From positions 10,354,001 to 10,418,000 of the forward strand of contig OZ059897.1 in the NCBI GenBank assembly GCA_964057225.1: a stretch of 64,000 bases of DNA. Reading direction: 5' to 3'. The translations under genes were made by a program, and so were the position numbers. Positions 1 through 64,000 of this stretch are shown one piece after another; within the stretch, counting starts at the first letter, position 1, and each line of letters opens with the position of its first letter. Below the pieces are notes generated by a model. It was not told the DNA's origin, ran no database searches, and saw nothing but the letters and a program-made list of their open reading frames with translations. The DNA comes from Auanema rhodensis (Eukaryota; Animalia; Nematoda).

Positions 1-1821
1 CGGCTCGACATATATTCCTCCTCTGTTTCCTGTGCATAACTGGTACGTTGTTTCTGCACTGCATGTGTTTATAATGAGTGCGATAATTGTGATAAAGAGG
101 GGTAGGAATGGTGTTGATTTTCTTTTGTTGTTCGGTACTTCGTTTTCCGTGACGTTGTTGACTTGAAAACGTACTCCTGGGCTCTGTGTGCGTTCTCTAT
201 ACCGTTCCGGTCCATTGGAGGTGCTGCGCGGGCGACTTCTATAATTGTTGTATTGGCTTCGATTGTATTGAGAGGGGTATTGTTCGTGATTATTTGATTG
301 TCGCCGGTTGTTGTGTCCGCTATAGTTTTGGTCGCGGTTTCGATAGTATGGTCTTTCTTGGCTTCTGTTCCGTGATCTGTCGAAGTAGTTTTGTCTTGAT
401 CCCTTATTTTGAGAGAATCGTGAGTTATGGTTCCTGTATTGGTGTTGATGAGGCCGATATTGGTTGTTGTATCTGTCCGGATATCGGTTGTGTGGTTTGC
501 CATTGCCATTATACATCGGTTTGGTTCCTTTGAATTCCTTAGATTCGTTTCTCTGGTATTGATTGTTGTCCTTTGAGTCTCGAATGTTGAGGTTGTTGAA
601 CGACTTCTCCATATTGTTGACGAACGATGGTGGTCTATTTTGTATAAAGAGTTCTTCTCGTAAGGCCATTTCGTAAGCTTCCTCAAAGTTTGGTGGGTCT
701 AGACGGCTAACGTGTTCGCTTATTTCGGGTCTTAGTCCCCAGGTGAAGGTGGATCGGAGCATGTTAAGCTCACTTTCGTTGTTCATGTCCATAGCCGAGT
801 AGGCTTCGTTAGAACATCTTGTTGCAAAGCTTTGTACCGATTCCGTTGGTAACTGTTTCAAGCCATGTAGGCGGTGCATTGCTCGTTCTCTCTGTTTTTT
901 CGGTGTGATCATTTCTGAGAGTCGCTTCTTGACATGGTCCCATCCGAGTCGCTTATCTTCGGTTGTGAGTTTTCTGTACGCTTCTCTTGCTCGATCATCT
1001 TCTAGCAATAATTGTATGCTTTGAAGACGTTCGGGCATAGTTGTTCTTGTAGCGTTGAAGTGTTCATCTAGGTATAGTAGATAGCGGTTGAATGGTGTTT
1101 TTCCATCGTAGCGTGGAGCTTTTATATCGCGTATGGCGGACGGAATCGCTGCTGGTTGAGGGATGATTGTAGGTGTTGGAACAGGTGCCCTTCCCGAGGT
1201 TTGCGTAAGTGGTGCGCCTTCGTCCATTGGGTCCATTCTTGGGTTAATTCTCTTGTTTTCTGCAACAAAAGTATTTGCTTGATTAGTTTGCGATGGAAGA
1301 GACGGAGATAGAGAATGCCCGGATGTAGAATGATCAATGGATGAAGGTGAGTTTCGTAGAGGTGGGGATGAGCTTACTGCGGGTGTGGTTGAAGAAAGTG
1401 CGGGCGTAGGTGATTTTTGTGTGGTTGGTGTATTGCTTCTTCTAGGGGTGGCTATTAAAGGATTGATTGGGTTGATTGTATTTGGTATGGTGTTGGTTGG
1501 GGGGTTTTGAGGGTTCCCTTTGCTTGCTATGTTTTTAGGAATAGGTTTAATGTTTGGGATAATTTTCTTTTCTAAGGTGTTTCTTTCGACTATGTCTGTT
1601 TTTTGTTTCTTCGTTTTTTCATGTGATTTGGGATTGGTGAATTGTTTTTGAATGCCGCGATGTCTTGGGGTATGTATTACCATTGACTTTGTTTTAATGC
1701 TTAACTTCGCTTGTTTTGCAGAGGGGGGAGAATATGTTGCGGGCGGTTGTCTTTTTCTTCTTATAATATTTGAAGTGGCAGCAGGGTCCAGCGGAGGTTT
1801 TGGACCAGTATTGGGCAGCAT
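1..1821 (-). CDS. gag: Element A polyprotein, 5' part: Ser/Thr/Pro-rich N-terminus, capsid-like Gag, N/Q/R/Y-rich domain, signal peptide and start of Env (runs off window)
   Basis: Hand translation shows an open frame from ATG 1821 to the window edge: MLPNTGP...ATYSPP...RYDGKTPF...MPERLQSIQLLL...LRSTFTWGLRPEI...FLPLFITIIALIINTCSAETTYQLCT. It is missing from the ORF track because it has no stop inside the window. A frameshift near 20-25 is possible. Confidence 0.85.
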   Translation of the reverse strand, partial: MLPNTGPKPPLDPAATSNIIRRKRQPPATYSPPSAKQAKLSIKTKSMVIHTPRHRGIQKQFTNPKSHEKTKKQKTDIVERNTLEKKIIPNIKPIPKNIASKGNPQNPPTNTIPNTINPINPLIATPRRSNTPTTQKSPTPALSSTTPAVSSSPPLRNSPSSIDHSTSGHSLSPSLPSQTNQANTFVAENKRINPRMDPMDEGAPLTQTSGRAPVPTPTIIPQPAAIPSAIRDIKAPRYDGKTPFNRYLLYLDEHFNATRTTMPERLQSIQLLLEDDRAREAYRKLTTEDKRLGWDHVKKRLSEMITPKKQRERAMHRLHGLKQLPTESVQSFATRCSNEAYSAMDMNNESELNMLRSTFTWGLRPEISEHVSRLDPPNFEEAYEMALREELFIQNRPPSFVNNMEKSFNNLNIRDSKDNNQYQRNESKEFKGTKPMYNGNGKPHNRYPDRYNNQYRPHQHQYRNHNSRFSQNKGSRQNYFDRSRNRSQERPYYRNRDQNYSGHNNRRQSNNHEQYPSQYNRSQYNNYRSRPRSTSNGPERYRERTQSPGVRFQVNNVTENEVPNNKRKSTPFLPLFITIIALIINTCSAETTYQLCTGNRGGIYVEP

Positions 1822-3057
1822 CGTTGGTATCCTGTAAGGAAATTTGTTATATCCAACGTGTGCCAAAATAATTTTATATATAGAAAAACGTAAAGAATAA
1901 TGTTGGGTTTGTGTGCGCGATTCTTATGAAGGTAGCTAGTCTTGCAAGTAATCTCTTTACCAATATAGCTCGTCCGGGTCTAACACAGGTTTGAAACTAG
2001 TGTGCCTTTTCGAAGGGACAAGTTCTATATTGTGAAAAAGGCATGAAATGAAAGTTAATAGTTCGCCAGTCTTTTGGGACAAGGATACAAAATAGAATTT
2101 TCGCAATCATTTCATTTTCCCAGACCTCATTAACCTATCTGAGTCACAGGTATGTCAGCTGCCTTCTGCATCCTGCTCCCTGACTCTATGATGGCGAGAC
2201 CACTCTTATTATTTATATCAATGTGGGGCAGATTTCAATTCAAAAATTCTCTAATTATTTCATGGGGCGTACGTCTTATCCTGAGTGTCGGCCTCCGCTC
2301 GAGTCTCTTGAGTGTCTGGCATTATTCTTAACGAGGGGGGGGATGGTTTTTACGTATGAGTTAAAACTTATTGATTAATTTAATTATTTTTCGTATTTTC
2401 AGGTGCTAAGGTAATCGGAATTTGGATACGCTGCGCCTAATAAATATTTTTACTGTCGTGTTTAACACGGGATTTCTTGTTTATGAAATTACGGGGGGGG
2501 GGAAGGGGTGGGTTTATGAGAATACAGTGTAGTAGTATAAGAATAATAGTTTTATAAACGAACATAAAGAAAATAATGAAAATATGGTATGATAGGATGA
2601 TTAAGATAGTATGATAAGATGAAGATTCAGATAATATGATAAGATGATTAAGATTGAGAGGTATAGAAGCAATGTTTCTTTTTATTTCTTAATTCTAAAT
2701 TAATTTTATAAATAACTTAACTATTTTTGTTCAAAAAATGTGAAAATAAACTTATAATTCTTAGAAAAGTTAATTATTGAATTTGAATAATTTTCGTATA
2801 TAGGATTTTGAATAGAGAGAATGATAAATGATATAAGTACTCTTATGAATAATTGAAAATGATTTATGAGAATATAATGAATGGAAAACTGAGTTTTTGT
2901 AAAGAGTTTTTGAGATATAATTTTTAATAGAAAAGTTTTAGAGTTTTTAAGAAAATATTATAAGCTAACTTTAAGAGAGAGATAAGATTTTTAATTGAAT
3001 AAGAGATGTAGACGGTAGCGCTTGAGTTCCTTTACGAGATCCTGTCCAAAAGGAAGG

Positions 3058-3075
3058 ATCTCGGCGGAACCTCCA
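3058..3075 (-). promoter_or_regulatory. Primer-binding site of element A, complementary to the tRNA-Gln 3' end
   Basis: TGGAGGTTCCGCCGAGAT abuts the LTR. Metazoan tRNA-Gln ends ...ATCTCGGTGGAACCT-CCA (recalled), giving 18 nt of pairing with one G:U. Confidence 0.85.
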
Positions 3076-3492
3076 CGTTCCATTTAGATTCTCAATGGTT
3101 CCAAGTTGAGAGATCCAAACAGACTATGAGAAGATGAGTATGATTTTAAATATATGTGTGTAATGTAAGGTGAAATAAGAAACAAGAGATGAAATATATA
3201 AAGGTTTATTGTTCGCATTATAATATAATTATACAAAGATTAAAGCTAGAGTTAAGAAAGAGAATATAAAGAAGATAAAGAGAAAGTAAGATAATGAGAT
3301 AATGAGATGCCTGAGTCTTGAGGACTCAGGTTTATATATCCATACAACTCCTACTCAGTTTACACAAATTGTTACAAAGCTTATAAAAAGTGCATCTAGA
3401 ATATTCTCAGAATTGCTTAAAAACTATCTGCATTAGTTTAATAATAGCAGCTGCCATGGTCAGCTGCTTTCCTTTGAGATATGTATGTAACA
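3076..3492 (-). repeat. 5' LTR of element A (417 bp, TGTTAC...GGAACG)
   Basis: Bounded by the PBS and by the resumption of array sequence. Minus strand has TATATAAA (3338-3331), AATAAACC (~3210-3203), and the same GGAACG end as B, C and D. Confidence 0.8.
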
Positions 3493-3702
3493 TTAGATTT
3501 GTTTAATTTAAATACTTATTTAAGTTCCAACAATTTTTGATTTAATCACGTTCAATTAACTGTATTGTTTTCAAAAATAAAGACATCTTTCAATTTCTGG
3601 TCATTGAATTAGAATTTTCATGTTGTCACACAGAAATTGAAGAATCTTAGTTCATTTCAGTAACAATGAACACACTAACTTTGTTAAGTTGTTGTAATAT
3701 CG

Positions 3703-3774
3703 GCCCAAGTAGTATAGTGGTTAGTACTCCACGTTGTGGCCGTGGCGACACAGGTTCGATTCCTGTCTTGGGCA
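3703..3774 (+). tRNA. tRNA-His: tRNA-His(GTG), representative major allele
   Basis: Cloverleaf: acceptor GCCCAAG/CTTGGGC with A73, anticodon arm CCACG-TTGTGGC-CGTGG (GTG at 3736-3738), T arm ACAGG-TTCGATT-CCTGT. A and B boxes intact, no encoded CCA. Confidence 0.97.
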
Positions 3775-3780
3775 TTTTTT
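3775..3780 (+). terminator. RNA polymerase III terminator (T6), repeated as T5-T6 in each unit
   Basis: TTTTTT immediately follows the discriminator base. Confidence 0.85.
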
Positions 3781-4034
3781 GTTTTGAAATTTAAATGCTA
3801 TAAAATTATTGCTTGCTTGTCATGTTAGATTTGTTTAATTCAAATACTTATTTAAGTTCTAACAATTTCTGATTTAATCACGTTCAATTAACTGTATTGT
3901 TTTCAAAAATAAAGACAAAATTCAATTTCTGTTCATTGAATTAGAATTTTTATGTTGTCACACAGGAAATGAAGAATCTTAGTTCATTTCAGTAACAATG
4001 AACACACTAATTTTGTTAAGTTGTTGTAATATCG

Positions 4035-4106
4035 GCTCAAGTAGTATAGTGGTTAGTACTCCACGTTGTGGCCGTGGCGACACAGGTTCGATTCCTGTCT
4101 TGGGCA
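4035..4106 (+). tRNA. tRNA-His: tRNA-His(GTG), U3:G70 allele (representative)
   Basis: Same gene but starting GCTCAAG. Confidence 0.9.
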
Positions 4107-7100
4107 TTTTTTGTTTTGAAATTAAAATGCTATAAAATTATTGCTTGCTTGTCATGTTAGATTTGTTTAATTTAAATACTTATTTAAGTTCCAACAATTT
4201 TCGATCAAATCACGTTCATTAAACTGTATTGTTTTCAAAAATAAAGACATCTTTCAATTTCTGGTCATTGAATTAGAATTTTCATGTTGTCACACAGGAA
4301 ATGAAGAATCTTAGTTCATTTCAGTAACAATGAACACAATAATTTGGTTTAGTTTGTAATACCGGCCCAAGTAGTATAGTGGTTAGTACTCCACGTTGTG
4401 GCCGTGGCGACACAGGTTCGATTCCTGTCTTGGGCATTTTTTGTTTTGAAATTTAAATGCTATAAAATTATTGCTTGCTTGTCATGTTAGATTTGTTTAA
4501 TTTGAATACTTATTTAGGTTCGAACAATTTTCGATTAAATCACGTTCATTAAACTGTATTGTTTTCAAAAATAAAGACAAAATTCAATTTCTGTTCATTG
4601 AATTAGAAATTTCATGTTGTCACACAGAAATTGAAGAATCTTAGTTCATTTCAGTAACAATGAACACACTAACTTTGTTAAGTTGTTGTAATATCGGCCC
4701 AAGTAGTATAGTGGTTAGTACTCCACGTTGTGGCCGTGGCGACACAGGTTCGATTCCTGTCTTGGGCATTTTTTGTTTTGAAATTTAAATGCTATAAAAT
4801 TATTGCTTGCTTGTCATGTTAGATTTGTTTAATTTGAATACTTATTTAGGTTCGAACAATTTTCGATTAAATCACGTTCATTAAACTGTATTGTTTTCAA
4901 AAATAAAGACAAAATTCAATTTCTGTTCATTGAATTAGAATTTTTATGTTGTCACACAGGAAATGAAGAATCTTAGTTCATTTCAGTAACAATGAACACA
5001 ATAATTTTGTATAGTTTGTAATACCGGCCCAAGTAGTATAGTGGTTAGTACTCCACGTTGTGGCCGTGGCGACACAGGTTCGATTCCTGTCTTGGGCATT
5101 TTTTGTTTTGAAATTAAAAAGCTATAAACATATTGCTTGCTTGTCATGTTAGATTTGTTTAATTTAAATACTTATTTAAGTTCTAACAATTTTTGATTTA
5201 ATCACGTTCAATTAACTGTATTGTTTTCAAAAATAAAGACATCCTTCAATTTCTGGTCATTGAATTAGAATTTTCATGTTGTCACACAGGAAATGAAGAA
5301 TCTTAGTTCATTTCAGTAACAATGAACACACTATTTTTGTTAAGTTGTTGTAATATCGGCTCAAGTAGTATAGTGGTTAGTACTCCACGTTGTGGCCGTG
5401 GCGACACAGGTTCGATTCCTGTCTTGGGCAATTTTTGTTTTGAAATTAAAATGCTATAAAATTATTGCTTGCTTGTCATGTTAGATTTGTTTAATTTAAA
5501 TACTTATTAAAGTTCCAACAATTTTCGATTAAATCACATTCAATTAACTGTATTGTTTTCAAAAATAAAGACAAAATTCAACTTCTGTTCATTGAATTAG
5601 AATTTTCATGTTGTCACACAGAAATTGAAGATTCTTAGTTCATTTCAGTAACAATGAACACACTAACTTTGTTAAGTTGTTGTAATATCGGCCCAAGTAG
5701 TATAGTGGTTAGTACTCCACGTTGTGGCCGTGGCGACACAGGTTCGATTCCTGTCTTGGGCATTTTTTGTTTTGAAATTTAAATGCTATAAAATTATTGC
5801 TTGCTTGTCATGTTAGATTTGTTTAATTCAAATACTTATTTAAGTTCCAACAATTTTCGATTAAATCACGTTCATTAAACTGTATTGTTTTCAAAAATAA
5901 AGACATCTTTCAATTTCTGGTCATTGAATTAGAATTTTCATGTTGTCACACAGAAATTGAAGAATCTTAGTTCATTTCAGTAACAATGAACACACTAACT
6001 TTGTTAAGTTGTTGTAATATCGGCCCAAGTAGTATAGTGGTTAGTACTCCACGTTGTGGCCGTGGCGACACAGGTTCGATTCCTGTCTTGGGCATTTTTT
6101 GTTTTGAAATTTAAATGCTATAAAATTATTGCTTGCTTGTCATGTTAGATTTGTTTAATTCAAATACTTATTTAAGTTCTAACAATTTTTGATTTAATCA
6201 CGTTCAATTAACTGTATTGTTTTCAAAAATAAAGACATCTTTCAATTTCTGGTCATTGAATTATAATTTTCATGTTGTCACACAGAAATTGAAGAATCTT
6301 AGTTCATTTCAGTAACAATGAACACACTAACTTTGTTAAGTTGTTGTAATATCGGCCCAAGTAGTATAGTGGTTAGTACTCCACGTTGTGGCCGTGGCGA
6401 CACAGGTTCGATTCCTGTCTTGGGCATTTTTTGTTTTGAAATTTAAATGCTATAAAATTATTGCTTGCTTGTCATGTTAGATTTGTTTAATTCAAATACT
6501 TATTTAAGTTCTAACAATTTCTGATTTAATCACGTTCAATTAACTGTATTGTTTTCAAAAATAAAGACAAAATTCAATTTCTGTTCATTGAATTAGAATT
6601 TTTATGTTGTCACACAGGAAATGAAGAATCTTAGTTCATTTCAGTAACAATGAACACACTAATTTTGTTAAGTTGTTGTAATATCGGCTCAAGTAGTATA
6701 GTGGTTAGTACTCCACGTTGTGGCCGTGGCGACACAGGTTCGATTCCTGTCTTGGGCATTTTTTGTTTTGAAATTAAAATGCTATAAAATTATTGCTTGC
6801 TTGTCATGTTAGATTTGTTTAATTTGAATACTTATTTAGGTTCGAACAATTTTCGATTAAATCACGTTCATTAAACTGTATTGTTTTCAAAAATAAAGAC
6901 AAAATTCAATTTCTGTTCATTGAATTAGAATTTTCATGTTGTCACACAGAAATTGAAGAATCTTAGTTCATTTCAGTAATAATGAACACACTAACTTTGT
7001 TAAGTTGTTGTAATATCGGCCCAAGTAGTATAGTGGTTAGTACTCCACGTTGTGGCCGTGGCGACACAGGTTCGATTCCTGTCTTGGGCATTTTTTGTTT

Positions 7101-10100
7101 TGAAATTTAAATGCTATAAAATTATTGCTTGCTTGTCATGTTAGATTTGTTTAATTTGAATACTTATTTAGGTTCGAACAATTTTCGATTAAATCACGTT
7201 CATTAAACTGTATTGTTTTCAAAAATAAAGACAAAATTCAATTTCTGTTCATTGAATTAGAATTTTTATGTTGTCACACAGGAAATGAAGAATCTTAGTT
7301 CATTTCAGTAACAATGAACACAATAATTTTGTATAGTTTGTAATACCGGCCCAAGTAGTATAGTGGTTAGTACTCCACGTTGTGGCCGTGGCGACACAGG
7401 TTCGATTCCTGTCTTTGGCATTTTTTGTTTTGAAATTAAAAAGCTATAAACATATTGCTTGCTTGTCATGTTAGATTTGTTTAATTTAAATACTTATTTA
7501 AGTTCTAACAATTTTTGATTTAATCACGTTCAATTAACTGTATTGTTTTCAAAAATAAAGACATCCTTCAATTTCTGGTCATTGAATTAGAATTTTCATG
7601 TTGTCACACAGGAAATGAAGAATCTTAGTTCATTTCAGTAACAATGAACACACTATTTTTGTTAAGTTGTTGTAATATCGGCCCAAGTAGTATAGTGGTT
7701 AGTACTCCACGTTGTGGCCGTGGCGACACAGGTTCGATTCCTGTCTTGGGCATTTTTTGTTTTGAAATTAAAATGCTATAAAATTATTGCTTGCTTGTCA
7801 TGTTAGATTTGTTTAATTTGAATACTTATTTAGGTTCGAACAATTTTCGATTAAATCACGTTCATTAAACTGTATTGTTTTCAAAAATAAAGACAAAATT
7901 CAATTTCTGTTCATTGAATTAGAATTTTCATGTTGTCACACAGGAAATGAAGAATCTTAGTTCATTTCAGTAACAATGAACACACTAATTTTGTTAAGTT
8001 GTTGTAATATCGGCTCAAGTAGTATAGTGGTTAGTACTCCACGTTGTGGCCGTGGCGACACAGGTTCGATTCCTGTCTTGGGCATTTTTTGTTTTGAAAT
8101 TAAAATGCTATAAAATTATTGCTTGCTTGTCATGTTAGATTTGTTTAATTTAAATACTTATTTAAGTTCCAACAATTTTCGATCAAATCACGTTCATTAA
8201 ACTGTATTGTTTTCAAAAATAAAGACATCTTTCAATTTCTGGTCATTGAATTAGAATTTTCATGTTGTCACACAGGAAATGAAGAATCTTAGTTCATTTC
8301 AGTAACAATGAACACAATAATTTGGTTTAGTTTGTAATACCGGCCCAAGTAGTATAGTGGTTAGTACTCCACGTTGTGGCCGTGGCGACACAGGTTCGAT
8401 TCCTGTCTTGGGCATTTTTTGTTTTGAAATTTAAATGCTATAAAATTATTGCTTGCTTGTCATGTTAGATTTGTTTAATTTGAATACTTATTTAGGTTCG
8501 AACAATTTTCGATTAAATCACGTTCATTAAACTGTATTGTTTTCAAAAATAAAGACAAAATTCAATTTCTGTTCATTGAATTAGAAATTTCATGTTGTCA
8601 CACAGAAATTGAAGAATCTTAGTTCATTTCAGTAACAATGAACACACTAACTTTGTTAAGTTGTTGTAATATCGGCCCAAGTAGTATAGTGGTTAGTACT
8701 CCACGTTGTGGCCGTGGCGACACAGGTTCGATTCCTGTCTTGGGCATTTTTTGTTTTGAAATTTAAATGCTATAAAATTATTGCTTGCTTGTCATGTTAG
8801 ATTTGTTTAATTTGAATACTTATTTAGGTTCGAACAATTTTCGATTAAATCACGTTCATTAAACTGTATTGTTTTCAAAAATAAAGACAAAATTCAATTT
8901 CTGTTCATTGAATTAGAATTTTTATGTTGTCACACAGGAAATGAAGAATCTTAGTTCATTTCAGTAACAATGAACACAATAATTTTGTATAGTTTGTAAT
9001 ACCGGCCCAAGTAGTATAGTGGTTAGTACTCCACGTTGTGGCCGTGGCGACACAGGTTCGATTCCTGTCTTGGGCATTTTTTGTTTTGAAATTAAAAAGC
9101 TATAAACATATTGCTTGCTTGTCATGTTAGATTTGTTTAATTTAAATACTTATTTAAGTTCTAACAATTTTTGATTTAATCACGTTCAATTAACTGTATT
9201 GTTTTCAAAAATAAAGACATCCTTCAATTTCTGGTCATTGAATTAGAATTTTCATGTTGTCACACAGGAAATGAAGAATCTTAGTTCATTTCAGTAACAA
9301 TGAACACACTATTTTTGTTAAGTTGTTGTAATATCGGCTCAAGTAGTATAGTGGTTAGTACTCCACGTTGTGGCCGTGGCGACACAGGTTCGATTCCTGT
9401 CTTGGGCAATTTTTGTTTTGAAATTAAAATGCTATAAAATTATTGCTTGCTTGTCATGTTAGATTTGTTTAATTTAAATACTTATTAAAGTTCCAACAAT
9501 TTTCGATTAAATCACATTCAATTAACTGTATTGTTTTCAAAAATAAAGACAAAATTCAACTTCTGTTCATTGAATTAGAATTTTCATGTTGTCACACAGG
9601 AAATGAAGAATCTTAGTTCATTTCAGTAACAATGAACACACTATTTTTGTTAAGTTGTTGTAATATCGGCTCAAGTAGTATAGTGGTTAGTACTCCACGT
9701 TGTGGCCGTGGCGACACAGGTTCGATTCCTGTCTTGGGCATTTTTTGTTTTGAAATTTAAATGCTATAAAATTATTGCTTGCTTGTCATGTTAGATTTGT
9801 TTAATTCAAATACTTATTTAAGTTCCAACAATTTTCGATTAAATCACGTTCATTAAACTGTATTGTTTTCAAAAATAAAGACATCTTTCAATTTCTGGTC
9901 ATTGAATTAGAATTTTCATGTTGTCACACAGAAATTGAAGAATCTTAGTTCATTTCAGTAACAATGAACACACTAACTTTGTTAAGTTGTTGTAATATCG
10001 GCCCAAGTAGTATAGTGGTTAGTACTCCACGTTGTGGCCGTGGCGACACAGGTTCGATTCCTGTCTTGGGCATTTTTTGTTTTGAAATTTAAATGCTATA

Positions 10101-10771
10101 AAATTATTGCTTGCTTGTCATGTTAGATTTGTTTAATTCAAATACTTATTTAAGTTCTAACAATTTTTGATTTAATCACGTTCAATTAACTGTATTGTTT
10201 TCAAAAATAAAGACATCTTTCAATTTCTGGTCATTGAATTATAATTTTCATGTTGTCACACAGAAATTGAAGAATCTTAGTTCATTTCAGTAACAATGAA
10301 CACACTAACTTTGTTAAGTTGTTGTAATATCGGCCCAAGTAGTATAGTGGTTAGTACTCCACGTTGTGGCCGTGGCGACACAGGTTCGATTCCTGTCTTG
10401 GGCATTTTTTGTTTTGAAATTTAAATGCTATAAAATTATTGCTTGCTTGTCATGTTAGATTTGTTTAATTCAAATACTTATTTAAGTTCTAACAATTTCT
10501 GATTTAATCACGTTCAATTAACTGTATTGTTTTCAAAAATAAAGACAAAATTCAATTTCTGTTCATTGAATTAGAATTTTTATGTTGTCACACAGGAAAT
10601 GAAGAATCTTAGTTCATTTCAGTAACAATGAACACACTAATTTTGTTAAGTTGTTGTAATATCGGCTCAAGTAGTATAGTGGTTAGTACTCCACGTTGTG
10701 GCCGTGGCGACACAGGTTCGATTCCTGTCTTGGGCATTTTTTGTTTTGAAATTAAAATGCTATAAAATTAT

Positions 10772-11137
10772 CGTTCCATTCGGAGACTCTATATATGTAA
10801 CTGCAGGGTTAGAGCCAGACCGACTAGAGGAATGAGGAATGGCACCGCCTTCCCTCATGCCCCTATTCGGGAGTTCGCCCCTTTGCAAGCCCATGGACGG
10901 TTTGCATCTAACTTAGTTAATCTTATATATTAGTCTTTGTCTTGTAAATGTAGTTTACTTTATCCTTGTGTTAATGTATTGTAATGATATTGTATTGTGT
11001 ATAATAAACCTATATATTTCCTTATCTTATGTAATCCTTATGCTCTGTTTCCATACCGCTACACTTATGGAATACTATACGCGTAGTTGAGCAGACTACA
11101 ATGGTCTGTTCAATATACGTAGGAGCATAATGGAACG
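10772..11137 (+). repeat. 5' LTR of element B (366 bp)
   Basis: CGTTCCATT...AATGGAACG, a 9-bp terminal inverted repeat. Direct repeat of 22480-22845. Contains AATAAA. Confidence 0.97.
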
Positions 11138-11150
11138 TGGAGGTTCCACC
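11138..11150 (+). promoter_or_regulatory. Primer-binding site of B (tRNA-Gln)
   Basis: TGGAGGTTCCACC directly after the LTR. Confidence 0.85.
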
Positions 11151-12120
11151 TCGAACTCATTTTTGTCGCAAAAACTCGCATAAAAAGTCCATATTTTGAT
11201 ATCTAAATTAAAACTTCCTCCACGGTTAGCAACATAATGAGGGCGCCAACTTGTATAAGGTGCAGGTACAAGGGATCTCTCTTTTAGAGAGCTAGGACTA
11301 CATAATTTTGAAATTTCACCCGCTGTCCCCACTCATAAAACCGTCTGAGTGTCCACCCTTATAATACCGTATCCTGCACCGCTTCTCTTGCATTTTTTTT
11401 TGAGGACGTTTGGATCGAAATAGGGGACAATTTCACCAAACGAAATTTTGATTACATTATTATTTGGCAACGAGGAGTTAGAATGAAATTTTGAAAGCGC
11501 ACAAAGTTTAATATTTTATTGTGGTCAGGACTAGAGATTTGAAAGTTAAATTCAGGCGTAAAAGAGCATGCTAACTAAATATTTTTGCGGGAGCCGTTAT
11601 TCGGTTTTTATTTTTTTTTTGATTGTGAGAATAGACCACACTAGTCCGAAAAATCCTGGCACAAATTTTATTGCCTGTCAGGTCATTTTGGCGAAAGCAC
11701 ATGGGCTACGGATGTTTTCTTCTCCGTAGAATGTGTCACCTTCCTCAGCTCATTTTTGTTGCTAACATCATAAGATATTCCCACACACCTACCGTAGTAT
11801 TCATATTGTAATATTCTATAAATTAGTAGAATGGTTTAAAGAAAAAAATTGCGTTTTATAAACGAGCTTTGGTCTCAGTCCATTAGTAAAATGAGCAATC
11901 TTTTTAAATATTCTCGGAATCTCATTAGCATGCCAAAATCATTCCGAAAAAGAATCGCCCACGGCTTTTAATAATAACGTGCACATGAGCCATTTTCCCA
12001 AGGCGCACGCACTCCTTCTTTATTAATAAGCTCGACCAAAGTTTGTGTTATGGAAAAAAAAAAAAAAGAGAGAGAGAACAAATGAGTGAAATTAAGTATT
12101 TATTATATATGAAACAATTG

Positions 12121-12654
12121 TTAAAAGCCCCATTTAAAATGCAACTGTCTCACAAATTCTATAGGCTGTGAGATGGGCTCATCGCTAGGCTCTAAATACT
12201 GCGAATACACCGAATCCGCAGAGGTCCTTAGCAATAAGCCCATAGGAGACTGTTCATAAAATAAATAAATTTTAAACAAAATTTTAGACATATAATCATA
12301 AAAATCATGAGACTTATGCTCATACCAATTCCAAGGGGATGCGACCAGATTTGGGTTTTCATACCAATGCGCGCACAAGTCGGTGAGGCACCATCGCCGG
12401 ATAGCTGCAACCTCATCCGCTATTTCCTGCATTAGGGAGAAGTTTACTAATCCCCTTCCCAGATAATGCATCTTTAAATCCTCAATAAACTAAAAATTCT
12501 TATTAAGATAACATGTTTCTTTGTTTTAACCAACCATCTTAATTATGTCTGGGTGCGGCCTATAAGCTAACACTTCGTCTTGATCATACAAGACGAGGTC
12601 AGCGTACAGCTTCCTCAAGACAAAAGTCATTCCCGATAGACCTTCATAAGCCAT
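12121..12654 (-). CDS. Predicted two-exon antisense accessory gene of element B, 162 aa, unknown function
   Basis: Exon 1 12654-12535 (MAYEGLSG...DIIKM), a 45-nt intron 12534-12490 (GTTGGT...TTTTTAG, with an in-frame stop), and exon 2 12489-12121 in frame with the 116-aa ORF. AATAAA at 12104-12099. Confidence 0.7.
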
Positions 12655-13067
12655 TCTTTGATTTATTTTTTTTTTTCAGCTCTACAAATATAAAGATTCT
12701 TATGCATAAAAAGGGGACATAAAACGACTGAAAATCTCTCTCATACTTTCAAGAATTCAATTAGAGTAAAGTATTAAGATTGAGGCTAGAAAGAGCGAAG
12801 ACCAAAAAAAATTTATAATTGATGAACATCTGTGAAATAGAATAAAGAAAAGAGAATACGGTAGATAGGCGGAGCCAGATCTCAGGCCAAGATTTTAAAA
12901 CTCTTTCTCATCTAATAACGATTCTCGGCGAAAGACGCCACGTCTCAATCTTCAAACGTTTCTTACTTTTCCTATAACCGACCCGAATTTCTTGTCACTC
13001 ATTCAACGTCAACATCCCCCATATAACGAAACACTCGCGGTTTTTCCGAACCAAGAGTGATTCCAAA

Positions 13068-16000
13068 GTGGCACGAAGATACTCTTCGGCCGTCCCTGCT
13101 CTATACCCTTCTGAGTCCAGTGACGACATCGCAGTCGCCAGTCGAACCAGAAGCCGCACTCGACTCCTCAGTGTTCAGATTGAAGAGCCTGAACAAGAGG
13201 TAAAACCCAAAGTCGAGAAAACCTTCATTCCTCGAGAAGGCACGTATTCACCTCCGGACAACACCGAGGAGGACCCTGATTTCTATATTCAGGACTACAA
13301 TATTCAAACTTCAGCTTCAACTCCAAAGGTACACTCTTTTAAAAGTAATAAAAAGATTCAAAAAATTCAAAAACCAAAACAAATAACCTCTAATACTTCA
13401 CCAGCCACTCCCCACCTAAACTTATCAACTTTATCAGTTAATACTGATAACGATCTTGCATCTTCTTTTGAACTAACTCTAACACCGCAGGCATTTTCCA
13501 CTCCGATAGAAAACTCACAACTTAATAAAACCTCATCTCTCACTATTCGCAAATCACCCTTATCAGTTATCACTGATAAGCTTGATTCGAAAAAGCTTGA
13601 TTCTAAAAAAATTAATAAAAGAAAAACTAATACACCGCGTAGGCGCTCAACCTCTAATAATCCCGTAGAACCAAATCAGGAAATTACCGAAGTTTTGCCC
13701 TTATCACTAACTACTGATAAGTTCAAAAGTAAGAAATCTTTAACAGCTCGCTTAATAAAAGTTTTGAATTTGTCTCCAGGGGAGGTAACAACAGAACAAG
13801 TTGATAACTCTCTTCACGTATCCTCCAACCCAACCCTTAATAAGTCAGATAGCGCTATACCCAGCTCAAGCGTATCAATACATTCGACGCCTCAGGCAAC
13901 GAGTCGAATTATCAAACTCCCAGGGAAGCGGTTCTCCTCAGCCGCCCCTACCATTAGTTATCCAACATCTGGTAACTCGAAAAAGGGAGGTAAGAATTTA
14001 ACGGCGAGAAGCTCAGGCAGTAAAGGGATTACGTCATCTCGCACATACCCTGAGGATATACCAACCATGACGGAGACACCACGTCTTCCGGGAGCTGGTA
14101 AATCTACCATTGCGCACGCATTAAGCTCACCTTATTGCCCCATATACGACGGAAGTCGTAACTTTAGAGATTTCGTGGCAAAGTTTAATACCTTTTCTAA
14201 CGCCTTAGGCTTAGTGATGCCCGAAAGACTAACTATTTTACCATTACTATTGAAAAATGATAGAGCAGAGGAAGCTTATTTAGAGCTACCTGACAAGGTC
14301 AGAACTGCTGGACCTTGGGTTACCCTAATAGAAGAGTTAACATCCAAGCTGTGTCCCGAATACAATCAAGACCCTGCCCTTATCACACTTCAAAACAGCA
14401 CTCAAGGCGATTTATCAATTGATGGTTTTGCACAAACGTTAAGAAACCTCAGCTTAAATGCTTTCTCTAATAGTGATACTCATAAAGATCACATTCTGAG
14501 GTCCACATTTTTGAGAGGCTTGAAAAATACGATACGCCCAGGGGTAATTCGAGCAAAACCCAAAACTTTTGCTGAGGCTGTTGATAGTGCTCGCTGGGAG
14601 GAATCAATTGCAAACCAAGTAGCAGACCCTCAGGCGCTATTGGTTAACGCAATTGAAAGAACTTTCCCCCCGCGCAGAAACAATGGTGGGAGAGGTATGG
14701 CAAGAGGTTATCAATCTTTTAATAATAAAAATTATCAAAATTATAATAATTATAACAATTATCATCCAAACTTTCAAAACAATCAAAATTATCATAAATT
14801 TTCAAAAAATCAAAAAGGCTGGAATTTCCAAAACCCATTTGCTAGGAACCGCAATTTTGGTGACCGCGGTCGAAATTATCAGAATCAAAATCAAAATGGG
14901 TATCAAAGAAGCCATAATGCATCACAAAATCAAGAAATGAGCAATAATAGACAGAGAAATAACAGTACCTTTAGGGGAAATAACAACAATAGAGGCAGAG
15001 GTAGAGGCTCAAGAGTCAATAATTTGACTCTGATATCTCCTTTGACTTTAGCCGTAGCTTTATCAGTAATCTTATCACTGGTTACAACAGCTGAAGCATA
15101 CCAGCTATGTACTAAAGCTACTGGAGGAGCCCTTCTCCGTCCCCCATCTCTCCGAAAATGCTTATTACCACCAATAAAGCATATCTTACGAACAAAAGTT
15201 CATCTTTATACAAGGAATCAAACGGCACATGAATGGGATGCATGGAGATGCTCCAAAGAAATTCATAAAATGTGTATCAGAGACCTTTTGTTCCTTAGAG
15301 ATACCAATACAACGATAGCGAGAATTGAAAAGATACCAGCTGCAGAATGCAGACTGGCAGTGAGAGATAGAAGATGGAATTGGAGTGAATTAAAGAAGAT
15401 CGACAGCATAACATATGCAACTGACGAGCCTTCCTTCTCGCCAGGCCGATCTTTTAATAATGAGCTATGTGAAGAGAAAGCCAGATTGGTTATCGAAAGA
15501 GGGGTTATGACACGGATGCCAGATGAAACTATAATCTCCAATTTAATACTAAATACTGAAGGATGCTTAGCGCATCATGGAGAATGTGCATCAGATACCT
15601 CAATCATCATATGGGAGAAACAGCCTTATGAATATCGATGCAACTATATCGACATGAGTGAATATGATGTGATAATTGGAGACGGCATTATTCTGTTACC
15701 AACCACTCAATCAGCCCTTGTAATCGATCAAAAAGAGATACCGAAGCAAATATCTTCTTGTTTTAAACAGCCAATCTTCCACACCACAACTGGCAATTAC
15801 ATTCTCTTACCACAGTACCCAAATGACACCAATATCCATGTTTTAATAGAGAGAGAATATAAGAAACTTCCGGCGAAAAGAGATAAAAGAGCAATTGCGG
15901 AATGCACGGTTGAATTAAACAAGGAGTGGATACAAAAACAGGAAGATTTTGAAACTTTAATATTAAATATTTGTCCTTATCCTTTCTTACGACCGGTGAT

Positions 16001-19000
16001 GAGTAATCCTGGTATTTATCAGATAATACCGCTTATAAAGGCCAGACGAGCTGTCAACCCTTCATATTCAATTATTGACTGGGTTTCAGCACATCCCGAG
16101 AAGTTTTATTTCTTCTTAAGAAGTCCCGTATCTGATAAATCCATACAACGTTTCCTTCAAACATACGAAATACACGACCCTGAGGAAGCAATACTTTATT
16201 TTCTTGCGCAAAAGGAACTGGCAGCAACCACTCGCGGCGCTATACGGTATTTAACCTCACAACAATTATTAGAACAGATAGGTGACAGATTAACAGCACA
16301 CGAATTTGACGAAAAACTGCTAGAAAAAGACGGATCCTACCGTGAAAGAGCCGAAAGCATAGCGATGGAGTTAGCTTATACACCGGTAATATTTGAAAAC
16401 AATCTGTCGGTACCATCAAGGCAAGAGGTTTTAAAATCCTTTGTGAACATGCCGCCGATCCGACCAACTCTAACAACTGACAATGCTGATGAGCGTATAG
16501 TACTTAGAAACACTCTTTACTTATACCATAACTTGATGACATTGCGAGTAATAAGGCCAAATAAAACAGCAGCAGCCGTAGATGATGAAAAGTTCCGACA
16601 ATTAACAATCAATGTGCCAGATACCAACAAATTATATCGAGATAAAGATTCTAACTACGGTATATCGATAGGGCCCCACCCTCGCATTCAAAACCCAAGC
16701 GCAGATACACGCCAGCTACTTATAAAAACATTTTTACCACTGTTAGAGGATATTGAAACACCGCCTTATCTGACTAGAAGACTGTCATTAACGACAACAA
16801 CGGACAAACCCGCTTCACTAGTTCAGGAGACAACTAAAAGCCATACGACTCGGATTCCGACGACAACCACAGTTGAGACGACAACAGCCGCGATAACTAC
16901 GACTCTCTCGCCAACAACATTAGCAACAGTCACTGACACGGCGTCACGAATCTTAAGGAAACAAAGAACATCATCTCCACCCGTAGAAACCAGAGAAATT
17001 CAGGCTCAGGCAACGTATACAGCGTCAAAAGTGAACAACGAAATACAATTCAACCTCAACGTATCTCGCAGAATAGCTCAAGATCATCTACAATATACAA
17101 CAACACTCATACAAGAAGAGCTACAGAAACATTTCATGGAATCTTATGAATCCATATGTGAGATTCAAAATAGATACCTCGAGCTATGGCGTTCTATTTT
17201 ACACATAGAACCTACAATAGCAATGAGGACTATTTTAGGAAGAGAGGATATTGCAGCCCGTTTCGTAGGCAGCGATATAGTTCATGTTCATATATGCCTA
17301 CCTCTTCAACCTAAAGCTGTTTATCATAATCATAAGATCAATGATACATGCTATTTGGAAACACCAGTAATAACAGAAGATGAGAGATTATATTTTGCTG
17401 CTCCAGGATCAAGAGACTTATTAACACATGGAAAAGAGATAGATTGCGAACATGTACCCACAGATGTATACTATCAAAATGGAGAATGGATAAATATAAA
17501 TGGATCGGTTGAAGTAAAACCAATATCACTCTTTGATAAAGCGCAATACCACCAATTAACACCTTTAAAGTTCACAGGCGCTAACTTATACACCAATTTA
17601 TCATTGAGAGTTTACTCAATGTCAACAGCTATTGCATATGGAGCAAGTTTAGCATCCATACGACAGAACCATGTTTTACATACTATTCACAACGATCCAA
17701 AAATTACGTCCGCCTTTAATCTTTTGAAAAAGGGCAGTGACTATATCTCTAAAGCAGCTGAGTTCACAACTTCCGCCTGGACTAGCGTAAAGCAATTTCT
17801 AATAGGATCAATTGAGAGAACACTCATCTTCATAGGATCAATGGTTACGATTGCCGCAGTATTAATAATTCTTTTCGTTGTTGCTAAATTTTGGTTCTTC
17901 AGAGCCACTCCACTAACCGTAATGCATGTCCACGAAATAGATAATGAGCCCCCAAGCTATGAAGAAACATTGGAACTTGTAAGCCGCCCAGACCAACAGA
18001 TGCCAGATAACATCATGAAGCAATACTATCCTGCTTTAGTAACATTTATTCCAATCGCAATACCATTTGTTGCTTCTATTGTATCAGCGGAAACAAAGTT
18101 ACCATTAATATATATATCAGTTGAAGATAAACTGATTTTAGCTTTATGGGATTCAGGCTCATCAGTGTCATATGTTAGGCTCTCCACCCTCAAATATCTG
18201 AACATGGCCGAAAATGTCAAGAAGAGACATTTAGTAGCGATGGCAGCCAACAAGTCCACTTTCACATTTTATGGAAAGATAAATCTTGTAATTGAAATTG
18301 CCGGTTACGAGATCGAACACACCTTTTTGGTCTCAAACGATCATGACTGTCCTGCTCCCGCTTTAATTGGACTAGATTTCATGAAAGCGCTTGACAGCGA
18401 AAACATCGACGTCAGCCTTAAACCATCCAAGAAGAGGTTGGAGATTGGAAACAATGCCATCCCATTAATAGGAAACGAATCTATTAAGCATACGGAGATA
18501 ACTGTGAATATCATTAATTTAAGAACAAAAACATTAAAGCCTGATGAAGAGGCACCTATCCCAATAAAGACAGATAAACCACTAGAATCTAACGAAGTGG
18601 TTGTCTTAGGGGATAGTGGAAGCGCATTAAAATCATTATATCCAACTGCGTTTCGTGATACCAGTGGAGTATATGTTATGTTCCGTAACAATACCGATGA
18701 AACAATAGCTATGGAAGCTAATTCAGTCATCGGACAGGCAATAATTGGAGAAATTCCGGCTTGTGAACCCTTTAAGCATAAGCCAATTCTACCATATGTT
18801 CCGCCAGAGGCCGATTGGGAGAGTAAACTACCATATTTTCCAAGAGACTTCATAAAAGATCTTGATCTAGAGAATGCTGATCTCACGAAAGAAGAAAAAC
18901 ATGAGCTTACAAAAATAATTGAAAGCCATCGTGAGGCATTTCTTAACGAGGACAGGAAAATAGGCTTATTTAAAGGTCCTATAGAGCATACCATACCATT

Positions 19001-21773
19001 GAGAACAGATATGGATATGCCAAAGCCGAGAATAACACGTATTCCCTTAGGAAAACAGGAAGAAATTGAAAAACAAGTCAAAGAAATGCTTGAGCAAGGC
19101 ATAATAGAGCCTTCTACATCTCTATTTAATAGCCCTGTAGTACTAGTTAAGAAGAAAGATGACACGTATAGGTTTGTGACAGATTTTCGAGCTTTAAATA
19201 ATGTCACACGCAAGCAAACTTATGTCATTCCAAGCATTTCTGACATAGTTGATTTGGCAGCAGGCGCCCAATTTTTCTCAAACTTCGATTTAGTGTCAGG
19301 ATTTTTTCAAATATCCTTGAGAAAATCAGATCGACCACTAACAGCATTTACGACCACATCCGGCACATACCAGTACAAACGGATGCCGATGGGCCTTTGT
19401 GGAGCCCCTCATACCTTTCAAACAGCAGTAAGGTATTTGCAAAGTAAATGTTCTTGTAAACTATTTGTTTATTTGGACGATCTATTAGTTATATCTGATA
19501 CAAGAGAACAACATCTCAAAGATATCGATGATTTACTGCAAGCAGTAGAAGAATTGGGAATGAAGATAAAGCTTAAGAAATGCGCTTTTGCTCAACCAGA
19601 AGTGAAATTTCTAGGACTTATTGTAGGACGTCAAGGTATAAAACCTGACCCTCAAAAAGTCGCCGCCATACAAGATTATCCGGCACCAAAGAATGCAACA
19701 GGTGTACGAGCATTCTTGGGAATGGTTGGATTCTTTCGCAAATTCATGAAAGATTTTGCACGTATCGCAAGCCCTTTATACGATCTGACAAAGGCAGATA
19801 CTGAATTCAAATGGGAAAACAAACATCAAGAAGCTTTAGACCTCCTTAAAAGAAGTTTAATACAGGCACCCGTTTTAAGCCCACCTAAATCGGACCGCTT
19901 GTTTATAGTTGAAAGCGACGGTAGTAACATCGCCATAGGTGCTGTATTATTACAACCGGAAGATCCAAAACAACCTCTGAAAAATCTACACCCTATCGCA
20001 TTTGCAAGCAGAAAACTAGTTAAAGCCGAACGTAACTACGCACCAATCGAGATAGAAGCATTAGGCCTTGTATATGCATTAAATCAATTCCGTACATACA
20101 TTCTTGGAACTCATACTATATGTATTACGGACCATCGACCTCTTACCAGCTTAATGACACGCAGAGACTTATTTGGTCGTCTTGCGAAGTTCCAGCTGGT
20201 CATCCAAGAATATGATATTGAAATAAAATATCGCGCAGGCCAATTAAATAAAGTATGCGATGCTCTATCTCGATATATAGGTGAAGAAGCTAACGATGCT
20301 AAGCCGGAAACAAAGAAGAAGAAAATGGAAGAAATTCACATTAACGCCATAAATACACCAACAATAAAGGAAATTCAACTAAGCACCCCTTGGATTAAAC
20401 GGACGATAGCGGAGATTGAATATAGAGCACAAAAGAACATGACAGCTAATGACAGATATTGTGTCATAAATGACTTGCTCTATACAAAACCAACAGACAA
20501 AAAGCCACAACCCGCTATCGTAATACCACAAGAACACCCCATAATTGAGGAAATAATCAAAGTTTTTCATGAGGATCCTACAATTGCAGCACATCAAGGA
20601 ATTATTAAAACAAAAGAAGCAATTCTAAGAAGATTCTATTGGACAAATATGCAGAACGACATTACTATATTCATCAAGAACTGCATTAAATGTGCTCAAA
20701 GAAAAAAAGATCCACATTCCATGACGGTACAACCAATAGGTCATTTTGAGATACCAAGCAAGCCATTTGAACGAGTCCACATGGACGTAATGGGACCATT
20801 TCCCCCTTCAAAAAGAAACTGTACCTACGTCATTACCATGCAAGACGCATTTACAAAATGGTCAACAACAATTGCTGTACCACAAATAACAACGGAAATC
20901 ACAATTGATCGATTTCTAAGACATTTCGTTTACATTTTTGGACCACCCCATCGCTTGATCACCGATAGAGGTTCAAACTTTGTATCTAAAAAGTTCGAAG
21001 AAATGTGTACTAAACTTGGAATCAAACATGAACCAACACTACCACACCAAAAGAACTCAAATGGACAAGTGGAAAGACTTCACCGAACCCTCGAAGAAGG
21101 ATTAACCCACTACTTAAAAGAGGACCTTAGTGACTGGGATACTGTATTACCAAAAATCACTTTTGCTATTAACAATATTCAGCACGCGACTACAGGGATT
21201 GCGCCATACATTGCATTATTCGGTAAAGAATGCAGAATGTCAATGGACGCTGAATTACCAGAAACGATCACCAAAATTCAAGAAATTTCTGAAGAATTAC
21301 TCCAAAGAAGACCAGATATGGACAAGAGAGACGAAATAATAAAGAACCGCATAGCTAAAAATCAAGAAAATGCGAAAAAGAAGAAAGATAGAACGCAAAG
21401 AGCACACCATAGAGACATTCAACCGGGCGACATGGTGATGACGACTATAAAATCACACCAAATCGGCCAAAAGCTTCGGAAAAGCTATGATGGACCATGC
21501 GAAGTCATCAACGTAGAAGGATCAAAAGTTCAAATCAGAAATTCATCAGGAAAACTACAAGATATCCACAAAGATAACTTGAAAATCTTCTCTCCTGCTT
21601 CACAAAACATCTCTTACAACACTCGCGCAAGGTTTCGAGAAAGTCAAGCAGAAGAAGATAGCGACATCGAAATAATAGAAGTGATCAACAGGAACAACAA
21701 GGATAGCATAGATACAGAGCCAGAAGATGAAAATGAAGACGAAATATGGCTTCCGAGGAATGAAGAAGAATAA
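13068..21773 (+). CDS. Gag-Env-Pol polyprotein of element B (2901 aa from GTG; true start uncertain, first ATG at 14067)
   Basis: Gag (YDG, LRSTFLRGL), signal peptide, Cys-rich glycoprotein, TM, protease LWDSGS (18150), RT YLDD (19470), RNase H (ESDGS...EALGL...TDH), and integrase HHCC + D,D,E + YDGP motif. The PR-RT-RH-IN order and motifs fit Ty3/Gypsy. Confidence 0.95.
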   Translation: MARRYSSAVPALYPSESSDDIAVASRTRSRTRLLSVQIEEPEQEVKPKVEKTFIPREGTYSPPDNTEEDPDFYIQDYNIQTSASTPKVHSFKSNKKIQKIQKPKQITSNTSPATPHLNLSTLSVNTDNDLASSFELTLTPQAFSTPIENSQLNKTSSLTIRKSPLSVITDKLDSKKLDSKKINKRKTNTPRRRSTSNNPVEPNQEITEVLPLSLTTDKFKSKKSLTARLIKVLNLSPGEVTTEQVDNSLHVSSNPTLNKSDSAIPSSSVSIHSTPQATSRIIKLPGKRFSSAAPTISYPTSGNSKKGGKNLTARSSGSKGITSSRTYPEDIPTMTETPRLPGAGKSTIAHALSSPYCPIYDGSRNFRDFVAKFNTFSNALGLVMPERLTILPLLLKNDRAEEAYLELPDKVRTAGPWVTLIEELTSKLCPEYNQDPALITLQNSTQGDLSIDGFAQTLRNLSLNAFSNSDTHKDHILRSTFLRGLKNTIRPGVIRAKPKTFAEAVDSARWEESIANQVADPQALLVNAIERTFPPRRNNGGRGMARGYQSFNNKNYQNYNNYNNYHPNFQNNQNYHKFSKNQKGWNFQNPFARNRNFGDRGRNYQNQNQNGYQRSHNASQNQEMSNNRQRNNSTFRGNNNNRGRGRGSRVNNLTLISPLTLAVALSVILSLVTTAEAYQLCTKATGGALLRPPSLRKCLLPPIKHILRTKVHLYTRNQTAHEWDAWRCSKEIHKMCIRDLLFLRDTNTTIARIEKIPAAECRLAVRDRRWNWSELKKIDSITYATDEPSFSPGRSFNNELCEEKARLVIERGVMTRMPDETIISNLILNTEGCLAHHGECASDTSIIIWEKQPYEYRCNYIDMSEYDVIIGDGIILLPTTQSALVIDQKEIPKQISSCFKQPIFHTTTGNYILLPQYPNDTNIHVLIEREYKKLPAKRDKRAIAECTVELNKEWIQKQEDFETLILNICPYPFLRPVMSNPGIYQIIPLIKARRAVNPSYSIIDWVSAHPEKFYFFLRSPVSDKSIQRFLQTYEIHDPEEAILYFLAQKELAATTRGAIRYLTSQQLLEQIGDRLTAHEFDEKLLEKDGSYRERAESIAMELAYTPVIFENNLSVPSRQEVLKSFVNMPPIRPTLTTDNADERIVLRNTLYLYHNLMTLRVIRPNKTAAAVDDEKFRQLTINVPDTNKLYRDKDSNYGISIGPHPRIQNPSADTRQLLIKTFLPLLEDIETPPYLTRRLSLTTTTDKPASLVQETTKSHTTRIPTTTTVETTTAAITTTLSPTTLATVTDTASRILRKQRTSSPPVETREIQAQATYTASKVNNEIQFNLNVSRRIAQDHLQYTTTLIQEELQKHFMESYESICEIQNRYLELWRSILHIEPTIAMRTILGREDIAARFVGSDIVHVHICLPLQPKAVYHNHKINDTCYLETPVITEDERLYFAAPGSRDLLTHGKEIDCEHVPTDVYYQNGEWININGSVEVKPISLFDKAQYHQLTPLKFTGANLYTNLSLRVYSMSTAIAYGASLASIRQNHVLHTIHNDPKITSAFNLLKKGSDYISKAAEFTTSAWTSVKQFLIGSIERTLIFIGSMVTIAAVLIILFVVAKFWFFRATPLTVMHVHEIDNEPPSYEETLELVSRPDQQMPDNIMKQYYPALVTFIPIAIPFVASIVSAETKLPLIYISVEDKLILALWDSGSSVSYVRLSTLKYLNMAENVKKRHLVAMAANKSTFTFYGKINLVIEIAGYEIEHTFLVSNDHDCPAPALIGLDFMKALDSENIDVSLKPSKKRLEIGNNAIPLIGNESIKHTEITVNIINLRTKTLKPDEEAPIPIKTDKPLESNEVVVLGDSGSALKSLYPTAFRDTSGVYVMFRNNTDETIAMEANSVIGQAIIGEIPACEPFKHKPILPYVPPEADWESKLPYFPRDFIKDLDLENADLTKEEKHELTKIIESHREAFLNEDRKIGLFKGPIEHTIPLRTDMDMPKPRITRIPLGKQEEIEKQVKEMLEQGIIEPSTSLFNSPVVLVKKKDDTYRFVTDFRALNNVTRKQTYVIPSISDIVDLAAGAQFFSNFDLVSGFFQISLRKSDRPLTAFTTTSGTYQYKRMPMGLCGAPHTFQTAVRYLQSKCSCKLFVYLDDLLVISDTREQHLKDIDDLLQAVEELGMKIKLKKCAFAQPEVKFLGLIVGRQGIKPDPQKVAAIQDYPAPKNATGVRAFLGMVGFFRKFMKDFARIASPLYDLTKADTEFKWENKHQEALDLLKRSLIQAPVLSPPKSDRLFIVESDGSNIAIGAVLLQPEDPKQPLKNLHPIAFASRKLVKAERNYAPIEIEALGLVYALNQFRTYILGTHTICITDHRPLTSLMTRRDLFGRLAKFQLVIQEYDIEIKYRAGQLNKVCDALSRYIGEEANDAKPETKKKKMEEIHINAINTPTIKEIQLSTPWIKRTIAEIEYRAQKNMTANDRYCVINDLLYTKPTDKKPQPAIVIPQEHPIIEEIIKVFHEDPTIAAHQGIIKTKEAILRRFYWTNMQNDITIFIKNCIKCAQRKKDPHSMTVQPIGHFEIPSKPFERVHMDVMGPFPPSKRNCTYVITMQDAFTKWSTTIAVPQITTEITIDRFLRHFVYIFGPPHRLITDRGSNFVSKKFEEMCTKLGIKHEPTLPHQKNSNGQVERLHRTLEEGLTHYLKEDLSDWDTVLPKITFAINNIQHATTGIAPYIALFGKECRMSMDAELPETITKIQEISEELLQRRPDMDKRDEIIKNRIAKNQENAKKKKDRTQRAHHRDIQPGDMVMTTIKSHQIGQKLRKSYDGPCEVINVEGSKVQIRNSSGKLQDIHKDNLKIFSPASQNISYNTRARFRESQAEEDSDIEIIEVINRNNKDSIDTEPEDENEDEIWLPRNEEE
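15024..17900 (+). other. env: Env domain of B: signal peptide, class III (gB-like) fusogen ectodomain and TM anchor
   Basis: Signal ...LAVALSVILSLVTTAEA|YQLC. Motif CEIQNRYLELW...P...GR..IAARFVGSD...C...CY..P. Furin-type sites RDKR and RKQR, several N-x-S/T sequons, TM LIFIGSMVTIAAVLIILFVV. Confidence 0.8.
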
Positions 21774-22468
21774 CAACAAGATAATGCTACGTTATTTAAA
21801 TTATTGTAACAAAATAACGATGAATTAAAAAAAAAAAAAAAAAAATTAATGCTAAATAACATTCAAAATAAAAATAGCATTTAATAGAGATTGAGAAAGG
21901 AAAAATAAGGCAAATTCTAAACGAGGAGATGTTATGACTAATGGTTCCAAGTTACCGTAATCCTATGCGGACTAGAGGACATTTTGACAACCATCCGAGC
22001 TCCATGTGCCTCTCCAAATAAGATGAGATGAACACTGGTAGGCGTATCAACCACAATTTCATCTTAAGTGGTAGTCTCCATTAGTAATCAAGGATTCACT
22101 CTGGGAGACATATGGAGACACATTATTAAATCATAATCTCGGTTCAATTTAGAAATGAGTACTTCTTGAGACCATTAGTCAAAATAATAACATATTCCCA
22201 TTCATTACTAGCCCCTTTATTCTACAATCTCTATTAGGAAATGCTTGAATATTAAGATAATTAATTTATGAAATTAATAATATTCTAATTCATCGTCCCT
22301 TCATATTATATTGAACCCTTCTTATAAATTATTGTAATTTTGTTTGTATACTAACTAAAACTCTATCATACTATAGTTATTGTGAAGCTAAAACAATTGA
22401 ACTCTAAAACTCAGTTACATATAAGCCCAAATTTTTGTTTAAAATATCGCGAGGTCGCGACAATCTTT

Positions 22469-22479
22469 GAAAAAGGGCA
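22469..22479 (+). promoter_or_regulatory. Short polypurine tract of B plus CA spacer
   Basis: GAAAAAGGG-CA immediately before the 3' LTR. Confidence 0.7.
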
Positions 22480-22845
22480 CGTTCCATTCGGAGACTCTAT
22501 ATATGTAACTGCAGGGTTAGAGCCAGACCGACTAGAGGAATGAGGAATGGCACCGCCTTCCCTCATGCCCCTATTCGGGAGTTCGCCCCTTTGCAAGCCC
22601 ATGGACGGTTTGCATCTAACTTAGTTAATCTTATATATTAGTCTTTGTCTTGTAAATGTAGTTTACTTTATCCTTGTGTTAATGTATTGTAATGATATTG
22701 TATTGTGTATAATAAACCTATATATTTCCTTATCTTATGTAATCCTTATGCTCTGTTTCCATACCGCTACACTTATGGAATACTATACGCGTAGTTGAGC
22801 AGACTACAATGGTCTGTTCAATATACGTAGGAGCATAATGGAACG
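22480..22845 (+). repeat. 3' LTR of element B (366 bp)
   Basis: Direct repeat of 10772-11137. Confidence 0.97.
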
Positions 22846-25800
22846 TTATTGCTTGCTTGTCATGTTAGATTTGTTTAATTTGAATACTTATTTAGGTTCG
22901 AACAATTTTCGATTAAATCACGTTCATTAAACTGTATTGTTTTCAAAAATAAAGACAAAATTCAATTTCTGTTCATTGAATTAGAATTTTCATGTTGTCA
23001 CACAGAAATTGAAGAATCTTAGTTCATTTCAGTAATAATGAACACACTAACTTTGTTAAGTTGTTGTAATATCGGCCCAAGTAGTATAGTGGTTAGTACT
23101 CCACGTTGTGGCCGTGGCGACACAGGTTCGATTCCTGTCTTGGGCATTTTTTGTTTTGAAATTTAAATGCTATAAAATTATTGCTTGCTTGTCATGTTAG
23201 ATTTGTTTAATTTGAATACTTATTTAGGTTCGAACAATTTTCGATTAAATCACGTTCATTAAACTGTATTGTTTTCAAAAATAAAGACAAAATTCAATTT
23301 CTGTTCATTGAATTAGAATTTTTATGTTGTCACACAGGAAATGAAGAATCTTAGTTCATTTCAGTAACAATGAACACAATAATTTTGTATAGTTTGTAAT
23401 ACCGGCCCAAGTAGTATAGTGGTTAGTACTCCACGTTGTGGCCGTGGCGACACAGGTTCGATTCCTGTCTTGGGCATTTTTTGTTTTGAAATTAAAAAGC
23501 TATAAACATATTGCTTGCTTGTCATGTTAGATTTGTTTAATTTAAATACTTATTTAAGTTCTAACAATTTTTGATTTAATCACGTTCAATTAACTGTATT
23601 GTTTTCAAAAATAAAGACATCCTTCAATTTCTGGTCATTGAATTAGAATTTTCATGTTGTCACACAGGAAATGAAGAATCTTAGTTCATTTCAGTAACAA
23701 TGAACACACTATTTTTGTTAAGTTGTTGTAATATCGGCCCAAGTAGTATAGTGGTTAGTACTCCACGTTGTGGCCGTGGCGACACAGGTTCGATTCCTGT
23801 CTTGGGCATTTTTTGTTTTGAAATTAAAATGCTATAAAATTATTGCTTGCTTGTCATGTTAGATTTGTTTAATTTGAATACTTATTTAGGTTCGAACAAT
23901 TTTCGATTAAATCACGTTCATTAAACTGTATTGTTTTTAAAAATAAAGACAAAATTCAATTTCTGTTCATTGAATTAGAATTTTCATGTTGTCACACAGA
24001 AATTGAAGAATCTTAGTTCATTTCAGTAATAATGAACACACTAACTTTGTTAAGTTGTTGTAATATCGGCCCAAGTAGTATAGTGGTTAGTACTCCACGT
24101 TGTGGCCGTGGCGACACAGGTTCGATTCCTGTCTTGGGCATTTTTTGTTTTGAAATTTAAATGCTATAAAATTATTGCTTGCTTGTCATGTTAGATTTGT
24201 TTAATTTGAATACTTATTTAGGTTCGAACAATTTTCGATTAAATCACGTTCATTAAACTGTATTGTTTTCAAAAATAAAGACAAAATTCAATTTCTGTTC
24301 ATTGAATTAGAATTTTTATGTTGTCACACAGGAAATGAAGAATCTTAGTTCATTTCAGTAACAATGAACACAATAATTTTGTATAGTTTGTAATACCGGC
24401 CCAAGTAGTATAGTGGTTAGTACTCCACGTTGTGGCCGTGGCGACACAGGTTCGATTCCTGTCTTGGGCATTTTTTGTTTTGAAATTAAAAAGCTATAAA
24501 CATATTGCTTGCTTGTCATGTTAGATTTGTTTAATTTAAATACTTATTTAAGTTCTAACAATTTTTGATTTAATCACGTTCAATTAACTGTATTGTTTTC
24601 AAAAATAAAGACATCCTTCAATTTCTGGTCATTGAATTAGAATTTTCATGTTGTCACACAGGAAATGAAGAATCTTAGTTCATTTCAGTAACAATGAACA
24701 CACTATTTTTGTTAAGTTGTTGTAATATCGGCCCAAGTAGTATAGTGGTTAGTACTCCACGTTGTGGCCGTGGCGACACAGGTTCGATTCCTGTCTTGGG
24801 CATTTTTTGTTTTGAAATTTAAATGCTATAAAATTATTGCTTGCTTGTCATGTTAGATTTGTTTAATTTAAATACTTATTTAAGTTCCAACAATTTTTGA
24901 TTTAATCACGTTCAATTAACTGTATTGTTCTCAAAAATAAAGACATCTTTCAATTTCTGGTCATTGAATTAGAATTTTCATGTTGTCACACAGAAATTGA
25001 AGAATCTTAGTTCATTTCAGTAACAATGAACACACTAACTTTGTTAAGTTGTTGTAATATCGGCCCAAGTAGTATAGTGGTTAGTACTCCACGTTGTGGC
25101 CGTGGCGACACAGGTTCGATTCCTGTCTTGGGCATTTTTTGTTTTGAAATTTAAATGCTATAAAATTATTGCTTGCTTGTCATGTTAGATTTGTTTAATT
25201 CAAATACTTATTTAAGTTCTAACAATTTCTGATTTAATCACGTTCAATTAACTGTATTGTTTTCAAAAATAAAGACAAAATTCAATTTCTGTTCATTGAA
25301 TTAGAATTTTTATGTTGTCACACAGGAAATGAAGAATCTTAGTTCATTTCAGTAACAATGAACACACTAATTTTGTTAAGTTGTTGTAATATCGGCTCAA
25401 GTAGTATAGTGGTTAGTACTCCACGTTGTGGCCGTGGCGACACAGGTTCGATTCCTGTCTTGGGCATTTTTTGTTTTGAAATTAAAATGCTATAAAATTA
25501 TTGCTTGCTTGTCATGTTAGATTTGTTTAATTTGAATACTTATTTAGGTTCGAACAATTTTCGATTAAATCTCGTTCATTAAACTGTATTGTTTTCAAAA
25601 ATAAAGACAAAATTCAATTTCTGTTCATTGAATTAGAATTTTCATGTTGTCACACAGAAATTGAAGAATCTTAGTTCATTTCAGTAATAATGAACACACT
25701 AACTTTGTTAAGTTGTTGTAATATCGGCCCAAGTAGTATAGTGGTTAGTACTCCACGTTGTGGCCGTGGCGACACAGGTTCGATTCCTGTCTTGGGCATT

Positions 25801-25914
25801 TTTTGTTTTGAAATTTAAATGCTATAAAATTATTGCTTGCTTGTCATGTTAGATTTGTTTAATTTGAATACTTATTTAGGTTCGAACAATTTTCGATTAA
25901 ATCACGTTCATTAA
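22846..25914 (+). repeat. tRNA-His(GTG) tandem array block 2 (~9 genes)
   Basis: First tRNA 23075-23146, last 25727-25798. Confidence 0.97.
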
Positions 25915-26251
25915 CGTTCCGTTATGCTCTCACGTCGATCCTATAGACCAATAAAGCCTACAAGATGAGTGTGATAGTATTCCAGATGTAGCGGTAGTTA
26001 AAGAGCATAATGGATAAACATAAGACTCGAGAAAGAAAGGTTTATTATGTCTACATGATTACAATAAGTTATATAAGTCTACATAAAGATATAAAGTGAA
26101 AGAGAGCTAAGAAAGGAAGACCAACCATCCATAGTCATTCCATAAGGCAAAGCTGAAGTCTGTGTTCCATATGAAGGGCGTGTCGTCCTCTCTCAGCCTC
26201 ATGTCGTCTGATTCTAACCCGCCTGCTACGTATTGATTTCCGAATGGAACG
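25915..26251 (-). repeat. 3' LTR of element C (337 bp)
   Basis: Direct repeat of 28890-29226 and reverse complement of the D LTR. Confidence 0.95.
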
Positions 26252-26974
26252 TGCCATTTTTTCGAGTTTATGTCGCGTCCCCGCGAATAGCAAAATATGT
26301 GGCTTGTTTCAATCGTAGCAGAAGGTTTAGTTTTAAAAATAAAAATTACAATGTTAACATAAAAATAGTAAAGATAAATTACAATATAATGTTAAACAAT
26401 AGTATCTGAAAAGAATTCAATAAAAATTATTTGAAAATACATGAATATTAAGTAATAAAACAATCTTTTAGAATACCAGGGCTATATTTTGTCAGCGAGA
26501 GTGCGCAAAATAGCTTTTTAGGCACGACGCTGCATGTCTAACTTGTTTGAGTATAGAGAAACGAGAGTCATGCTATATTATCGATGGAGCTAGCATGTTT
26601 CCTCAGCGTATTCAAAGCGAATTGTAATAATAAAAAAATGAAAATAAATTAAATCCCATATAATTTCCAAAATTGAATCATTAACTACTTGATAAGGACT
26701 GTTGCTCAGATGAATATGCAATATAATGTCTCTTATCTTTCATTTCTTCTTTATTTACGGGAAATTATTTGAAATTGATGTTTTTTTTTTTTTTTGAAAA
26801 ATTGAAGTATTATAATCATATATGCTTTGAAACTGAAGTGCTTTTTGATTATTAGCTTACATCTCGTCTTACTCAAGTTTTTCAATGATATAATAATATT
26901 AATAGCTCTGGTTTTTTAAAAGAGAGTTGATACAAAGTTTTACAATAATTTTATCAATCTCGAAATTATTTCTT

Positions 26975-27489
26975 TCATCGTCTTCTTCTTGGTGGTAGCC
27001 AATTTTGGTCCGATGGGTCTTCTGGTTCTGTTTCTTCAGTAGAGTCATAGTTATCGTTACCATTTATGACTTTTATGATCTCAATATCGCTGTCGTCGTC
27101 CGTGTCATAAGTCGTTGTATTTGATCGCAAAAGTTTGAGATTGTCTTTGTGTACGTTTTGAATTTTTCCAAATGGATTCTTGAGTTGTACCATGTTTCCT
27201 TCAACGTTGTTGACTTCTTAGCAGTAACTGGTGTTTGTTCTTCCATTGTGATGGATGTTTCTTCTCCTCCTGGTGGTACGTAATCCTCGTCGCTTAATCG
27301 TTCAGTAGGTGAATAAGTGCCTGCACGAGGAGTAAAGAATTTGTCGGTTTTGTGCTCGGCTTTCTGCTCGTCTTCGATTATAGCGATGCTCTGCGCGCGA
27401 GCTCGGCTTCTGGTGAGTGGAGCTGAGTCTCGCAGATCAAAATCAGTTCGTGTACTGAGAGGTACAGCTGATCGGAATCGCTTATCCAC
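26975..27489 (-). pseudogene. Remnant of the polyprotein gene: first ~92 codons fused out of frame to the integrase C-terminal tail
   Basis: ORF 27489-27073 matches the D N-terminus up to VTAKK. ORF 27193-26975 matches the D C-terminus (MVQLKNPFGK...WLPPRRR). Confidence 0.9.
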
Positions 27490-28876
27490 TTTGGTAGTGC
27501 TCTTGGTTTGGAAAAACCTTGAGTGTTTAGTAACGTGGGGGATTTTGAGACGTTAATGAGTGTTATGGATAAGGAGTTTTGGAAAAGGAATGAGAAAGCT
27601 GTGAGTAACTGGTTTGTATAGTCGGCGTTAAGGAATGAATCTAAGTTGTGGCCATCAACAGAGATCCGCCTAAATTTGGACTTTGTTCGCTCTCCAATTT
27701 AATATTCTTAAATGTATATAATTCAACCAGTTTGTATATGTTCAAAAATGTTCAGTGCTCACTTGATTGATGCCTGAGCAATCTCATTAGTCCTTATTCC
27801 CATTTTTTTTCTTTTTCTGACAACTCTGATCTTCTTGGACTCACGAGTGATCGAAAATGCCACGAAAATGGACTTTGGTAAATGTTCAAAGGATTTTAGC
27901 GGTTTTCATAATGTACATTCGTAATAGCATTACTCTTTTAAGGAAGCAATTTGGAAAACGAATGAGTACCGTAGTCCCATCATGATCAGAAATCTAGTTT
28001 TAAAATTATGGCTAGGAATAGATGACTAAAGATTACAATAACTATATTTAAAGAATTATGGTGTTTAGGAATGAGTCTTATGCTTCAAAACAACAATAAC
28101 GGTATGAGGAAGGTGACATATAGTAAGGGGAGAAAATCCAAACTGATATGCTTAAGCCAACACGACCTGATAGACAATCACTAATAATAATTCAGTTCGT
28201 AAAATTGTACAGGATTTTTCGGACTATAGCGATCTTAAAATTCACTTTTCATAATATTCCTCCCATTTAGGTGAGGTTTCCCGTGTAAATTCAATGCGTT
28301 ATCAAATTATTTTTGGATGTTAATGGCAAAAAGTTGTCTGAACAGAAATGTAACGCAAAATAAAATAGTCCTGATCGCAAAATATGAAATAATCTCAATT
28401 TGGTGCGCAAAATTGTTTCATCCACAAAAAACAAAGAAATAACCGTGGCTATTCTTTCCTCGAAGCCAAAATCAATCCTTAAAAGAAGAAAGTGTGGGCA
28501 TAAATCTCAAAAAAAAATTATCCTTGGGTGAATTTGTTCACTAATTCATCCTAGGGTCCTCAAAAATGCTTCGAGTTCGGGTAACAGAGTATTCGATGTT
28601 AACAGCAAGGATATAAAAATTGTTGGGTTCAGACAGACAGAAAATTGTGAACAAACGGGAAAACGTAACTTCAGTTTCAAAAAATATAAAATATCCATCT
28701 CCAAAAGGAGTGGTCCTTGCATCCGTTCCCTTTTAAACGTTGTTGGCCCCACCGTATTGTGTTAAGACATGGAGTAGATGGTTTAGAGATATAAGAGAAT
28801 TCAGATTCAATGAATTGTATTGAAAATAAAGAAATATAAGAGAAAATAGTCAAGAAATCAAGATAAAAATGTTCGA

Positions 28877-28889
28877 GGTGGAACCTCCA
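28877..28889 (-). promoter_or_regulatory. Primer-binding site of C (tRNA-Gln)
   Basis: TGGAGGTTCCACC on the minus strand abutting the LTR. Confidence 0.85.
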
Positions 28890-29226
28890 CGTTCCGTTAT
28901 GCTCTCACGTCGATCCTATAGACCAATAAAGCCTACAAGATGAGTGTGATAGTATTCCAGATGTAGCGGTAGTTAAAGAGCATAATGGATAAACATAAGA
29001 CTCGAGAAAGAAAGGTTTATTATGTCTACATGATTACAATAAGTTATATAAGTCTACATAAAGATATAAAGTGAAAGAGAGCTAAGAAAGGAAGACCAAC
29101 CATCCATAGTCATTCCATAAGGCAAAGCTGAAGTCTGTGTTCCATATGAAGGGCGTGTCGTCCTCTCTCAGCCTCATGTCGTCTGATTCTAACCCGCCTG
29201 CTACGTATTGATTTCCGAATGGAACG
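28890..29226 (-). repeat. 5' LTR of element C (337 bp)
   Basis: CGTTCC...GGAACG on the minus strand, followed by the PBS. Confidence 0.95.
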
Positions 29227-32200
29227 TTAAACTGTATTGTTTTCAAAAATAAAGACAAAATTCAATTTCTGTTCATTGAATTAGAATTTTTATGTTGTCA
29301 CACAGGAAATGAAGAATCTTAGTTCATTTCAGTAACAATGAACACACTAACTTTGTTAAGTTGTTGTAATATCGGCCCAAGTAGTATAGTGGTTAGTACT
29401 CCACGTTGTGGCCGTGGCGACACAGGTTCGATTCCTGTCTTGGGCATTTTTTGTTTTGAAATTTAAATGCTGTAAAATTATTGCTTGCTTGTCATGTTAG
29501 ATTTGTTTAATTCAAATACTTATTTAAGTTCTAACAATTTTTGATTTAATCACGTTCAATTAACTGTATTGTTTTCAAAAATAAAGACATCCTTCAATTT
29601 CTGGTCATTGAATTAGAATTTTCATGTTGTCACACAGGAAATGAAGAATCTTAGTTCATTTCAGTAACAATGAACACAATTATTTTGTATAGTTTGTAAT
29701 ACAGGCCCAAGTAGTATAGTGGTTAGTACTCCACGTTGTGGCCGTGGCGACACAGGTTCGATTCCTGTCTTGGGCATTTTTTGTTTTGAAATTTAAATGC
29801 TATGAAATTATTGCTTGCTTGTCATGTTAGATTTGTTTAATTTAAATACTTATTTAAGTTCTAACAATTTTTGATTAAATCACGTTCAATTAACTGTATT
29901 GTTTTTAAAAATAAAGACAAAATTCAATTTCTGGTCATTGAATTAGAATTTTCATGTTGTCACACAGAAATTGAAGAATCTTAGTTCATTTCAGTAACAA
30001 TGAACACACTAACTTTGTTAAGTTGTTGTAATATCGGCCCAAGTAGTATAGTGGTTAGTACTCCACGTTGTGGCCGTGGCGACACAGGTTCGATTCCTGT
30101 CTTGGGCAATTTTTGTTTTGAAATTAAAATGCTATAAAATTATTGCTTGCTTGTCATGCTAGATTTGTTTAATTTAAATACTTATTAAAGTTCCAACAAT
30201 TTTCGATTAAATCACATTCAATTAACTGTATTGTTTTCAAAAATAAAGACAAAATTCAACTTCTGTTCATTGAATTAGAATTTTCATGTTGTCACACAGA
30301 AATTGAAGATTCTTAGTTCATTTCAGTAACAATGAACACACTAACTTTGTTAAGTTGTTGTAATATCGGCCCAAGTAGTATAGTGGTTAGTACTCCACGT
30401 TGTGGCCGTGGCGACACAGGTTCGATTCCTGTCTTGGGCATTTTTTGTTTTGAAATTTAAATGCTATAAAATTATTGCTTGCTTGTCATGTTAGATTTGT
30501 TTAATTCAAATACTTATTTAAGTTCTAACAATTTTTGATTTAATTACGTTCAATTAACTGTATTGTTTTCAAAAATAAAGACATCTTTCAATTTCTGGTC
30601 ATTGAATTAGAATTTTCATGTTGTCACACAGGAAATGAAGAATCTTAGTTCATTTCAGTAACAATGAACACAATAATTTGGTTTAGTTTGTAATACCGGC
30701 CCAAGTAGTATAGTGGTTAGTACTCCACGTTGTGGCCGTGGCGACACAGGTTCGATTCCTGTCTTGGGCATTTTTTGTTTTGAAATTTAAATGCTATAAA
30801 ATTATTGCTTGCTTGTCATGTTAGATTTGTTTAATTTGAATACTTATTTAGGTTCGAACAATTTTCGATTAAATCACGTTCATTAAACTGTATTGTTTTC
30901 AAAAATAAAGACAAAATTCAATTTCTGTTCATTGAATTAGAATTTTCATGTTGTCACACAGAAATTGAAGAATCTTAGTTCATTTCAGTAACAATGAACA
31001 CACTAACTTTGTTAAGTTGTTGTAATATCGGCCCAAGTAGTATAGTGGTTAGTACTCCACGTTGTGGCCGTGGCGACACAGGTTCGATTCCTGTCTTGGG
31101 CATTTTTTGTTTTGAAATTTAAATGCTGTAAAATTATTGCTTGCTTGTCATGTTAGATTTGTTTAATTCAAATACTTATTTAAGTTCTAACAATTTTTGA
31201 TTTAATCACGTTCAATTAACTGTATTGTTTTCAAAAATAAAGACAAAATTCAATTTCTGTTCATTGAATTAGAATTTTTATGTTGTCACACAGGAAATGA
31301 AGAATCTTAGTTCATTTCAGTAACAATGAACACAATAATTTTGTATAGTTTGTAATACCGGCCCAAGTAGTATAGTGGTTAGTACTCCACGTTGTGGCCG
31401 TGGCGACACAGGTTCGATTCCTGTCTTGGGCATTTTTTGTTTTGAAATTAAAAAGGTATAAACATATTGCTTGCTTGTCATGTTAGATTTGTTTAATTTA
31501 AATACTTATTTAAGTTCTAACAATTTTTGATTTAATCACGTTCAATTAACTGTATTGTTTTCAAAAATAAAGACATCCTTCAATTTCTGGTCATTGAATT
31601 AGAATTTTCATGTTGTCACACAGGAAATGAAGAATCTTAGTTCATTTCAGTAACAATGAACACACTATTTTTGTTAAGTTGTTGTAATATCGGCCCAAGT
31701 AGTATAGTGGTTAGTACTCCACGTTGTGGCCGTGGCGACACAGGTTCGATTCCTGTCTTGGGCATTTTTTGTTTTGAAATTTAAATGCTATGAAATTATT
31801 GCTTGCTTGTCATGTTAGATTTGTTTAATTTAAATACTTATTTAAGTTCCAACAATTTTCGATTAAATCACGTTCAATTAACTGTATTGTTTTTAAAAAT
31901 AAAGACAAAATTCAATTTCTGGTCATTGAATTAGAATTTTCATGTTGTCACACAGAAATTGAAGAATCTTAGTTCATTTCAGTAACAATGAACACACTAA
32001 CTTTGTTAAGTTGTTGTAATATCGGCCCAAGTAGTATAGTGGTTAGTACTCCACGTTGTGGCCGTGGCGACACAGGTTCGATTCCTGTCTTGGGCATTTT
32101 TTGTTTTGAAATTTAAATGCTATAAAGTTATTGCTTGCTTGTCATGTTAGATTTGTTTAATTCAAATACTTATTTAAGTTCTAACAATTTCTGATTTAAT

Positions 32201-35200
32201 CACGTTCAATTAACTGTATTGTTTTCAAAAATAAAGACAAAATTCAATTTCTGTTCATTGAATTAGAATTGTTATGTTGTCACACAGGAAATGAAGAATC
32301 TTAGTTCATTTCAGTAACAATGAACACACTAATTTTGTTAAGTTGTTGTAATATCGGCTCAAGTAGTATAGTGGTTAGTACTCCACGTTGTGGCCGTGGC
32401 GACACAGGTTCGATTCCTGTCTTGGGCAATTTTTGTTTTGAAATTAAAATGCTATAAAATTATTGCTTGCTTGTCATGTTAGATTTGTTTAATTTAAATA
32501 CTTATTAAAGTTCCAACAATTTTCGATTAAATCACATTCAATTAACTGTATTGTTTTCAAAAATAAAGACAAAATTCAACTTCTGTTCATTGAATTAGAA
32601 TTTTCATGTTGTCACACAGAAATTGAAGATTCTTAGTTCATTTCAGTAACAATGAACACACTAACTTTGTTAAGTTGTTGTAATATCGGCCCAAGTAGTA
32701 TAGTGGTTAGTACTTCACGTTGTGGCCGTGGCGACACAGGTTCGATTCCTGTCTTGGGCATTTTTTGTTTTGAAATTTAAATGCTATAAAATTATTGCTT
32801 GCTTGTCATGTTAGATTTGTTTAATTCAAATACTTATTTAAGTTCTAACAATTTTTGATTTAATTACGTTCAATTAACTGTATTGTTTTCAAAAATAAAG
32901 ACAAAATTCAATTTCTGTTCATTGAATTAGAATTTTTATGTTGTCACACAGGAAATGAAGAATCTTAGTTCATTTCAGTAACAAGGAACACAATAACTTT
33001 GTTTAGTTTGTAATACCGGCCCAAGTAGTATAGTGGTTAGTACTCCACGTTGTGGCCGTGGCGACACAGGTTCGATTCCTGTCTTGAGCAATTTTTGTTT
33101 TGAAATTAAAATGCTATAAAATTATTGCTTGCTTGTCATGTTAGATTTGTTTAATTTAAATACTTATTAAAGTTCCAACAATTTTCGATTAAATCACATT
33201 CAATTAACTGTATTGTTTTCAAAAATAAAGACAAAATTCAATTTCTGGTCATTGAATTAGAATTTTCATGTTGTCACACAGGAAATGAAGAATCTTAGTT
33301 CATTTCAGTAACAATGAACACAATAATTTGGTTTAGTTTGTAATACCGGCCCAAGTAGTATAGTGGTTAGTACTCCACGTTGTGGCCGTGGCGACACAGG
33401 TTCGATTCCTGTCTTGGGCATTTTTTGTTTTGAAATTTAAATGCTATAAAATTATTGCTTGCTTGTCATGTTAGATTTGTTTAATTTGAATACTTATTTA
33501 GGTTCGAACAATTTTCGATTAAATCACGTTCATTAAACTGTATTGTTTTCAAAAATAAAGACAAAATTCAATTTCTGTTCATTGAATTAGAATTTTCATG
33601 TTGTCACACAGAAATTGAAGAATCTTAGTTCATTTCAGTAACAATGAACACACTAACTTTGTTAAGTTGTTGTAATATCGGCCCAAGTAGTATAGTGGTT
33701 AGTACTCCACGTTGTGGCCGTGGCGACACAGGTTCGATTCCTGTCTTGGGCATTTTTTGTTTTGAAATTTAAATGCTATGAAATTATTGCTTGCTTGTCA
33801 TGTTAGATTTGTTTAATTTAAATACTTATTTAAGTTCCAACAATTTTCGATTAAATCACGTTCAATTAACTGTATTGTTTTCAAAAATAAAGACAAAATT
33901 CAATTTCTGTTCATTGAATTAGAATTTTTATGTTGTCACACAGGAAATGAAGAATCTTAGTTCATTTCAGTAACAATGAACACAATAACTTTGTTTAGTT
34001 TGTAATACCGGCCCAAGTAGTATAGTGGTTAGTACTCCACGTTGTGGCCGTGGCGACACAGGTTCGATTCCTGTCTTGGGCATTTTTTATTTTGAAATTA
34101 AAATGCTATAAAATTATTGCTTGCTTGTCATGTTAGATTTGTTTAATTCAAATACTTATTTAAGTTCTAACAATTTTTGATTAAATCACGTTCATTAAAC
34201 TGTATTGTTTTCAAAAATAAAGACATCTTTCAATTTCTGGTCATTGAATTAGAATTTTCATGTTGTCACACAGAAATTGAAGAATCTTAGTTCATTTTAG
34301 TAACAATGAACACACTAACTTTGTTAAGTTGTTGTAATATCGGCCCAAGTAGTATAGTGGTTAGTACTCCACGTTGTGGCCGTGGCGACACAGGTTCGAT
34401 TCTTGTCTTGGGCATTTTTTGTTTTGAAATTAAAATGCTATAAAATTATTGCTTGCTTGTCATGTTAGATTTTTTTAATTTGAATACTTATTTAGGTTCG
34501 AACAATTTTCGATTAAATCACGTTCATTAAACTGTATTGTTTTCAAAAATAAAGACAAAATTCAATTTCTGTTCATTGAATTAGAATTTTCATGTTGTCA
34601 CACAGAAATTGAAGAATCTTAGTTCATTTCAGTAACAATGAACACACTAACTTTGTTAAGTTGTTGTAATATCGGCCCAAGTAGTATAGTGGTTAGTACT
34701 CCACGTTGTGGCCGTGTCGACACAGGTTCGATTCCTGTCTTGGGCATTTTTTGTTTTGAAATTTAAATGCTATGAAATTATTGCTTGCTTGTCATGTTAG
34801 ATTTGTTTAATTTAAATACTTATTTAAGTTCCAACAATTTTCGATTAAATCACGTTCAATTAACTGTATTGTTTTCAAAAATAAAGACAAAATTCAATTT
34901 CTGTTCATTGAATTAGAATTTTTATGTTGTCACACAGGAAATGAAGAATCTTAGTTCATTTCAGTAACAATGAACACAATAACTTTGTTTAGTTTGTAAT
35001 ACCGGCCCAAGTAGTATAGTGGTTAGTACTCCACGTTGTGGCCGTGGCGACACAGGTTCGATTCCTGTCTTGGGCATTTTTTATTTTGAAATTAAAATGC
35101 TATAAAATTATTGCTTGCTTGTCATGTTAGATTTGTTTAATTCAAATACTTATTTAAGTTCTAACAATTTTTGATTAAATCACGTTCATTAAACTGTATT

Positions 35201-38200
35201 GTTTTCAAAAATAAAGACATCTTTCAATTTCTGGTCATTGAATTAGAATTTTCATGTTGTCACACAGAAATTGAAGAATCTTAGTTCATTTTAGTAACAA
35301 TGAACACACTAACTTTGTTAAGTTGTTGTAATATCGGCCCAAGTAGTATAGTGGTTAGTACTCCACGTTGTGGCCGTGGCGACACAGGTTCGATTCTTGT
35401 CTTGGGCATTTTTTGTTTTGAAATTAAAATGCTATAAACATATTGCTTGCTTGTCATGTTAGATTTGTTTAATTCAAATACTTATTTAAGTTCTAACAAT
35501 TTTTGATTAAATCACGTTCATTAAACTGTATTGTTTTCAAAAATAAAGACATCTTTCAATTTCTGGTCATTGAATTAGAATTTTCATGTTGTCACACAGA
35601 AATTGAAGAATCTTAGTTCATTTTAGTAACAATGAACACACTAACTTTGTTAAGTTGTTGTAATATCGGCCCAAGTAGTATAGTGGTTAGTACTCCACGT
35701 TGTGGCCGTGGCGACACAGGTTCGATTCTTGTCTTGGGCATTTTTTGTTTTGAAATTTAAATGCTATAAAATTATTGCTTGCTTGTCATGTTAGATTTGT
35801 TTAATTTAAATACTTATTAAAGTTCCAACAATTTTCGATTAAATCACATTCAATTAACTGTATTGTTTTCAAAAATAAAGACATCTTTCAATTTCTGGTC
35901 ATTGAATTAGAATTTTCATGTTGTCACACAGGAAATGAAGAATCTTAGTTCATTTCAGTAACAATGAACACAATAATTTGGTTTAGTTTGTAATACCGGC
36001 CCAAGTAGTATAGTGGTTAGTACTCCACGTTGTGGCCGTGGCGACACAGGTTCGATTCCTGTCTTGGGCATTTTTTGTTTTGAAATTTAAATGCTATAAA
36101 ATTATTGCTTGCTTGTCATGTTAGATTTGTTCAATTTAAATACTTATTTAAGTTCCAACAATTTTCGATTAAATCACGTTCAATTAACTGTATTGTTTTC
36201 AAAAATAAAGACAAAATTCAATTTCTGTTCATTGAATTAGAATTTTTATGTTGTCACACAGGAAATGAAGAATCTTAGTTCATTTCAGTAACAAGGAACA
36301 CAATAACTTTGTTTAGTTTGTAATACCGGCCCAAGTAGTATAGTGGTTAGTACTCCACGTTGTGGCCGTGGCGACACAGGTTCGATTCCTGTCTTGGGCA
36401 TTTTTTGTTTTGAAATTTAAATGCTATAAAATTATTGCTTGCTTGTCATGTTAGATTTGTTTAATTTGAATACTTATTTAGGTTCGAACAATTTTCGATT
36501 AAATCACGTTCATTAAACTGTATTGTTTTCAAAAATAAAGACAAAATTCAATTTCTGTTCATTGAATTAGAATTTTCATGTTGTCACACAGAAATTGAAG
36601 AATCTTAGTTCATTTCAGTAACAATGAACACACTAACTTTGTTAAGTTGTTGTAATATCGGCCCAAGTAGTATAGTGGTTAGTACTCCACGTTGTGGCCG
36701 TGGCGACACAGGTTCGATTCCTGTCTTGGGCATTTTTTGTTTTGAAATTTAAATGCTATGAAATTATTGCTTGCTTGTCATGTTAGATTTGTTTAATTTA
36801 AATACTTATTTAAGTTCCAACAATTTTCGATTAAATCACGTTCAATTAACTGTATTGTTTTCAAAAATAAAGACAAAATTCAATTTCTGTTCATTGAATT
36901 AGAATTTTTATGTTGTCACACAGGAAATGAAGAATCTTAGTTCATTTCAGTAACAATGAACACAATAACTTTGTTTAGTTTGTAATACCGGCCCAAGTAG
37001 TATAGTGGTTAGTACTCCACGTTGTGGCCGTGGCGACACAGGTTCGATTCCTGTCTTGGGCATTTTTTATTTTGAAATTAAAATGCTATAAAATTATTGC
37101 TTGCTTGTCATGTTAGATTTGTTTAATTCAAATACTTATTTAAGTTCTAACAATTTTTGATTAAATCACGTTCATTAAACTGTATTGTTTTCAAAAATAA
37201 AGACATCTTTCAATTTCTGGTCATTGAATTAGAATTTTCATGTTGTCACACAGGAAATGAAGAATCTTAGTTCATTTCAGTAACAAGGAACACAATAACT
37301 TTGTTTAGTTTGTAATACCGGCCCAAGTAGTATAGTGGTTAGTACTCCACGTTGTGGCCGTGGCGACACAGGTTCGATTCCTGTCTTGGGCATTTTTTGT
37401 TTTGAAATTTAAATGCTATAAAATTATTGCTTGCTTGTCATGTTAGATTTGTTTAATTTGAATACTTATTTAGGTTCGAACAATTTTCGATTAAATCACG
37501 TTCATTAAACTGTATTGTTTTCAAAAATAAAGACAAAATTCAATTTCTGTTCATTGAATTAGAATTTTCATGTTGTCACACAGAAATTGAAGAATCTTAG
37601 TTCATTTCAGTAACAATGAACACACTAACTTTGTTAAGTTGTTGTAATATCGGCCCAAGTAGTATAGTGGTTAGTACTCCACGTTGTGGCCGTGGCGACA
37701 CAGGTTCGATTCCTGTCTTGGGCATTTTTTGTTTTGAAATTTAAATGCTATGAAATTATTGCTTGCTTGTCATGTTAGATTTGTTTAATTTAAATACTTA
37801 TTTAAGTTCCAACAATTTTCGATTAAATCACGTTCAATTAACTGTATTGTTTTCAAAAATAAAGACAAAATTCAATTTCTGTTCATTGAATTAGAATTTT
37901 TATGTTGTCACACAGGAAATGAAGAATCTTAGTTCATTTCAGTAACAATGAACACAATAACTTTGTTTAGTTTGTAATACCGGCCCAAGTAGTATAGTGG
38001 TTAGTACTCCACGTTGTGGCCGTGGCGACACAGGTTCGATTCCTGTCTTGGGCATTTTTTATTTTGAAATTAAAATGCTATAAAATTATTGCTTGCTTGT
38101 CATGTTAGATTTGTTTAATTCAAATACTTATTTAAGTTCTAACAATTTTTGATTAAATCACGTTCATTAAACTGTATTGTTTTCAAAAATAAAGACATCT

Positions 38201-39795
38201 TTCAATTTCTGGTCATTGAATTAGAATTTTCATGTTGTCACACAGAAATTGAAGAATCTTAGTTCATTTTAGTAACAATGAACACACTAACTTTGTTAAG
38301 TTGTTGTAATATCGGCCCAAGTAGTATAGTGGTTAGTACTCCACGTTGTGGCCGTGGCGACACAGGTTCGATTCTTGTCTTGGGCATTTTTTGTTTTGAA
38401 ATTAAAATGCTATAAAATTATTGCTTGCTTGTCATGTTAGATTTGTTTAATTTAAATACTTATTTAAGTTCCAACAATTTTCGATTAAATCACGTTCAAT
38501 TAACTGTATTGTTTTCAAAAATAAAGACAAAATTCAATTTCTGTTCATTGAATTAGAATTTTTATGTTGTCACACAGGAAATGAAGAATCTTAGTTCATT
38601 TCAGTAACAATGAACACAATAACTTTGTTTAGTTTGTAATACCGGCCCAAGTAGTATAGTGGTTAGTACTCCACGTTGTGGCCGTGGCGACACAGGTTCG
38701 ATTCCTGTCTTGGGCATTTTTTATTTTGAAATTAAAATGCTATAAAATTATTGCTTGCTTGTCATGTTAGATTTGTTTAATTCAAATACTTATTTAAGTT
38801 CTAACAATTTTTGATTAAATCACGTTCATTAAACTGTATTGTTTTCAAAAATAAAGACATCTTTCAATTTCTGGTCATTGAATTAGAATTTTCATGTTGT
38901 CACACAGAAATTGAAGAATCTTAGTTCATTTTAGTAACAATGAACACACTAACTTTGTTAAGTTGTTGTAATATCGGCCCAAGTAGTATAGTGGTTAGTA
39001 CTCCACGTTGTGGCCGTGGCGACACAGGTTCGATTCTTGTCTTGGGCATTTTTTGTTTTGAAATTAAAATGCTATAAACATATTGCTTGCTTGTCATGTT
39101 AGATTTGTTTAATTTAAATACTTATCTAAGTTCTAACAATTTTTGATTTAATCACGTTCAATTAACTGTATTGTTTTCAAAAATAAAGACATCTTTCAAT
39201 TTCTGGTCATTGAATTAGAATTTTCATGTTGTCACACAGGAAATGAAGAATCTTAGTTCATTTCAGTAACAATGAACACAATAATTTGGTTTAGTTTGTA
39301 ATACCGGCCCAAGTAGTATAGTGGTTAGTACTCCACGTTGTGGCCGTGGCGACACAGGTTCGATTCCTGTCTTGGGCATTTTTTGTTTTGAAATTTAAAT
39401 GCTATAAAATTATTGCTTGCTTGTCATGTTAGATTTGTTTAATTTAAATACTTATTAAAGTTCCAACAATTTTCGATTAAATCACATTCAATTAACTGTA
39501 TTGTTTTCAAAAATAAAGACAAAATTCAACTTCTGTTCATTGAATTAGAATTTTCATGTTGTCACACAGAAATTGAAGATTCTTAGTTCATTTCAGTAAC
39601 AATGAACACACTAACTTTGTTAAGTTGTTGTAATATCGGCCCAAGTAGTATAGTGGTTAGTACTCCACGTTGTGGCCGTGGCGACACAGGTTCGATTCCT
39701 GTCTTGGGCATTTTTTGTTTTGAAATTTAAATGCTATGAAATTATTGCTTGCTTGTCATGTTAGATTTGTTCAATTTAAATACTTATTTAAGTTC
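29227..39795 (+). repeat. tRNA-His(GTG) tandem array block 3 (~32 genes)
   Basis: First tRNA 29375-29446, last 39639-39710. Confidence 0.97.
34343..34414 (+). tRNA. tRNA-His: tRNA-His(GTG), G52:U62 T-stem allele (first copy seen)
   Basis: T arm reads ACAGG-TTCGATT-CTTGT. Confidence 0.85.
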
Positions 39796-40132
39796 CGTTC
39801 CATTCGGAAATCAATACGTAGCAGGCGGGTTAGAATCAGACGACATGAGGCTGAGAGAGGACGACACGCCCTTCATATGGAACACAGACTTCAGCTTTGC
39901 CTTATGGAATGACTATGGATGGTTGGTCTTCCTTTCTTAGCTCTCTTTCACTTTATATCTTTATGTAGACTTATATAACTTATTGTAATCATGTAGACAT
40001 AATAAACCTTTCTTTCTCGAGTCTTATGTTTATCCATTATGCTCTTTATCTACCGCTACATCTGGAATACTATCACACTCATCTTGTAGGCTTTATTGGT
40101 CTATAGGATCGACGTGAGAGCATAACGGAACG
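39796..40132 (+). repeat. 5' LTR of element D (337 bp)
   Basis: CGTTCC...GGAACG, direct repeat of 50924-51260. Confidence 0.97.
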
Positions 40133-40145
40133 TGGAGGTTCCACC
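40133..40145 (+). promoter_or_regulatory. Primer-binding site of D (tRNA-Gln)
   Basis: TGGAGGTTCCACC directly after the LTR. Confidence 0.85.
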
Positions 40146-41541
40146 TCGAACATTTTTATCTTGATTTCTTGACTATTTTCTCTTATATTTCGTTATTTTT
40201 ACTACATTTCATTGAATCTGAATTCTCTTATATCTCTACACCATCTACTCCATGTCTTAACACAATACGGTGGGGCCAACAACGTTTAAAAGGGAACAGA
40301 TGCAAGGACCACTCCTTTTGGAGATGGATTTTATATTTTTTGAAACTGAAGTTATATTTTCCCGTTTGTTCACAATTTTCTGTCTGTCTGAACCCAACAA
40401 TTTTTATATCCTTGCTGTTAACATCAAATACTCTGTTACCCGAACTCGAAGCATTTTTGAGGACCCTAGGATGAATTAGTGAACAAATTCACCCAAGGAT
40501 AATTTTTATTGAGATTTATGCCCACACTTTCCCCTTTTAAGGATTGATTTTGGCTTCGAGGAAAGAATAGCCACGGTTATTTCTTTATTTTTGTGGATGA
40601 AACAATTTTGCGCACCAAATTGAGATTATTTCATATTTTGCGATCAGGACTATTTTATTTTGCGTTACATTTCTGTTCAGACAACTTTTTGCCATTAACA
40701 TCCGAAAATATTTTGATAACGCATTGAATTTACACGGGAAACCTCACCTAAATGGGAGGAATATTATGAAAAGTGAATTTTAAGATCGCTATAGTCCGAA
40801 AAATCCTGTACAATTTTACGAACTGAATTATTATTAGTGATTGTCTATCAGGTCGTGTTGGCTTAAGCATATCAGTTTGGATTTTCTCCCCTTACTATAT
40901 GTCACCTTCCTCATACCGTTATTGTTGTTTTGAAGCATAAGACTCATTCCTAAACACCATAATTCTTTAAATATAGTTATTGTAATCTTTAGTCATCTAT
41001 TCCTAGCCATAATTTTAAAACTAGATTTCTGATCATGATGGGACTACGGTACTCATTCGTTTTCCAAATTGCTTCCTTAAAAGAGTAATGCTATTACGAA
41101 TGTACATTATGAAAACCGCTAAAATCCTTTGAACATTTACCAAAGTCCATTTTCGTGGCATTTTCGATCACTCGTGAGTCCAAGAAGATCAGAATCGTCA
41201 GAAAAAGAAAAAAAATGGGAATAAGGACTAATGAGATTGCTCAGGCATCAATCAAGTAAGCACTGAACATTTTTTGAACATATACAAACTGGTTGAATTA
41301 TATACATTTAAGAATATTAAATTGGAAAGCGAACAAAGTCCAAATTTTCATACGGTAGTAGGCGGATCTCTGTTAAAGGCCACAACTTAGATTCATTCCT
41401 TAACGCCGACTATACAAACCAGTTACTCACAGCTTTCTCACCCCTTTTCCAAAACTCCTTATCCATAACACTCATTAACGTCTCAAAATCCCCCACGTTA
41501 CTAAACACTCAAGGTTTTTCCAAACCAAGAGCGCTACCAAA

Positions 41542-44500
41542 GTGGATAAGCGATTCCGATCAGCTGTACCTCTCAGTACACGAACTGATTTTGATCTGCG
41601 AGACTCAGCTCCACTCACCAGAAGCCGAGCTCGCGCACAAAGCATCGCTATAATCGAAGACGAGCAGAAAGCCGAGCACAAAACCGACAAGTTCTTTACT
41701 CCTCGTGCAGGCACTTATTCACCTACTGAACGATTAAGCGACGAGGATTACGTACCACCAGGAGGAGAAGAAACATCCATCATAGTGGAAGAACAAACAC
41801 CAGTTACTGCTAAAAAGGTACGCTCCTCTAATTCAAATAAAAATAAGAAAAATAAAAATAAAAACTCAAGCAAATCGGACGCATCTCTCTCTCTGTCCAT
41901 CCCTGAACCAACAGTTTCACCTTCAGTAGCCACTACTAGTGCAGGCGGTTTACAAACTTTTAAAAACATAGTTTCTGATCTCTTCAATCGTTCACCAAAA
42001 GATCGAAACTTGAACACCAGCCACACGAATAGATACTCGTCGGTTCCAAACATTAATTTATCTCCCATACAACCACCCGAACATACACATCTTGCTATTA
42101 CTGATAACCAAACTTCAACCCCAATTTTACCAAATACAACAACAGGAAGTTCAAAAGCACCAAACCAACCCAGCCGCTCAGTACACACAACCCCTGTGTC
42201 TGAGAACTCATTAACAACAGGCAGAGTGATAAAAATGCCATCTGCCCGTACAAATAATATGGCAACTGAACCTTCTTTACCTGGGGCAGGGAAAACTACC
42301 ATAGCGCAAGCCTTGTTATCACCCTACTGCCCAACTTATGATGGCAGTCGCAACTTTCGAGATTTCACGGCTAAATTCAACCTATTTGCCAACGCTGTAG
42401 GTCTGGTAATCCCGGAGAGATTAGCCCTTCTACCTTTGCTTCTTAAAAACGAAGCAGCGGAAGAAGCGTACAGGCAAGTACCTGAACAATTAAAAACCAC
42501 CGGTTCATGGAATGACCTGTTAAGAGCTTTAACATCTAAGCTGTGTCCTGAATATAATCAGGACCCCGCGCTAATCAATCTCCAAAATACAACCCAAGGG
42601 GATCTGACAATTGACGCTTACGCTCAATCACTGAGAACGATTGCACTAAGCGCTTTTGCCACGGATGACCCTCACAAAGATCACATATTAAGATCAACTT
42701 TCCTCAGAGGACTGAAAAATACTCTGAAACCAGCTGTGATTCGAGCGAAGCCAAAATCCTTCACGGATGCGATTGAGGCCGCTCGCTGGGAAGAATCGAT
42801 AATGAACCAGACAACAGACACGCAGTCCATGCTAGTCAATGCTGTAAACAAAGCACTAGCTCCTTTCGCGCGCACAAACGAGAGACGAGATAACCGAAAT
42901 TTCGACCGTAATTATCCACGTGATAACCAAAACAATAAAAATTATCATAATTATCAAAATTATCAGAAAAATAAAAACTTTTCAAAATATAATAACAACC
43001 AAAATCGTAACGGCTCTTTTGCTAATTATCGCCGTAACAATAATTATGAACGAAATTCGGGACGATTTAATAACAACTGGCATTCAAACAATTTTAATCC
43101 TTCAAACAATAGTAGAAGAGGAAGGACTAATGAACATAACGGACAAAGAAGAGTCCATTTTAACAATCAAAGAGATCAATCAAGAGGACGAGATAGAAGC
43201 ACACCACGAATTAACTCTGTGACCCTTTCACCGTTATCACTAACGGTTGTAATGGCAATCACAGTAGCAATTTTCCTGCCATGTGTAACTTCATATCAAA
43301 TTTGCACAAAAGCAACTGGAGGAGCCTTATTAGTTCCACCAGTAGTAAAGAAATGTAAATTAACAGAAACAAATCATGTGCTACGTACACAAATCCATTT
43401 ATACACGCGAAACCACACGGCTCACGAGTGGGACGCGTGGCGCTGCTCGAAGGAAGTACACAAGCTGTGTGTACGCGATTTGTTATTCCTCCGCGACACA
43501 AACAGAACAATCGATAGGGTGCAGCCTATAGCGGCGCACGAGTGCAGGCAGGCGATTCGCGATCGCAAATGGAATAACATGGAGCTGGAGAGAATCGATA
43601 GTATAGCACAAGCAACCCCAAAGCCCTCCTATGATCCGGCGCGCGCGTTTAGCCGCGACGAGTGCGAGGAGCGGCCGCGTTTAGTACTAGAGCGCGGAGT
43701 CATGACCCGCATGCCCGATGATACAATATTATCCAATTTAATACTAAACACTGAAGGTTGTAGTGCTCATCATGGTAATTGCAAATCAAATACATCAATA
43801 ATTATATGGGATCCCCAAACATCGGATTCCCGTTGTAATTATATCGATATGCATTACTACGATGCTATAATAAGCAAAGAAACTATTTTGATTCCAAGTA
43901 CACAATCAGCGCTTATCCTTTCGAGTAAAATAACACCAAAACCAATTGCATCCTGCTTTAGACAACCAGCATTCCATACAACATCAGGAAATTATATAAC
44001 ATTCCCCAAATATCCTAATGATAACAATATCACACTCCTAATTGAACGAGAATTTAAGAAATTGCCGTTCAAAAGACCTAAACGCGCAACTTCTACAAAA
44101 TGCTCATTCCCATTCGATCAGGATAGAATAAATGAAGTTGAAGATTTTGAAACGTACACGCTTCGAATTTGTCCATATCCATTTTTAAGACCACTTATGA
44201 GTAATCCAGGAATTACACAAATTATTCCTCTAATTAAAGGAAGACGTATGGTAGACCCTACATATTCCTTGAAAGAATGGATAATAGCCCATCGTGAAAA
44301 TTTTGAATTTTTCTTTAAAATTCAAATTTATGAGAAATCTTTAAGACATTTTCTCAAGCAATATGATTTCCGTGATAAAGACGAAGCCATTTTACAATAT
44401 GTTGCTCAAAGAGAATTAGCTTTAGCTACAAAAGCTGGAATATCTTATTTAACATCCAGGCAACTTCTTCAACAAATATCAGATCGTTTGACCGTTATTG

Positions 44501-47500
44501 AATTTGATCGGTTAATTCGTACAAAAGAAGGCACTTATCGAGAGCGTGCTGAAACTATTGCTCTTGATTTAGCCAATACACCAGTTATAATTGAAGACAA
44601 ATTAACAGTTCCATCAAGACAAGAAATATTAAAAGCATTCGTAAAAATGCCACCAATAAGGAAACAATTATTAACTGATCAAGAAGAAAGAAACAGCAAA
44701 TTTATAAAAGATACAATTGACCTTGTACATGAGCTAAAAACTCTCGTTACGCTTAGAAGAAATAAAACAGCAGCTGATATTGATGACATAAAATTTATAA
44801 ACCTTCCATCTTCACGAATGTTTGTACTTGATACTGATAAATTGTTCTATGACATCAAGAATAATTTTGGAATACCAATTGGACCACATCCCAAGCTCAT
44901 AGAGCCCAACAACATCTCTAAGGACTTATTATTGGAAATATTTTTACCACTACTAAACGATAATATTTTGCCTAATACATCTAGTAGAATATCATCAGAA
45001 CAGTTAAAAAGATTAATGACAGAGAAAATCCATCTTAAATCGTTGCAAACCACGACGCGTGCGCCAAGCAACGCGGCAGGCGGCGCGGCCGAGATGGCAG
45101 CCCTCCCTATAATCGATCGTGAGGCGCTGATCACAACAGATCCCGCAATACTGCCGCAAACATCTACAAGCCCTCGGGCAGCCGCAGCAACTACCGCGCG
45201 CGCGCCTTCATTGATGGCCCAGCCCGAAACAACGGCGCGCCATACAACCGCAACGACAACCGCGCGCGCAACAATATCGACCCGCACGCCGCCAACTACT
45301 ATTCTCTACGCTGTTCATCAAGATCAACAAATTCCAATAATGGAAGAAACAACATATACACCAATATCTTTGATTCGTAAACATAGAGCATCATCAACGC
45401 CTACAGCCACCGATATAGAGTCTGTACAGGCTAATGCTCAATACATTGCCACAAAAGTTGACTCTGAACAACAGTTTCGCCAAAACATAACAAGCAGAAT
45501 TGCACAAGATCATTTGCAATATGCTACAACTATGATTCAAGAAGAACTGCAGAAACATTTTAAAGAGTCATACGAATCAATATGTGAGATCCAAAATAGG
45601 TATCTTGAATTATGGAGATCAATTTTACAAATCGAACCAACAATAGCTATGCGTACAATACTGGGAAGAGAAGATATAGCCGCAAGATTTGTAGGCAGCG
45701 AGATATTACATATACATGTTTGCCCGGTAGTATTACAAAAGACTATATATCACAATCACACTGTGAATGGCACATGTTATCTCGAAACCCCAGTATTAAC
45801 ACAAGAAGGACAATTACTGTTTGCCGCACCAGGATCGAAAGACCTATTACCTCATGGTAAAGAAATTAACTGTGATCACGTACCAACAGACGTATGGTCA
45901 ACAGACGGTGAATGGAAAGGAATTAATGGTACTGTAGACGTCAGTCTTATATCCATGTGGGACGGACTTCATCATGAAAAGATCACGCCATTAAAATTCA
46001 CAGGAGCACACTTATACACCAACTTATCATCTCGAGTGTACTCAATGACAACAGCCATTGCTTATGGTGCTAGTTTAGCATCGATTCGTCAAAATCACGT
46101 GCTTCACACAATTCATCATGATCCAAAAATATCATCAGCATTCAGCATATTGAAGAAAAGTAGTGATTACATCTCCAAAGCCAATGAATTCACCAAAAGT
46201 ACATGGAATTCATTTGTCGATACAATAGCAGGAACGATTGAACGAACACTCATCACTATTGGAGCAATTACAATTATTGTAGTTATACTGATCGTACTAG
46301 CCTTCGTTGCGAAAATATATTTTTTCAAACCAATAGGCATGCAAGTTATGCATATCGAACTCCGAGATCAAACCAACGATCTTCCCACATACGAAGAAAC
46401 ATTAGAGCTAGTAAGTCAACCTGATCAGCCAATACCAAGGAACATAATGAAACAGTACTATCCATCGTTTCTCACTTTAGTTCCACTAGCTATGCCCATA
46501 GTTTGTTCAGTTTCCAATCGCAAAGACCAAACTCTACCATTGTTATTGATGACTGTTAACGATAGACTAATCCTAACTCTTTGGGATTCAGGATCATCGA
46601 TTAGTTATATCAGACTCTCGACATTACATTACTTAACTTTGAATGATTTTGTAAAAAAGGATAAATCAGTTGCAACGACAGCAAACGGATCAGAATTTCG
46701 ATTTCTGGGAACAATTGATTTAACCGTAGAAATCGCTGGATATGAAATAGATCATACATTCTTCATTTCAAGAGATGAAGACTGTCCATCACCAGCATTA
46801 AGTGGATTAGATTTTATGAAAACACTCGATCGTCAAAATATCGGTATGAAACTTCGACCATTCAAACAAACGTTAGAAATCGGAAACCGCGTAGTACCGT
46901 TAGCCAATGGAAATAACGGGAATATCAGAAAAACATCATTTGCCATTAATTTGATAAATTTAAATCCACAATGTATCTTTCCTCATCAGACCTGTAGAAT
47001 ACCAGTAAGGTTAGCTGAACCCATATCACACAACGAAGTCGCCGTGCTACAACCCGATGAAGAAAAGACGATATCTACCACCTACGAAACAGCATTTCGA
47101 GACGTCAATTCAATTACCATGCCATTCAAAAACAACACTGATCATCCTATAGATCTATCACCCGGAAACATTATTGACAAAGCAAAAATAGGCGTACTGC
47201 CACAATACGAGATCTTTACGACCGAACACAATCCAGACTATATACCACCAGAAGCAGATTGGGAAAATAAATTACCTCATTTTCCTCAGGACTTTATGAA
47301 CGATCTTGATTTAAAAGACGCCGACCTAACTAAAGAACAAAAAGATCTTCTTCAGCTTTGTATTCTCCGTAATAGAGATGCATTTTTAAATGAGGATAAA
47401 CAAATAGGACTATTTAAAGGACCTGTAGAGCATTCAATACCTCTAAGAACAGATATGGACATGCCTAGACCGCGTATAACGCGTATCCCTATAGGCAAAC

Positions 47501-50226
47501 AAGAAGAAGTCGAAAGACAGGTACAGGAGATGCTGAAGCAAAATATAATTGAACCATCCACATCTCTTTTCAATAGTCCTGTAGTTTTAGTCAAAAAGAA
47601 AGATGAAACATTCCGTTTCGTAACCGATTTCCGTGCTCTAAATAACGTCACTCGCAAGCAAACGTACATCATACCTAACATCTCTGACATTGTCGATATG
47701 GCAGCCGGATCACAATATTTTTCTAACTTTGATTTAGTATCCGGATTCTTCCAAATAGCATTAAAGAAATCAGATCGACCATTAACAGCATTTACAACAA
47801 ACACCGGTACTTATCAATATAGAAGGATGCCTATGGGGTTATGTGGAGCGCCACATACCTTTCAAACAGCAGTACGATACCTTCAAAGCCGATGTAAATG
47901 CCGACTCTTTGTTTATTTGGATGATCTACTCGTTATATCAGACACTGCAGAACAACATCTTGACGATATAGCTGAGATTCTCAGAGAAGTAAAGAAATTA
48001 GGCATGAAAATAAAACTCAAGAAATGCGCTTTTGCAAGACCTGAAGTAAAATTTCTTGGTTTAATTGTCGGAAGAGATGGGGTCAAACCAGATCCACAGA
48101 AAGTATCCGCCATTCAAGACTATCCTGCTCCAAAGTCACCTACAGGAGTAAGAGCATTTTTGGGAATGGTAGGATTCTTTCGGAAATTTATTAAGGACTT
48201 TGCACACATCGCAAGCCCTTTATACGACCTTACAAAACTTGATGTGGAATTTCAATGGAATGACAAAAGTCAACAAGCTGTTGATACACTAAAAAGAAAA
48301 TTGATCCAAGCACCGGTCTTAAAACCACCAAGATCAGACCGTATGTTCATTATAGAAAGTGACGGTAGTAATATCGCAGTGGGAGCAGTGTTATTACAAC
48401 CTGAAGATCCCAATGAACCACTCAAAAACTTACATCCAATTGCATTTGCAAGCCGTAAACTTGTAAAAGCAGAACGTAACTATGCTCCTATTGAAATAGA
48501 AGCGTTAGGACTCGTATATGCTTTAGCTCAGTTTCGAACATATATACTTGGATCACATACAATCTGTATCACAGACCATCGACCATTAACAAGCTTATTG
48601 ACTCGTAGAGACCTTTTTGGAAGACTAGCAAAATTTCAATTAGTCATACAGGAATACGATATCGAGATAAGATACCGAGAAGGCAGACTAAACAAAGTCT
48701 GTGATGCTCTCTCACGATACATTGGAGATGAAGCAAACGATCCTAAACCGGAAAAGAAAAAGAAAACAAAAGAAATTCCGAAAGCTCAAATTAATTTCGT
48801 TAATGTACCTGACATTAGAGCAATTCAAGAGGATACACCTTGGATAAAGAGAACTATCGCCGAAATAGAATACAGAGCGAAAAAGAACATGCTTTCTAAT
48901 GATCGTTATTGTGTTATTGACAACATGTTATACACAAAACCAAGCAGAAAACGACCACACCCAGCTTTGATTTTACCAAGGGAAAGCGAACTTATCAACA
49001 AGGTTATCGAAGAATTTCACGAAGACCCAGCAATTGGAGCACATCAAGGAATTAACAAAACTAAAGAAGCCATACTACGAAGATTTTGCTGGACGAATAT
49101 GCAAACGGACATAGCAATTTTTGTGAAACAATGCGTTAAATGCGCACAAAGGAAGAAAGATCCTCACGCTATGACCGTTCAGCCTATGGGTCAATTTGAA
49201 ATACCATCAAAACCATTTGAGAGAATACATATGGATATTATGGGACCATTCCCTACTTCAAAAAGAAACAACAATTATGTCCTAACAATACAAGATTCAT
49301 TCTCCAAATGGGCGACAACCATCGCTATACCAACAATTGTCACCGATGTCATCATTGATAGATTCCTCAGGAATTTCGCATATATTTTTGGACCACCAAA
49401 TCGTTTAATAACCGATCGTGGATCTAATTTTGTATCAAAGAAATTTGAAGAAATGTGTGAAAAACTTGGCATTAAACACGAGCCAACACTCCCTCATCAG
49501 AAAAACTCTAATGGACAAGTCGAAAGACTACACAGAACGCTAGAAGAAGGATTAACACACTATCTCAACGAAGACGTAACTGATTGGGACATGTATTTAC
49601 CAAAAATTACTTTTGCGTTAAATACAATAACACACGCAACCACAGGAATCTCTCCATACATAGCATTATTCGGAAAAGAAAGTCGTATGAGATTAGACAA
49701 AGAATTATTCCCCGAGACATTACAACCAGAGATCTTGGAAGAAATTGAGAATACCGAATATATCAGAGGAGAAAGAAGAACCATCATTCAAGAAAATCTT
49801 GCAAAACATCAAGAAACCGCGAAGAGAAAACATGATGGACGACAACGAATAGAAGAAAGAGATATCCGAAAAGGAGACCAAGTTATGTTAGCAATTAAAG
49901 CGCATAAACCAGGTCAAAAGCTTCGCAAATCATATGATGGACCATTTGAAGTCATCAACGTTCAAGGAAACATGGTACAACTCAAGAATCCATTTGGAAA
50001 AATTCAAGACGTACACAAAGACAATCTCAAACGTTTTGAACGCAAAATGGACCATACAATCGCTCAAAACACGCGATCAAATACAACGACTCATGACACG
50101 GACGACCACAGCGATATTGAGATCATAAAAGTCATAAATGGTAACGATAACTATGACTCTACTGAAGAAACAGAACCAGAAGACCCATCGGACCAAAATT
50201 GGCTACCACCAAGAAGAAGACAATGA
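41542..50226 (+). CDS. Gag-Env-Pol polyprotein of element D (2894 aa from GTG; true start uncertain, first ATG at 42235)
   Basis: Collinear with the B polyprotein. LWDSGS (46585), YLDD (47914), RNase H, and integrase HHCC/DDE/GPF motifs. Confidence 0.95.
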   Translation: MDKRFRSAVPLSTRTDFDLRDSAPLTRSRARAQSIAIIEDEQKAEHKTDKFFTPRAGTYSPTERLSDEDYVPPGGEETSIIVEEQTPVTAKKVRSSNSNKNKKNKNKNSSKSDASLSLSIPEPTVSPSVATTSAGGLQTFKNIVSDLFNRSPKDRNLNTSHTNRYSSVPNINLSPIQPPEHTHLAITDNQTSTPILPNTTTGSSKAPNQPSRSVHTTPVSENSLTTGRVIKMPSARTNNMATEPSLPGAGKTTIAQALLSPYCPTYDGSRNFRDFTAKFNLFANAVGLVIPERLALLPLLLKNEAAEEAYRQVPEQLKTTGSWNDLLRALTSKLCPEYNQDPALINLQNTTQGDLTIDAYAQSLRTIALSAFATDDPHKDHILRSTFLRGLKNTLKPAVIRAKPKSFTDAIEAARWEESIMNQTTDTQSMLVNAVNKALAPFARTNERRDNRNFDRNYPRDNQNNKNYHNYQNYQKNKNFSKYNNNQNRNGSFANYRRNNNYERNSGRFNNNWHSNNFNPSNNSRRGRTNEHNGQRRVHFNNQRDQSRGRDRSTPRINSVTLSPLSLTVVMAITVAIFLPCVTSYQICTKATGGALLVPPVVKKCKLTETNHVLRTQIHLYTRNHTAHEWDAWRCSKEVHKLCVRDLLFLRDTNRTIDRVQPIAAHECRQAIRDRKWNNMELERIDSIAQATPKPSYDPARAFSRDECEERPRLVLERGVMTRMPDDTILSNLILNTEGCSAHHGNCKSNTSIIIWDPQTSDSRCNYIDMHYYDAIISKETILIPSTQSALILSSKITPKPIASCFRQPAFHTTSGNYITFPKYPNDNNITLLIEREFKKLPFKRPKRATSTKCSFPFDQDRINEVEDFETYTLRICPYPFLRPLMSNPGITQIIPLIKGRRMVDPTYSLKEWIIAHRENFEFFFKIQIYEKSLRHFLKQYDFRDKDEAILQYVAQRELALATKAGISYLTSRQLLQQISDRLTVIEFDRLIRTKEGTYRERAETIALDLANTPVIIEDKLTVPSRQEILKAFVKMPPIRKQLLTDQEERNSKFIKDTIDLVHELKTLVTLRRNKTAADIDDIKFINLPSSRMFVLDTDKLFYDIKNNFGIPIGPHPKLIEPNNISKDLLLEIFLPLLNDNILPNTSSRISSEQLKRLMTEKIHLKSLQTTTRAPSNAAGGAAEMAALPIIDREALITTDPAILPQTSTSPRAAAATTARAPSLMAQPETTARHTTATTTARATISTRTPPTTILYAVHQDQQIPIMEETTYTPISLIRKHRASSTPTATDIESVQANAQYIATKVDSEQQFRQNITSRIAQDHLQYATTMIQEELQKHFKESYESICEIQNRYLELWRSILQIEPTIAMRTILGREDIAARFVGSEILHIHVCPVVLQKTIYHNHTVNGTCYLETPVLTQEGQLLFAAPGSKDLLPHGKEINCDHVPTDVWSTDGEWKGINGTVDVSLISMWDGLHHEKITPLKFTGAHLYTNLSSRVYSMTTAIAYGASLASIRQNHVLHTIHHDPKISSAFSILKKSSDYISKANEFTKSTWNSFVDTIAGTIERTLITIGAITIIVVILIVLAFVAKIYFFKPIGMQVMHIELRDQTNDLPTYEETLELVSQPDQPIPRNIMKQYYPSFLTLVPLAMPIVCSVSNRKDQTLPLLLMTVNDRLILTLWDSGSSISYIRLSTLHYLTLNDFVKKDKSVATTANGSEFRFLGTIDLTVEIAGYEIDHTFFISRDEDCPSPALSGLDFMKTLDRQNIGMKLRPFKQTLEIGNRVVPLANGNNGNIRKTSFAINLINLNPQCIFPHQTCRIPVRLAEPISHNEVAVLQPDEEKTISTTYETAFRDVNSITMPFKNNTDHPIDLSPGNIIDKAKIGVLPQYEIFTTEHNPDYIPPEADWENKLPHFPQDFMNDLDLKDADLTKEQKDLLQLCILRNRDAFLNEDKQIGLFKGPVEHSIPLRTDMDMPRPRITRIPIGKQEEVERQVQEMLKQNIIEPSTSLFNSPVVLVKKKDETFRFVTDFRALNNVTRKQTYIIPNISDIVDMAAGSQYFSNFDLVSGFFQIALKKSDRPLTAFTTNTGTYQYRRMPMGLCGAPHTFQTAVRYLQSRCKCRLFVYLDDLLVISDTAEQHLDDIAEILREVKKLGMKIKLKKCAFARPEVKFLGLIVGRDGVKPDPQKVSAIQDYPAPKSPTGVRAFLGMVGFFRKFIKDFAHIASPLYDLTKLDVEFQWNDKSQQAVDTLKRKLIQAPVLKPPRSDRMFIIESDGSNIAVGAVLLQPEDPNEPLKNLHPIAFASRKLVKAERNYAPIEIEALGLVYALAQFRTYILGSHTICITDHRPLTSLLTRRDLFGRLAKFQLVIQEYDIEIRYREGRLNKVCDALSRYIGDEANDPKPEKKKKTKEIPKAQINFVNVPDIRAIQEDTPWIKRTIAEIEYRAKKNMLSNDRYCVIDNMLYTKPSRKRPHPALILPRESELINKVIEEFHEDPAIGAHQGINKTKEAILRRFCWTNMQTDIAIFVKQCVKCAQRKKDPHAMTVQPMGQFEIPSKPFERIHMDIMGPFPTSKRNNNYVLTIQDSFSKWATTIAIPTIVTDVIIDRFLRNFAYIFGPPNRLITDRGSNFVSKKFEEMCEKLGIKHEPTLPHQKNSNGQVERLHRTLEEGLTHYLNEDVTDWDMYLPKITFALNTITHATTGISPYIALFGKESRMRLDKELFPETLQPEILEEIENTEYIRGERRTIIQENLAKHQETAKRKHDGRQRIEERDIRKGDQVMLAIKAHKPGQKLRKSYDGPFEVINVQGNMVQLKNPFGKIQDVHKDNLKRFERKMDHTIAQNTRSNTTTHDTDDHSDIEIIKVINGNDNYDSTEETEPEDPSDQNWLPPRRRQ
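43216..46326 (+). other. env: Env domain of D: signal peptide, gB-like ectodomain and TM
   Basis: ...VVMAITVAIFLPCVTS|YQIC, Cys pattern conserved with B, RPKR and RKHR sites, TM LITIGAITIIVVILIVLAFV. Confidence 0.8.
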
Positions 50227-50911
50227 AAGAAATAATTTCGAGATTGATAAAATTATTGTAAAACTTTGTATCAACTCTCTTTTAAAAAACCAGAGCTATT
50301 AATATTATTATATCATTGAAAAACTTGAGTAAGACGAGATGTAAGCTAATAATCAATGAGCATTTCAGTTTCAAAGCATATATGATTATAAAACTTCATC
50401 AATTTCAAATAATTTCCCGTAAATAAAGAAGAAATGAAAGATAAGAGACATTATATTGCATATTCATCTGAGCAACAGTCCTTATCAAGTAGTTAATGAT
50501 TCAATTCCGGAAATTATATGGGATTTACTTTAATTTTTTTTTATTATTACAATTTGCTTTGAATACGCTGAGGAAACATGCTAGCTCCATCGATAATATA
50601 GCATGACTCTCGTTTCTCTATACTCAAACAAGTTAGACATGCAGCGTCGTGCCTAAAAAGCTATTTTGCGCACTCTCGCTGACAAAATATAGCCCTGGTA
50701 TTCTAAAAGATTGTTTTATTCCTTAATATTCATGTATTTTCAAATAATTTTTATTAAATTCTTTTCAGATAATATTGTTTAACATTATATTGTAATTTTT
50801 CTTTACTATTTTTATGTTAACATTGTAATTTTTAATTTTTAAAACTAAACCTTCTGCTACGATTGGAACAAGCCACATATTTTGCTATTCGCGAGGACGC
50901 GACATAAACTC

Positions 50912-50923
50912 GAAAAAATGGCA
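50912..50923 (+). promoter_or_regulatory. Short, imperfect polypurine tract of D plus CA spacer
   Basis: GAAAAAATGG-CA immediately before the 3' LTR. Confidence 0.65.
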
Positions 50924-51260
50924 CGTTCCATTCGGAAATCAATACGTAGCAGGCGGGTTAGAATCAGACGACATGAGGCTGAGAGAGGACGACACGCCCT
51001 TCATATGGAACACAGACTTCAGCTTTGCCTTATGGAATGACTATGGATGGTTGGTCTTCCTTTCTTAGCTCTCTTTCACTTTATATCTTTATGTAGACTT
51101 ATATAACTTATTGTAATCATGTAGACATAATAAACCTTTCTTTCTCGAGTCTTATGTTTATCCATTATGCTCTTTATCTACCGCTACATCTGGAATACTA
51201 TCACACTCATCTTGTAGGCTTTATTGGTCTATAGGATCGACGTGAGAGCATAACGGAACG
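50924..51260 (+). repeat. 3' LTR of element D (337 bp)
   Basis: Direct repeat of 39796-40132. Confidence 0.97.
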
Positions 51261-54200
51261 GTTCCAACAATTTTCGATTAAATCACGTTCAATTAACTGT
51301 ATTGTTTTCAAAAATAAAGACAAAATTCAATTTCTGTTCATTGAATTAGAATTTTTATGTTGTCACACAGGAAATGAAGAATCTTAGTTCATTTCAGTAA
51401 CAAGGAACACAATAACTTTGTTTAGTTTGTAATACCGGCCCAAGTAGTATAGTGGTTAGTACTCCACGTTGTGGCCGTGGCGACACAGGTTCGATTCCTG
51501 TCTTGGGCATTTTTTGTTTTGAAATTTAAATGCTATAAAATTATTGCTTGCTTGTCATGTTAGATTTGTTTAATTTGAATACTTATTTAGGTTCGAACAA
51601 TTTTCGATTAAATCACGTTCATTAAACTGTATTGTTTTCAAAAATAAAGACAAAATTCAATTTCTGTTCATTGAATTAGAATTTTCATGTTGTCACACAG
51701 AAATTGAAGAATCTTAGTTCATTTCAGTAACAATGAACACACTAACTTTGTTAAGTTGTTGTAATATCGGCCCAAGTAGTATAGTGGTTAGTACTCCACG
51801 TTGTGGCCGTGGCGACACAGGTTCGATTCCTGTCTTGGGCATTTTTTGTTTTGAAATTTAAATGCTATGAAATTATTGCTTGCTTGTCATGTTAGATTTG
51901 TTTAATTTAAATACTTATTTAAGTTCCAACAATTTTCGATTAAATCACGTTCAATTAACTGTATTGTTTTCAAAAATAAAGACAAAATTCAATTTCTGTT
52001 CATTGAATTAGAATTTTTATGTTGTCACACAGGAAATGAAGAATCTTAGTTCATTTCAGTAACAATGAACACAATAACTTTGTTTAGTTTGTAATACCGG
52101 CCCAAGTAGTATAGTGGTTAGTACTCCACGTTGTGGCCGTGGCGACACAGGTTCGATTCCTGTCTTGGGCATTTTTTATTTTGAAATTAAAATGCTATAA
52201 AATTATTGCTTGCTTGTCATGTTAGATTTGTTTAATTCAAATACTTATTTAAGTTCTAACAATTTTTGATTAAATCACGTTCATTAAACTGTATTGTTTT
52301 CAAAAATAAAGACATCTTTCAATTTCTGGTCATTGAATTAGAATTTTCATGTTGTCACACAGAAATTGAAGAATCTTAGTTCATTTTAGTAACAATGAAC
52401 ACACTAACTTTGTTAAGTTGTTGTAATATCGGCCCAAGTAGTATAGTGGTTAGTACTCCACGTTGTGGCCGTGGCGACACAGGTTCGATTCTTGTCTTGG
52501 GCATTTTTTGTTTTGAAATTAAAATGCTATAAACATATTGCTTGCTTGTCATGTTAGATTTGTTTAATTTAAATACTTATCTAAGTTCTAACAATTTTTG
52601 ATTTAATCACGTTCAATTAACTGTATTGTTTTCAAAAATAAAGACATCTTTCAATTTCTGGTCATTGAATTAGAATTTTCATGTTGTCACACAGGAAATG
52701 AAGAATCTTAGTTTATTTCAGTAACAATGAACACAATAATTTTGTTTAGTTTGTAATACCGGCCCAAGTAGTATAGTGGTTAGTACTCCACGTTGTGGCC
52801 GTGGCGACACAGGTTCGATTCCTGTCTTGGGCATTTTTTGTTTTGAAATTTAAATGCTATAAAATTATTGCTTGCTTGTCATGTTAGATTTGTTTAATTT
52901 AAATACTTATTTAAGTTCCAACAATTTTTGATTAAATCACATTCAATTAACTGTATTGTTTTCAAACATAAAGACAAAATTCAACTTCTGTTCATTGAAT
53001 TAGAATTTTCATGTTGTCACACAGAAATTGAAGAATCTTAGTTCTTTCAGTAACAATGAACACACTAACTTTGTTAAGTTGTTGTAATATCGGCCCAAGT
53101 AGTATAGTGGTTAGTACTCCACGTTGTGGCCGTGGCGACACAGGTTCGATTCCTGTCTTGGGCATTTTTTGTTTTGAAATTTAAATGCTATGAAATTATT
53201 GCTTGCTTGTCATGTTAGATTTGTTTAACTTAAATACTTATTTAAGTTCTAACAATTTTTGATTTAATCACGTTCAATTAACTGTATTGTTTTCAAAAAT
53301 AAAGACATCTTTCAATTTCTGGTCATTGAATTAGAATTTTCATGTTGTCACACAGAAATTGAAGAATCTTAGTTCATTTTAGTAACAATGAACACACTAA
53401 CTTTGTTAAGTTGTTGTAATATCGGCCCAAGTAGTATAGTGGTTAGTACTCCACGTTGTGGCCGTGGCGACACAGGTTCGATTCTTGTCTTGGGCATTTT
53501 TTGTTTTGAAATTAAAATGCTATAAACATATTGCTTGCTTGTCATGTTAGATTTGTTTAATTTAAATACTTATCTAAGTTCTAACAATTTTTGATTTAAT
53601 CACGTTCAATTAACTGTATTGTTTTCAAAAATAAAGACATCTTTCAATTTCTGGTCATTGAATTAGAATTTTCATGTTGTCACACAGGAAATGAAGAATC
53701 TTAGTTCATTTCAGTAACAATGAACACAATAACTTTGTTTAGTTTGTAATACCGGCCCAAGTAGTATAGTGGTTAGTACTCCACGTTGTGGCCGTGGCGA
53801 CACAGGTTCGATTCCTGTCTTGGGCATTTTTTATTTTGAAATTAAAATGCTATAAAATTATTGCTTGCTTGTCATGTTAGATTTGTTTAATTCAAATACT
53901 TATTTAAGTTCTAACAATTTTTGATTAAATCACGTTCATTAAACTGTATTGTTTTCAAAAATAAAGACATCTTTCAATTTCTGGTCATTGAATTAGAATT
54001 TTCATGTTGTCACACAGAAATTGAAGAATCTTAGTTCATTTTAGTAACAATGAACACACTAACTTTGTTAAGTTGTTGTAATATCGGCCCAAGTAGTATA
54101 GTGGTTAGTACTCCACGTTGTGGCCGTGGCGACACAGGTTCGATTCTTGTCTTGGGCATTTTTTGTTTTGAAATTAAAATGCTATAAAATTATTGCTTGC

Positions 54201-57200
54201 TTGTCATGTTAGATTTGTTTAATTTAAATACTTATTTAAGTTCCAACAATTTTCGATTAAATCACGTTCAATTAACTGTATTGTTTTCAAAAATAAAGAC
54301 AAAATTCAATTTCTGTTCATTGAATTAGAATTTTTATGTTGTCACACAGGAAATGAAGAATCTTAGTTCATTTCAGTAACAATGAACACAATAACTTTGT
54401 TTAGTTTGTAATACCGGCCCAAGTAGTATAGTGGTTAGTACTCCACGTTGTGGCCGTGGCGACACAGGTTCGATTCCTGTCTTGGGCATTTTTTATTTTG
54501 AAATTAAAATGCTATAAAATTATTGCTTGCTTGTCATGTTAGATTTGTTTAATTCAAATACTTATTTAAGTTCTAACAATTTTTGATTAAATCACGTTCA
54601 TTAAACTGTATTGTTTTCAAAAATAAAGACATCTTTCAATTTCTGGTCATTGAATTAGAATTTTCATGTTGTCACACAGAAATTGAAGAATCTTAGTTCA
54701 TTTTAGTAACAATGAACACACTAACTTTGTTAAGTTGTTGTAATATCGGCCCAAGTAGTATAGTGGTTAGTACTCCACGTTGTGGCCGTGGCGACACAGG
54801 TTCGATTCTTGTCTTGGGCATTTTTTGTTTTGAAATTAAAATGCTATAAACATATTGCTTGCTTGTCATGTTAGATTTGTTTAATTTAAATACTTATCTA
54901 AGTTCTAACAATTTTTGATTTAATCACGTTCAATTAACTGTATTGTTTTCAAAAATAAAGACATCTTTCAATTTCTGGTCATTGAATTAGAATTTTCATG
55001 TTGTCACACAGGAAATGAAGAATCTTAGTTCATTTCAGTAACAATGAACACAATAATTTGGTTTAGTTTGTAATACCGGCCCAAGTAGTATAGTGGTTAG
55101 TACTCCACGTTGTGGCCGTGGCGACACAGGTTCGATTCCTGTCTTGGGCATTTTTTGTTTTGAAATTTAAATGCTATAAAATTATTGCTTGCTTGTCATG
55201 TTAGATTTGTTTAATTTAAATACTTATTAAAGTTCCAACAATTTTCGATTAAATCACATTCAATTAACTGTATTGTTTTCAAAAATAAAGACAAAATTCA
55301 ACTTCTGTTCATTGAATTAGAATTTTCATGTTGTCACACAGAAATTGAAGATTCTTAGTTCATTTCAGTAACAATGAACACACTAACTTTGTTAAGTTGT
55401 TGTAATATCGGCCCAAGTAGTATAGTGGTTAGTACTCCACGTTGTGGCCGTGGCGACACAGGTTCGATTCCTGTCTTGGGCATTTTTTGTTTTGAAATTT
55501 AAATGCTATGAAATTATTGCTTGCTTGTCATGTTAGATTTGTTCAATTTAAATACTTATTTAAGTTCCAACAATTTTCGATTAAATCACGTTCAATTAAC
55601 TGTATTGTTTTCAAAAATAAAGACAAAATTCAATTTCTGTTCATTGAATTAGAATTTTTATGTTGTCACACAGGAAATGAAGAATCTTAGTTCATTTCAG
55701 TAACAAGGAACACAATAACTTTGTTTAGTTTGTAATACCGGCCCAAGTAGTATAGTGGTTAGTACTCCACGTTGTGGCCGTGGCGACACAGGTTCGATTC
55801 CTGTCTTGGGCATTTTTTGTTTTGAAATTTAAATGCTATAAAATTATTGCTTGCTTGTCATGTTAGATTTGTTTAATTTGAATACTTATTTAGGTTCGAA
55901 CAATTTTCGATTAAATCACGTTCATTAAACTGTATTGTTTTCAAAAATAAAGACAAAATTCAATTTCTGTTCATTGAATTAGAATTTTCATGTTGTCACA
56001 CAGAAATTGAAGAATCTTAGTTCATTTCAGTAACAATGAACACACTAACTTTGTTAAGTTGTTGTAATATCGGCCCAAGTAGTATAGTGGTTAGTACTCC
56101 ACGTTGTGGCCGTGGCGACACAGGTTCGATTCCTGTCTTGGGCATTTTTTGTTTTGAAATTTAAATGCTATGAAATTATTGCTTGCTTGTCATGTTAGAT
56201 TTGTTTAATTTAAATACTTATTTAAGTTCCAACAATTTTCGATTAAATCACGTTCAATTAACTGTATTGTTTTCAAAAATAAAGACAAAATTCAATTTCT
56301 GTTCATTGAATTAGAATTTTTATGTTGTCACACAGGAAATGAAGAATCTTAGTTCATTTCAGTAACAATGAACACAATAACTTTGTTTAGTTTGTAATAC
56401 CGGCCCAAGTAGTATAGTGGTTAGTACTCCACGTTGTGGCCGTGGCGACACAGGTTCGATTCCTGTCTTGGGCATTTTTTATTTTGAAATTAAAATGCTA
56501 TAAAATTATTGCTTGCTTGTCATGTTAGATTTGTTTAATTCAAATACTTATTTAAGTTCTAACAATTTTTGATTAAATCACGTTCATTAAACTGTATTGT
56601 TTTCAAAAATAAAGACATCTTTCAATTTCTGGTCATTGAATTAGAATTTTCATGTTGTCACACAGAAATTGAAGAATCTTAGTTCATTTTAGTAACAATG
56701 AACACACTAACTTTGTTAAGTTGTTGTAATATCGGCCCAAGTAGTATAGTGGTTAGTACTCCACGTTGTGGCCGTGGCGACACAGGTTCGATTCTTGTCT
56801 TGGGCATTTTTTGTTTTGAAATTAAAATGCTATAAACATATTGCTTGCTTGTCATGTTAGATTTGTTTAATTTAAATACTTATCTAAGTTCTAACAATTT
56901 TTGATTTAATCACGTTCAATTAACTGTATTGTTTTCAAAAATAAAGACATCTTTCAATTTCTGGTCATTGAATTAGAATTTTCATGTTGTCACACAGGAA
57001 ATGAAGAATCTTAGTTTATTTCAGTAACAATGAACACAATAATTTTGTTTAGTTTGTAATACCGGCCCAAGTAGTATAGTGGTTAGTACTCCACGTTGTG
57101 GCCGTGGCGACACAGGTTCGATTCCTGTCTTGGGCATTTTTTGTTTTGAAATTTAAATGCTATAAAATTATTGCTTGCTTGTCATGTTAGATTTGTTTAA

Positions 57201-60200
57201 TTTAAATACTTATTTAAGTTCCAACAATTTTTGATTAAATCACATTCAATTAACTGTATTGTTTTCAAACATAAAGACAAAATTCAACTTCTGTTCATTG
57301 AATTAGAATTTTCATGTTGTCACACAGAAATTGAAGAATCTTAGTTCTTTCAGTAACAATGAACACACTAACTTTGTTAAGTTGTTGTAATATCGGCCCA
57401 AGTAGTATAGTGGTTAGTACTCCACGTTGTGGCCGTGGCGACACAGGTTCGATTCCTGTCTTGGGCATTTTTTGTTTTGAAATTTAAATGCTATGAAATT
57501 ATTGCTTGCTTGTCATGTTAGATTTGTTTAACTTAAATACTTATTTAAGTTCTAACAATTTTTGATTTAATCACGTTCAATTAACTGTATTGTTTTCAAA
57601 AATAAAGACATCTTTCAATTTCTGGTCATTGAATTAGAATTTTCATGTTGTCACACAGAAATTGAAGAATCTTAGTTCATTTTAGTAACAATGAACACAC
57701 TAACTTTGTTAAGTTGTTGTAATATCGGCCCAAGTAGTATAGTGGTTAGTACTCCACGTTGTGGCCGTGGCGACACAGGTTCGATTCTTGTCTTGGGCAT
57801 TTTTTGTTTTGAAATTAAAATGCTATAAACATATTGCTTGCTTGTCATGTTAGATTTGTTTAATTTAAATACTTATCTAAGTTCTAACAATTTTTGATTT
57901 AATCACGTTCAATTAACTGTATTGTTTTCAAAAATAAAGACATCTTTCAATTTCTGGTCATTGAATTAGAATTTTCATGTTGTCACACAGGAAATGAAGA
58001 ATCTTAGTTCATTTCAGTAACAATGAACACAATAATTTTGTTTAGTTTGTAATACCGGCCCAAGTAGTATAGTGGTTAGTACTCCACGTTGTGGCCGTGG
58101 CGACACAGGTTCGATTCCTGTCTTGGGCATTTTTTGTTTTGAAATTTAAATGCTATAAAATTATTGCTTGCTTGTCATGTTAGATTTCTTTAATTTAAAT
58201 ACTTATTTAAGTTCCAACAATTTTCGATTAAATCACATTCAATTAACTGTATTGTTTTCAAAAATAAAGACAAAATTCAACTTCTGTTCATTGAATTAGA
58301 ATTTTCATGTTGTCACACAGAAATTGAAGAATCTTAGTTCATTTTAGTAACAATGAACACACTAACTTTGTTAAGTTGTTGTAATATCGGCCCAAGTAGT
58401 ATAGTGGTTAGTACTCCACGTTGTGGCCGTGGCGACACAGGTTCGATTCCTGTCTTGGGCATTTTTTGTTTTGAAATTTAAATGCTATGAAATTATTGCT
58501 TGCTTGTCATGTTAGATTTGTTTAACTTAAATACTTATTTAAGTTCTAACAATTTTCGATTAAATCACGTTCAATTAACTGTATTGTTTTCAAAAATAAA
58601 GACAAAATTCAATTTCTGTTCATTGAATTAGAATTTTTATGTTGTCACACAGGAAATGAAGAATCTTAGTTCATTTCAGTAACAATGAACACAATAACTT
58701 TGTTCAGTTGTTGTAATACCGGCCCAAGTAGTATAGTGGTTAGTACTCCACGTTGTGGCCGTGGCGACACAGGTTCGATTCCTGTCTTGGGCATTTTTTG
58801 TTTTGAAATTTAAATGCTATAAAATTATTGCTTGCTTGTCATGTTAGATTTGTTTAATTCAAATACTTATTTAAGTTCTAACAATTTTTGATTCAATCAC
58901 GTTCAATTAACTGTATTGTTTTCAAAAATAAAGACATCTTTCAATTTCTGGTCATTGAATTAGAATTTTCATGTTGTCACACAGGAAATGAAGAATCTTA
59001 GTTCATTTCAGTAACAATGAACACAATAACTTTGTTTAGTTTGTAATACCGGCCCAAGTAGTATAGTGGTTAGTACTCCACGTTGTGGCCGTGGCGACAC
59101 AGGTTCGATTCCTGTCTTGGGCATTTTTTGTTTTGAAATTTAAATGCTATAAAATTATTGCTTGCTTGTCATGTTAGATTTGTTTAATTTAAATACTTAT
59201 TTAAGTTCCAACAATTTTCGATTAAATCACGTTCAATTAACTGTATTGTTTTCAAAAATAAAGACAAAATTCAATTTCTGTTCATTGAATTAGAATTTTT
59301 ATGTTGTCACACAGGAAATGAAGAATCTTAGTTCATTTCAGTAACAATGAACACAATAACTTTGTTTAGTTTGTAATACCGGCCCAAGTAGTATAGTGGT
59401 TAGTACTCCACGTTGTGGCCGTGGCGACACAGGTTCGATTCCTGTCTTGGGCATTTTTTATTTTGAAATTAAAATGCTATAAAATTATTGCTTGCTTGTC
59501 ATGTTAGATTTGTTTAATTCAAATACTTATTTAAGTTCTAACAATTTTTGATTAAATCACGTTCATTAAACTGTATTGTTTTCAAAAATAAAGACATCTT
59601 TCAATTTCTGGTCATTGAATTAGAATTTTCATGTTGTCACACAGAAATTGAAGAATCTTAGTTCATTTTAGTAACAATGAACACACTAACTTTGTTAAGT
59701 TGTTGTAATATCGGCCCAAGTAGTATAGTGGTTAGTACTCCACGTTGTGGCTGTGGCGACACAGGTTCGATTCTTGTCTTGGGCATTTTTTGTTTTGAAA
59801 TTAAAATGCTATAAACATATTGCTTGCTTGTCATGTTAGATTTGTTTAATTTAAATACTTATCTAAGTTCTAACAATTTTTGATTTAATCACGTTCAATT
59901 AACTGTATTGTTTTCAAAAATAAAGACATCTTTCAATTTCTGGTCATTGAATTAGAATTTTCATGTTGTCACACAGGAAATGAAGAATCTTAGTTTATTT
60001 CAGTAACAATGAACACAATAATTTTGTTTAGTTTGTAATACCGGCCCAAGTAGTATAGTGGTTAGTACTCCACGTTGTGGCCGTGGCGACACAGGTTCGA
60101 TTCCTGTCTTGGGCATTTTTTGTTTTGAAATTTAAATGCTATAAAATTATTGCTTGCTTGTCATGTTAGATTTGTTTAATTTAAATACTTATTTAAGTTC

Positions 60201-63200
60201 CAACAATTTTTGATTAAATCACATTCAATTAACTGTATTGTTTTCAAACATAAAGACAAAATTCAATTTCTGTTCATTGAATTAGAATTTTCATGTTGTC
60301 ACACAGAAATTGAAGAATCTTAGTTCATTTCAGTAACAATGAACACACTAACTTTGTTAAGTTGTTGTAATATCGGCCCAAGTAGTATAGTGGTTAGTAC
60401 TCCACGTTGTGGCCGTGGCGACACAGGTTCGATTCCTGTCTTGGGCATTTTTTGTTTTGAAATTAAAATGCTATAAACATATTGCTTGCTTGTCATGTTA
60501 GATTTGTTTAATTCAAATACTTATTTAAGTTCTAATAATTTTTGATTTAATCACGTTCAATTAACAGTATTGTTTTCAAAAATAAAGACATCTTTCAATT
60601 TTTGGTCATTGAATTAGAATTTTCATGTTGTCACACAGAAATTGAAGAATCTTAGTTCATTTCAGTAACAATGAACACACTAACTTTGTTAAGTTGTTGT
60701 AATATCGGCCCAAGTAGTATAGTGGTCAGTACTCCACGTTGTGGCCGTGGCGACACAGGTTCGATTCCTGTCTTGGGTGTTTTTTGTTTTGAAATTAAAA
60801 TGCTATAAACATATTGCTTGCTTGTCATGTTAGATTTGTTTAATTTAAATACTTATCTAAGTTCTAACAATTTTTGATTTAATCACGTTCAATTAACTGT
60901 ATTGTTTTCAAAAATAAAGACATCTTTCAATTTCTGGTCATTGAATTAGAATTTTCATGTTGTCACACAGGAAATGAAGAATCTTAGTTCATTTCAGTAA
61001 CAATGAACACAATAATTTTGTTTAGTTTGTAATACCGGCCCAAGTAGTATAGTGGTTAGTACTCCACGTTGTGGCCGTGGCGACACAGGTTCGATTCCTG
61101 TCTTGGGCATTTTTTGTTTTGAAATTTAAATGCTATAAAATTATTGCTTGCTTGTCATGTTAGATTTCTTTAATTTAAATACTTATTTAAGTTCCAACAA
61201 TTTTCGATTAAATCACATTCAATTAACTGTATTGTTTTCAAAAATAAAGACAAAATTCAACTTCTGTTCATTGAATTAGAATTTTCATGTTGTCACACAG
61301 AAATTGAAGAATCTTAGTTCATTTTAGTAACAATGAACACACTAACTTTGTTAAGTTGTTGTAATATCGGCCCAAGTAGTATAGTGGTTAGTACTCCACG
61401 TTGTGGCCGTGGCGACACAGGTTCGATTCCTGTCTTGGGCATTTTTTGTTTTGAAATTTAAATGCTATGAAATTATTGCTTGCTTGTCATGTTAGATTTG
61501 TTTAACTTAAATACTTATTTAAGTTCTAACAATTTTCGATTAAATCACGTTCAATTAACTGTATTGTTTTCAAAAATAAAGACAAAATTCAATTTCTGTT
61601 CATTGAATTAGAATTTTTATGTTGTCACACAGGAAATGAAGAATCTTAGTTCATTTCAGTAACAATGAACACAATAACTTTGTTCAGTTGTTGTAATACC
61701 GGCCCAAGTAGTATAGTGGTTAGTACTCCACGTTGTGGCCGTGGCGACACAGGTTCGATTCCTGTCTTGGGCATTTTTTGTTTTGAAATTTAAATGCTAT
61801 AAAATTATTGCTTGCTTGTCATGTTAGATTTGTTTAATTCAAATACTTATTTAAGTTCTAACAATTTTTGATTAAATCACGTTCATTAAACTGTATTGTT
61901 TTCAAAAATAAAGACATCTTTCAATTTCTGGTCATTGAATTAGAATTTTCATGTTGTCACACAGCAATTGAAGAATCTTAGTTCATTTTAGTAACAATGA
62001 ACACACTAACTTTGTTAAGTTGTTGTAATATCGGCCCAAGTAGTATAGTGGTTAGTACTCCACGTTGTGGCCGTGGCGACACAGGTTCGATTCTTGTCTT
62101 GGGCATTTTTTGTTTTGAAATTAAAATGCTATAAACATATTGCTTGCTTGTCATGTTAGATTTGTTTAATTTAAATACTTATCTAAGTTCTAACAATTTT
62201 TGATTTAATCACGTTCAATTAACTGTATTGTTTTCAAAAATAAAGACATCTTTCAATTTCTGGTCATTGAATTAGAATTTTCATGTTGTCACACAGGAAA
62301 TGAAGAATCTTAGTTTATTTCAGTAACAATGAACACAATAATTTTGTTTAGTTTGTAATACCGGCCCAAGTAGTATAGTGGTTAGTACTCCACGTTGTGG
62401 CCGTGGCAACACAGGTTCGATTCCTGTCTTGGGCATTTTTTGTTTTGAAATTTAAATGCTATAAAATTATTGCTTGCTTGTCATGTTAGATTTGTTTAAT
62501 TTAAATACTTATTTAAGTTCCAACAATTTTTGATTAAATCACATTCAATTAACTGTATTGTTTTCAAACATAAAGACAAAATTCAACTTCTGTTCATTGA
62601 ATTAGAATTTTCATGTTGTCACACAGAAATTGAAGAATCTTAGTTCTTTCAGTAACAATGAACACACTAACTTTGTTAAGTTGTTGTAATATCGGCCCAA
62701 GTAGTATAGTGGTTAGTACTCCACGTTGTGGCCGTGGCGACACAGGTTCGATTCCTGTCTTGGGCATTTTTTGTTTTGAAATTTAAATGCTATGAAATTA
62801 TTGCTTGCTTGTCATGTTAGATTTGTTTAACTTAAATACTTATTTAAGTTCTAACAATTTTTGATTTAATCACGTTCAATTAACTGTATTGTTTTCAAAA
62901 ATAAAGACATCTTTCAATTTCTGGTCATTGAATTAGAATTTTCATGTTGTCACACAGAAATTGAAGAATCTTAGTTCATTTTAGTAACAATGAACACACT
63001 AACTTTGTTAAGTTGTTGTAATATCGGCCCAAGTAGTATAGTGGTTAGTACTCCACGTTGTGGCCGTGGCGACACAGGTTCGATTCTTGTCTTGGGCATT
63101 TTTTGTTTTGAAATTAAAATGCTATAAACATATTGCTTGCTTGTCATGTTAGATTTGTTCAATTTAAATACTTATCTAAGTTCTAACAATTTTTGATTTA

Positions 63201-64000
63201 ATCACGTTCAATTAACTGTATTGTTTTCAAAAATAAAGACATCTTTCAATTTCTGGTCATTGAATTAGAATTTTCATGTTGTCACACAGGAAATGAAGAA
63301 TCTTAGTTCATTTCAGTAACAATGAACACAATAATTTTGTTTAGTTTGTAATACCGGCCCAAGTAGTATAGTGGTTAGTACTCCACGTTGTGGCCGTGGC
63401 GACACAGGTTCGATTCCTGTCTTGGGCATTTTTTGTTTTGAAATTTAAATGCTATAAAATTATTGCTTGCTTGTCATGTTAGATTTCTTTAATTTAAATA
63501 CTTATTTAAGTTCCAACAATTTTCGATTAAATCACATTCAATTAACTGTATTGTTTTCAAAAATAAAGACAAAATTCAACTTCTGTTCATTGAATTAGAA
63601 TTTTCATGTTGTCACACAGAAATTGAAGAATCTTAGTTCATTTTAGTAACAATGAACACACTAACTTTGTTAAGTTGTTGTAATATCGGCCCAAGTAGTA
63701 TAGTGGTTAGTACTCCACGTTGTGGCCGTGGCGACACAGGTTCGATTCCTGTCTTGGGCATTTTTTGTTTTGAAATTTAAATGCTATGAAATTATTGCTT
63801 GCTTGTCATGTTAGATTTGTTTAACTTAAATACTTATTTAAGTTCTAACAATTTTCGATTAAATCACGTTCAATTAACTGTATTGTTTTCAAAAATAAAG
63901 ACAAAATTCAATTTCTGTTCATTGAATTAGAATTTTTATGTTGTCACACAGGAAATGAAGAATCTTAGTTCATTTCAGTAACAATGAACACAATAACTTT
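51261..64000 (+). repeat. tRNA-His(GTG) tandem array block 4 (~38 genes, continues beyond the window)
   Basis: First tRNA 51438-51509, last complete 63689-63760. Confidence 0.97.
60708..60779 (+). pseudogene. Variant tRNA-His copy with C72T, A73G and a D-loop change; possibly non-functional
   Basis: Ends ...CTTGGGTG instead of CTTGGGCA, and reads GGTCAG instead of GGTTAG. Confidence 0.5.

Follow-up and report, generated by a model that had tools for sequence, protein, structure and literature searches.

Gag-Env-Pol retroelements of the published nematode type, with a gB-type Env, in a tRNA-His gene array of Auanema rhodensis

Sacco et al. (2022, J Gen Virol 103:1739) reportedly introduced the name NERV and described a continuous gag-env-pro-pol ORF. 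GAG-ENV-POL elements with an HSV/gB-type ENV have since been catalogued from Nematoda, Bryozoa and Platyhelminthes by Chary and Hayashi (eLife, PMC13524379), who call them 'ancient errantiviruses' and name Sacco et al. 2022 as the source for the nematode GAG-ENV-POL elements; the accessible supplement of that paper contains 36 nematode elements, none of them from Auanema and eight with a Gln primer site. We analysed a window of 64,000 nucleotides from Auanema rhodensis (assembly GCA_964057225.1, contig OZ059897.1, positions 10,354,001 to 10,418,000), for which the initial annotation had presented a gag-env-pol arrangement in a single ORF as novel. Given the catalogue in PMC13524379, as far as its accessible text goes, this layout is not new, and the two complete elements of the window, B and D, are well-formed new members of a published element type. 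We consider it quite probable that B and D, and likely A as well, belong to this nematode GAG-ENV-POL type as young Ty3/Gypsy retroelements. Their single polyprotein likely passes back and forth across the ER membrane and is likely processed by host peptidases on the inside and by the element's own protease on the outside.

The window contains four LTR elements (A to D, Table 1), all lying within one tandem repeat, and the repeat flanking them is an array of tRNA-His(GTG) genes. The LTR pairs of B, C and D are 100% identical and each of these elements is flanked by 4-bp target-site duplications, and the three insertions are therefore considered young. B and D share 84% amino acid identity in RT-RH. 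The 12-mer primer-binding site of B is identical to the one given as tRNA-Gln type for two Caenorhabditis GAG-ENV-POL elements in the accessible supplement of PMC13524379. The reading frame of B is under purifying selection: among the listed variants behind ATC 13014, 23 of 30 were synonymous, and all six listed indels lay outside the frame (at least 31 more variants exist).

Stop-free frames extend from stop to stop over 2931 aa in B (12978-21773) and 2915 aa in D (41479-50226). The ORF of about 2,900 aa in the initial annotation thus holds as a stop-to-stop length, but the frame of B has its first ATG at 14067 (leaving 2568 aa), and position 13068 is a GTG, not an ATG. Frames, Pfam matches and hydropathy together bear out the proposed order Gag, signal, Env, TM, PR, RT, RH, IN in a single frame of both elements, Pfam giving the order Env, PR, RT, RH, IN in each. 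Three families had been said to share this plan; B and D have it whole, but A, within the window, has only the Gag-signal-YQLC junction. The Env family was recognised by Monjiviricetes_fusion (E 6e-15 in B, 6e-13 in D), with Glycoprotein_B under the cut-off, and Pfam searches for Peptidase_A17 and DUF1759 returned no match in B or D. Gag gave a weak Pfam match in D and A only, and the Gag of B was placed by alignment (69% identity). The internal signal (KD 2.2-2.3) precedes YQLC/YQIC (15099 in B, 43294 in D), the TM has a KD of 3.0-3.2, and an additional Pro-rich hydrophobic segment, absent from the initial annotation, lies between TM and PR (KD 1.5-2.2). An internal signal is a general feature: a KD of at least 1.6 was reached by 45 out of 58 proteins, a set that included B and D. 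Env occurred together with a Ty3-type Pol domain in 55 of 155 stored proteins, and in all 55 Env came first; the other 100 gave no Pol match using the domains of B.

The assignment of the RT to Ty3/Gypsy was upheld by the nearest solved structure, that of Ty3 (E 1e-79, PDB), and by the placement in a tree. Among the best 120 of 218 matches to RT-RH, ten had at least 53% identity, all of them Caenorhabditis or Diploscapter proteins with the Env family. In line with this, B and D nest among Caenorhabditis/Diploscapter Gag-Env-Pol polyproteins with a support of 0.993 (FastTree, rooted on BEL/Pao), in a tree of 89 sequences (46 Gag-Env-Pol, 5 BEL/Pao and 38 of 90 env-less) built without GyDB references, in which the members of this clade are database proteins and not the named elements of PMC13524379.

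Table 1. Features of the window; positions run from its first letter.
Feature	Position	Strand	Remarks
Element A, third family, cut by window edge	1..3492	-	LTR 3076-3492 begins TG, ends CG
A stop-free frame	1-1923	-	runs off window
Host tandem array, 101 tRNA-His(GTG) genes	3703..63760	+	unit 330/332 nt, interrupted by elements
Element B, full-length LTR retroelement	10772..22845	+	4-bp TSD TTAT (10768-10771, 22846-22849)
B 5' LTR	10772..11137	+	366 nt, 100% identical to 3' LTR; inverted ends CG...CG vs TG...CA
B primer-binding site, 12-mer	11138..11149	+	directly after LTR
B long leader	11150..13013	+	24 ATGs (counted from 11138), last ATG 12822; final 144 nt unstructured
B AUG-free N-terminal Gag extension	13014..14066	+	351 codons; protein conservation shared with D from ATC 13014
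B predicted hairpin	13028..13063	+	14 nt behind ATC; similar one in D
B splice-donor-like site	13326..13334	+	aligns to D 41818, the first position missing from C
B first AUG, capsid-like domain (~14103-14612), Asn/Gln/Arg-Gly-rich region	14067..15026	+	likely protease sites at aa 556 and aa 680
B internal signal sequence (hydropathy)	15027..15098	+	ends A-E-A
B Env ectodomain, predicted gB-type class III fold	15099..17825	+	16 Cys, 10 sequons
B furin-like RDKR	15879-15890	+	in Env ectodomain
B all-helical Env insert (predicted)	15891..16760	+	~260 aa, behind furin-like site
B Thr-rich stalk	~16761-16982	+	after helical insert
B Env transmembrane helix (hydropathy)	17826..17882	+	
B Env tail, predicted cytosolic	17883..18089	+	PPSY 17949-17960; donor-like site 17979, aligned with D 46411
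B Pro-rich hydrophobic segment	~18020-18089	+	P-x6-P-x3-P; in Env tail, between TM and PR
B Pol	18117..21773	+	protease Asp codon 18150; RT 19146-19622, YLDD 19470; RNase H 19812-20213
B integrase zinc-binding domain and core	20541-21047	+	within Pol
B 3' LTR	22480..22845	+	purine tract just before
Element C, D-family copy	25915..29226	-	identical LTRs, duplication TTAA; lacks D 41818-49951
Element D, sister family of B	39796..51260	+	identical LTRs, CG...CG ends, duplication GTTC

The segment of Env that had been likened to herpesvirus gB indeed aligns with PDB chains of herpesvirus gB (best E 2.6e-4). Where a Cys-rich glycoprotein of about 930-1000 aa had been proposed, an Env ectodomain is present (909 aa in B, 986 aa in D), but it is hardly Cys-rich, with 16 Cys in each element (1.6-1.8%, versus 1.2% in Pol). 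An AlphaFold model of Env made from 65 sequences (pLDDT 74, pTM 0.48) was compared with known structures using Foldseek, which gave 114 matches at E <= 0.001, herpesvirus gB accounting for all top matches (best E 5e-11), in agreement with the class III fold expected from the initial annotation. VIA-align of the model against 9dd7 gave a Z of 10.8 and an rmsd of 5.3 over 358 residues, and the matches in BFVD were mononegaviral G and gB. As the pTM is 0.48 and the global TM-scores are about 0.2, the match between Env and gB holds domain by domain; at this level the predicted structure supports Env of B and D as a gB-type class III fusogen. The nearest relative of Env was found in Auanema sp. JU1783 (46%), which points to a rhabditid nematode as the likely host.

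Behind the furin-like site, where the helical insert and the stalk lie, the gap measures 406 aa in B and 483 aa in D, versus a median of 44 in 81 proteins. The insert is 55% identical between B and D, its variants are 11 synonymous versus 3 non-synonymous, and among 271 stored proteins it was present in B, D and otherwise six Auanema proteins only. Searches with the insert returned no Pfam family, first matches of 0.90 with low recognition in the Atlas, no Foldseek match at E <= 0.001 (model pLDDT 65) and, by VIA, a best Z of 4.9 (death domains and TrpRS), which is within chance. The insert has no clear family or fold match, and novelty of its fold is not thereby shown.

Judged by hydropathy, the internal signal and the TM are consistent with the membrane topology proposed for the polyprotein, which the hydrophobic segment ahead of PR would break if it crossed the membrane. 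In the scheme that we infer, Env would enter the ER by means of the internal signal, its YQLC end would be released by signal peptidase, furin would cut at the RxKR ahead of the helical insert and the TM would bring the chain back into the cytosol. Sites of the V/I-N-x-V/I type would be cleaved by the element's protease behind the capsid and ahead of the signal, within the tail of Env, and in the stretch that separates RNase H from integrase, Pol would reach the budding site on the tail of Env and not on Gag, and the PPxY in this tail may recruit budding machinery (a PPxY-like motif was present in 4 of 37 Env tails, including those of B and D). The linker motif [VI][NH][ANSQ][VIL], which was picked after viewing the sequences and was tested against shuffled sequences in relatives that are not independent of one another, occurred 36 times in Env tails (24 of 37 proteins; 2.3 in shuffles) and 7 times before the signal (7 of 30 proteins; 0.3 in shuffles), and was also found after the capsid in 6 of 21 proteins and between RNase H and integrase in 11 of 22, both far above shuffles. 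In the ectodomains it was not enriched (6 versus 9.3 in shuffles), and in B and D the Env tail fits it only loosely. These motifs, all on the predicted cytosolic side, are likely sites for the element's own protease. A putative likeness of the motif to known, foamy-virus-like protease sites found no confirmation in the accessible part of PMC3185560.

For the start of Gag, the region ahead of the capsid contains no ATG in any frame over 1053 nt in B and 747 nt in D, where 13.3 and 8.7 would be expected from base composition; with codon use kept, the depletion of out-of-frame ATGs is modest, zero being reached in 5.8% (B) and 0.9% (D) of resamplings. Within aa 1-50 of B, 22 of 40 aligned residues are identical to D, all from the ATC on, and 11 of these 22 are encoded by changed codons. 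The corresponding AUC of D is at 41488, with the first ATG at 42235 and a stop three codons upstream of the ATC, and one sequencing-run variant of B creates a stop upstream of its ATC. Just downstream of the ATC, in a region preceded by an unstructured stretch, a hairpin is predicted with z -3.5 in B and -2.7 in D; hairpins of such placement aid non-AUG starts. We think it fairly probable that the Gag extension, which comprises 250-350 residues and is AUG-free in every frame, starts without an AUG, and the pattern of conservation marks ATC 13014 as the likely start codon, with GTG 13068 as a second candidate. Translation would begin at the AUC 14 nt ahead of the hairpin, and leak-through to the AUG before the capsid would result in a long and a short Gag. 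The extension might instead be fed by a spliced upstream exon, by an internal promoter with another start (GUG 13068) or by reinitiation, which we regard as rather unlikely. The 16-24 leader ATGs, all of which ribosomes would have to pass, count against an AUC start and in favour of such a route, as do a perfect acceptor in B at 12679, the strong context of the GUG kept in B and D, and the start of A behind an acceptor-like site by an ATG (1821) that opens a similar extension ahead of the capsid. However, in D the interval from the upstream stop to the conserved block lacks an AG and an acceptor matching that of B is absent, conservation starts at the ATC, 18 codons ahead of the GUG, and C, if a spliced cDNA, retained the whole leader. 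An Rfam search with element B gave no match at E <= 1, hence no known IRES family. The question of RNA processing also bears on the ratio of the products, since the initial annotation had inferred a fixed, membrane-tethered 1:1:1 output. The deletion of C can be written as GT..AG, a fit reached by random deletions in 0.2% of trials, and starts at one of the 10 best among 373 GT sites of D, the aligned site of B being donor-like as well; its acceptor is weak and not conserved in B, and a microhomology of 3-4 nt is present at the junction as well. We consider C likely to be the cDNA of a spliced RNA that kept its leader and the donor-like site shared by B and D to be probably functional, and the second aligned donor, of the GTAAG type, in the Env tail could yield an RNA lacking Pol. 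An alternative-frame protein conserved from the junction of C was rejected, as this frame closes after three codons in B. With shorter RNAs likely arising by splicing, the products are not bound to a 1:1:1 ratio. A strict 1:1:1 polyprotein with all parts tethered to the membrane and no spliced RNAs is in keeping with the continuous frame of Gag, Env and Pol, which neither a stop nor a frameshift interrupts, but appears improbable given the GT..AG form of the deletion of C at a donor-like site common to B, the aligned donor in the Env tail and linker motifs suggesting that Gag and Pol are released from their anchors; moreover, the single-ORF elements BARE and Cer1 have spliced products (PMC3735527, PMC10309623, in their accessible text). 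On these grounds the fixed ratio is not retained.

The insertion sites call for a similar weighing. In all four insertions, which represent three families, the target duplications begin 32, 51, 82 or 113 nt behind a tRNA 3' end (for A, the offset was worked out manually from the 210 nt that separate it from the next gene), and none of them disrupts a tRNA gene. The offsets share a phase of about 10.2 nt (R 0.95, P 0.047, post hoc, n=4). Active targeting just downstream of tRNA genes, as in Dictyostelium TRE3 and Skipper-2, would account for the position of all four insertions, their phase and the sparing of the genes, and has a precedent in Dictyostelium according to the accessible part of PMC5633606. 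Against it, with n=4 a span of at most 81 nt has a P of 0.06 and the placement of all insertions outside genes a P of 0.37, and the window consists almost wholly of array and hence offers no background for comparison. In addition, tRNA arrays are among the germline-restricted repeats of Auanema rhodense and its eliminated DNA is enriched in TE genes, as stated in the accessible part of bioRxiv 10.64898/2026.08.27.747507, a setting that permits passive accumulation. We regard targeting as unlikely on present numbers, and passive build-up in the tRNA array as being as plausible as targeting. With respect to spread, at least 0.87 of the words of B were found in 11 of 15 listed sequencing runs under five organism labels, none of these 11 being recorded as RNA, which speaks neither for nor against expression; four DNA runs under other organism labels contain both B and the spacer of the host array, and horizontal transfer of B was rejected as an explanation, since shared host DNA explains these runs. 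Related loci were also sought by scanning metagenomes, and none of the 94 pattern matches was confirmed. It is possible, though we lean against it, that Env is retained for a function within or between cells of the germline, with no free infectious particle being formed: mostly vertical descent is argued in the accessible text of PMC13524379, and the four runs with B also contain the host array and show no sign of horizontal spread, but the fusogen is complete (signal, furin-like site, TM, PPxY-like tail) and under purifying selection.

Taken together, these features could define an Auanema-type sub-lineage of enveloped metaviruses, with a hairpin-assisted AUC start and two Gag forms, an output of Gag, Env and Pol tuned by splicing, a helical domain of unrecognised fold within a class III fusogen, set free by furin and acting as an accessory or in receptor binding, CG-ended LTRs and targeting just downstream of tRNA genes in tandem, possibly germline-restricted arrays. 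We hold this combined reading to be doubtful as a whole, its single parts being likelier; if true, it would describe the first animal tRNA-targeted enveloped retroelement. A non-AUG Gag start, tRNA targeting in nematode retroelements and CG...CG LTR termini were each without a report in the mostly open-access literature searched, and may stand in Sacco et al. 2022. As the layout is published, little is gained by a headline claim for it; for a family known chiefly from genomic work, the window offers instead a mechanism open to testing, namely the site at which translation starts, the way in which a single frame can yield unequal amounts of Gag, Env and Pol, the likely cut sites of the polyprotein and, within a class III fusogen, a domain specific to the lineage.

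The known systems differ in how much they share with these elements. Flavivirus and alphavirus polyproteins resemble those of the present elements in having an internal signal behind the capsid, and the likeness likely extends to a double cleavage of the anchor by viral and host proteases; there is no homology to the present elements, which have a class III and not a class II fusogen, an aspartic protease and LTR replication. Tas is a BEL/Pao element with a gB-type Env. BEL/Pao elements with a gB- or chuvirus-type Env share with B and D the Env family PF24664 and a similar signal-YQIC start, but have Env after Pol, and 7 of 16 Env relatives scanned carry Peptidase_A17, which B and D lack; mosquito BEL elements with such an Env are cited in the accessible text of PMC13524379. 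Herpesvirus gB and mononegaviral (nyami-, chu- and rhabdo-like) G resemble the present Env in a beta-rich domain I, a long central helix and a beta domain IV, but at 8-20% identity, and here the fusogen lies inside a retroelement polyprotein and has a helical insert and a Thr-rich stalk. C. elegans Cer1 is likewise a nematode Ty3/Gypsy element with a single polyprotein, the Gag region of which supplies exons to a spliced product, but according to the accessible part of PMC10309623 it has no Env-like protein, and the frame opened by the junction of C is closed in B. Compared with the elements of PMC13524379, B and D have a putative non-AUG extension, a helical Env insert, CG...CG ends, a site in a tRNA array and candidate processing sites, which are not mentioned in the accessible part of that paper. 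With the nematode GAG-ENV-POL elements they have in common the order of the domains, the gB-type Env, the Ty3/Gypsy Pol, the nematode host and the tRNA-Gln primer site, and their nearest RT relatives come from species listed in the accessible part of PMC13524379 (C. remanei, C. nigoni, C. brenneri) and from other rhabditids.

The LTRs of the full-length Gag-Env-Pol elements B and D, and of the partial D-family copy C, were found to have inverted CG...CG termini, and those of the LTR of the third family, A, were TG...CG; the integrase would have a 3' G to join, as opposed to the usual A. The primer site abuts the LTR with no spacer.

Coordinates of the features (window positions)
Feature	Position	Strand	Details
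LTR of A	3076-3492		
LTR of B	10772-11137		
LTR of D	39796-40132		
Leader motif, B	~12860-12877		
Leader motif, D	~41350-41367		
Pro-rich segment, B	~18020-18089		
Copy C	25915-29226	-	
tRNA-His(GTG) tandem array	3703-63760	all genes +	101 genes, unit 330/332 nt

B and D share a short leader motif, a candidate regulatory element, about 140 nt 5' of the ATC codon that likely starts the Gag extension, around which their leaders are otherwise divergent. The motif is partly deleted in C, which also carries a deletion of 36 nt near the integrase end and looks like a D-family RNA that was spliced and then retrotransposed. The N-terminal extensions of all three families (A, B and D) contained a TYSP motif. 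In B, a DNA contig from sequencing run X3 jumped 484 nt (13582-14067), resuming at the first ATG; the boundaries of this gap are not GT..AG.

Ahead of the protease lies a hydrophobic, Pro-rich segment, a possible monotopic anchor for Pol, which was present in 14 of 271 database proteins, chiefly of the rhabditine clade. Its proline spacing (P-x6-P-x3-P) is reminiscent of the oleosin proline knot. A relative of Gag-Env-Pol type, P0017 (Caenorhabditis nigoni), showed two protease domains and an additional zinc-binding domain of the integrase kind between its Env and RT, and the database gene model of P0005 (Caenorhabditis auriculariae) joined a Gag-Env-Pol element to a host GTPase translation-factor domain, a fusion that is probably a gene-calling artefact.

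Of the 92 tRNA-His array copies found by pattern match, 72 were identical; such arrays are described from germline-restricted DNA of an Auanema species (bioRxiv 10.64898/2026.08.27.747507).
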